Notes under the pieces: model-generated
What the model was told of the DNA's origin: nothing
Seen by the model: the letters and a program-made list of their open reading frames with translations, nothing else
The model's database searches: none
Made by a program: the position numbers and the translations under genes
Part shown: piece by piece, positions 1 to 32,000 of the stretch
How the letters are laid out: the number at the start of each line of letters is the position of its first letter
Numbering within the stretch: the first letter of the stretch is position 1
Assembly: GCA_023898425.1 (NCBI GenBank)
Contig: CP060222.1
Location: 1,000,801-1,032,800, forward strand
Source: Candidatus Saccharimonadota bacterium
Lineage (GTDB): Bacteria > Patescibacteriota > Patescibacteriia > 2-12-FULL-60-25
Length of the DNA: 32,000 nt
Reading direction: 5' to 3'

Positions 1-55
1 GAAACGTTGTGCCTTTAGCTCAAGCGAGCTCAATGCCCTTCTTGATTCGGATGCG

Positions 56-1900
56 ATGATTGTGAACTTCGGTCATGGTGATCGATTTTCTGTCGTTGAT
101 TTGGTGACTTTCCCATTGGCTCTTATCGGTCAGGGATTGCTCCTTATCGTGATCGCCTTCTTAACGGGAGCGATTTACGGTACATCGGTGGCATTTATCT
201 GGTCGGTCATGGCCGTCGGCATCATCACGTACGTTTTTGGCGTGTCGTTGTTGAGGCTCACCGTTGGCACTATCGGCGTATTTGTCGTAGCGCCCAGCAA
301 GTGGGTTGAAACAGCGTCTGGTAGAATCGCGCGTGCGATTCTTGATCCGGTCCTGCCGGGGATCACGGCAGCCAATGTCGGGGATCTCTTGCCGGGTAGC
401 TTGGTGGATAAGCTCAAAATGCTTTTCACCAGGTTGGACGACGGGATGAAACTCATGGACCAGTTTGCTGCTCCGATCATTATGATCTTGGCAGCAACTC
501 TGAATCTGCCGGTCGCAGGATTGTGTATTGCTGGCCTGTTGATCTTTGGGATCTACCAAAATACCAAGCTACGTAAAGGCGGAACGTTTGCTGCAGAAGC
601 AAAGAAGAGCATCAACGAAGGAGAGCGTTTTGTCTACGCCCTCTCGGTATTCTTCTATGTGTTGCACATCATCGGGCTCTTTGTCTTTGGTTTGCATACG
701 CGACCAAGCGTAGGCATCCTTGGTGGGTCGCTCATGAACGTGTTGCAATTCGCGACAAGCGGATTGCTCATCAGCGCCGCTTCGGTTTTTGTCCTGATAA
801 AGGTCAAGAATTGGGGCTTTGCTGCGCACAAGGGGCTTGAGCTTACGCTTCCGCAAATCGCGGGGGTCATTGCTCTCGTTCTATTGTTCGCGGTATCTGG
901 CATTGGTGTCGCTAACGCGACCGGTATGGAGATCCGTCCTGTGGCTTCATATTTTGACAGGTATGAACATCCTCCAGGAGAGGCGCTTCATTGTCTCAAT
1001 GGGATCAAGGATCATGGAGAAAGCTCTACGGACCATGGTCCAGGCTGTGGGCCCGCTCGACAAGGGGGTGACGAAGCCTCTCGTCGGATTGCGGCAGATT
1101 TGCCGGTCGAGTTTGCTCCGGTTCCTGGCGGCACGATCTTTCAAAGAGCGTGGTGCTGGGCATTTAAGAGCTCAGATTCTTGTGTTGGAGCAGCGGTGGA
1201 GAGTCCTCGTCAACAGCGGGGATTTCATCCAGCGCCTTCATCCGCACCTGAGCAAGCACCCGCTCCAATACAACGGACTCCTTCGGGGCCAATGTACGCG
1301 TCGCTTGATGCGAATGTTGCTTCGGGTGGGCTTCCGCCGTCACCGTACAACGAGATCATCGTGAGAGCGAGTGAGCGCCATGGCGTTGACAAGCTCTTGA
1401 TCTGGACGGTAGCAAAGCATGAGTCCGGCTTTGATCCCAACATTGTTGGGGGGAGTGGAGAAGTCGGTCTCATGCAGCTTATGCCTGGTACGGCACGCGG
1501 GCTAGGTGTTCATGATCGTCATGATCCTGAACAAAACATCATGGGTGGTACGCTCTATCTCCGGAATAATCTGGATGCGTGCCATCAAGACGTTCGTTGT
1601 GCTTTGGCTCGCTATAATGGCGGACGTAATGGAATGCATTCACCACATGCTCAACGATACGCTCGTCGTGTCATGAGAAAGTATCAAGCACTCCGTACAG
1701 GTACGGCTCGTGATTATGAGCCGGCACCATCTCGACGTCATCGCGCTCCGCGAATCGAGTCTTCGGATTCGGTTCTCGTCGAGCGTGAGACCACGCGTGA
1801 TTCGTCGCGTGTGACGATGGCTCGTCTTGACGACAGCGTCTGTGATGAGTTCTCCCAGTTCTTTCTCGAGCGTATGCGATCGCAAGGTCGCTGTCGCTAA
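56..1900 (+). CDS. Polytopic membrane protein with C-terminal lytic transglycosylase (SLT/GH23-like) domain
   Basis: 614-aa ORF. The frame stays open back to base 2, so the true start may lie upstream of the window. The N-terminal ~290 aa is a series of hydrophobic helices, followed by a Pro/Ala/Ser-rich linker. The C-terminal part carries SLT-type motifs 'AKHESGFDPN', 'GEVGLMQLMPGTA' and 'YNGG'. A perfect hairpin terminator follows. Confidence 0.75.
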   Translation: MIVNFGHGDRFSVVDLVTFPLALIGQGLLLIVIAFLTGAIYGTSVAFIWSVMAVGIITYVFGVSLLRLTVGTIGVFVVAPSKWVETASGRIARAILDPVLPGITAANVGDLLPGSLVDKLKMLFTRLDDGMKLMDQFAAPIIMILAATLNLPVAGLCIAGLLIFGIYQNTKLRKGGTFAAEAKKSINEGERFVYALSVFFYVLHIIGLFVFGLHTRPSVGILGGSLMNVLQFATSGLLISAASVFVLIKVKNWGFAAHKGLELTLPQIAGVIALVLLFAVSGIGVANATGMEIRPVASYFDRYEHPPGEALHCLNGIKDHGESSTDHGPGCGPARQGGDEASRRIAADLPVEFAPVPGGTIFQRAWCWAFKSSDSCVGAAVESPRQQRGFHPAPSSAPEQAPAPIQRTPSGPMYASLDANVASGGLPPSPYNEIIVRASERHGVDKLLIWTVAKHESGFDPNIVGGSGEVGLMQLMPGTARGLGVHDRHDPEQNIMGGTLYLRNNLDACHQDVRCALARYNGGRNGMHSPHAQRYARRVMRKYQALRTGTARDYEPAPSRRHRAPRIESSDSVLVERETTRDSSRVTMARLDDSVCDEFSQFFLERMRSQGRCR

Positions 1901-1925
1901 CATCCCCTAAGGGATAACTGAAATG

Positions 1926-1953
1926 AGCCCCCGATAGCTATCGGGGGCTTTTT
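1926..1953 (+). terminator. Rho-independent terminator
   Basis: Perfect 12-bp palindrome agcccccgatag/ctatcgggggct followed by a T-run, 26 nt after the stop codon of the SLT gene. Confidence 0.8.
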
Positions 1954-1972
1954 CATTTGGTGTTTTTAGGTC

Positions 1973-2920
1973 ATGATGATCACGATTCGTATGCAAAAGA
2001 TTTTTTCTCTCTTTCAAAAAACGTGGATGCGCTGGCTTTTGTTTTTATCGGTTCTTTTGGCTTGGTTCATTGGTTTTCAGCCATGGGGCAGCTTTTCTGA
2101 TCCCGATGCGTTTTACCATTCAACCATGGCGGCGATCATGTTGAAGCAAGGATTGATTCAAGATTTTTATTGGTTGGATCTGACTTCTTTTGCACACCCA
2201 TTTTTTAATCAGCACTTTCTCTTTCATATAGCATTGGTTCCTTTTGTCGCAGTTTTTGGTGCATTGTTAGGTGGTCAAATTGCAGCCGTCTGTTTTGCGA
2301 TACTTTTTTGTCTCGTCTTTGCTTGGTGCTTAAAAAAACTACAATCACCAGCACCGCTCTTTTGGACCTTGGTCATGGCGACCATGCCTGCGATGACGGC
2401 GCGTCTCTCATATGGTAAGGCCTCACCTTTTGCTGTTGGGTTATTTATTTTGGGTGTTACGGCATTGATTTCTCGTTCGAGATGGCTTGGATTTTTTAGC
2501 ATGATGTTGTTTGTTTTATCGCATGCGGGTTGGCCATTGCTAATCTTGGCGCAAGGCGCACTTCTTGTGGGTCACGCTTTGTATTTATGTGCTGTTGATT
2601 CGGTGCCTTTTTGGCGAGTGTTTTGCGACAAAGAATGGCTTAGTGAGGTCGCGCTCTTTTTTACAACGCTATTAGGGGCGATTGTTGGTATTGCGTTACA
2701 TCCGTACCGGGCTGAGCTCTTTGTCTTTTTAAAGGTGCAGCTTTTTCAGATTGGTATCGCGACGCCTTATGATCGCGTGATTATGGGTAATGAATGGTAT
2801 GGTATTTCTCCGCTTACGGCTATTGCTTGGTATTATGTATTACTAGTGTGTTTCGGGTTTTTGCTTTTGGTCTTCTTGTTGCTAGAAGGGCTGCTAACCG
2901 TCAGGCGATGCGCTATGTGA
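1973..2920 (+). CDS. Polytopic membrane protein, N-terminal portion (possible GT-C-type glycosyltransferase); probably one gene with 2908..3540
   Basis: 315-aa ORF made almost entirely of hydrophobic helices, with a short loop 'SDPDAFYHS' after helix 1. It overlaps the next ORF in a different frame. Confidence 0.55.
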   Translation: MMITIRMQKIFSLFQKTWMRWLLFLSVLLAWFIGFQPWGSFSDPDAFYHSTMAAIMLKQGLIQDFYWLDLTSFAHPFFNQHFLFHIALVPFVAVFGALLGGQIAAVCFAILFCLVFAWCLKKLQSPAPLFWTLVMATMPAMTARLSYGKASPFAVGLFILGVTALISRSRWLGFFSMMLFVLSHAGWPLLILAQGALLVGHALYLCAVDSVPFWRVFCDKEWLSEVALFFTTLLGAIVGIALHPYRAELFVFLKVQLFQIGIATPYDRVIMGNEWYGISPLTAIAWYYVLLVCFGFLLLVFLLLEGLLTVRRCAM

Positions 2921-3540
2921 TTATGCTAGCGGTCCCTACGATATTTCTATTAGCACTTAATTTAAAGAGTGCACGTTTTGTAGAATACTCTGCACCTTTA
3001 CTTGTTTTATTGATGGCGCAACTCTTTCATCTTATCGATGTGAAAAAAACATGGCGTGAACTACAAAAGACCATGCGACCACGGTATGCCTATACTTTTG
3101 CTATCACGCTCGTAAGTATTTTCGGGTATCAATCCGTAGATCTTTTCTGGACATCTCACTCGCAAAACAAGTCTTTTCATTATTATGCTGGTGCAATGAG
3201 TGTTATTAAAAACGAGCTACAACCGGGTGATCGACTATTTCATTCGGATTGGTCACATATGCCAATACTGTGGGCAGAGAATCAAGACATTCGTTATGTC
3301 GCGGGTTTAGATCCAACATTTTTACTTACAAAAAATCCTGAACTTTCTGATCGGTATACTGAGCTTACCCTTGGTCGTGCGACGAGCACTGCTTATGAAG
3401 TCATCGCTATTGAGACGCAATCAAAAGCCGTCTTTGTTGATCGAGCACGCGGTACCGCTTTTGAATCCGCCCTTAAAGCCGACCAACGATTTGAGCTTTT
3501 GTATGAGGATGATCGTGCCGCCGTCTATCGTGTTCACTAA
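2908..3540 (+). CDS. Membrane protein, C-terminal portion with soluble C-terminal domain (continuation of 1973..2920)
   Basis: This frame is open from 2794. The first plausible ATG is at 2908, 13 nt before the upstream stop. It has two more TM helices and then a ~150-aa soluble domain. The frame-2 to frame-1 switch falls within a hydrophobic helix. Confidence 0.5.
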   Translation: MRYVIMLAVPTIFLLALNLKSARFVEYSAPLLVLLMAQLFHLIDVKKTWRELQKTMRPRYAYTFAITLVSIFGYQSVDLFWTSHSQNKSFHYYAGAMSVIKNELQPGDRLFHSDWSHMPILWAENQDIRYVAGLDPTFLLTKNPELSDRYTELTLGRATSTAYEVIAIETQSKAVFVDRARGTAFESALKADQRFELLYEDDRAAVYRVH

Positions 3541-3633
3541 TGAAAAAAAGTTATCCACTGCTCACGTTTGACGTTCTTCCGTAATCCCCGTAAGAAATAG
3601 ACATGAACCGAGTACCTTCCGTTCTATACAGCT

Positions 3634-3752
3634 AACCGTTCTCGCGAATTGTCATCTGACTCTCGCGAGAAACTTCTCAACGGTTTGTCGCGAGAGCCAG
3701 AGGATAATATCCTCGAAAAAATCTCCGGTCCCATGCTTGCCGGAGATTTTTT
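3634..3752 (+). ncRNA. Candidate structured RNA (unknown class) ending in a terminator
   Basis: AACCGTT (3634-3640) pairs with AACGGTT (3679-3685) and encloses CTCGCGA (3641-3647) / TCGCGAG (3663-3669). A third copy, TCGCGAGAG, lies at 3688-3696. A small hairpin aggat-aat-atcct sits at 3701-3713, followed by a strong terminator. No coding potential and no downstream + strand gene. Confidence 0.3.
3721..3752. terminator. Bidirectional rho-independent terminator
   Basis: atctccgg-tcccatgcttg-ccggagat stem-loop with an A-run on the 5' side and a T-run on the 3' side, so it is usable on either strand. It lies between convergent genes. Confidence 0.7.
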
Positions 3753-3910
3753 ATTTACTTTTTTGTTAGCTTGTCGCCCGTCACCCCGAGCAACCGGAGC
3801 ACTAGCGCAGGGCGTCGAGGGGTCACGTAGCCCCTGAGCGACCTCTCCACTCCCTCGTCAGACTCGGTCGGTCGAGGTGACGATAGGAAAGACACAGGGG
3901 AGGTTAAAGT

Positions 3911-4117
3911 TCAGTCTTTCAGTAATTCTTCAAGTGTTGGTTCGCCCCAGAGGTTAAATTCTCGAAGGCTATTATCGATAAGATCTTCAGCTTCGTCGAT
4001 GTCCATCATTTCGTCGATGATGAGCTTATTAATCATTTCAGCGCGGCATTCTGCCTTCGGTCTTACGTCGCCGTCTTCTTTAAAGCACATGGCTTTAAGC
4101 TGTTCTTTGGTCATCAT
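3911..4117 (-). CDS. Small acidic hypothetical protein (68 aa)
   Basis: ORF only. The sequence is strongly acidic and predicted helical ('DEMMDIDEAEDLIDNSLREF'). No recognisable family. Confidence 0.45.
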   Translation of the reverse strand: MMTKEQLKAMCFKEDGDVRPKAECRAEMINKLIIDEMMDIDEAEDLIDNSLREFNLWGEPTLEELLKD

Positions 4118-4183
4118 ATATCGGTAGGGTAGTCGCGAAGTACCAAGATAGGCAAGTCGGCTGGTTGGTGATAGGGTTTTGGT

Positions 4184-5359
4184 ATGAAGAATGCTCTTCG
4201 GTATCTCTTATTGGCATTACCTATTATATTGCCGACGTATCTCCTTCGATTTAAGATCGGTCCTTTGCCGACAACCGTTTTAGAAATTGTTGTTTTAGTG
4301 ATTATTGGGTTGTTTACCGTTACATACAAAGGCCAAGGATATAAAGATGCGTGGACAGCACTAAAAACATTTCGACTTCCGCTTATAGCTTTTACGTTTT
4401 TTTCATTGGCTGCGGTTTTTTGGTCGCCGGTACTGGTGCAGGGGTTAGGATTATGGCGGGCTTATGTTTTAGAGCCGATGCTCTTGCTAATGGTTTTTGT
4501 TGTAAGCATTGGTCGTGATGTACGCCGTGAAGAGATAGAACGATCTTTATACGTGAGCGTTTTGCTCCTTGCGATGTGGGGAGTTGTTGAATATCTTTTT
4601 GGGGTAGGTATCCCAAGTCCTTGGAATGTAGCGATAAGTGAAGGTCGTCGAGCGACGGGGCCATTTCCTTATCCAAATGCCTTAGCCTTAGCAGTGGTAC
4701 CAATTGGTGCGTATGGGTTATCACGTTTTATCTCATCACGTGATCGTTTAGGGTTTATCACTTTTGTGATGGCGCTTATCGCTTCGTTTGTTGCACGAAG
4801 TGATGGGGGATTCATTGCGCTCGCGGCTGTGCTTTGGTTGGCGCTCGTTTCAATCAAGCGCCTTCGTTGGCCTGTAATTGTTGTGACTATTATAGGATTG
4901 GCTGTTGGTTTTGGTGTCTCAGAGATTCGTGAACCTGTTCTAAAAGAACTACGTTTAGAAAACTGGTCTGGGTATGTACGTAAAAAAATGTGGCAGGACA
5001 CAACAGTTCTGCTCAAGGATCACCCGATAAAAGGCGCAGGTATGGCGGGATATCCTACGGTGTTTAAGCCGTATCAAACCACAACGGGTATTGAAGTCTT
5101 TCAGTATCCACACAATATCATCCTAAATTTTTGGGTAGAGACAGGTCTCGCTGGGCTCTTGGCTTTTTTCTGGATTGTTTTTGCTTGGCTCAAAAAGAAA
5201 GAGGCAATGCTATTGCCTCTTGTCGCGCTACTCATTCATGGTCTGGTAGATGTGCCGTATTTTAAGAATGACTTAGCGATTGTCTTTTTTCTTTTGCTAG
5301 CACTTTGTGCAATTACGCAAAGTGCTTCTTCGCGTACGTCTCAAGGGCAAGTAAAATAG
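4184..5359 (+). CDS. O-antigen ligase/polymerase-like (Wzy_C family) membrane protein
   Basis: 391 aa with ~10 TM helices. A large loop is followed by 'YPHNIILNFWVETGLAGLLAFFWIVF', the H-N...E-x-G pattern typical of O-antigen ligase-like proteins. Confidence 0.7.
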   Translation: MKNALRYLLLALPIILPTYLLRFKIGPLPTTVLEIVVLVIIGLFTVTYKGQGYKDAWTALKTFRLPLIAFTFFSLAAVFWSPVLVQGLGLWRAYVLEPMLLLMVFVVSIGRDVRREEIERSLYVSVLLLAMWGVVEYLFGVGIPSPWNVAISEGRRATGPFPYPNALALAVVPIGAYGLSRFISSRDRLGFITFVMALIASFVARSDGGFIALAAVLWLALVSIKRLRWPVIVVTIIGLAVGFGVSEIREPVLKELRLENWSGYVRKKMWQDTTVLLKDHPIKGAGMAGYPTVFKPYQTTTGIEVFQYPHNIILNFWVETGLAGLLAFFWIVFAWLKKKEAMLLPLVALLIHGLVDVPYFKNDLAIVFFLLLALCAITQSASSRTSQGQVK

Positions 5360-5633
5360 GAAGAATTTCTTCGCCTTTATCTGTAAGTTGATAGCAAACG
5401 GAATTCTTATCGATGGTTTCTGTTTGGCGTTCAATCAAATCTAGCTTTTCCATCTTTTTTAAACGAGAGGTAAGTGTGACAGGGTTTACATTATTTAATT
5501 TGCGTTGCAATGCACAAAAACGTTGGCCACCATCTGAGAGATTACGAATAATGAGGAGCGTCCAAGCGTCTCCTAAGAGCTTGAATCCTTCTTGAAAACA
5601 TTTTGGAGGTTGAAAAGGGTTTGCTTGACGCAT
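5313..5633 (-). CDS. HxlR-family winged-helix transcriptional regulator
   Basis: 106 aa. 'LLGDAWTLLIIRNLSDGGQRFCALQRKL..VNPVTLTSRLKKMEKLDLIERQ' matches the HxlR pattern. It is divergent from a nitroreductase, the usual partner type. Confidence 0.85.
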   Translation of the reverse strand: MRQANPFQPPKCFQEGFKLLGDAWTLLIIRNLSDGGQRFCALQRKLNNVNPVTLTSRLKKMEKLDLIERQTETIDKNSVCYQLTDKGEEILPILLALETYAKKHFA

Positions 5634-5663
5634 AAAGAAAAAGAAGTTACTATAGATTTTATA

Positions 5664-5682
5664 GCGATCAACCGTTGATAGC
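5664..5682. promoter_or_regulatory. Candidate operator palindrome in the HxlR/nitroreductase divergent region
   Basis: GCgATCAAC-c-GTTGATaGC is an imperfect 19-bp dyad with a perfect 6+6 core ATCAAC/GTTGAT. It is centred in the 81-bp intergenic region. Confidence 0.4.
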
Positions 5683-5714
5683 TTTTTACTCCGAAAAGTT
5701 TACCCTATTTCCGT

Positions 5715-6353
5715 ATGAAAGACCAGATTGTAAAGGCGATGAATTGGCGATATGCCGTTAAAGCGTATGACAAAGACAAAAAAGTAAGTAAAGAAGATCT
5801 CGAAACCATTTTAGAAGTAGGGCGCTTAGCTCCAAGTTCATTTGGGATTGAAGCTTGGAAGTTTCTTGTGATAGAGAATCCAGAACTACGTGAAAAGATT
5901 AAGGGCGCTGCTTATGGCCAAACGCAAGTCACAGATGCGAGTTATCTTATTGTTGTTACGCAACGTACGGATATTCGAGAGAACATTGCACGTGAGCTTG
6001 TTGAGCGTACGGCAAAAGCAACGGGTAAATCGCCTGAAGATCTCGCAGAGTTTAACAAGATGATTTCGGGATCTATCCAATCCCGTACGGATGATCAATT
6101 GCTCGCATGGGCACGATCACAGACGTATATCGCCTTAGGCGCGATGGTAGAAGCGGCAGCTTTACTTGGTGTAGATGCTTCTTCTATGGAAGGATTTAAT
6201 CCTGCAGAGGTTGATAAAATTCTTGGTTTAAAAGAAAAGAATCTCGCTTCAGTCACGCTTTTTGAAGTTGGTTATCGAAGTAACGAGGATGGTTATGCTA
6301 CACGCGCAAAAGTACGTAGACCGTTTTCAGAGGTGGTTGAATTTATCAAATAA
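5715..6353 (+). CDS. NAD(P)H nitroreductase family oxidoreductase
   Basis: 212 aa. The N-terminus 'MNWRYAVKAYDKDKKVSKEDLETILEVGRLAPSSFGIEAWKFLVI' is typical of the nitroreductase fold family. Confidence 0.85.
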   Translation: MKDQIVKAMNWRYAVKAYDKDKKVSKEDLETILEVGRLAPSSFGIEAWKFLVIENPELREKIKGAAYGQTQVTDASYLIVVTQRTDIRENIARELVERTAKATGKSPEDLAEFNKMISGSIQSRTDDQLLAWARSQTYIALGAMVEAAALLGVDASSMEGFNPAEVDKILGLKEKNLASVTLFEVGYRSNEDGYATRAKVRRPFSEVVEFIK

Positions 6354-6370
6354 GTTTTCGCTCGTATGAG

Positions 6371-6395
6371 AAAACCCGCACGAGAGTGCGGGTTT
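6371..6395. terminator. Bidirectional terminator between convergent genes
   Basis: aaaacccgcac-gaga-gtgcgggttt hairpin flanked by A and T residues. Confidence 0.7.
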
Positions 6396-6407
6396 AGCAT
6401 TATTGAG

Positions 6408-6902
6408 CTATTTACGAAGAGCGAAGGCATTCGTTAAGGCGGTACGCCAATCTGCCGTTAAGGCAAAGCCACGATCAAGCGCTTTTTCGATAGGAATCCA
6501 AAATGGTTTGCAATTGGTTTCGCGCTCATCTGTCGTGAGATTTATATCGCTCACCTCTCCGCTTTCATAGCGGCAGAGATAAAACAAACAAAGGCAGTGA
6601 TGAAATTTATCTTTGTAATACCAGAGACTCGTATCACAGTGACAAATAACGTCAGGAGAAACATGCGTATTCGTTTCTTCGAATACTTCGCGTTTGAGAG
6701 CATCAAGATGTTTCTCGCCGAGATCAATGGCGCCACCAGGCAAGGTTAGACCGTATGTGGTATCTAAGACGAGTATGTCGTTCTCACGCAATGTGATGGC
6801 GTAGATAGACGGTCGATGTTTGAGCTGATCGGGTGCACAGGCATGTTTTTCGCCATGCATATCCGTACAATAAACAAGGGGTTTTGTTTCATCATTACGC
6901 AT
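6408..6902 (-). CDS. NUDIX hydrolase
   Basis: Nudix box 'GGAIDLGEKHLDALKREVFEETNTHV' (GX5EX7REUXEEXGU). Confidence 0.85.
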   Translation of the reverse strand: MRNDETKPLVYCTDMHGEKHACAPDQLKHRPSIYAITLRENDILVLDTTYGLTLPGGAIDLGEKHLDALKREVFEETNTHVSPDVICHCDTSLWYYKDKFHHCLCLFYLCRYESGEVSDINLTTDERETNCKPFWIPIEKALDRGFALTADWRTALTNAFALRK

Positions 6903-6976
6903 GGCTCTACCTCCAAAAGTACTAACAGAAGTTCAACATGGATAGGGTGATAAGGTCAATATTTTTACGGCTTTCA

Positions 6977-7005
6977 TTGACCAAAGCGTCTTTGATCGCT
7001 ACTAT
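6977..7005 (+). promoter_or_regulatory. Sigma70-like promoter for tRNA-Ser
   Basis: TTGACC, 17-nt spacer, TACTAT, ending ~20 nt upstream of the tRNA 5' end. Confidence 0.5.
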
Positions 7006-7024
7006 CTGGCCACACTCAAACCAT

Positions 7025-7116
7025 GGAGAGGTGGCAGAGTGGTCGAATGCAACGGACTTGAAATCCGTCGTACGGCTTTAACCGTACCGAGGGTTCGAAT
7101 CCCTCCTTCTCCGCCA
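7025..7116 (+). tRNA. tRNA-Ser (anticodon UGA), CCA encoded
   Basis: Hand-folded. Acceptor stem GGAGAGG/CTTCTCC with one G-U pair. Anticodon arm ACGGA-CTTGAAA-TCCGT gives anticodon TGA. Long variable arm gtacgg-ctttaa-ccgtac. T-arm GAGGG-TTCGAAT-CCCTC, discriminator G, then CCA. Confidence 0.95.
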
Positions 7117-7249
7117 GCAAAAAAACACTCGATTAACGAGTGTTTTTTTGATTTAGCCACCTTTGGTTTTGACTAGTCACGAGTTATAAATAGTGAATTC
7201 GTGTATGATGAAAAAAGATACTTACTAAGGTATAGAGGAAAAACAAAAA
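7111..7249 (+). repeat. Direct repeat, left copy (attL-like)
   Basis: Starts at CCGCCA, the last 6 nt of the tRNA. It runs through the terminator hairpin and ~100 nt beyond, to 'gaggaaaaacaaaaa'. It matches 13393-13531 except for one A-run length difference, one substitution and one 1-nt indel. Confidence 0.9.
7119..7149 (+). terminator. tRNA terminator hairpin (part of the left direct repeat)
   Basis: A-run, cactcg-attaa-cgagtg, T7 run. An almost identical copy lies at 13401-13430. Confidence 0.75.
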
Positions 7250-7270
7250 TCCCGAATCCTTTCGGGATTT
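7241..7270 (-). terminator. Terminator for the recombinase gene (minus strand)
   Basis: atcccgaa-tcct-ttcgggat hairpin. Read on the minus strand it is followed by tttttgttttt. Confidence 0.6.
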
Positions 7271-7316
7271 TCTTGTTATTAACATTTTTCGGCTTGGTTG
7301 GCTTCTTTTATGAAGT

Positions 7317-8592
7317 TTATGGCAAGTTCGAACCGATTATTGCTCTTCCGCCCAAAAGACGAGATTTTTTCTTCCAAATCCTTTTGGCGAGAATAAGCTT
7401 TTTGCTTTTGGTCGCATATTCTGCTTGCGACAAACTGCCTTCCAAATGTAAATCAAGCAAGCGATCAAGTTTTGCCTCAATCTCTACAAGCTCATCTCGC
7501 AATTTTTGGGCGAAAGAGCTTTCCGCTTGGGCAGTTTTCATTTTTTCACTTTCAAAATAATTGATTGACGCATTAGCCCAAGCGGAAGACAAAGAAACTT
7601 TTTGATTTCCTCTTTTATTTGAGAAGTGATGATTTCTTCACGAACATATTTTTTGGTACAAGGATTTTTCCGTTTGGTGCAACGCAAATAGTTATGACCT
7701 TTTTGCGTTTCGGTGGTGATAAAACAACCACATTCGCCACAACGGAAAAATCCTCTATACACAAAAGGTTTTCAATTTCGGCGTTTTCGGTTTGGATTTT
7801 TTCATCATCACTTCTTGGCATAAATCAAAAGTTTCTTTGTGATAATCGGTTCGTGCTTTCCGTCATACATTTCGCCATTGTATTCAATCACGCCATAATA
7901 AATCGGGTTTTTGAGCATGTACTGATAATTTGAGACGGAAAGCATTTTGCCTTTCTTGTTTCAAGTCTAAGAGAATTGATAATCTTTCGGATTTGAGCGA
8001 GCGGGTATTCGCCAGTGGCATACATTTCAAAAGCCCGCTTGATATATTTTGCTTTTTCTTTATCAACCGCAATACAGCGGGCGTTTTTATCGTTTATATA
8101 GCCCAATGGTGCCCAAGCGAGGCCAAATGCCATTTCGCAATTTCTGGCGAATACCCCTCTTTATGTTTTCCGAAAGATTATCCACATAGTATTTTGATTG
8201 CCCAAAAGCGATGGACAACATAAATTTTCCTTGCGGTGTCGGATCAAACCAAAAGTCGGGAATTTTAGCGCGGATATTTTACCAGTATCAACAAGATAAA
8301 TTATTCGTCCGCCGTCTATGGAATTGCGAGCAAGGCGGTCGGGGTGCCACGCTAAAATTCCCTCGGCTTCATTTTCCTCTATGCGCGAGATCATTTCGTT
8401 AAAAATCTCTCTGCCCGGCTCTTTGGCGGTCTTACTTTCCACAAATTCACGGACGATATTCAAGCCCTCTTTTCTGGCGTATTTCGAAATTCAAAAGTTG
8501 CGCCTCAATACTGCGGAATTTGACGCTCTGGTTCGTCCGTGGATTTTCTTGTATATAGGAAAAACTTTTTGGTTTAAATTTATGTTGTCCAT
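7317..8592 (-). pseudogene. Large serine recombinase, multiply frameshifted
   Basis: The protein is recoverable only by hopping between minus-strand frames. N-terminal resolvase domain: 'YTRKSTDEPERQI', 'SIEAQLL', 'ILAWHPDRLARNSIDGGRIIYL'. Recombinase domain: 'WAPLGYINDKN...'. Zinc-ribbon: 'CGECGCFITTETQKGHNYLRCTKRKNPC'. C-terminal coiled coil: 'LDRLLDLHLEGSLSQAEY'. I count at least 8 frame breaks. Confidence 0.8.
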
Positions 8593-8803
8593 ATTGTTTT
8601 GAAATTAGCTTTTGGGCAATCAAAGAAAAATGCGTTCAACCTTTCGCTGAAAGCGTGGAAAAATTAGTTCTGAAAACTTCGTTTTCTCTGTTGTCGCACA
8701 GGAACTTCCACATTGCCGACCGCACTTTGTTTTTGGATTTCAAAAATGCCTTCAAAATGCGGAAAAAACCCCATGCCGAGGCGCTTCCGATTCCGATTTC
8801 AAG

Positions 8804-9012
8804 TTTTGGCGGTGTGTATTGGACGAAGTTCGAATGTATTTCGGACAAAATCCGCAGGATTTTGACGAATGACCTTTGCGCCTCGGCGCGCTCGACAAGC
8901 TCGCGCGGGGCAAAACCCAAAAATTTCCTATCATTTTTATTTGCGGCTCCCCCACACACCCCCGCCGAAAATGGATTGGTAAGGAAATTTTTGGTTTTGC
9001 TGCCGCCGCTTC
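8804..9012 (+). repeat. Long inverted repeat, left copy (IR-L)
   Basis: Its reverse complement aligns with 13201-13398 over ~200 nt, with a handful of substitutions and small indels. The outer end reads TGGCGGTG (= CACCGCCA on the other strand). Confidence 0.9.
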
Positions 9013-9053
9013 ATAAAATCATTGTTTTTGCACACTTGTATTATAACTTAACA

Positions 9054-9083
9054 TTGAGTCAAAACACAAGAGAATGATATAAT
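9054..9083 (+). promoter_or_regulatory. Promoter candidate for the controller/R-M operon
   Basis: TTGAGT, 18-nt spacer, then extended -10 TGaTATAAT, ending 27 nt before the C-gene ATG. Confidence 0.45.
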
Positions 9084-9110
9084 AACCGTGTTGATAAGTT
9101 TTCATACAAT

Positions 9111-9317
9111 ATGGCGAAATCCACAGCACAAAAATTTGGCGAGAACATGAAGAAAATACGGCTCGAGAAAGGTATGTCGCAAGGCGATATTTGCCGTGAG
9201 TTAGGGTTAGATCGGGCGTATATTAGTAATGTTGAGAATGGTAAGCAAAATCTAACAATTAGCACGATGGAAAAGGTCGCCAAAGTGCTTGGTGTGAGCG
9301 TAGATCAACTTTTTTAA
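9111..9317 (+). CDS. XRE-family HTH protein, likely R-M controller (C) protein
   Basis: Intact 68-aa ORF. 'IRLEKGMSQGDICRELGLDRAYISNVENGKQNLTISTMEKVAKVLGV' is a classic XRE HTH. It sits 10 nt upstream of the methyltransferase, which is the size and position of C proteins. Confidence 0.7.
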   Translation: MAKSTAQKFGENMKKIRLEKGMSQGDICRELGLDRAYISNVENGKQNLTISTMEKVAKVLGVSVDQLF

Positions 9318-9326
9318 AATAATTTT

Positions 9327-10318
9327 ATGGCAAAGAATACTCAAAGCAAATTTATGATCGTATCGCTTTTTGCCGGATGTGGCGGTCTGGACCTTGGCTT
9401 TGTTGGAGGTTTTGAATCAAACGGAAAAAAATATCAAAACATCCATTTGTAATTGATTGGGCCAACGACATAGACGAACCAGCGTGTAAAACTTTTAAAA
9501 ATTATTTCAAACACGATATTGTTTGCGGAAGCATCGTTGATATTTTGAACAATAAGCATGATTCCATGTTTGATGCGCCGCTACCCAAAAAAGCTGATAT
9601 TGTTCTCGGCGGTTTTCCATGCCAAGAGTTTAGTCATGCGGGAAAACGAAGAGGTTTCAATAGTGAAAAAGGACTTCTGTATCGCAGCATGGCCGAGGTC
9701 ATTCGCAGAACGAAACCAGTATTATTCGTGGCTGAAAATGTAAAAGGTCTTCTTACGATAGATAACGGCACAGCAATCGACATTATCAAAGATGATTTTG
9801 CGGGGCTAGGATATCACGTAAATCATAAATTGCTTCTTGCGGCGGACTATGGCGTCCCTCAAATGCGCGAACGAGTAATTATTATCGGGACTCGCAAGAA
9901 TGTGCTGCCTAGATTTGAGGATAGTGACTATCCAAAACCAACCCATAAGGGCAAGCAGCATGTTTCAGTCAAAGAAGCATTTGGCGATTTGGAAAATATA
10001 AAAGAAGGTGATTTTCCGAATCATCACTGGTCAAAAGCAAGGAAAAACAAAGGACAAGGAAATGGAGTAATTGACCCTAAAAACCAGGACCCACAATGCG
10101 AACCGAACACCATGGCAATATCGAATACCATTGGAATGGCAAACGACGACTTTCAGCTCGAGAGGCCGCAAGAATCCAATCTTTCCAGATGATATGGTAT
10201 TTTGCCATCTACATCGCAAGCATACAAACAAATTGGCAATGCCGTTCCTCCTGTTTTGGCGTGGCACATTGCGAAATCAATTCGATCATTTCTCGATAAG
10301 AACTTGAAACAAGTATGA
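9327..10318 (+). pseudogene. dcm: DNA (cytosine-5) methyltransferase, frameshifted
   Basis: Motif I 'FAGCGGLDLGF', motif IV 'GGFPCQEFS', 'ENV', 'RERVIIIG' and motif X 'QIGNAVPP' are all present but spread over three frames. The first break is at the A7 run 9425-9431. Confidence 0.85.
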
Positions 10319-11300
10319 TCTACGCCAAAAAGAAAAATCCGAGTGAAGAAATTTTTTGAAAATTCTTGAAGTTTCAAAGAATAAACTTGTTTCTAAGTTG
10401 AGGACTGAAAAACCGCTTCCAAATTCAAGTGATTTTGAAGTTTTGGTTTGTGAAGTAATGATAGAGGTGGCAAAAGGCACCGAGTTTGAAGGGACTATAC
10501 GGCAAACTGGAATCGCGGCATTCCCCGACATTGTGGCAAACGGCTATTTTGGTGTGGAAGTTAAAATGACAATAAAGGACCACTGGCATTCAACGGGCAA
10601 TAGTGTTTTTAGAATCACTCATGAAGCAGATGTTCAGAGAATTTACATTATGTTTGGGAAAATGGGAGGCGAACCAGACGTGAAATATCGGCTATATCAG
10701 GAATGTTTACCAGAAGTTAGCGTAACTCACTCTCCTCGCTATCGCATAGACATGAATTTGCCGGAAGGTGAATCCATTTTTGATAAGATCGGCGTTTCCT
10801 ATGATGAGTTAAGAACGAGTGAAGATACTATTAAACAAATAAAATCATACTATCGAGGCCAACTAAAAGAAGGCGAAGGTCTGTGGTGGATTGATGAGGA
10901 ATCGAAGCACCATCACCAGTGATTAAGCAGTTTCGAACACTGGATCCCACTGACAAAGAAAAGTTTAAGGTTGATTGTATGATTTTCTTTCCAGAATTAT
11001 TTAAGAATCGGGCAAACTACGATCGAGCCGCCACATATCTTGTTACTGAATTCGGGGCAGTGTCAGCAAGCCTGAGAGATGAATTTAGCGCGGGAGGACG
11101 ACGGGAAGTCTTGATAGCACGTGAGGAGGAGAAACGTTTCGCAAGTGCTTTCCCAGCTACGCGAAAGTTACGCCCCAGGAATAGCTAGCCGAATCAATGA
11201 GATAGACGAAGATTTATTGAAATTCTATTGGCAAGTTCCTTCCATTGAGGCAAATAGAATCGAGCAATGGAAAGAACTTGTGGATAGGGACGCATGCTAG
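10315..11300 (+). pseudogene. Type II restriction endonuclease candidate (PD-(D/E)xK-like), frameshifted
   Basis: The ATG at 10315 overlaps the methyltransferase stop (ATGA). The frame breaks at the T6 run 10352-10357. The core contains 'FPDIV...GVEVKMT' (D...ExK). Further frame breaks occur near 10920 and 11180. The end coordinate is approximate. Confidence 0.55.
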
Positions 11301-11344
11301 TGGTCTTGGTGCCGAATCTCCCTCAGAAGTTTTTCAATCTGGCT

Positions 11345-11790
11345 ATGAAGAAGCGAACTCGCAATAAACTAAGCCGTGATTTTTCAAAGGAAAGAGATTT
11401 AGACAAACTAACTATCCGAGAAAGATCACGACGAATGTCGCTCATACGCTCAAGATCAACAAAATTTGAGCAAGATTTTATTGCCACTCTCAAAAAAACA
11501 AATTCGCAAAACTTTTTACTACTAATGACAAGGGTGTTTTAGGTAAGCCCGATATTGCTTTTAAGAAGCACAAAGTTTGCGTTTTTTCTCGATAGTAACT
11601 TCTGGCATGGCTGGCAATATCCACGTTGGAAGCATTTACTCAAAAATGATTTCTGGCGTGAAAAAATTGAGCGTAACAGAAAACGAGACAAAAGGTGACA
11701 CGAAAACTTTATGCTGAAGGTTGGACCGTGTTGCGTTTTTGGGAACATCAGCTTAAGAAAGATCAAACTGTTTGCGTGCAAAAAGAATAG
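11345..11790 (+). pseudogene. vsr: Very-short-patch repair endonuclease, frameshifted
   Basis: 'RSRRMSLIRSRSTKFE', 'GKPDIAFKKHKVCVF', 'LDSNFWHGW', 'FWREKIERNRKRD' and 'GWTVLRFWEH' lie in three frames. The breaks are at T6 (11582-11587) and A4 (11690-11693). Confidence 0.8.
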
Positions 11791-11839
11791 TGGACACGCT
11801 TAAATAACGGCAAGGCTTGCCCTATAATAAAGCAATATC

Positions 11840-12487
11840 ATGAAACTTACCGAGCTTAAGAAAATTGAATTACCCAGAGAGAAAATGGAGAAGTACGGTG
11901 CAAAGCGCCTCAAAACTTTTGAGTTGCTAGCGATTGTGCTTGGCTCGGGAATCAAAGGATGTAATGTACTTGAACTTGCGCGAAAAAATAGAAAAACTTA
12001 TAGCTCTAAAATCGGTAAATAACGTCACGATTGATGATTTACGAAAAATTCGTGGACTTGGAAAAACAAAGGCAATTCAAATACTTTCCGTTATTTCCCT
12101 TGTGGATCGCCTTGGGAGCGAGCGTAGTGCTGAATTGTTATCAGGAAAAGATATATGGAATTTATGTGCGGACTTTCGTTCATCGAAAAAGAACACATGG
12201 TGGCGTTTTACCTCGACACTCAACAAAAATTGATCGAAAGGCGTGTTATCTCAGTAGGAACCCTTGACGCTTCACTTTTACACCCACGAGAAGTCTTTGA
12301 GCCTGCTTTGCAATTAGCAGCGGCAGGGGTTATTCTAGCGCATAATCACCCTTCGGGAAATCTCGAGCCTTCAGATGAGGATATCGCAGTCACAAAAAGA
12401 ATAGCTGACGCCGGAGATCTGCTTGGGATTAATCTTGTTGATCATATCATTGTTTCGGATAAAGAATTTCGAGTCATGAATCTGTAA
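11840..12487 (+). pseudogene. radC: RadC-like JAMM-domain protein, frameshifted
   Basis: N-terminal HhH region 'LLAIVLGSGIKG..VLELAR' and 'LRKIRGLGKTKAIQI'. C-terminal 'LLHPREVF...AHNHPSGNLEPSDEDI' JAMM motif. The three ORF fragments lie in different frames. Confidence 0.8.
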
Positions 12488-12667
12488 GGAATTGGCGAAA
12501 CAGGGTTGAAAAAAATAATAAAATAATTTAGAATACCAATGAAAACGAGGCGTTAAGCCCGTCCCGTGTTCTTGCAAAAGCCAAAATGACTATCTTCATA
12601 TCGCGTCTGGCGAGAAAGGAGGTAGTCGAACCTTTCTCGATATTATTAACTTAATTCGAGATGTTCT

Positions 12668-12886
12668 ATGGCAAATTCAAATTGCAAGAACGATGCGCCT
12701 GGCATGAAAGGCTGCCGTACTCGAAACCAAAATGGATTGTTGCGCGACAAGCGTGATGACACCCATATTGGTACAATCGAGAAACAATATGGCATTGACC
12801 TTGGTGTCAGGTCTGATATGCAACTCGGGACTTATCTTGAGAAGCATAACATCGAATCTCTGAACGATCTTATCACGGGTCGCTAA
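12668..12886 (+). CDS. Small hypothetical protein (72 aa)
   Basis: Intact ORF, basic at the N-terminus, containing 'DTHIGTIEKQYGIDLGVRSDMQLGTYLEKHNIESLNDL'. A perfect hairpin terminator follows. Family not recognised. Confidence 0.5.
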   Translation: MANSNCKNDAPGMKGCRTRNQNGLLRDKRDDTHIGTIEKQYGIDLGVRSDMQLGTYLEKHNIESLNDLITGR

Positions 12887-12896
12887 GGGAAGCGGG

Positions 12897-12930
12897 GACG
12901 AGGCTAACGCCTCGTCTTCATTTTCATTTT
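12897..12930 (+). terminator. Rho-independent terminator
   Basis: gacgaggc-taac-gcctcgtc followed by ttcattttcatttt. Confidence 0.7.
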
Positions 12931-13200
12931 ACCTCAATTTGAATTTTCTTGCTTATTTCTCTGTGCATAAAAACGAAGCCACAGAGAGCGAACACGAAGC
13001 AAGCACCGAGCAGGCATCGCGAACGAATGTGAGCGGCCAATGCGAGGTGCCTGCAAAGTGTGAGAGGACTACCGAACTACCACCAAACGCGGAGACGAGA
13101 GCGCCTCGGGCCGACGCAAGCGACGGAGAAAAGGCGGGCGTAAAACCGGCAAAAGTGCTAAAATACACTTATTAGCCTTTTTGAGAGAGTGAAGCGGCGG

Positions 13201-13398
13201 CAGCAAAACCAAAAATTTCTTACCAATCCATTTTCGGCGGGGGTGTGGGGAGCCGCAAATAAAAAATGATAGGAAATTTTTGGGTTTTGCCTGCCGCGCG
13301 AAAGCTTGTCAGAGCGGCCGAGGCGAAAAAGGTCATTCGTCAAAATCCTGCGGATTTTGTCCGAAATACATTCGAACTTCGTCCAATACACACCGCCA
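13201..13398 (-). repeat. Long inverted repeat, right copy (IR-R)
   Basis: Reverse-complement match to 8804-9012. The outer end CACCGCCA merges directly into the right direct repeat. Confidence 0.9.
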
Positions 13399-13531
13399 GC
13401 AAAAAACACTCGATTAACGAGTGTTTTTTTGATTTATCCTACCTTTGGTTTTGACTAGTCACGAGTTATAAATAGTGAATTCGTGTATGATGAAAAAAGA
13501 TACTTACTAAGGTATAGAGGAAAAACAAAAA
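13393..13531 (+). repeat. Direct repeat, right copy (attR-like)
   Basis: Near-identical to 7111-7249, including the CCGCCA core, the terminator hairpin and the tspO leader. Confidence 0.9.
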
Positions 13532-13533
13532 AG

Positions 13534-13940
13534 ATGAACACATATAATTGGTACTCGCAACTCGTAAGACCCAGTTGGGCACCACCGTCTTGGGTGTTTG
13601 GACCTGTGTGGACGGTGCTGTATGCGATAATTAGTGTTTCTTTTGGTACAGTTTTTTATAAGGTATTCACTGATAAGATTGCATGGACGGTGGCTTTGCC
13701 ATTTGCCTTAAATCTCGCTTTTAACGCGGCTTTTTACGCCTCTTCAGTTTGGTTTAAAAAACAATCTATTAGCGGCGATTGATATTGTGCTCGTTCTGTT
13801 TACATTGGTTTGGGCTTTTTTATGCCGTATGGACGGTATTACCTGAGCTTCGTTGGGTTGTTTATGTAAATATTCCTTATTTGCTCTGGGTATTATTTGC
13901 GACCGTTTTGCAGTTGACAATCACCTATTTAAATCGATAA
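13534..13940 (+). pseudogene. tspO: TspO/MBR (tryptophan-rich sensory protein) family, frameshifted
   Basis: 'WYSQLVRPSWAPPSWVFGPVWTVLYAII', then 'TPLQFGLKNNLLAAIDIVLVLFTLVWAF', then 'PELRWVVYVNIPYLLWVLFATVLQLTITYLNR', each in a different frame. The breaks are at T5 (13731-13735) and T6 (13816-13821). Confidence 0.8.
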
Positions 13941-14036
13941 GTCACGCTTTAGCCACGTTCTTGCTGGGCTTGTTTTTTCTGTATAAATAGCCTATGATCC
14001 TTGGATCTTTAGTCTATAGTATTATTTTTAGGTGTT

Positions 14037-14561
14037 ATGAAGATATTGGATTTTCCTCATGCCTCACAAACATATGAGTATGATTGCGGACCAACGGTAT
14101 TGCAGGGAATCCTGACATACTACGGCGCCGAAGTAAGAAAAGAAAAAATTTTTAAATGGGCGCGTACGAACACGAGACACGGAACTCTTACAAAAGGAAT
14201 GTTGAAGGTTCTTGATCGTTTTTCATTAGAGTATGATTCTCGTCTCATGACAATCGGAGATATTAAGGAATATATAGATAAGGATATTCCTGTTATTTTG
14301 CTTTTGCAGGCATGGAATGAAAAAGATCAGCTTTATACCGACCGTTTTGATGATAGTCATTGGGTTACGGCAATTGGCTACAATGAGGACACAATTCTTT
14401 TTGAAGATCCTTATGCCTTTGCTCGCGTCTATCTCAAGCAGAGCGAGTTAGTAAAACGTTGGCACGGCAGAGAGGGTCGCAAACGTATTTTGCAGCACGG
14501 TATCGCTGTTTACGGAAAAGACCCTGCCTATCAGTCACAAAGAGTGATTCACATGGATTAG
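14037..14561 (+). CDS. Peptidase C39-like (papain-fold cysteine peptidase) domain protein
   Basis: 174 aa. 'QTYEYDCGPTVLQGIL' provides the catalytic Cys context and 'DSHWVTAIGY' the catalytic His context, as in C39-like domains. No fused ABC transporter. Confidence 0.65.
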   Translation: MKILDFPHASQTYEYDCGPTVLQGILTYYGAEVRKEKIFKWARTNTRHGTLTKGMLKVLDRFSLEYDSRLMTIGDIKEYIDKDIPVILLLQAWNEKDQLYTDRFDDSHWVTAIGYNEDTILFEDPYAFARVYLKQSELVKRWHGREGRKRILQHGIAVYGKDPAYQSQRVIHMD

Positions 14562-14613
14562 CGCAAAAGTGCTATGATACAAGCAATATATTTTTAATTT
14601 CTTGTATTAGCCT

Positions 14614-15558
14614 ATGATTTTACTTTGGTCATGTGTCTTTTTTGTCTCGCTGGCTATTTTAGTAAAAGGCGCCGATTGGCTTATTGAAAGTGCCGAAAAA
14701 ATCGGTTTAGCTGCTGGGCTTTCTCCGTTTATCGTGGGCGTTACCATCGTTGGTATGGGGACGTCGTTTCCTGAGCTTATCTCGTCTTTTGCAGCGACGA
14801 TGCGAGGCGTGACAGATGTTGTTGTAGCAAATGCCATTGGTTCTAATATTGCGAATATTCTGCTTGTTCTTGGGCTCTCGGCTGTTATTGGTAAAAAACT
14901 TTCTGTAACAAAAAGCCTGATTGATTTAGATCTGCCTCTATTAGCGATGAGTGCCGTTTTATTATTGGGCGTTGTTTGGGATAAGCAGGTAACGTTTGGT
15001 GAAGCGATTATTCTGCTATGTTCTTATGGTATTTATCTTCTCTATACAACAAATCACACAGATCAAGAGAATGCCGTTAAGAAGGCTTTATCCCGTGCTG
15101 CACGACCAAAAGCTTCATTTAAAGACGTTATTTTACTTATTGTTGGTGTCGCCGCGCTCTCTTTAGGTGCTAAATATCTTGTAGACGCGCTTATTCAACT
15201 ATCGTCATTACTAAATATTGGAACTGGTGTTATTGCGATTACGGCAGTTGCTGTTGGTACCTCTTTGCCAGAATTGCTCGTTTCGGTAAAAGCAGCAATG
15301 CAAAAAAAATCTGAAGTTGCACTCGGTAATATCTTTGGTTCAAATATCTTTAACTCATTTGTTGTTGTGGGGTTACCGGCTCTCTATAAAACGCTCGAAG
15401 TCGACCCTCAAACCTATATGATTGGTTTGCCGGCGATGATGTTGGCAACACTTCTCTTTGTGATCTCTGGTATATCGCAGCAAATTTATCGATGGGAGGG
15501 AGGTCTATACCTCATGCTTTATATCCTCTTTACCGTGAAGCTCTTTAATTGGTTCTAA
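14614..15558 (+). CDS. Ca2+/cation antiporter (CaCA family, YrbG-like)
   Basis: Two alpha-repeat motifs: 'GMGTSFPELISSFAA...GSNIANILLVLG' and 'GTSLPELLVSVKAA...GSNIFNSFVVVG'. About 10 TM helices. Confidence 0.85.
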   Translation: MILLWSCVFFVSLAILVKGADWLIESAEKIGLAAGLSPFIVGVTIVGMGTSFPELISSFAATMRGVTDVVVANAIGSNIANILLVLGLSAVIGKKLSVTKSLIDLDLPLLAMSAVLLLGVVWDKQVTFGEAIILLCSYGIYLLYTTNHTDQENAVKKALSRAARPKASFKDVILLIVGVAALSLGAKYLVDALIQLSSLLNIGTGVIAITAVAVGTSLPELLVSVKAAMQKKSEVALGNIFGSNIFNSFVVVGLPALYKTLEVDPQTYMIGLPAMMLATLLFVISGISQQIYRWEGGLYLMLYILFTVKLFNWF

Positions 15559-15564
15559 TACGCT

Positions 15565-16236
15565 ATGAAATTTACCTTCTCTCCATCGGCAACAAGCGAA
15601 GATAAATCGCTTGCAGTAGAAAAACTCATTACGCATAGTACGCCTAGCTCAGATTTTTATGTCATGGTGATTTTGGCGATCGCGATGGCTACCATCGGTT
15701 TATTGTTAGACAGCGCCTCGATTATTATCGGAAGCATGCTAATCTCGCCCATGCTCTATGTCTTTTTAAGTCTTTCATTGGGCTTTAGTTTATCGGATAA
15801 AAAACTCATCAGAAGGTCTGCGATCTCGATTATTAAGGCAACGGTTGTAGGTATCATTATTTCAGCGTTGATCACCTTATTTGTGAGGGATGTGACAAAT
15901 ACGTCTGAGATCCTTGCTCGTACTAATCCTTCTCTCGCGTATGCAGCGGCGGCTTTTATTGCAGGATTCGCAGCGGCATTTACACTCACCAAACCTACGT
16001 TAAGTGAAACATTGCCTGGTGTTGCTATTGCTGTTTCTATCATCCCTCCGGTTGCTGTTTCTGGTATTGGGCTTGCGACGCTCCAGTGGTCATTATTTCG
16101 CGGATCTATTGTCCTCTTTATCATTAATATGGTATCTGTTTTTACTGGTAGCTTGGTTCTTTTTCTTTTATTGGATATTCATTCAAAAAAAGACGTTGCC
16201 CAACAAACGTTAAAAGAAGAAGATAAAAAGCTTTAG
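15565..16236 (+). CDS. DUF389-family membrane protein
   Basis: Hydrophobic protein with 'IIGSMLISPML', resembling the DUF389 signature (xIGAMLIAPLMxP). It follows the antiporter after a 6-nt gap. Confidence 0.5.
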   Translation: MKFTFSPSATSEDKSLAVEKLITHSTPSSDFYVMVILAIAMATIGLLLDSASIIIGSMLISPMLYVFLSLSLGFSLSDKKLIRRSAISIIKATVVGIIISALITLFVRDVTNTSEILARTNPSLAYAAAAFIAGFAAAFTLTKPTLSETLPGVAIAVSIIPPVAVSGIGLATLQWSLFRGSIVLFIINMVSVFTGSLVLFLLLDIHSKKDVAQQTLKEEDKKL

Positions 16237-16308
16237 GAGATATTGTCAAAAATCACCCTATATTCTAGGGTGATTTTGATTTGGACTTTCGCAACTGTCG
16301 GAGGAATC

Positions 16309-17082
16309 ATGCGTCCATATATCGGAATTACGGATTTTACTACATCCGAGCAAGTTGATTTGTTGATGCGTTACTTTGAGGATTATCCAAACACGAAGCG
16401 AATGCTTCATGTTGGTGTCATGACAAGCTATAAACAGCTGCACGGATTACCAAGTAAATGGCAAAACGTGTTTCCGAAGCCATCGGAAATCGCGGATATT
16501 TTTCAACGAGACGATGTCTATAATTGTTTGCACTATGCTGACTATGATGGGCATCCAGGTCTACGACAAACGCTCGGCAAAGCCATCATTAGCGGTGGTC
16601 CAAAACTACATTCGTTGCAATTGGATATGATTTGGCCTGATCCAGATGCTATTCGAAGCGCGATCGAAGACACAGGTAATGTCACTGATGTGATCTTGCA
16701 AATCAATAAGTTTGCCATGGGGCAATGCCAGGAGCAGCCACATTTGGTTGCGAGGCGATTGAAAAGTTATCAAGGGATCGTCACGAGGGTTCTGCTTGAT
16801 AAGAGCATGGGCCGTGGCGCTGGGCTTGATGCAAGACTACTAACGACTTACGCTCGTGCTATTGTAGAAACCATTCCTGAGATTGGTCTTGGTGTCGCGG
16901 GAGGACTTGGTCCAAGCACTCTCTATCTCCTGGACCCGCTCATCAAAGCGTTTCCAAATATTAGTATCGACGCACAAAGTCGACTTCGACCGAGTGGTAG
17001 CGCGCTTGCTGAGCCTATCGACTGGGATATGGCTGGACTCTACCTCAAACGTAGCATCGAGTATTTCGCTGCAAATGCCTGA
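16309..17082 (+). CDS. TIM-barrel protein resembling phosphoribosylanthranilate isomerase (TrpF-like)
   Basis: The ATG at 16309 is preceded by GGAGGAATC. The pattern 'IGITDF...HVGVM...LQLDMIWPDP...VLLDKSMGRGAGLD...LGVAGGLGPSTL...ISIDAQSRLR' follows the PRAI strand and loop order. The ORF track's TTG start at 16243 is less likely. Confidence 0.4.
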   Translation: MRPYIGITDFTTSEQVDLLMRYFEDYPNTKRMLHVGVMTSYKQLHGLPSKWQNVFPKPSEIADIFQRDDVYNCLHYADYDGHPGLRQTLGKAIISGGPKLHSLQLDMIWPDPDAIRSAIEDTGNVTDVILQINKFAMGQCQEQPHLVARRLKSYQGIVTRVLLDKSMGRGAGLDARLLTTYARAIVETIPEIGLGVAGGLGPSTLYLLDPLIKAFPNISIDAQSRLRPSGSALAEPIDWDMAGLYLKRSIEYFAANA

Positions 17083-17088
17083 TGATAC

Positions 17089-17126
17089 CCCTACTTACGT
17101 AACGGTAAGTGGGGGTTATTTCTTTA
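17089..17126 (+). terminator. Rho-independent terminator
   Basis: 11-bp stem cccctacttac/gtaagtggggg followed by a T-rich tail. Confidence 0.65.
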
Positions 17127-17157
17127 CAAAAAACCTAAAATGGAGTATTTATCAGCC

Positions 17158-18159
17158 ATGAAATACCAGGTGCTACTCTTCTATAAGTACGTCACTATTG
17201 CTGATCCGCAGGCTTTTGCTGAGTGGATACGTGAACGTGGCACAACGCTCGGTTTTAAGGGTAGAATTTTGGTTGCTGAAGAAGGGTTAAACGGTATTCT
17301 TGAAGGTGAGATATCTCAAACAGAGATCTTTGCGAAAGAACTTCTTGAGAACCCGTTATTTTCTGACATGAACATTAAGCGTAGCGAAGGCAATGGGGAG
17401 GCATTTCCTCGTTGGTCGGTGAAGGTGCGTCATGAAATCGTTGGTACACAGTTTTCTTATGATGAGGCAGATCCACGTGTTCGCACAGCGCCGCATCTTT
17501 CTCCAGAAAAGTTACGCGAGATGTATGAACGCGACGAAGATTTTATCGTGGTTGATATGCGTAACTCTTTTGAGATCGCCTCAGGTAAATTTAAGAAGAC
17601 GGTAGACCCTGGAATGGTCGCATCACGTGATTTAAAAGAAGCCGTCGTAAAGCTCGAAAAATATAAAGACAAAAAAGTCATCACCGTTTGTACGGGTGGC
17701 GTGCGTTGCGAAAAAATGTCAGCTTATCTTTTAAGTAAAGGCTTTAAGGATGTATATCAGCTAGAGAACGGTATCCATGCCTATATGGAAAAGTATCCGG
17801 GCAAAGATTTTATGGGCGCGCTTTATACCTTTGATGATCGTATCGTAATGGACTTTGGAGGAGATCGCGAAATCATTGGTGAATGTCATCTTTGTAAAGA
17901 AAAAACGGAGCGCTATATCAATTGTGCGAATGATGAATGTCACTTACATATTCTCGTTTGTGAGACTTGTTCGCCCGATCGTAAAAACGCGTATTGCTCA
18001 AAAAAGTGCAAAGCCCATAACGCGGCACTTGCACGTAAGGCAAAGCTCGATGCCTGGTTAGCACCAGCAAAAAAGCAACTTCAACGTTTACGTTATCGTG
18101 CTATCAAGCGTTATCACCGAGCCCTGTGGTTCATTCGTCGTTTGAAAAAATCCGCCTAG
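17158..18159 (+). CDS. trhO: Rhodanese-domain tRNA uridine(34) hydroxylase (UPF0176/YceA family)
   Basis: 'YQVLLFYKYVTIADPQ...GRILVAEEGLNGILEG' plus the rhodanese active-site loop 'CTGGVRCEKMSAYL', and a C-terminal Cys-rich tail. An alternative start is at 17140. Confidence 0.8.
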   Translation: MKYQVLLFYKYVTIADPQAFAEWIRERGTTLGFKGRILVAEEGLNGILEGEISQTEIFAKELLENPLFSDMNIKRSEGNGEAFPRWSVKVRHEIVGTQFSYDEADPRVRTAPHLSPEKLREMYERDEDFIVVDMRNSFEIASGKFKKTVDPGMVASRDLKEAVVKLEKYKDKKVITVCTGGVRCEKMSAYLLSKGFKDVYQLENGIHAYMEKYPGKDFMGALYTFDDRIVMDFGGDREIIGECHLCKEKTERYINCANDECHLHILVCETCSPDRKNAYCSKKCKAHNAALARKAKLDAWLAPAKKQLQRLRYRAIKRYHRALWFIRRLKKSA

Positions 18160-18171
18160 GCGGATTTTTTG
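18145..18171 (+). terminator. Rho-independent terminator overlapping the trhO stop codon
   Basis: aaaaaatccgcc-taggcggatttttt perfect hairpin with a T-run. Confidence 0.75.
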
Positions 18172-18192
18172 TTTGATTGCTATAGTGTGCTC

Positions 18193-20133
18193 ATGAAACA
18201 CGACCAGCATGTCATGCCAGCGCAACATGACCATCGCTCTACAGCAAAAGTAGCAAAACACGAGCTCTGGGTATCCGGATTGATATTTGTCTATGTAATG
18301 ACAGCAATGATATTGCCGATACCACTTTGGTCCGTTATTGTTTTGGGTTGGTATGTTGTCCTAAAAAGCGGCTGGACATTTCATATGCGCGCTATTCAGG
18401 CGATACAAAATAGACGGGCAAACATGGATGTTTTGGTATCGATGGCAACGTTATCAGCGATGATTTGGAGTACGACAGCCTTGTTTGTCCCGCAACCACA
18501 TTTTGTTGAGAGTGCCGCCGCTATTATCTTCTTTGTATTGCTTGGAATCTATTTAGAGGATCGTCAGCGTAGCAATGTTCGAGAAGCTGTAGGGCTTTTA
18601 TTTGCGCAACATCCCGTCTTGGCGCATCGTAAGCAAGATGATGGTAGTTGGTATGATCTTGCTGCGGCAAATTTACGAGTTGGTGATATTTGTTTAGTAA
18701 AAACAAGTGAGACGGTTCCACAAGATGGTGTTGTTATAAGTGGTCATTCGACGGTAGATGAATCAATGTTTACGGGCGAGTCACTACCTTCAGAAAAACA
18801 ACGAGGTGACACGGTATACGGAGGGACTATTAATAGCACCGGTTCATTTGAGATGGAGGTGAGTGCCGAAGCGGGGATGGGTGTTTTTGATCAAATGGTG
18901 CAAATTGTAGAAAAGGCACTGGCGAGCAAAGCCCCAATTGAGAAACTCGCAGATCGTATTAGCGCGGTATTCGTTCCTATTGTCATCGTTTTTGCTACCG
19001 TGACGTTAATTCTTTGGTTGTATGTTTCTAATGATTCTGCGATGGCAGTACGTAATGCCATTGCCGTACTTGTTATTGCTTGTCCATGTGCATTAGGTAT
19101 CGCTACGCCTGCTGCAGTACTTGTTGGTACCGGAGCTGGCGCTAAAAAAGGTATCTTTATTAAAGAAGGGTCTGCGCTCGAAGCGGCAAAAGATATTGAT
19201 CTTGTTCTTTTTGATAAAACAGGAACGTTAACCGAAGGTCATCCATCGGTGACAGATACTTTTGTGATAGATGGCCAATCAGAAAAGCTTGTATTATTGC
19301 TTGCAGCAAGTTTAGAGTCCCGTTCTGAACACCCACTCGGTGGTGCGATCATTGAATCGCAGAAGAACATGAATGAGCCCCTTCTATCAATTGAACAGTA
19401 TGAGGCAATACCAGGGCGTGGTCTCAAAGGTGAATATGAAGGTAAGACGTTGCTTGTAGGTAAAGAATCGTTAATCACGGATACTTCTATTGCTATTGAT
19501 GCTGGTTTCCAGAAAAAGACCGAGCAGGCAAGAGCGCTTGGTAAGACGGTTGTTTTTGTTGCGTATGATGGTGCGCTTATTGGCGCCATTGCGATCGCAG
19601 ACCGTATACGCGAGGATGCAAAGATCGCCGTTGAGCGCTTGCGGGCCATGGATATTGATGTGGCATTAGTGACGGGTGATCATGAGGCTTCTGCTCAAGC
19701 GGTAGCGGCACAGGTCGGTATCACACAAGTATTAGCAGATACATTGCCAACAAAAAAAGCTGAGGTGGTAACAAAACTTATTGAGAAGGGGCATCATGTC
19801 GCTTTTGTAGGGGATGGTGTGAATGATGCACCAGCCCTTGCTTCGGCAAATCTCGGTATTGCAATGGGGAGTGGTACCGATATCGCCAAAGCTGCCGGAC
19901 AAATGGTATTGATGGGAGGTTCACCTTCAAAGGCAGCGGATGCGATAATTCTTTCGCGTTTCACGTTTCAGACGATTAAACAAAATCTCTTCTGGGCTTT
20001 TGGTTATAATGTCGTCGGTCTCGGATTAGCTGCTTTTGGATATGTTCATCCGGCTGTTGCGGGGCTCGCAATGGCGCTTTCGAGCATTAGTGTATTGCTA
20101 AATAGCTTACGAGTGGCGAAGGCGCACCATTGA
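18193..20133 (+). CDS. copA: Heavy-metal (Cu+/Ag+-type) P1B-type ATPase without N-terminal HMA domain
   Basis: 'CPCALGIATP', 'DKTGTLT', 'GDGVNDAPAL' and 'TGES'. The ATG at 18193 is preferred because the track's start at 18169 lies inside the upstream terminator. The N-terminus is His-rich: 'MKHDQHVMPAQHDH'. Confidence 0.85.
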   Translation: MKHDQHVMPAQHDHRSTAKVAKHELWVSGLIFVYVMTAMILPIPLWSVIVLGWYVVLKSGWTFHMRAIQAIQNRRANMDVLVSMATLSAMIWSTTALFVPQPHFVESAAAIIFFVLLGIYLEDRQRSNVREAVGLLFAQHPVLAHRKQDDGSWYDLAAANLRVGDICLVKTSETVPQDGVVISGHSTVDESMFTGESLPSEKQRGDTVYGGTINSTGSFEMEVSAEAGMGVFDQMVQIVEKALASKAPIEKLADRISAVFVPIVIVFATVTLILWLYVSNDSAMAVRNAIAVLVIACPCALGIATPAAVLVGTGAGAKKGIFIKEGSALEAAKDIDLVLFDKTGTLTEGHPSVTDTFVIDGQSEKLVLLLAASLESRSEHPLGGAIIESQKNMNEPLLSIEQYEAIPGRGLKGEYEGKTLLVGKESLITDTSIAIDAGFQKKTEQARALGKTVVFVAYDGALIGAIAIADRIREDAKIAVERLRAMDIDVALVTGDHEASAQAVAAQVGITQVLADTLPTKKAEVVTKLIEKGHHVAFVGDGVNDAPALASANLGIAMGSGTDIAKAAGQMVLMGGSPSKAADAIILSRFTFQTIKQNLFWAFGYNVVGLGLAAFGYVHPAVAGLAMALSSISVLLNSLRVAKAHH

Positions 20134-20175
20134 AAAAAGAAGAGGTCTGTGTTATGAACGCGCTGGAGGTGTCCA

Positions 20176-20745
20176 ATGGCAGACGTGTCCACTGAATGTT
20201 CAGAGGCGAAGAATGAAGATCGAGAGATCGATTTATCGCATAACCAAAAAAATCTCATATGGATGCTGTTTATCGGATATTACTTAACTGAGATAGCAGT
20301 TTTTGAGCTCTTGGTTTTACTGAGTGTTTTTTCATCCGATTTGCTCTTTCCTCTAAGCGCGCTCAGTGTTGTCGCTATAATTGCTTGGTGGATAATCCCT
20401 GGTCAAAATGGCTTTTTGGGACTATGGGACACGGGTATTGAATGTTGGACTACACTTTTTTGGCAACAGGTTGTTCTTTCAGCGCTTAGCGGGTGGCTAA
20501 GCCTCATTGCTTTGTTCCTTCTTCACCTGCCTTTTTTTGTGATGAATGAAGATGTTAGCATATCAGACACTTTCTTTCGAGAATGGTTGTACTCCAATTT
20601 TCACATCGTGCTAACTCTCGTTCTCCTCTGCGTCCTAAAATACAAAGGTCTGTTCTCAGAAAAAGCGAGCAGAGAATCTTTTGTATATTTTATGTTCATT
20701 TTTGGCTTCAGAACATTCTTCGTTCTAAGCAGAAGTCTCTTTTGA
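20176..20745 (+). CDS. Hypothetical membrane protein
   Basis: 189-aa ORF with ~5 hydrophobic helices. No recognisable motif. Confidence 0.45.
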   Translation: MADVSTECSEAKNEDREIDLSHNQKNLIWMLFIGYYLTEIAVFELLVLLSVFSSDLLFPLSALSVVAIIAWWIIPGQNGFLGLWDTGIECWTTLFWQQVVLSALSGWLSLIALFLLHLPFFVMNEDVSISDTFFREWLYSNFHIVLTLVLLCVLKYKGLFSEKASRESFVYFMFIFGFRTFFVLSRSLF

Positions 20746-20790
20746 CAGACTCTACGCGATGAGGTATTTTCTGGTCTTAAACCAGGAGAT

Positions 20791-21204
20791 ATGTCATCGC
20801 TTTTTCAGATTAGTGAAAAACAGCACCTCGGTGCGTTATTTCTTACAAAACTCGCGTCTTTAGATGAGGGGGTCTATTTGCGTATTAGTGATGCTGCTAA
20901 AGAAATGAAGGCTTCTGAGTCGTATCTCGAAGAAGTGGCAGCCCTATTAAAAAAGGCTGAGCTTGTAAAAGCAAAAACTGGTCCTACCGGGGGATATCAG
21001 TTGGCAAAAATACCCGCAGAAATCACAACGCACGATATGGTGACAGCGCTCGAAGGCGAAGTTTCTCTCGTGCCTTGTCTTTCTCATCAAAAGGGATTGT
21101 GCGGAATGGAAGCAGGCTGCAAGAGTCGTTCGCTCTGGCATGGCTTACAAAAGAACATCGTTTCTTCGCTTCAATCAACGACGCTCGCTGACCTCATCAA
21201 ATAA
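20791..21204 (+). CDS. Rrf2-family transcriptional regulator (IscR/NsrR-like)
   Basis: 'ISDAAKEMKASESYLEEVAALLKKAELVKAKTGPTGGYQLAK' is an Rrf2-type wHTH. Cys residues at 'VPCLSHQKGLCGMEAGC'. It lies directly upstream of nifS. Confidence 0.8.
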   Translation: MSSLFQISEKQHLGALFLTKLASLDEGVYLRISDAAKEMKASESYLEEVAALLKKAELVKAKTGPTGGYQLAKIPAEITTHDMVTALEGEVSLVPCLSHQKGLCGMEAGCKSRSLWHGLQKNIVSSLQSTTLADLIK

Positions 21205-21205
21205 T

Positions 21206-22432
21206 ATGCAAAAAATCATTTACATGGATCACGCCGCTTCTACTCCGATGAGCTCGGAGGTACTTGAGGTGATGCGACCATACTTTACGGAAATCTACGG
21301 CAATCCATCATCGTTTCACTCCGTTGGGTTACAGGCAAAATCAGCGGTAGATGCATCACGTACAAAAATCGCTGAGATTTTACATGCGCATGCCGATGAA
21401 ATCTTATTTACCTCTGGTGGTACTGAGTCCGATAATATGGCGGTACTTGGTATTCCGCGTTTTTATAAAAAGAAGTTGAAAGAGTTATCGGGGGAAGAAG
21501 CGATTCCGCATGTCATCACTTCTGCTATTGAGCATCATGCTGTTCTTGAGCCATTGCTTTTGCTTGAGAAAAAAGGGGAGATCACGCTTACGCAAATTAA
21601 GCCGGATGAGTTTGGTCAAATTGATCCAAAAGACATTAAAGAAGCGCTTAAGCCCGAAACGGTTCTCATTAGTATCATGATGGCGAACAATGAAATCGGT
21701 ACCATTAATCCGATTGCGGATATTGGTCGTGTTGTTCTTGCTTGGCGCAAAGAGAAGTCTACGATTTTTCCGTTTTTTCACTCAGACGCGTGTCAGGCGA
21801 CGGGGGCAATTGAGTTAAATGTAGAGCAATTACATACCGATCTTCTCACGATCAATGGTTCAAAGATGTATGGACCAAAAGGTATTGGCGCATTGTACTT
21901 GCGTCGCGGAACACGTATTGATCCGCTTACGATTGGCGGAGGACAAGAGCGCGGTATGCGCGCTGGTACAGAAGCTGTGCCACTTATCGTCGGTTTTGCA
22001 AAAGCCCTTGAGCTTGCACAAGCCCATCGCGAAACAGAGTCTGCGCGTTTAACGGTGCTTCGTGATCAACTCGCAGAAGGTTTGCTCAAGATTCCAAAAA
22101 CGCGTCTTAATGGTCATCCTACCGAGCGATTACCGAATAGTGTGAATGTCTCTTTTCTTGATATTGAAGGTGAGGCTTGTATTCTTTATCTCGACGCCAA
22201 AGGAATCATGACTTCAACAGGTTCTGCTTGCGCATCGACATCGCTTGATCCATCACATGTCATTCTTGCTACCGGACTTTCGTATGAAGCAGCACATGGT
22301 TCTATACGATTTACCTTGGGTGCATCCAACACAAAAGAAGATGTTGAGTATGTACTCAGCGTAATGCCCGAGATTGTAGAAATGCTCCGTAAGATCAGTC
22401 CAACCAATTTAGACATGAAACACTTTACCTAA
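21206..22432 (+). CDS. nifS: Cysteine desulfurase (NifS/IscS class I)
   Basis: 'IYMDHAASTP', 'FTSGGTESDN', 'SDACQA', 'INGSKMYGPKGIGALY' (PLP lysine) and 'SSGSAC'-like 'STGSACAS'. The start at 21206 is 2 nt after the Rrf2 stop. The track's longer start at 21140 overlaps Rrf2. Confidence 0.9.
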   Translation: MQKIIYMDHAASTPMSSEVLEVMRPYFTEIYGNPSSFHSVGLQAKSAVDASRTKIAEILHAHADEILFTSGGTESDNMAVLGIPRFYKKKLKELSGEEAIPHVITSAIEHHAVLEPLLLLEKKGEITLTQIKPDEFGQIDPKDIKEALKPETVLISIMMANNEIGTINPIADIGRVVLAWRKEKSTIFPFFHSDACQATGAIELNVEQLHTDLLTINGSKMYGPKGIGALYLRRGTRIDPLTIGGGQERGMRAGTEAVPLIVGFAKALELAQAHRETESARLTVLRDQLAEGLLKIPKTRLNGHPTERLPNSVNVSFLDIEGEACILYLDAKGIMTSTGSACASTSLDPSHVILATGLSYEAAHGSIRFTLGASNTKEDVEYVLSVMPEIVEMLRKISPTNLDMKHFT

Positions 22433-22433
22433 T

Positions 22434-23117
22434 ATGGATCCAATCATTAAACCTACAAATGAAGAGCGCAAAGGCGATGTTGTAACACCAGCAGCGGATA
22501 AAGGCTGGTTTTACGCGGATGCCGTTAAGGAACATTTCTTTCGTCCAAAGAACTTTTTAGAAGGGGATGAAGTTGAGTACAAGGATGCGGCAATGGGTAT
22601 GGTGGGATCACCTGCATGTGGTGATGCAATGAAAGTGTGGATTCGTGTCCAAAAAGATAATGAAGGAAACGAACGCATCACAGATTTTAAATGGAAGACG
22701 TTTGGCTGCGCCTCGGCGATTGCTTCAACATCGATGATGTCAGTAATGGTCACAGAAAATGGTGGTATGACCGTTGAGCAAGCGCTTAAGCTTCGCCCAC
22801 AAGATATCATGGAGCGCCTCGGTGGTTTGCCTGCGCGCAAAGTTCATTGTTCTGTATTAGGTGATAAGGCATTGCGTTCTGCTATTAATGATTACTTTCG
22901 TAAGTCTGATCAACAAGAGCGCATTATTGTTGAACACGGTCGCATTATCGACAAAGTATTAAAGGTCACCGATCATGATATTGAAGAGGCGGTTCTTGAT
23001 GGCGCTCACACACTCGAACAAGTCCAAGCCAAGACAAAGGTAGGTACAGGTGACGCTTCTTGTATTCCAGAGGTCGAGCAACTTATTCGCTTTTACAAAG
23101 ATAAGTACTTCGGTTAA
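22434..23117 (+). CDS. nifU: NifU-like Fe-S scaffold (U-type domain + BFD-like [2Fe-2S] domain)
   Basis: Scaffold Cys motifs 'GSPACGDAMK', 'KTFGCASAIASTS' and 'KVHCSVLG'. The C-terminal 'VTDHDIEEAVLDGAHTLEQVQAKTKVGTGDASCIPEVEQLI' resembles a BFD-like domain. No C-terminal Nfu domain. Confidence 0.85.
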   Translation: MDPIIKPTNEERKGDVVTPAADKGWFYADAVKEHFFRPKNFLEGDEVEYKDAAMGMVGSPACGDAMKVWIRVQKDNEGNERITDFKWKTFGCASAIASTSMMSVMVTENGGMTVEQALKLRPQDIMERLGGLPARKVHCSVLGDKALRSAINDYFRKSDQQERIIVEHGRIIDKVLKVTDHDIEEAVLDGAHTLEQVQAKTKVGTGDASCIPEVEQLIRFYKDKYFG

Positions 23118-23131
23118 TATCCCATTCGTCT

Positions 23132-23359
23132 ATGGAAATAAAAAAAATTGGTAAAATTGTGGTTGATCGCGACGCATGTATCGGCGCTGCACCATGCGTC
23201 ACAGTAGCGCCGGGTGTTTTTCAACTTGATGAAGAAAATATTGCTTATGTCGTAGATCCAAAGGCTGCAGATGATGAAACAATTATGCTCGCAGCTCAAG
23301 CGTGTCCGGTGCAAGCGATTATTCTTTATGATGAAGAGGGTAATCAAATATTTCCTTAA
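23132..23359 (+). CDS. Small ferredoxin
   Basis: 75 aa. 'DRDACIGAAPCVTVAPGVF' and 'ACPVQAI' are ferredoxin cluster-binding motifs. Confidence 0.75.
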   Translation: MEIKKIGKIVVDRDACIGAAPCVTVAPGVFQLDEENIAYVVDPKAADDETIMLAAQACPVQAIILYDEEGNQIFP

Positions 23360-23380
23360 GGAAACATTTTAATAAACAAA

Positions 23381-23419
23381 AGAGCGCCCGGATCCAGGTT
23401 GGATCACGGGCGCTTTTTA
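23381..23419. terminator. Bidirectional terminator between convergent genes
   Basis: agcgcccg ... cgggcgct stem with an inner gatcc/ggatc stem, T-rich on both sides. Confidence 0.65.
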
Positions 23420-24100
23420 GTAGCCTCGGTTTGGGAGGTTTTTCGCAAACTCATAAGAAAAAGTCTGCAATTGAAATCCGAACTTACGGATATCCGCATG
23501 CTCATTCTCGAGCAAGAGATCGGAAATGCGTCCGAGCTCGACGATAAAAACGTCTGGAGCGTGAATGAAAGTCTCGACGGAGAGTCGGCTTTCAAACTGC
23601 GCGAGATCATCATGCAAGAGCTGAGCTACGCTCATGGCACTAGGTAGGTTCATGAGCTCATAACGAGCATCGATCGCTTCCTTATCAGCCTTGGCGAGTT
23701 CTTCGTTAAGCATCTCGATTATGCTTCGAGCGGTATCAACGTCAACTTCGTAAGTTTGTAGGAGTTTTTGATACTCTACATCCAGCGAAGTATAGTCAGT
23801 TCTTGATGCTTCAAGCTCTTCGTCAAGCTGAGCAATCAGTAGAGACTGCTCAATGAGCATGCGCCGAGCTTCTCTCTCGATATTCGCATGGATCAGCAAA
23901 AGGTTATTAAGCTTTTCTTTGCGAAGTAGCGCGAGAGTTTCGATATGTGCTTCTTCAAAAGACTTGGCACGGCGTTCAGCTTCATCAAGTCTTTGCTGCA
24001 TTTCTACGTAAGTAGGATGCGACTGAAAGGGCATGTCAGAAGCGTTTTCACCATCTCCGACAAGCCTTAAGGGCGGCTTATTGGCAGGATCTTTCGACAT
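23417..24100 (-). CDS. Coiled-coil hypothetical protein
   Basis: 227-aa ORF rich in E/L/A/R heptad-like sequence. No enzymatic motif. Confidence 0.5.
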   Translation of the reverse strand: MSKDPANKPPLRLVGDGENASDMPFQSHPTYVEMQQRLDEAERRAKSFEEAHIETLALLRKEKLNNLLLIHANIEREARRMLIEQSLLIAQLDEELEASRTDYTSLDVEYQKLLQTYEVDVDTARSIIEMLNEELAKADKEAIDARYELMNLPSAMSVAQLLHDDLAQFESRLSVETFIHAPDVFIVELGRISDLLLENEHADIRKFGFQLQTFSYEFAKNLPNRGY

Positions 24101-24180
24101 GGTAACTCCTTTAAGGTACGCTTCAGCGACACGCTGATATAGTTTTTATAGCAGTTTTTAGCGAAAAAGTCAAGATCATT

Positions 24181-25371
24181 CTAGACTTTTTCTAAGACGA
24201 TAAGCTGACGATGAACGTGTTGGTCGGCTCGACGATAGACAATAGGTTTTTCGTCATTACTCCATGCTTTAAGAGGATGGATGCGTTTATAGCCGGCTGC
24301 TAAAAGCTCTTCGTCAGTTAATTCAACGTAGTAAGGGCTGTTTTGTGACATCATGATTGGCCACGTGCAAACAATACGTCCGCCTATAGGTTGTAATGAC
24401 GACAAAATAGGCAAGGCTTCTTTCCAGAGCTTTGTTACATCAGCCTGATTTCGTTCTAAAAACTGAGGAGATTCATGACCTTTGAGTGGTTTGCCTAGAT
24501 ACCCTTCTGTAACGATCGTATCAAAAACGCTGCCCGAAATATGATGGCCAATTTCTTGTACCGGCGCATGAATAACAGAAATGTGTTCGCGTTCTTCGGT
24601 AGTGATGGATCCGCTCTTGCGTAGCCAGTCGAGATTCATTAAAGCGCCACCAACTTGTTTTTGGTCGATGTCTGATCCAGTGATTTTTATTGTTGGGTGA
24701 AGTAGAATCGCCTCCATTAGTACGGTGCCTGAGCCGCAAAAAGGATCAAGAAGAGCATTCTTCGGTTGAGCGATATTCACCATCATGCGTGCAAGCTTTG
24801 GCGGTAACATACCGGTGAGCGCGTCACGAAAAGGTTTGCCAAAATCACGGTCACCCCAGCTATCGGCGTGTTGCACTTGTGTTGTGAGTCCAATAATCGC
24901 TTGCTCACCGTCAAAACCGATAACAAAATCATAACCCTCGGTCGTGAGTTCGAGTTTTTCGACGGCGGCGGGGGAGATGGCATCATGACCTTTACCGCTC
25001 ATCCAACGAGACGATCGACCACGGCCTTTAAGGGCCTTTTTTACCTCCAGCGCAAGATGGCGAAAGGCTTTTTGTTGATTCGATGACCCACCAAACACGG
25101 TTAAGCCGTACACAATACGCGAAGCTCTAGGACGTTGTTCCATGAGCTCTGCGATATACTCGCCATTTAGTTCTTTCCAGGGGATGGTGGCTATAACTTC
25201 ACCGCATTTTGTAATGCCTGCAAGAGTGTTTTGTGCAACCGCTAAATCAAGATCAGCATCAAAAAAAGCGACTTGGTCACAGAGAAATGGCTTAGGTAAG
25301 CCATAAGTCTGTAATATTTCAGCTAGAGAGAGTCTAGGTTGAACGCCTAAAACGGCAAAAATGCGGTGCAT
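24181..25371 (-). CDS. SAM-dependent RNA (guanine-N2) methyltransferase-like protein, Trm11/UPF0020 family
   Basis: 'MLPPKLARMMVNIAQPKNALLDPFCGSGTVLMEAILL...ITGSDID' matches the UPF0020/Trm11 motif arrangement. An N-terminal ~170-aa substrate-binding-like domain is present. Confidence 0.65.
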   Translation of the reverse strand: MHRIFAVLGVQPRLSLAEILQTYGLPKPFLCDQVAFFDADLDLAVAQNTLAGITKCGEVIATIPWKELNGEYIAELMEQRPRASRIVYGLTVFGGSSNQQKAFRHLALEVKKALKGRGRSSRWMSGKGHDAISPAAVEKLELTTEGYDFVIGFDGEQAIIGLTTQVQHADSWGDRDFGKPFRDALTGMLPPKLARMMVNIAQPKNALLDPFCGSGTVLMEAILLHPTIKITGSDIDQKQVGGALMNLDWLRKSGSITTEEREHISVIHAPVQEIGHHISGSVFDTIVTEGYLGKPLKGHESPQFLERNQADVTKLWKEALPILSSLQPIGGRIVCTWPIMMSQNSPYYVELTDEELLAAGYKRIHPLKAWSNDEKPIVYRRADQHVHRQLIVLEKV

Positions 25372-25489
25372 ATGCGCTGAGCATACAGTAATCTGCTCTC
25401 TTTACAAAATCATAAAATAATGTTTAGTTACTGCCGTAACCCGGCATTGTCGGGCTTGGACTTTCTAACCCAAACCAAGGAGGTGCACG

Positions 25490-27340
25490 ATGTGCATTCG
25501 GAAGTTAATCCTATGGCTTATCCTGGTGATCATCACAGTTGGATATAGTCCCATTACGGCATTGGCAGAAGAAGTGCCATGTCCGCATCAAGAGGATCGT
25601 GTGAGGTATCGCTGTTTCAGAGCAGAGGCTGGCGCAACAGGTCAGGTTGACTCATGGATTCAGCGTATCAATCAGAGTATCCCCGAAGGCCAAGAACAAA
25701 TCGGCTATCGTCATTACGATAATGCCAACTTGGCTAATGGATGGCTGCTTTGTCGCGAAAGCCACAATCGATATATCAACCAAGTACGAAACTTTTCTCG
25801 TGATACGCCGATGACAACATCGGATTACACGAATCAGTTGTGCCCTGCGTCTACCGGAACGGTGATGCGCTGGGTGCGTGCTGGCAAGATCTATCGTGTG
25901 CCTCGTAGCGCCATCCCCACCCCTGGGGACCGACAACTGGCGATCGAAGCACAGATCCAGGCACGAGAAGCTCATGGCGGCTCGTTGTCTTTGGTCGAGC
26001 TAAACGCTTTTCTCGAGCAGATCCATGCCAATGAGATGGACACGACAGGAATGCGTCCAACGCGCGAAGAAACTTCTGCCGCGATTGCAGCAGTAGGGAG
26101 TGGTCTCACTACGTTGATTGCTACGCAATCGACCGAAGCAGACTCTCGTCAGGCTGTTGATGCTCAGAATCCACAGGAGCCTGCTCCTGTGGCTGCAAGC
26201 GAGCCCACGGTCATCGTGAGTTATCAGGACAGCAATAAGCTGTACCTAGTGCTGGCAATCGCGCTCTGTTTCATCGTCATTTTGCTGGGATATCTTCTCC
26301 ACGATGCAAATCGTAAGCGTGAAGTGCTTGCCGTGCTCGTAAAGAAACTGCAAGCAAAGCCAAAGGACGACGAAGCCTCGCTACTCACGAAGTGGCTCAA
26401 GCCGCATCGTGAATCTCTCGGTGAGTTGATGGATGATCTGTACGACAGCCGTAAGCCTGCTCAAGAACGATTCAATTCGTTAGTGAAGTTTCTTTTGCAA
26501 GAGCTTCGCGAAGCAGATAAGCTTCTACATGATCGTGATTCTTCTCGCGAGTCACACGCGCGCGCTGAAAATGAACTCACTCAAGCCCGAAGCAAGTTGT
26601 CTGAGCTCGAAGCCGAAGCAGCACGTCTTCAAGAGCAGATCGTTGCTAACGAAGCCGCTCGACTTTCGAGTGAATACTCTGTAGACGAAGAAAGAGCTCA
26701 ACGACTTGAGCACGATCTTCATGCTCTACAGAACAGGCATTTGGTGCTTGAGCAGCATGAAGGCGAGCTCAGGTTTCAGCATGAAGCGGCTATTGGCGCA
26801 CTTGTACGAATGGCGAATGATATCATTGTCCGTCTCGGCGGTAATGAGCTCGATGAGAAAGCTATTCGTCTCGAATTGGCTGATGATCCTCAAAGCATCA
26901 TTAACCACCTATTTGAGGCCGTCGCCAATGCGATCGATCAGTCTCCAGCAATTAACGCCTTGCAGAATTTGCAGGTGATTGGCAATGAGCTCGACTCGAC
27001 CCAGACCGAGCTACGAGAACTGCGTGATGTTCATGCGGACCTCGTTAAGGTTCAGGCTGAAGCGACCTTCGTGTGTGATTACGTGAGTAAGTACATCGAG
27101 GGCGAAGGGGGCGATATGCTCCTTGCTCTGGTCGATAAAAGCGAGAATCTATCCGAAGAACTCCGAAAGAGTAATTCGCCGGGTCTTGCTACGTCGGATG
27201 AGCTGAAAAAGCTCTGTACGACATTCTTCAATAGTTTTGGTCATCTTTTGCTCTCGGCCAAAACGACGTATGAGCAAACTCCCGCGTCAAGTATTGGCGC
27301 AGGCTTTTACCGCATTAGCGGCAAGACATTGGTCGGTTAA
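25490..27340 (+). CDS. Membrane-anchored coiled-coil hypothetical protein
   Basis: 616 aa. Signal/anchor 'LILWLILVIITVGYSPITALA', a Cys-containing N-terminal domain, a central TM 'LYLVLAIALCFIVILLGYLL', then a ~340-aa coiled-coil-rich C-terminal half. RBS aaggagg lies 7 nt upstream. Confidence 0.6.
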   Translation: MCIRKLILWLILVIITVGYSPITALAEEVPCPHQEDRVRYRCFRAEAGATGQVDSWIQRINQSIPEGQEQIGYRHYDNANLANGWLLCRESHNRYINQVRNFSRDTPMTTSDYTNQLCPASTGTVMRWVRAGKIYRVPRSAIPTPGDRQLAIEAQIQAREAHGGSLSLVELNAFLEQIHANEMDTTGMRPTREETSAAIAAVGSGLTTLIATQSTEADSRQAVDAQNPQEPAPVAASEPTVIVSYQDSNKLYLVLAIALCFIVILLGYLLHDANRKREVLAVLVKKLQAKPKDDEASLLTKWLKPHRESLGELMDDLYDSRKPAQERFNSLVKFLLQELREADKLLHDRDSSRESHARAENELTQARSKLSELEAEAARLQEQIVANEAARLSSEYSVDEERAQRLEHDLHALQNRHLVLEQHEGELRFQHEAAIGALVRMANDIIVRLGGNELDEKAIRLELADDPQSIINHLFEAVANAIDQSPAINALQNLQVIGNELDSTQTELRELRDVHADLVKVQAEATFVCDYVSKYIEGEGGDMLLALVDKSENLSEELRKSNSPGLATSDELKKLCTTFFNSFGHLLLSAKTTYEQTPASSIGAGFYRISGKTLVG

Positions 27341-27374
27341 GACCTGTAACACTTCGTTTATTTATTCAGCAAAG

Positions 27375-27405
27375 CTATTAGTGATCGAGTATCTCTCGCT
27401 AATAG
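27375..27405 (+). repeat. Copy 1 of the 'CTAT..GTGATCGAGTATCTCTC' motif, in a hairpin
   Basis: The 17-mer gtgatcgagtatctctc (27381-27397) lies between ctattag and ctaatag (7-bp stem). Confidence 0.7.
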
Positions 27406-27491
27406 TGATAGGTAGTACTGGTTTTACGCTTGAGCTTGCTCGCCTAAAACCGATCGTTCTATTGTAACGACTAAGGGCCCATAGCTACGTT

Positions 27492-27517
27492 CTATCGTGA
27501 TCGAGTATCTCTCACGA
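27492..27517 (+). repeat. Copy 2 of the same motif, in a different hairpin context
   Basis: Identical 17-mer at 27497-27513. Here the stem is tcgtga/tcacga. Confidence 0.7.
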
Positions 27518-27557
27518 CAGTACGCCGGCAAAGAGTCCTTTATAATTTCTTAATATA

Positions 27558-27586
27558 TTGACAATGGCCAGTATTTTCGCTAGGTT
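27558..27586 (+). promoter_or_regulatory. Sigma70-like promoter for the rpsF-ssb-rpsR operon
   Basis: TTGACA, 17-nt spacer, TAGGTT. Confidence 0.5.
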
Positions 27587-27589
27587 ATG

Positions 27590-27694
27590 GCCACTTATCC
27601 ATTTAGCGTGATTGGCCAAGCCCTTCGACTCATCCCTTGCTCTGCTCGGGATTTACTCAGGGCGCCCCGAACAGGGGTCTGTCACAACAAATAC
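27590..27694 (+). promoter_or_regulatory. Long 5' leader of rpsF (candidate S6:S18-binding autoregulatory leader)
   Basis: ~100-nt untranslated, G+C-richer leader with complementary segments (e.g. ctcggg / cccgaac). It occupies the position of the known rpsF leader. Confidence 0.35.
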
Positions 27695-28186
27695 ATGTCA
27701 GAAATCATGTCACAACGCTACGAGCTGTTGTACATCATCCCTACCACCATGACCGAAGAAGAGGCTGGTGCTGTAGAAACTCGTATGTCCGCACTTATTA
27801 CTAAGTACGGCGGTACGGTAGAAGTCACAAAACGTTTAGGCAAGCTTCACATGGCTTACCCAATCAAGGATCAGCATCATGGTTATTACGTATTAACGTA
27901 CTTCACCGCTGACCGTGATTCTTTGGCAACGATTGATACAAATCTTCGTATCCAAACCGAAATCCTTCGTTATATGACGGTGAGCGCACCTGCAGGTAGC
28001 GACGCGAAGTATGACCTCGTGCCTTTCCAAGAAGTTATTGTAGAAACCAAAGAAGAAAAGCGTGCAGCAAAGCGCAAAGCGGATGCTGAAGCAAAAGAAT
28101 CAGCCGATTCTTCTGACGATACAGAAAAAGAAAACGACGACGCTTCTGACAAGCCTGCAAAAAAAGCAGATAAAGAAGAAGTCTAG
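27695..28186 (+). CDS. rpsF: 30S ribosomal protein S6 with long acidic C-terminal tail
   Basis: 'MSQRYELLYIIPTTMTEEEA...KLHMAYPIKDQHHGYYVLTYF' is S6-like. Alternative ATG at 27707. The track's start at 27587 overlaps the promoter and is unlikely. Confidence 0.85.
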   Translation: MSEIMSQRYELLYIIPTTMTEEEAGAVETRMSALITKYGGTVEVTKRLGKLHMAYPIKDQHHGYYVLTYFTADRDSLATIDTNLRIQTEILRYMTVSAPAGSDAKYDLVPFQEVIVETKEEKRAAKRKADAEAKESADSSDDTEKENDDASDKPAKKADKEEV

Positions 28187-28220
28187 ACGTTTGTCTGCAG
28201 ATTACGCATTATAGAAACCT

Positions 28221-28685
28221 ATGGACTTGAACCGCGCTACGATTATCGGCAACGTAACCCGAGACCCTGAGCTCCGCACAACGGCAACTGGCCAAAATGT
28301 GTGCTCCTTCGGTGTTGCCACGAATCAAAACTGGACCGATTCATCGGGCCAAAAACAAACAAAGGCTGAATATCACAACATTGTGGTATGGGGTAAGCTC
28401 GCTGAGCTTGCTGGCCAGTACCTCTCAAAAGGCCGCAAGGTCTATGTCGAAGGTCGTTTGCAAACGCGCGAATGGGAGGCTCAAGATGGTGCTAAACGTA
28501 ATCGTACAGAAATCGTTGCTGATAACTTTATTCTTCTTGATCGCCGAGAAGGCGGACCTGCTACACCAACAGGTTATCGCACTTCTTCGCCATCTCCTGC
28601 ATCGCCTACAGCTTCTGGCTCATCCGACACGATGGATGCTGGGCTCGGCGAAGAAGAGATTCGTCTCGAAGATATTCCTTTTTAA
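28221..28685 (+). CDS. ssb: Single-stranded DNA-binding protein
   Basis: OB-fold 'LNRATIIGNVTRDPELRTTATGQNVCSFGVATN...HNIVVWGKLAE', a Gly/Pro/Ser-rich linker, and the C-terminal 'EDIPF' tip. Confidence 0.9.
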   Translation: MDLNRATIIGNVTRDPELRTTATGQNVCSFGVATNQNWTDSSGQKQTKAEYHNIVVWGKLAELAGQYLSKGRKVYVEGRLQTREWEAQDGAKRNRTEIVADNFILLDRREGGPATPTGYRTSSPSPASPTASGSSDTMDAGLGEEEIRLEDIPF

Positions 28686-28746
28686 ACCTATTCATTTCAC
28701 CCCGTGCTCATCTCGCTGAACCGTTCAGAAGAGCGCACCCAACATC

Positions 28747-28965
28747 ATGAAAAAATCCACACACGAGAAGACTTGTTTCTTCTGCAAAATGAACATCGAC
28801 GAAATTAACTACAAAGATACAAATAACCTTCGTCGTTATCTTTCATCCTTTGGCAAAATTGTTCCACGTAAGCGCTCCGGCGTTTGTGCTTGGCACCAAC
28901 GTAAGTTAACGAATGCGATTAAGCGCGCTCGTTTCATGGCTCTCTTGCCTTACTTGGTTCGCTAA
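28747..28965 (+). CDS. rpsR: 30S ribosomal protein S18
   Basis: 'CFFCKMNIDEINYKDTNNLRRYLSSFGKIVPRKRSGVCAWHQRKLTNAIKRARFMALLPY'. Confidence 0.9.
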   Translation: MKKSTHEKTCFFCKMNIDEINYKDTNNLRRYLSSFGKIVPRKRSGVCAWHQRKLTNAIKRARFMALLPYLVR

Positions 28966-28970
28966 TAGTA

Positions 28971-28996
28971 AAACCCCTGCCTTGTGCAGGGGTTTT
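28971..28996 (+). terminator. Rho-independent terminator
   Basis: aaacccctgc-cttgt-gcaggggttt followed by T residues. Confidence 0.75.
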
Positions 28997-29016
28997 AATT
29001 ATTGTTAGATACTCAC

Positions 29017-29997
29017 ATGAAGAAAGATCTTATTACGTTACGTTCACAAACGGTCAAAAAGATTCGCCAGTTTTTTGATGAACGTGAATATCTTGAAGTG
29101 CATACACCTCGGCTATTAAGCCTACCAGGTCAAGAACCATATCTCGATCCGTTATGGACAATAGCGCATCGTCCAGATGGTTGGACGGGGGAGATGGCGC
29201 TTATTACTTCACCTGAATATACATTGAAAAAAATGCTAGGTTCTGGTTTTGATAAAATCTATGATCTAGGTCCCTGCTTTCGTGATCATGAACCATGGGA
29301 TGGTTCACATGATATAGAATTTCTCATGCTCGAATGGTATCGGAAACATTCCTCATTATCAGACCTCATAAATGAAACTGAGGAGCTTGTTCGTTTTGTT
29401 ATTCAAGATGAATTTACAATAAAACCATTTAGACGATTGACGGTCGAAGAGGCATTTCGCCTCTATGCAAAGCTCGAGTTAAATGAGCTCATTGGTGACG
29501 ATAAAGCGATGAAGGCAAAAGCAAAAGAGCTTGGACAAACGGTTGGCACAACAGATACTTGGGACGATCTTTTTCATAAGATTTTTCTTTCTTTAATCGA
29601 GCATCGTTTAGGTTGGAACGAAGACAAGACCGTGTATCAGCCGACATTTCTTTATCGTTATCCAGCAAGCCAAGCAGCGCTCGCTAAACGTGATCCAAAT
29701 GACGAGCGATATGCTTTGCGAGTCGAGCTCTATATCGGTGACCTCGAGCTTTGTAACGGTTTTGAGGAGCTTAGCGATCCGATAGAGCAGAGAACACGTT
29801 TTGAAGAAGAGATCGCCTTACGAAAAACGTTAGGCAAAAAAACATGGGCTATCGATGAGAGTTTATTAGCCGCATTGCCTCAGATTGGGGAGTGCGCTGG
29901 CAATGCTCTCGGAGTAGACCGATTAGCAATGTTACAGGCTAAAACACCCAATATAGGTGATCTAATGCCATTACCCATCAAAAAACGCTTACATTGA
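29017..29997 (+). CDS. epmA: EF-P beta-lysine ligase (truncated class II LysRS paralogue, EpmA/GenX/PoxA family)
   Basis: ~326 aa containing only the class II catalytic core: 'REYLEVHTPRL', 'ITSPEYTLKKML', 'YDLGPCFRDHE', 'ELCNGFEEL' and 'GNALGVDRLAML'. No anticodon-binding domain. It lies immediately upstream of efp. Confidence 0.75.
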   Translation: MKKDLITLRSQTVKKIRQFFDEREYLEVHTPRLLSLPGQEPYLDPLWTIAHRPDGWTGEMALITSPEYTLKKMLGSGFDKIYDLGPCFRDHEPWDGSHDIEFLMLEWYRKHSSLSDLINETEELVRFVIQDEFTIKPFRRLTVEEAFRLYAKLELNELIGDDKAMKAKAKELGQTVGTTDTWDDLFHKIFLSLIEHRLGWNEDKTVYQPTFLYRYPASQAALAKRDPNDERYALRVELYIGDLELCNGFEELSDPIEQRTRFEEEIALRKTLGKKTWAIDESLLAALPQIGECAGNALGVDRLAMLQAKTPNIGDLMPLPIKKRLH

Positions 29998-30051
29998 CCA
30001 TTTTAGGGCTTTGAGCCATACTCCCGACATTCATTACTATCTATTAAGACT

Positions 30052-30618
30052 ATGGGATCTCCAAATGACATCAAAAAAGGCGTGGTAATCCGTGACCCTC
30101 AAGGGATTTGGCTCGTTGTTGAGTTTCAACACGTCAACCCAGGTAAGGGCGCCGCTTTTGTACGCACGCGCATCAAAAACCTTCAATCCGGCAAAATGCT
30201 TGAAACGACCTATAAAACATCAGAAACGATCGAATTGGTCGCGGTTGAGCGTCGTGATATGAACTTTCTCTATAGCGATGCTTCGGGGTATACGTTCATG
30301 GATAATGAAACCTTTGAGCAAGTCACTATGCCAGCGGATGAAATGGGTGATGATGCAAAATATCTTAGTGAAGGACTTAAGGTGAATATCACTATGTTCG
30401 AAGGACGTCCGCTTGCTGTCGAAGTACCACGCAAGATGACCTTTAAAGTAACGGAGTCAATGGACGCTGTGGCGGGTAATACGGCTTCTGGTGGTAATCT
30501 CACAAAAGAAGTCACGCTTGAAGGAGGTATCAAGATTCGCGTACCACTCTTTATCAAGCAAGGTGAATCGGTTATCGTCAATACAGAAACGGGAGAATAC
30601 GTAGAACGTGCTAAATAA
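30052..30618 (+). CDS. efp: Translation elongation factor P
   Basis: 'VEFQHVNPGKGAAFVRTRIKNLQSGK' with the conserved modifiable Lys in PGKG. 188 aa. Confidence 0.9.
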   Translation: MGSPNDIKKGVVIRDPQGIWLVVEFQHVNPGKGAAFVRTRIKNLQSGKMLETTYKTSETIELVAVERRDMNFLYSDASGYTFMDNETFEQVTMPADEMGDDAKYLSEGLKVNITMFEGRPLAVEVPRKMTFKVTESMDAVAGNTASGGNLTKEVTLEGGIKIRVPLFIKQGESVIVNTETGEYVERAK

Positions 30619-30620
30619 CA

Positions 30621-30650
30621 AAAACCCCTCGAGAACATCGAGGGGTTTTC
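30621..30650 (+). terminator. Rho-independent terminator
   Basis: aaaacccctcga-gaaca-tcgaggggtttt. Confidence 0.75.
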
Positions 30651-30693
30651 AATTAGTCCTTTTTGTGGTGTGCTAGATCTACGGAGGTGAGTC

Positions 30694-31457
30694 ATGGGCA
30701 ATCCTGTCATCATTCTCGTTGTAGGCATGCCTGGCGTTGGCAAAACAACAGCTATTCGCCTCGCGGCACAACAATTCGCTCGCTTAGGTCTTAAGACCGC
30801 TAGGCTCGATATCGATCGTTTTTCACGTCTTTTTCTAGATGACTATATGCCTGAAGGGATTCTCAATCCTACGTTAAAAGAGCGTATCTCGTTTATTCTG
30901 GAAGGCCTAAAGTTAAAAGCTATGCGGGCACTGAGTACGGGTGAGAATTTTCGCTGCTCATCCACAAGCAAAAAGAAGCTGTGAAAACCTGGGTTCGTAA
31001 ACAAGCGGTGGATATCATTTTTTTGGAGCTACACTGGCCCAGGACAATTATTCACTATTCTTATCATGAGCTATGGCTTGTAACGGCGCCGCCGGCAAAA
31101 AGCCTTCGTCAGCTTCTAGCGCTTCAACTTAAGCCGAAAAACCCAGTGAAGCAAAAACCAGAAGATAAATTGGAGCAAAAGCCTGAAGATCAAGGACTTA
31201 AGCCAGAAGATCAAGAATATAAGACGGAAGATCAAGTATTATTGCGAATCAAAGCGGGTTACGCTGCAGCTCAAGCCCTATGGGGTAGAAGCTTTCAGGT
31301 TTTGCCTAAAGAAAAATTCTTTATCTCCAATGCATCGCATGGACGTAACGCCATTCGTTACCGCCTTCATAAACGCATCAAGACCATCGCTATGTGCTAC
31401 GAAGACGGTCGATATGAAGACGAGGATGAACGCACAACACTTTCTCCTCCTGCCTAA
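30694..31457 (+). pseudogene. P-loop NTPase/kinase-like protein, split by one frameshift
   Basis: Walker A 'VVGMPGVGKTT'. Frame 1 ends at 30984, but frame 0 is open from 30945 and reads on sensibly ('EFSLLIHKQKEAVKTW...'). The break coincides with the T4 run 30948-30951. Confidence 0.55.
31155..31241 (+). repeat. Four imperfect tandem 21-24 nt repeats encoding KPEDK/KPEDQ/KPEDQ/KTEDQ
   Basis: aaaccagaagataaa / aagcctgaagatcaa / aagccagaagatcaa / aagacggaagatcaa units, read directly from the sequence. Confidence 0.7.
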
Positions 31458-31461
31458 CAAA

Positions 31462-31515
31462 ACACCCTCCTGTCATCTCGAGCAACGTCGAGAGATCGGA
31501 GGGTGTCTTTTTTTT
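31462..31515. terminator. Bidirectional terminator between convergent genes
   Basis: acaccctcc ... ggagggtgt stem with an inner stem, then a T9 run. Confidence 0.7.
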
Positions 31516-31520
31516 ACTAT

Positions 31521-32000
31521 TTAGTATGTGTAGATAGTGCTCGTTTGGCTAATAAGAGCATTTGTTGCATTTTTTGTTGTGACGGATGCGTATACCGGGA
31601 TAGACATATTCGCATTTCCTACGTAGTACGATGCTGAACAATACGATGTATTGGTACAGGTCTTTACGAGGGTTGGCGTTGTGCCTGCCCAGATAAATAC
31701 CGTTAAGTCATTTGCAGAATAGTTTGAATTCGTGACATTAGCGGTAAGTGTTACTTGGCTATACGCAGGACGTGATCCGGATGGTGAGATAGTAAGCGCT
31801 GTTGTACCGGTTAACGTTGTGTAATTTGTCGTGTTGTTAAACGTAATAACTGGGAAGCTTTTGCTCAATAAGACATTACCGTAATGATCTTTTAGATAGC
31901 CTTGGTATTGGGCGGTTGACTGAGAACCAGATTTATTAACATTCTCTGTTAGGTAGCAGTTTGTTGTGTTTACACAAATCGCACGCATGCTGCCGTTTTG
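31521..32000 (-). CDS. Ser/Thr/Asn-rich probable secreted/surface protein, C-terminal part (runs off the window)
   Basis: The minus-strand frame is open to the right edge. The composition is dominated by T/S/N/Y, with beta-strand-like repeats ('TLTGTTALTISPSG', 'VTLTANVTNSNYS'). Confidence 0.5.
   Translation of the reverse strand, partial: QNGSMRAICVNTTNCYLTENVNKSGSQSTAQYQGYLKDHYGNVLLSKSFPVITFNNTTNYTTLTGTTALTISPSGSRPAYSQVTLTANVTNSNYSANDLTVFIWAGTTPTLVKTCTNTSYCSASYYVGNANMSIPVYASVTTKNATNALISQTSTIYTY

Follow-up and report, generated by a model that had tools for sequence, protein, structure and literature searches.

Large serine recombinase (LSR) integrases such as A118/LI, Bxb1, phiC31, TnpX and Ccr combine Resolvase, Recombinase and Zn ribbon domains with a catalytic RKST motif and act on asymmetric attP and attB sites with a short core and a shifted DNA motif, and in the LI integrase the zinc-ribbon motif is displaced by 5 bp between attB and attP (PMC3783163). 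Archaeal tyrosine integrases of the SSV1/pTN3 type have attP inside int, target tRNA genes and give tRNA-to-tRNA chromosomal inversions (PMC5495485, PMC8371274). Mobile restriction-modification (R-M) units with a long target duplication were defined by an insert of <20 kb, a duplication of >30 bp and no other mobility genes (Furuta et al. 2010, PMC2853133). The Tycheposons of marine bacteria are small cargo islands at tRNA genes including tRNA-Ser(UGA), mostly of the tyrosine-recombinase type with partial-tRNA direct repeats and in a minority with large serine recombinases (bioRxiv 10.1101/2020.12.28.424599).

The window analysed here, a stretch of 32,000 nucleotides, holds an island of an LSR family found in at least 596 species-representative genomes, mostly of Patescibacteria. 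The islands of this family have tRNA genes, mostly those for tRNA-Ser, as their targets and enter them at the 3' end, and in 71 of the 91 LSR copies a convergent tRNA lies at or overlaps the 3' end of the LSR gene. Their layout is tRNA, core and X, followed by the convergent LSR gene, an inverted P-core-X, the cargo, and finally P, core and host. The reading frame of the LSR crosses the core, and an integrated element has therefore three sites: attL (tRNA-core-X, in which X is antisense to the end of the LSR gene that encodes the C-terminus), an intact attP in inverted orientation (P-core-X) that separates LSR and cargo, and attR (P-core-host). Complete triplets were found at 16 loci. CCGC is the core common to them, and what the three sites share is no more than CCGC(CA), 4-11 nt. 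In these triplets the distance of a GTTCGAA-like motif from the core is 18 nt in the tRNA and 23 nt in P, a 5-bp offset which matches the attB/attP zinc-ribbon shift of the LI integrase (PMC3783163), and the window follows the same pattern. By these comparisons strand exchange takes place inside the core, with the T-arm and acceptor stem of the tRNA as the attB half-site and the P arm of the element as that of attP.

The X inverted repeat occurs at about 60 loci, and both nested pairs, overlapping by the core, are present at 21. The two nested pairs, around the LSR and the cargo, are 97-100% identical, and the arms are homogenised within loci. Two kinds of C-terminal tail are found among the LSR clusters, one antisense to the tRNA and the other conserved and encoded by P (CFLDEVRTFFEENP); up to the core, P0084 and P0085 have 99.6% identity. 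The LSR is linked to either tail (tRNA or P) in nature, where both cargo orientations occur as well, and at one locus (L077) the LSR lies between two inverted tRNA-Ser genes.

The island LSR shares with the known LSR integrases its domains and RKST motif, the short core, the asymmetric sites and the 5-bp shift (PMC3783163). Unlike them, the family targets the 3' end of a tRNA gene, has its attP inside the LSR ORF, so that integration swaps the C-terminal tail, and keeps in each copy an inverted intact attP with two nested long inverted repeats; no phage or plasmid relative of the LSR above ~31% identity was found. As with SSV1/pTN3, integration into a tRNA gene alters the integrase gene and inversions between tRNA genes are potentially possible (compare L077), but the enzyme superfamily and chemistry are different, the exchange concerns the C-terminal tail alone, and the element retains a spare copy of the 3' end, which lies upstream and is inverted. 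The Tycheposons are likewise small cargo islands at tRNA genes and include a minority with LSRs, but nested inverted repeats or an ORF-spanning attP are not described for them in the text consulted (bioRxiv 10.1101/2020.12.28.424599). The architecture of the family appears to be undescribed so far.

The features of the window are given below (P and X, arms of the element; B', host arm).

7025-7116, + strand: tRNA-Ser(UGA), a hybrid of CGA-type ends and UGA-type anticodon and variable arms
7111-7116, + strand: core copy 1 (CCGCCA), preceded by the tRNA and followed by host arm B', an attB-type configuration
7111-7249, + strand: left copy of the direct repeat, made up of the core and 133 nt of host arm B', which holds the terminator hairpin of the tRNA and the leader of tspO
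7246-7271, no strand: conserved hairpin AAAATCCCGAA-TCCT-TTCGGGATTTT inside the LSR coding region, codons ENPERIRDF
7276-8592, - strand: LSR gene, broken by window-specific indels and a clean ORF once corrected
8698-8806, + strand: upstream X arm, in which a fragment coding for an LSR C-terminus is repeated in sense orientation (..NFHIADRTLFLDFKNAF..ASDSDFKFWR)
8807-9013, - strand: core copy 2 (TGGCGG, 8807-8812) and proximal P arm, the left arm of the ~207-nt inverted repeat
9111-9317, + strand: HTH_3 protein, 94-97% identical to HTH genes of clade 2 islands
9327-12487, + strand: cargo, all genes frameshifted
9327-10299, + strand: C5 DNA methyltransferase (cargo)
10356-11300, + strand: ORF, candidate restriction enzyme (cargo)
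about 11294-11700, + strand: Vsr (cargo)
11840-12487, + strand: RadC (cargo)
12971-13189, + strand: distal backbone segment, common to clade 2 islands
13190-13398, + strand: distal P arm with core copy 3 (13393-13398) at its end, the right inverted-repeat arm and left half of attR
13393-13531, + strand: right copy of the direct repeat, made up of the core and the original B' arm and running on into tspO
13535-13940, + strand: tspO, equal to the intact 134-aa allele but for two +1 T insertions, both in T runs

The inverted repeat, the broken genes, the LSR without its 3' end and the foreign tRNA body had gone unremarked in the initial annotation.

That annotation had described an island at tRNA-Ser framed by near-identical direct repeats, and pairwise alignment of 7111-7249 with 13393-13531 agrees, with one substitution and two single-base indels (A7 versus A6, and one extra T) over 139 nt. 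The repeat begins, as was also stated there, with the last 6 nt of the tRNA-Ser (CCGCCA), runs through the terminator hairpin (CACTCGATTAACGAGTG and a T-run) and the tspO leader, and ends 3 nt 5' of the tspO ATG (13535). The GTG ORFs at 7201 and 13483 do share the artificial N-terminus pointed out earlier (MYDEKRYLLRYRGKTK); they are by-products of the ORF finder, and the intact TspO of related contigs starts with MNTYNW. An empty site was sought in related strains and found in three contigs (L094-L096), which carry NUDIX, tRNA-Ser, one repeat copy, intact tspO and a C39 peptidase; the left copy of the window differs from this single copy by 0-1 mismatch and 0 gaps. Occupied and empty sites differ by the element, the right junction lying at the core and the left repeat beginning at it, and in other strains the same tRNA carries different islands with the identical P-arm-CCGCCA type of junction. 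The insert is a real strain-variable insertion beside tRNA-Ser, and the strain-specific segment of the window ends at 13993.

The right junction is a textbook attR of the LSR family and the right 139-bp copy is its host arm. The inverted attP is also normal, since 8698-8806 and 8807-9013 form an intact P-core-X site inverted relative to the tRNA, and at the tRNA an attB-like site stands instead of attL. Set against the canonical layout, the upstream X arm is present and the cargo lies between inverted P arms ending in the core, with the HTH gene by the proximal arm, whereas the 3' arm at the tRNA is replaced by host sequence, the left repeat copy taking the position of the LSR 3' arm X. The inverted repeat (8807-9013 / 13190-13398, ~207 nt) is 100% identical over its outer 71 nt, with CCGCCA at the tips. 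The HTH counterparts of clade 2 occupy the same position, divergent from the LSR, and the HTH_3 gene is a backbone gene of the element and not a private R-M controller. In the upstream X arm, at about 8783-8786, clade 1 and clade 2 sequence meet in a mosaic junction; judged by such comparisons the insert is a rearranged, mosaic (clade 1 / clade 2) island of the LSR family, upon which several independent events could be superimposed.

The large serine recombinase and R-M module that had been placed between the repeats are confirmed, the unassigned ORF at 10356-11300 being the likely restriction enzyme, and a 139-bp duplication is as unexpected for this enzyme class as had been said, the att sites of 16 relatives sharing only 4-11 nt. 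The suggestion of a mobile R-M unit with a true long target duplication, in which breaks staggered 139 bp apart are filled in after insertion, is however highly improbable. There is one copy in the empty site and two around the R and M genes in the occupied one, the R-M genes lie within a >30-bp direct repeat and a ~200-bp inverted repeat as in the described units, and the size, duplication and gene content fit the formal definition, but that definition leaves out mobility genes (PMC2853133) and here a linked LSR with att sites is present. Both types of repeat are explained by the att sites of the LSR and the duplication of these sites. Furthermore, the right junction is the normal P-core junction of the family, the left one cuts the LSR ORF, and the insertion of about 80 relatives with a mere 4-11-nt shared core contradicts a target duplication of this kind.

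The stitched LSR protein has Resolvase, Recombinase and Zn_ribbon_recom domains (PF00239, PF07508, PF13408), all above the Pfam cut-offs; the motif YTRKSTDEPERQ is recovered after indel correction. Without correction the protein has 77% identity with intact homologs of 516-545 aa, and the DNA is 86-89% identical to intact clade 1 LSR loci. A Hin/Gin-type switch was rejected: the small serine invertases have ~190 aa and short inverted sites on either side of a promoter or gene segment, and here the enzyme is an LSR of ~500 aa and the inverted repeats are of 120-430 nt with att-type sites. A tRNA island of the tyrosine-integrase type was likewise rejected, because the island has no phage-integrase domain and the tRNA contributes no more than 6 nt to the repeat, whereas in such islands the direct repeat consists of the 3' part of the tRNA.

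The LSR gene lacks its normal 3' end. Homology to canonical LSR genes ends at 7246, at the hairpin, beyond which the sequence of the relatives runs for ~153 nt up to the tRNA; in the window these last ~153 nt, from core to hairpin, are swapped for the second host-arm copy (7117-7249). The ORF stops at a tandem TAATAA (7276-7281) directly before the hairpin, so that ~55 conserved C-terminal residues and the core-spanning tail are missing. The inner edge of the left repeat (7249/7250), its sole anomalous edge, has no core and falls at the outer base of the hairpin, in an A run with 4-5 nt of microhomology, and by its sequence it would be an illegitimate junction with only that microhomology. The earlier idea of an element carrying a copy of its target is correct as an account of the structure now present, but does not hold as a property of the element: the duplication of B' is absent from the loci of about 80 relatives compared and must be a secondary accident of the window copy.

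The tRNA beside the left repeat is also altered. It agrees with the tRNA-Ser(CGA) of other strains at this locus in the first 26 nt (5') and the last 28 nt (3'), whereas the anticodon and variable arms are of the UGA type and identical to the native tRNA-Ser(UGA) of another locus (L111), which indicates that the body now stems from this tRNA-Ser(UGA) paralogue. In none of the other strains seen does the insertion locus carry such a body.

We consider it probable that the window holds a rearranged, mosaic tRNA-targeting LSR island whose 139-bp repeat is a break-repair scar that integration did not produce, the left copy being apparently a secondary duplicate of the attR host arm that the recombinase did not make. 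The tRNA body swap and the B' copy would form a single repair patch, from about tRNA position ~27 to the hairpin. The process may have started with a double-strand break at the core, after abortive cleavage by the LSR, or at the hairpin; repair would then have copied ectopic templates, first the paralogous tRNA and second the core together with the host arm, taken from attR or a sister attB, before the end was joined through the A-run microhomology. The identity of the tRNA body with that of L111, the stop of LSR homology at the hairpin and the A-run junction support this proposal, which requires two template switches. A variant-A allele at the locus (CCGCCA-TAG-hairpin-TTATTA) suggests that the truncated TAATAA allele is old, and the order of events may therefore differ from the repair scenario.

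It is unlikely that the repeat arose instead by capture of the target and homologous re-integration, in which a canonical island was excised aberrantly when its LSR hairpin region recombined illegitimately with the tspO leader at the end of the latter, in the manner of a specialised transducing phage, and the resulting circle with P-core-B'(1-133) entered an empty tRNA-core-B'-tspO site by homologous recombination over 139 bp. This corresponds to the second suggestion of the initial annotation. The order tRNA-core-B'-LSR...P-core-B'-tspO is predicted exactly, empty sites with the same 139 bp are present in the population, and the mosaicism indicates that the element has recombined with other elements. 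Nevertheless two rare events are required, the swapped tRNA body is left unaccounted for, the circle would have no normal attP at that position and an LSR already truncated, and no circle junction is on record.

The attB-like site at the tRNA could also be derived from a flipped isomer with the LSR reading towards the cargo, if gene conversion carried the cargo inverted repeat outward over the core and overwrote the LSR 3' arm with an inverted host-arm copy, and recombination of attL with the inverted attR copy then flipped the LSR cassette to give attB and an inverted attP. The sites of the window (attB, inverted attP and attR) are indeed the products of inverted attL x attR, and the known linkages and cargo orientations together with the homogenised arms agree with such a history. 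We regard it as distinctly unlikely, given that the postulated intermediate has no example among the loci compared, that the truncated LSR would have to catalyse the final step or be supplied in trans, and that the tRNA body swap is again unexplained.

Every island gene and tspO are interrupted by frameshifts, which are confined to 7117-13993. The recombinase ORF, besides its stop ~55 residues early, has 12 window-specific indels over the 1541 nt of the LSR region, about 4 of which shorten a homopolymer by one base; the right repeat copy and tspO, 600 nt in all, have 4 indels and 1 mismatch, and the right flank has 0 gaps in the 9.4-10.6 kb compared. Being mostly in homopolymers and confined to this segment, the indels are probably assembly errors, most likely of a minority haplotype, and their high rate points to a low-quality and probably low-coverage haplotype. 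The left copy, the tRNA body or both could then be artefacts of haplotype mixing in a strain-heterogeneous long-read assembly, an explanation favoured by an indel rate far above that of the flanks and by the co-occurrence of empty-site and other alleles in related samples. We find it quite improbable, since the join is collinear and at a 4-5 nt microhomology, of which overlap assemblers make no use, a tRNA(UGA) body that no other strain seen has at this locus cannot have come from its majority reads, and the right repeat copy has its own errors, so that the two copies were assembled independently.

The family may tentatively, at odds that we place below even, represent an undescribed kind of LSR element, in which the recombinase gene is an invertible cassette and a spare inverted attP with the native 3' end makes the integrase subject to a phase switch. 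Were this so, a flip between the X arms would exchange the tRNA-antisense tail of the LSR for the conserved native one, the spare attP would permit inversion of the cargo and tRNA-to-tRNA chromosomal inversions, and the core may hold a palindromic GC or CG crossover by which the polarity of the sites is lost. In engineered one-way inversion switches attB and an inverted attP flank the invertible segment, which is the layout of the LSR cassette in the window. Excision of a canonical element would give a circle in which two unique segments are set apart by two site copies in inverted orientation, as in the yeast 2-micron plasmid with its FLP recombinase and inverted repeats. The island differs from both in that the recombinase gene is inside the invertible segment, that no replication functions were seen in it, and that its flipping is deduced from population polymorphism only. 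The window copy would then correspond to the state of the cassette flanked by attB and inverted attP.

The single tRNA gene that ARAGORN detects in the window is tRNA-Ser(UGA) at 7025-7116, and its final 6 nt, CCGCCA, form the 5' edge of a 139-bp direct repeat. Alignment of 7111-7249 with 13393-13531 over 139 nt gave one substitution and two single-base indels, bearing out the near-identity reported in the initial annotation. The repeat includes the hairpin CACTCGATTAACGAGTG with its T-run and stops 3 nt ahead of the tspO ATG (13535). The N-terminus MYDEKRYLLRYRGKTK, common to two GTG-started ORFs and already suspected to be artificial, is a by-product of those ORFs. The serine recombinase and restriction-modification (R-M) module placed between the repeats are indeed found there, in the following set of genes between the two copies:

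Between the repeat copies, minus strand: large serine recombinase (LSR)
Between the repeat copies: HTH_3 protein
Between the repeat copies: C5 methyltransferase
Between the repeat copies: ORF without a family match, likely a restriction enzyme
Between the repeat copies: Vsr and RadC

Two features had been overlooked. The first is an inverted repeat of ~207 nt (8807-9013 / 13190-13398), whose outer 71 nt are 100% identical and both of whose tips are CCGCCA; the second is a series of frameshifts splitting every island gene and tspO. The P arm, the element's attP half-site, contains (8913-8998 and 13205-13290) an internal imperfect palindrome with 35-nt arms and repeated CAAAACC(C)AAAAATTTC motifs, both of which could be candidate protein-binding sites. 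An Rfam scan of this arm gave a chance-level match only, and a scan of the window matched the tRNA alone.

Thirteen public contigs encode a C39 peptidase identical in sequence to the downstream one of the window (14037-14561); an exact look-up of the NUDIX neighbour and a scan of JGI metagenomes with a 22-mer from the 139-bp repeat gave no match. The empty site was reached by following an intact TspO protein (P0121, 134 aa, 99% identical to the frameshift-corrected TspO of the window) to ENA contigs. Three of these (L094-L096) carry, in order, NUDIX, tRNA-Ser(CGA), CCGCCA, a single 133-nt spacer, tspO and C39, which is the one-copy tRNA-Ser/tspO site whose existence had been proposed as a check, and L095 matches the region of the left copy over 166 nt with 1 mismatch and 0 gaps. 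The insertion at tRNA-Ser is real. The locus is otherwise polymorphic. L004 and L007 have NUDIX, tRNA-Ser(CGA), a 68-nt spacer and C39, with neither tspO nor island, and six further contigs (L001, L003, L005, L008-L010) hold another island with type I/IIG R-M genes, whose right junction, ...GTTCGAACTTCGTCCAAAAAACA-CCGCCA-host, has the same arm and core as window 13370-13398. A reading of the repeat as sequence that follows tRNA-Ser(UGA) at some other locus was excluded: L094-L096 place it after tRNA-Ser(CGA) at the same locus, and the true UGA locus, on L111, has a different flank. The allele without tspO (L004 4234-4307, L007 and the right flank of the L001/L003/L005 islands) reads CCGCCA-TAG-AAAATCCCGAA..TTCGGGATTTT-CTTATTA and has the same hairpin and antisense TAATAA as the truncated LSR end of the window; this allele resembles the remnant of an earlier LSR copy that was truncated in a similar way.

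The family exposed by the repeat is of greater interest than the 139-bp repeat itself. The stitched window LSR has thousands of homologs of 500-545 aa, and the family counts thousands of metagenomic proteins. When one genome was scanned for each species, at least 596 relatives came to light, mostly in Patescibacteria with some in Elusimicrobia and other groups, so that the family is very common in the two named lineages. In L011, L012 and L013 (L012 has two copies in a 1.06-Mb genome) the LSR gene reads into a tRNA-Ser gene on the opposite strand, and a convergent tRNA lies at or overlaps the LSR 3' end in 71 of 91 copies examined. Targets are mostly tRNA-Ser genes of all four anticodons, with subclades on tRNA-Glu, Gln, Asp or His. 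Self-comparison revealed two abutting pairs of inverted repeats in nearly all loci with enough flank. The X repeat (120-134 nt, mostly 99-100% identical, seen in ~60 loci) has one arm just 5' of the LSR, while the other is the LSR 3' coding end, stopping at the tRNA 3' end. The P repeat (150-430 nt, 97-100% identical) has one arm adjoining an X arm and the other 1.5-6 kb away, bracketing the cargo. Both pairs were seen in 21 loci, with an overlap of 4-11 nt. Small ORFs 5' of LSR genes (e.g. window 8636-8959, minus strand) were rejected as spurious, being antisense to the duplicated LSR 3' end.

In the orientation of the tRNA, the family layout is tRNA-core-X-(LSR, facing the tRNA)-inverted[P-core-X]-cargo-P-core-host, and 16 loci have the complete triplet of sites with the common core CCGC(CA). 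The T-loop motif GTTCGAA of the tRNA begins 18 nt from the core and a GTTCGAA-like motif in P begins 23 nt from it. A 5-bp shift between attB and attP half-sites is predicted by the LI integrase structure (PMC3783163); because the motif shift fits this prediction, we read the three sites as attL, inverted attP and attR. Identity of the P and X arms is near-complete within loci versus 75-90% between loci, which points to ongoing homogenisation or frequent re-creation. The nested inverted repeats could not be derived from any series of conservative recombination steps at the three cores; conservative recombination there never makes duplications. Among the metagenome-assembled contigs of L014-L093, many stop before the LSR start, at a distance of 100-500 nt from it, and the length of many metagenomic LSR contigs is no more than ~2 kb. 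Such breaks are expected if identical inverted-repeat arms break short-read assemblies, and the family may account for the frequent contig breaks at these loci in such small genomes.

Against this layout, the right 139-bp copy is ordinary host DNA and the left copy is the anomaly. The DNA of the window LSR is 86-89% identical to canonical LSR genes from 8786 down to 7246, the outer base of a hairpin within the ORF. In relatives the homology goes on for ~153 nt, across the X arm as far as the tRNA, a stretch whose place in the window is taken by 133 nt of host arm (the tRNA terminator hairpin and tspO leader). After correction of indels the LSR is a clean ORF ending at a tandem TAATAA just before the hairpin, and the junction 7249/7250 falls within an A run common to both partners. 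The first of the three sites is thereby attB-type (tRNA-core-host arm), the second is an intact inverted attP (8778-8844) and the third a normal attR. The tRNA also deviates, with a UGA body in the window (anticodon and variable arms, 7051-7088) versus a CGA body in all other strains. A UGA tRNA identical to that of the window is present at another locus with other flanks in a related metagenome (L111, 425-515), which suggests that paralogous tRNA-Ser genes underwent ectopic conversion. The two anomalies adjoin each other and make up a single patch that extends from tRNA position ~27 as far as the hairpin.

No second core-to-hairpin replacement by host arm was found among the other loci of the family, and a search of these loci for host-arm duplication returned only four long direct repeats, all from tandem or nested island arrays. 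The 139-bp repeat is probably a one-off scar. The initial annotation had offered, as one of two readings, a pattern like that of mobile R-M units inserted with long target duplication; a true duplication of this kind is at odds both with what the family shows and with how PMC2853133 defines the class, and is very unlikely. We infer instead that the left copy arose by repair synthesis after a break adjoining the tRNA. The break would have occurred beside the tRNA, at the core or at the hairpin; repair would have copied the paralogous tRNA first and then the core plus host arm, and would have been finished by microhomology joining. An assembly artefact is a quite improbable source of the structure, as the join is collinear, the microhomology used is just 4-5 nt, and majority reads of the locus cannot have supplied the UGA body. 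Two further rivals to repair synthesis are aberrant excision followed by homologous re-integration, and expansion of the inverted repeat followed by attL x attR inversion. A long direct repeat round a serine-recombinase island need not mean a new insertion mechanism: here it would mark a scar left by repair, whereas the real att core measures 4-6 bp.

The window element is a mosaic of two LSR island clades. Clade 1, to whose loci the DNA identity is 86-89%, accounts for the LSR body (7246-8786) and most of the upstream X arm, and clade 2 for the last ~24 nt of X, the core, both P arms, the HTH gene and the distal backbone segment (8783-9329, 12971-13398). The HTH protein has 94-97% amino acid identity to clade 2, and clade 2 LSRs are only ~57% identical to those of clade 1. 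The changeover from one clade to the other falls at 8783-8786, within the X arm, where the two clades share a similar patch.

The hairpin within the LSR ORF (window 7246-7271), ~50 codons ahead of the core (QENPERIRDF in clade 1), is the inner edge of the X arm and the exact place of the anomalous junction. In the LSR genes of L011-L110, and among 41 distinct sequences, its stem is maintained by compensatory changes despite a changing peptide (CCCGAA/TTCGGG to CCCGTC/GACGGG; CCC/GGG to CAC/GTG), with whole-stem replacements across clades. In clade 1 the hairpin could act as a terminator of tRNA read-through, because TTTTCTT comes after it in the tRNA-sense direction.

The LSR reading frame spans the core, where TGGCGG encodes W-R, and homolog clusters show two types of tail beyond it: a tRNA-antisense read-through (WRRGRDSNP...) and a conserved CFLDEVRTFFEENP... 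encoded by the P arm. P0084 and P0085, two homologous LSRs, match at 99.6% as far as the core, and only their tails differ. The P-encoded tail is probably the native C-terminus, because it is conserved across LSRs that are 55-75% identical. Contigs with P tails (L100-L110) include L102, in which the gene immediately 5' of the LSR is a tRNA-Ser on the same strand. The same P arm adjoins cargo in opposite orientations in L103 versus L104-L109, all encoding the identical LSR P0108, with defence cargo comprising HTH, SNF2/PLD, an Eco57I-type methylase and AAA_13. In L077 (53-2044) an LSR lies between two inverted tRNA-Ser genes. All these signs, which are at the population level, suggest that inversion of the LSR cassette and of the cargo may occur and that tRNA sites may react with the internal attP. 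L012 (6393-11587) has two islands in neighbouring tRNA-Ser genes, and a tandem or nested array in L057 comprises three LSR units and a 191-nt direct repeat. L077, L012 and L057 suggest that chromosomes are rearranged around tRNA-Ser genes by the islands.

LSR islands with R-M cargo are an already known kind, and this family carries R-M and other cargo between tRNA genes. ORFs in 23 P-bounded segments include many with R-M functions, among them N6/N4, D12, EcoRI-type and C5 methylases, HpaII, GmrSD, ResIII, type III methylases and Mrr; RadC, LexA-like proteins and T5orf172; and also enolase, an aminotransferase, a Na/Ca exchanger, CrcB, an MFS transporter and a sulfatase. Phage and plasmid collections contained no LSR relative above ~31% identity, and IMG/VR no close one, with two meaningful matches only. 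Searches of the full-text literature found no description of this LSR/tRNA island family nor, for LSRs, of a tRNA target combined with an ORF-spanning attP and the two alternative C-termini that it gives, of an inverted attP retained in every integrated copy with nested repeats, or of a conserved intragenic hairpin. Among the closest analogues are engineered attB/attP inversion switches. Others are SSV/pTN3-type tyrosine integrases (PMC5495485) and the R-M rearrangement classes of Furuta et al. (PMC2853133). The family is a natural system for studies of LSR directionality and inversion, and a source of LSRs with a well-defined short attB in a universally conserved tRNA arm.

The frameshifts were compared across the locus. 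The right flank (13993-24561) is 99.3-99.65% identical to L001, L003 and L005 with 0 gaps in 9.4-10.6 kb, and the 600 nt at 13393-13993 differ from L096 by 1 substitution and 4 indels. In tspO both frameshifts are an extra T in T runs, with zero substitutions. Over the 1541 nt of the LSR region the window has 12 indels of its own, versus 0-1 in seven relatives; ~4 of the 12 are one-base homopolymer contractions and the rest are short (1-4 nt) and outside such runs. The excess of indels is limited to the strain-specific segment 7117-13993. Decay explains this pattern less well than do consensus errors in a strain-specific haplotype with low coverage in a long-read assembly, and uneven consensus quality in the source assembly is probably behind the indels; the segment 7117-13993 therefore deserves caution. 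The island as a decayed pseudogene cluster was dropped, given the many indels in homopolymer runs, the lack of substitutions in tspO and the gapless 10-kb flank. A frameshift near an A-run (KKDLEEKI) cuts several homologs (P0024, P0032 and P0038) short at ~425 aa, and their last residues are ..RAIIGSNL, the same out-of-frame reading as in the window; this recurrent truncation may reflect slippage or a recurrent sequencing error.

Follow-up and report, generated by a model that had tools for sequence, protein, structure and literature searches.

The window, a 32,000-nt stretch of a Candidatus Saccharimonadota genome, carries between a tRNA-Ser gene and tspO a decayed island that includes two long inverted repeats and the remains of a large serine recombinase (LSR) gene. 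We call the 205-bp repeat U, its left copy (IR-L) U-L and its right copy (IR-R) U-R. The features are listed below, with attachment-site roles as proposed further on.

7025-7116, plus strand: tRNA-Ser(tga) (ARAGORN, Rfam); its 3' end (T-loop TTCGAA ... CCGCCA) is the putative host-side (B) arm
7111-7249: direct-repeat copy 1, the tRNA 3' end plus the native downstream spacer (B')
7250-8592, minus strand: LSR pseudogene, from a three-frame translation, with Pfam Resolvase, Recombinase and Zn_ribbon_recom matches on fragments
8593-8806, minus strand: P' arm and recombinase leader, the putative right arm of an intact, inverted attP (attP2)
8807-9013, minus strand: U-L, the putative element-side (P) arm of attP2, its inner part a long hairpin
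9054-9317, plus strand: promoter-like site (9054-9083) and intact gene for a 68-aa HTH 'C'-type regulator (9111-9317)
9338-12487, plus strand: decayed cargo, comprising dcm fragments, a putative restriction endonuclease, a vsr-like gene and a frameshifted radC
12668-12919, plus strand: 72-aa ORF without family matches, followed by a terminator-like hairpin (12894-12919)
12971-13189, plus strand: conserved G+C-rich module, apparently non-coding, found in at least 20 loci
13190-13398, plus strand: U-R, the putative element-side arm of attR
13393-13531: direct-repeat copy 2, the putative host flank (B') of attR, extending to the start of tspO
13535-13940, plus strand: frameshifted tspO, the host gene 3' of the insertion

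The inverted repeats of about 205 bp given in a preliminary description of this locus are real. Aligned within the window, the reverse complement of 8807-9013 matches 13190-13398 at 93.9% identity overall; none of 100 shuffles gave such a match, and a search of the window for a third copy found none. The outer 71 nt (8807-8877 and 13328-13398) and the inner 30 nt (8984-9013 and 13190-13219) are 100% identical, and the middle holds substitutions and 1-4-nt indels. Both copies terminate, as had been noted, in ...CAATACACACCGCCA. Read on the plus strand, 8807-8872 in U-L gives WRCVLDEVRMYFGQNPQDFDE followed by a stop, a spare copy of the recombinase 3' end, and 13333-13398 of U-R encodes on the minus strand the same 21-codon recombinase tail and stop.

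The gene content also agrees with that description, with the LSR gene outside U-L, the restriction-modification (R-M) and RadC genes between the repeats, all on the plus strand, and no transposase in the cargo of the window or of its relatives. Two assignments are weak: the vsr-like gene is split over two frames and its match (E 1.3e-4) falls below Pfam's cut-off, the unstitched ORF having no match, and the putative restriction endonuclease matches no family. Related intact cargo in two other loci (L026 and L035) consists of a RadC-Dcm fusion with an HpaII endonuclease. The small HTH 'C' gene is conserved beside the recombinase-proximal U in most relatives, and the G+C-rich module is invariably found next to one of the U copies, as a rule the distal; this module shows indels that are not multiples of three and weak covariation, and matches no Rfam family.

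The recombinase gene has at least six frameshifts and is truncated after ...QENPERIRDF, with its last ~48 codons and the attL crossover absent, and shares 83-87% amino-acid identity with the intact genes of L137, L141, L072 and L132. It is multiply frameshifted, whereas, the lesion in tspO aside, flanking host genes are intact. The window element is a fossil and its recombinase is dead. The right arm of its attP2 is chimeric, the first 24 nt beside CCGCCA being of the canonical family type and the remainder of the window's own recombinase subfamily.

The left border is rearranged as well. The 139-bp direct repeat reported at the tRNA-Ser gene was found at 7111-7249 and 13393-13531, beginning at CCGCCA (the last 6 nt of the tRNA) and stopping right before the tspO ATG; copy 1 includes a terminator hairpin (7118-7148) and occupies the position that the P' arm (attL) takes in intact relatives. 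Homology to every relative begins at 7246, and P'a is missing. The last ~48 LSR codons and attL have been lost, and in their place stands a second copy, 133 bp long, of the tRNA-tspO spacer, joined at a T-run microhomology. Reconstructed from the one sequence of the window copy, the 139-bp duplication probably arose by an illegitimate, homology-anchored join independent of the LSR. We looked for an empty site or a sister strain of the window locus and found neither.

Searched for in other genomes, U does recur as an element terminus. Its outer 25-mer is found exactly in 60 genome stretches, almost all of them metagenome-assembled genomes of Candidate Phyla Radiation (CPR) bacteria from many classes, and the same plan underlies ~70 loci: tRNA-Ser, P', LSR (reversed), P' (reversed), U (reversed), variable cargo, U ending in CCGCCA, and host flank. 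In feature maps this order and orientation is the same at 16-17 genome loci and ~55 metagenome loci, and at ~70 loci the recombinase 3' end adjoins tRNA-Ser, all four anticodons being represented. The idea that the second repeat copy is an accident of the window genome, either an assembly duplication or a one-off rearrangement scar, draws on the decay of the whole island, its rearranged left border and its chimeric attP2, but is scarcely credible given the comparative data: more than 20 assemblies made independently show the two-copy inverted layout, in some cases on contigs 140-390 kb long, and one record whose label calls it a complete chromosome (L058) also has the part from U through P' and the recombinase to tRNA-Ser, its locus stopping short of any second U.

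These relatives alter two earlier statements. That the repeats exclude the recombinase holds for the integrated form only; in intact relatives the repeat unit runs 114-134 bp beyond CCGCCA, and this stretch, P', brackets the recombinase gene, the second P' having been deleted in the window. The sequence past the tRNA end is the same as that past the recombinase-proximal U, and the two P' copies of an element are identical (114/114 in L040; 133-134 nt at 100% in L072 and L137). Likewise, CCGCCA had been proposed as a core lying at three junctions. The hexamer alone is not significant in the window (16 occurrences against 11.8 expected) and takes its meaning from comparative data only; its copy at 7111-7116 is the tRNA end with its native flank, not a recombinant junction.

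From the family alignments, the crossover is predicted to lie in the CCGC of CACCGCCA, where the element matches the tRNA end. The distal U copies of L008, L038, L051 and L061 end in ...CACCGC followed by AA, AG or AC, and the exchange would therefore fall at or to the left of GC. The distance from TTCGAA to CC is 22 nt in U and 17 nt in the tRNA, which matches the 5-bp shift of the zinc-ribbon motif between attP and attB (PMC3783163). The host-side right arm has no conserved sequence across loci, and no directionality factor was identified in the elements.

The outer repeat ends always coincide with this crossover point: one runs on without exception into P' and the start of the recombinase, and the other always meets the tRNA-downstream flank exactly at CCGCCA. 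Such constant junctions argue against the idea that a MITE-like unit or other non-autonomous DNA transposon, with the 205-bp repeats as its terminal inverted repeats, landed beside an unrelated recombinase island, as do the lack of a target-site duplication and of a transposase in any cargo, and the recombinase tail encoded in the outer 66 nt. Only the cargo is bracketed by the long terminal repeats, and U-flanked cassettes that have no recombinase beside them or stand in tandem (L045, L077) would suit a transposon, which we nevertheless consider very improbable. Of the earlier suggestion of an R-M cassette with long inverted repeats in a tRNA-targeting island, the layout was right; an independent transposon, if that was meant, was not.

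The reading frame of the recombinase ties its gene to U. From its Met to the Trp at the crossover it runs for 499 aa without a stop in 15/17 loci, and at L073 and L024 it continues into U (...FQFWRCVLDEVRMYFGQNPQDFDD followed by a stop), both being junction contigs from short-read assemblies, which may thread a repeat of 330 bp wrongly. In an excised circle the recombinase frame would finish in U, whose outer 66 nt supply, from the complementary strand, its final 21 codons and the stop codon; attP would therefore lie inside the recombinase gene, the tail being swapped on integration. In 119 U copies the tail peptide is conserved at the protein level, with a stop after 17-24 codons, and both tail types are present among database proteins.

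We therefore favor, as the likely explanation, that the repeats are two copies of U, the element-side att arm of a small, LSR-driven family that targets the 3' end of tRNA-Ser and carries a mirrored attP. U-R with the host flank would be attR, the tRNA with P' would be attL, and U-L with P' would be a second, unrecombined and intact attP, inverted and lying immediately upstream of the recombinase gene. Of the earlier readings, the inverted duplication of an attP-like site came closest, although the mirrored copy, conserved across the whole family, is not a scar. In the chromosomal form the recombinase frame, lacking a stop before the crossover, would pass into the tRNA gene on its antisense strand; after excision, in the circle, it would enter U and stop 21 codons on. 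Frame and site layout imply that this circle would carry two inverted ~330-bp copies of U and P', which would separate the recombinase segment from the cargo segment and be kept identical through recombination or gene conversion. The U copies of one element are 100% identical in 11/21 loci, compared with ~70% identity between loci.

The length of U, seemingly excessive in an att site, is explained by its make-up: the outer 66 nt code for recombinase, and the remainder is a hairpin-rich region. Conservation of the outer 25-30 nt is expected from att function alone, and only the next ~40 nt point specifically to coding. Folding of U gives a long hairpin (z = -3.4) and a conserved 7-bp hairpin, compensatory variants distinguish the central G+C stem of its subtypes, and in the circle U would come after the stop codon of the recombinase, a position at which one expects a terminator. 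The chief role of U might thus be regulatory, as a structured RNA or DNA that serves as a bidirectional terminator or insulator or as an operator for recombinase self-repression, and that is duplicated to insulate both cargo borders. We think this improbable as its main function, though it may add to the att role: no Rfam family matches U, and in L040 and L012 the inner U is replaced, the copies sharing only ~85 nt, so that the inner part is dispensable at the distal end.

A recombinase-driven phase-variation switch like Gin, Cin or Hin, with the adjacent recombinase flipping the U-flanked R-M cassette, seems unlikely, if less so than the transposon. In the C segment of phage P1 and the G segment of Mu, the Cin or Gin gene lies just outside the invertible segment, and P1 has 0.6-kb inverted repeats with crossover sites at their outer ends. 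Here too a serine recombinase gene adjoins a repeat-bracketed segment whose exchange point is at the outer ends of the repeats, the two repeats of an element are 99-100% identical, and both orientations exist, as the preliminary description had allowed, the cargo being flipped in L018 and L044, with a matching junction in L024. The skew is strong, however (~17 canonical to 2-3 flipped for the cargo, ~70 to 2-3 among genomes for the recombinase segment), and the window recombinase is dead. The cargo has its own promoter and regulator, and flipping would therefore have no obvious effect on expression. Cin and Gin are small invertases that act on identical 26-bp sites with an enhancer and switch tail-fibre genes, whereas the CPR enzyme is a large integrase with attP/attB-type sites, one of them a hybrid attR with an arbitrary host arm. 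As to the mirrored attP that we favor, equivalent attP copies should yield both recombinase orientations, and the observed ratio therefore calls for an extra assumption, selection or self-inactivation. To our knowledge, no LSR characterised to date recombines attP with attP or attP with attL, and excision requires a directionality factor.

The yeast 2-micron plasmid has two inverted repeats with the FLP target, exists as two isomers and encodes FLP in one segment. The resemblance lies in a circle split into two unique segments by identical inverted repeats that bear the recombinase's own site, with both isomers among the CPR contigs. FLP, however, is a tyrosine recombinase acting on identical sites, and the 2-micron plasmid is itself a replicon, in which inversion serves to amplify copy number, whereas the CPR element has no replication gene and lives integrated. 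With LSR elements (A118/LI, Bxb1, phiC31) and tRNA-targeting islands the family shares the Resolvase, Recombinase and zinc-ribbon architecture (with distant similarity to the A118 integrase), a short attP/attB identity core with imperfect dyad symmetry around it, the 5-bp offset of the outer motif between attP and attB arms (PMC3783163) and hybrid junctions at the element flanks. It differs in having attP inside the recombinase gene, a second complete attP kept inverted upstream of that gene, a host-side right arm without conserved sequence, no evident directionality factor, and a tiny size (recombinase, small regulator and 1.3-6.8 kb of cargo). In myxophage Mx8 (intP/intX) attP likewise belongs to the 3' portion of the integrase gene, which on integration acquires a different 3' end and codes for a changed protein (PMC6070905); Mx8 Int, however, is the tyrosine recombinase of a 49-kb phage, for which no mirrored spare 3' end or attP has been described. 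Furuta, Abe and Kobayashi (2010; PMC2853133) described R-M units bracketed by long inverted repeats, read as transposon-like, with 8-bp duplications and without a recombinase, as well as R-M genes that had entered a tRNA site together with an integrase, and 'insertion with long target duplication', with direct target duplications >30 bp, mostly in naturally competent bacteria. The 139-bp repeat of the window fits the last pattern, but we read the inverted repeats of the window as the attachment arms belonging to a serine recombinase element, with a true attR at one border of the duplication.

The element family, apparently undescribed so far, is very common in CPR bacteria and carries interchangeable defence genes. 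Near-identical backbones carry different cargo, which includes R-M systems of types II, III and ISP, GmrSD and a copper ATPase, and the conserved U arms may double as homology arms for cargo exchange. Judging from the sequences, the mirrored copy would provide both a spare attP and a spare 3' end, and a flip of the recombinase segment could rebuild the full-length enzyme and so act as a switch between a quiescent and an active state.

Alignment confirmed the inverted repeat of about 205 bp that had been described around the cargo of the island: the reverse complement of 8807-9013 (U-L) matches 13190-13398 (U-R) at 93.9% identity, with 71 nt at the outer end and 30 nt at the inner end identical and the mismatches, indels of 1-4 nt included, confined to the middle. 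The window holds these two copies of U only, and shuffled sequence holds none. The direct repeat of 139 bp (7111-7249 and 13393-13531) was also recovered, starting with CCGCCA, the final six bases of tRNA-Ser(tga) (7025-7116), and ending just short of the tspO start codon. The gene beside U-L is indeed that of a large serine recombinase (LSR), though it is broken into many frames, and its fragments match all three of the Resolvase, Recombinase and zinc-ribbon domains. Two statements of the preliminary description held in part. The cargo does contain dcm fragments, a frameshifted radC and an intact HTH regulator gene, but the match to Vsr is weak (E 1.3e-4, below Pfam's cut-off); and CCGCCA does meet the outer ends of the repeats and the end of the tRNA, but the hexamer alone is not significant (16 occurrences in the window, against 11.8 expected).

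Host genes on both sides of the island are long and intact, with the exception of tspO (13535-13940), directly downstream, which is split by a frameshift; the other host genes of the window look intact. Frameshifts are dense within 7250-13392 (recombinase, dcm, vsr-like gene, radC) and, judged by ORF lengths alone, seem rare in the host flanks. If the assembly was made from error-prone long reads, this contrast between island and flanks needs another cause, for example low or mixed coverage of the island. As for U itself, a protein-coding reading of the repeat-length ORFs (8655-9077 and 13158-13409) was rejected, as these have no family matches and the indels between the copies are not multiples of three. 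The end of U was also rejected as a tRNA-like 3' half: a T arm and acceptor stem cannot be folded, and ARAGORN finds nothing. In Rfam searches of the whole window and of the U region only the tRNA rose above threshold, other matches being at chance level.

The repeat recurs elsewhere. The outermost 25-mer of U, which reads from its inner end outward to ...CACACCGCCA, is matched exactly by 60 stretches in a collection of species-representative genomes, nearly all of them from MAGs of the Candidate Phyla Radiation (CPR; Saccharibacteria, Paceibacterota, Peribacteria, Uhrbacteria and others). Many of these matches sit at contig ends, as expected because repeats break assemblies. Beyond the CCGCCA of U, the sequences fall into two classes: a conserved arm, P' (AAATTGGAAATCGGAAT...), which enters an intact LSR gene about 100-140 nt further on, and mutually unrelated A/T-rich sequences, frequently terminator hairpins. 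This P' also follows the 3' end of a tRNA-Ser gene just past the other end of the LSR gene. From these two flank classes and the P' after tRNA-Ser follows the layout of the family: tRNA-Ser joined to P', then LSR (reversed), P' (reversed) joined to U (reversed), cargo, and U joined to the host flank. This layout is present in 16-17 genome loci, and we give next to no credence to the notion that the second U copy is an artefact.

A profile search with the intact LSRs yielded 80 further metagenome loci, about 55 of which have a convergent tRNA-Ser, with any of four anticodons, abutting the 3' end of the LSR gene. Distant relatives occasionally have tRNA-Asp or tRNA-Gln beside the LSR gene instead. 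Three loci (L141, 1617-1693; L113, 2482-2555; L134, 2015-2089) abut either tRNA-Gln or tRNA-Asp(gtc), the latter likewise with CCCGCCA at its 3' end. The subfamily of the window's LSR comprises those of L137, L141 and L132 and the second LSR of L072, which have 83-87% amino-acid identity to it and share the same design; in L072 the U repeat spans 197 nt at 99% and the P' repeat 133 nt at 100%. In the intact relative L073, the domains lie at residues 6-151 (Resolvase), 174-256 (Recombinase) and 271-323 (Zn_ribbon_recom). No match was found for a 28-mer of U among viral contigs, nor for U plus P' in annotated phage and plasmid collections, and literature searches, with subscription journals outside their coverage, returned no description of the family. 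Exact-protein look-ups of the NUDIX neighbour and of the C protein found neither on record. Locus L023 was rejected as a syntenic locus with tspO, the flank after its U being unrelated to that of the window. MAGs labelled Gammaproteobacteria, Bacteroidetes, Actinomycetota or Woesearchaeota also carry contigs of this otherwise CPR-restricted element (L004, L005, L009, L011, L016, L021, L027, L029, L033, L036, L040, L051, L055, L056, L061), which may reflect binning or labelling errors, or a host range wider than CPR.

From these junctions, U joined to P' can be read as attP, tRNA joined to P' as attL, and U joined to the host flank as attR. The putative attP contains a dyad, TCCAAT-13 nt-ATTGGA, with its centre at the CCG of CACCGCCA, and shares only CCGCCA with attB: the left sides differ (U and tRNA), as do the right sides (P' and host flanks). 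This short attP/attB core with imperfect dyad symmetry is as in LSR elements, and so are the serine-catalytic Resolvase, Recombinase and zinc-ribbon domains of the enzyme. In four copies, from insertions into tRNA genes whose CCA is not encoded, the distal U ends in ...CACCGC followed by AA, AG or AC. This restricts the exchange to GC or the positions left of it, with CC or CG within CCGC as the presumed exchanged dinucleotide. The spacing from TTCGAA to CC is 22 nt in U and 17 nt in the T-loop of tRNA-Ser. In serine integrases the outer (zinc-ribbon) recognition motif lies 5 bp nearer the centre in attB than in attP (PMC3783163), which is the difference seen here, and TTCGAA may be the motif that is actually bound. 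Since 51 distinct host-side arms have nothing in common beyond CA and A/T richness, the target seems to be set by the tRNA half alone. The U repeats might also be taken for the terminal inverted repeats of a DNA transposon. However, the window flanks (...CAAGTTT and GCAAAAA...) are not a target-site duplication, the repeats of the relatives are flanked by P' and host spacer rather than by target duplications, and the earlier remark that no transposase lies inside extends to every cargo sampled, the serine recombinase being the only linked mobility gene; a transposon is thus exceedingly improbable.

Under recombinase-driven insertion at tRNA-Ser, the reading frame of the enzyme offers an account of the length of U. 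None of the 17 complete LSR genes has a stop codon before the crossover, and in 15 of them the distance from the start methionine to the crossover tryptophan is 499 aa, the final 38 of these residues (EPRGAWKNLL...SDSDFQF) coming from P' read in reverse complement. In the chromosomal form the frame continues into tRNA antisense (WRRGRDSNPR...), with a variable end point, and in two contigs where the gene joins U (L073 and L024) it reads WRCVLDEVRMYFGQNPQDFDD and then stops. The stop on the U side is the TCA that forms the inner border of the invariant stretch of U. Among 119 U copies the encoded peptide is conserved at the protein level, WRC[VLF]L[DNY][EK][VI]R.[YF]F..NP.D, with nucleotide changes that are partly synonymous and a stop at 17-24 codons. 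Both tail classes occur among database proteins, the U type in about 17 of the best 120 matches, a sample biased toward that type. To judge from these frames, attP lies inside the recombinase gene. This accounts for the excessive apparent length of the 'att site' and for the identity of the outer 71 bases of the window repeat, the outer part of U encoding the LSR tail. The tail may influence the activity or direction of the enzyme. A few proteins (P0018, P0049, P0066, P0071, P0094) have a tail of a third class (WRATRVKYP...), which implies a further target. An ATG in P' was rejected as the start of an N-terminal LSR extension, the frame differing between loci of the L003 and L040 types.

The nearest precedent is the myxophage Mx8, whose integrase gene spans attP (PMC6070905); there, as here, the crossover falls within the integrase coding sequence and integration alters the C-terminus. 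The two differ in that the Mx8 enzyme is a tyrosine integrase of a temperate phage, whereas this element has a serine recombinase and no phage genes in its cargo. The remainder of U folds into a long hairpin and a short conserved hairpin, and this region may be the terminator after the LSR gene in the circle, where one would be expected. The core of the long hairpin, about 86 bp (window 13204-13290 and 8915-8998), is inverted in a 'subtype 2' of U (loci L003, L007 and L039), as seen from blastn matches in reverse orientation (...GGGGGGTGTGGGGGGAGCC... against ...GGCTCCCCCCACACCCCCC...); a short stretch seems to have flipped between hairpin arms of about 19 bp.

In intact elements the repeat unit is U plus P', about 330 bp. 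As far as sequence comparison tells, one copy is split by integration and the other stands whole and inverted directly upstream of the LSR gene. Circles presumably form, and in an excised circle the two inverted repeats would separate the segment with the LSR from that with the cargo, much as inverted repeats split the circle of the yeast 2-micron plasmid. Of 21 loci, 11 have U copies that are 100% identical within the element, and in 14 the identity is at least 98.5%; between loci the average is about 70%, so the copies are being homogenised. Flipped cargo is seen in L018 and L044, and the canonical orientation in about 17 cases; the LSR segment is flipped (tRNA joined to P', LSR forward) in L073 and L131. 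Both orientations are thus seen across genomes, strongly skewed to one. Simple symmetry does not explain the strong bias of the LSR segment.

Such isomers would also be produced by an invertible segment, as the preliminary description had considered, in this case one dedicated to phase variation. But Hin, Gin and Cin are small serine recombinases with a C-terminal HTH that act on two identical short inverted sites, whereas this LSR has about 520 aa with Recombinase and zinc-ribbon domains and the right arms of its sites differ (P' and an arbitrary host flank), and we regard a dedicated invertible segment as unlikely. The element is instead filed as a serine-integrase island at a tRNA, with attP within the integrase gene and a mirrored second attP. 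The mirrored copy may both keep a 3' end and an attP in reserve, allowing a switch, and provide homology arms through which cargo is exchanged.

Further arrangements involve the upstream attP. In L073 (317-2466) and L131 (9749-10954) a tRNA-Ser lies directly upstream of the recombinase gene and co-directional with it, and in L105 (33-1940) the recombinase gene has a tRNA-Ser gene on either side, the two in inverted orientation. Such arrangements would be expected if the upstream attP also recombined with tRNA ends; chromosome segments flanked by tRNA-Ser genes could thereby be inverted, leaving the element divided over both ends of the inversion, as L105 suggests. Tandem or composite arrays (L077, and L040, with a U-P' junction of another subfamily) suggest that the tRNA-P' junction remains a usable target. 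In L077 (2286-9901), two tandem U-flanked cassettes are separated by about 170 nt with P' at its start; this spacer looks like a collapsed recombinase module, suggesting that elements accrete or form cointegrates. The 9.8-kb metagenome contig L112 has perfect terminal inverted repeats of 2,199 nt (1-2199 and 7635-9833), each holding a complete recombinase gene and the P' repeats that belong to it; either the assembler traversed the repeat graph of a free circle, or the inverted repeat has truly expanded.

Between the U copies lies a bay of 1.3-6.8 kb, whose contents differ between nearly identical backbones.

Conserved pieces and examples of cargo in the bay
Window 9111-9317: gene of a small HTH regulator, beside the LSR-proximal U (conserved)
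Window 12971-13189: module of about 220 nt, non-coding, beside the opposite U (conserved)
L026 3895-5556 and L035 3523-5187: RadC-Dcm fusion with HpaII endonuclease (Pfam)
L025 1569-2195 and L039 3009-3632: stand-alone LexA-like repressors (by sequence similarity alone)
L045 5730-7109: LexA-like/methyltransferase fusion (by sequence similarity alone)
Further cargo: EcoRI-type methylase
Further cargo: type III methylase with Res subunit
Further cargo: type ISP enzyme
Further cargo: GmrSD-HNH with UvrD-like helicase
Further cargo: AAA ATPases
Further cargo: copper P-type ATPase operon

Integrative elements with an LSR use a separate recombination directionality factor for excision; the sole accessory gene conserved in this family is that of the small HTH regulator. 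The window has radC and dcm as separate genes, in contrast to the fusion in L026 and L035. The module of about 220 nt is G+C-rich, occurs in at least 20 loci (among them L043 7497-7708, L038 5674-5896, L062 612-823 and L018 4819-5031), always adjoining one U copy, and ends in a -10-like motif, TGnTAAAAT, followed by GGAGGA just ahead of U. It was rejected as a gene, since its frame is not conserved, and its covariation is weak; no Rfam family matches it.

Set against its relatives, the copy in the window is a fossil. Its attR, where U-R meets the host spacer (13398/13399), is normal, but attL, present in about 70 relatives, is replaced by native spacer. The internal attP is a chimera, canonical in U and in the initial 24 nt of P' (8783-8806) and of the L137 and L072 subfamily in the rest of P' (8593-8782) and in the LSR; this suggests that element lineages exchanged sequence near the crossover. 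Homology to every relative begins at 7246. The LSR ends after ...QENPERIRDF: its last 48 or so codons, the other P' copy and the attL crossover are gone, and with them the part of the gene that would span the crossover. That position is now occupied by the 133-bp tRNA-tspO spacer, here in its second copy, with the join at a T run. The left border is therefore not a recombinase product, and the 139-bp direct repeat was rejected as one, this border lying within LSR coding sequence at a distance of 48 codons from the crossover. It is most simply read as a homology-anchored illegitimate join; a tandem duplication with later excision of one copy would look no different. The duplication presumably arose by one of these routes, and by either the element was trapped and then decayed. 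The spacer duplication flanking the insert also resembles 'insertion with long target duplication', known around restriction-modification genes in naturally competent bacteria and recognised by an insert with R and M genes, a direct target duplication of more than 30 bp and comparison with an empty site (PMC2853133). An empty site had been proposed as a check, but a 26-mer from the host-spacer hairpin found neither one nor a sister strain in metagenomes, and the look-ups of the NUDIX neighbour and the C protein likewise led to no empty-site genome. As the copy is dead, the biological weight of this particular window is small.

For the intact elements we can offer a rough proposal, in which a self-contained serine-integrase directionality switch, with no separate factor, is combined with mirrored arms that serve as a landing pad for cargo; taken jointly, this is possible but on balance doubtful. 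With attP inside the gene, integration would swap the conserved 21-residue tail of the LSR for tRNA-antisense residues, which would quiet or re-programme the enzyme, while the mirrored upstream attP would hold a spare tail. Because the host-side arm is not recognised by sequence, the tRNA-P' junction would stay a substrate, against which the recombinase segment would flip via the mirrored attP, regenerating the full-length enzyme for excision. The mirrored arms would in turn make the cargo bay an orientation-free landing pad, through which defence and resistance cassettes would be exchanged across CPR.

If the reading as a serine-integrase island is correct, the family would provide a serine integrase gene rewritten by its own integration, and a natural two-attP design resembling engineered cassette exchange. 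The element would explain the frequent breaks of MAG contigs at the U repeat, and its compact integrase, with a tRNA-Ser end as sole target requirement, could suit genetic tools in hard-to-manipulate CPR bacteria. The recombinase family comprises at least 7,700 clusters at 90% identity, and the U 25-mer is exactly conserved across CPR classes; the element would thus be one of the most widespread mobile elements of CPR/Patescibacteria, moving restriction-modification, other defence and metal-resistance genes between tiny genomes.
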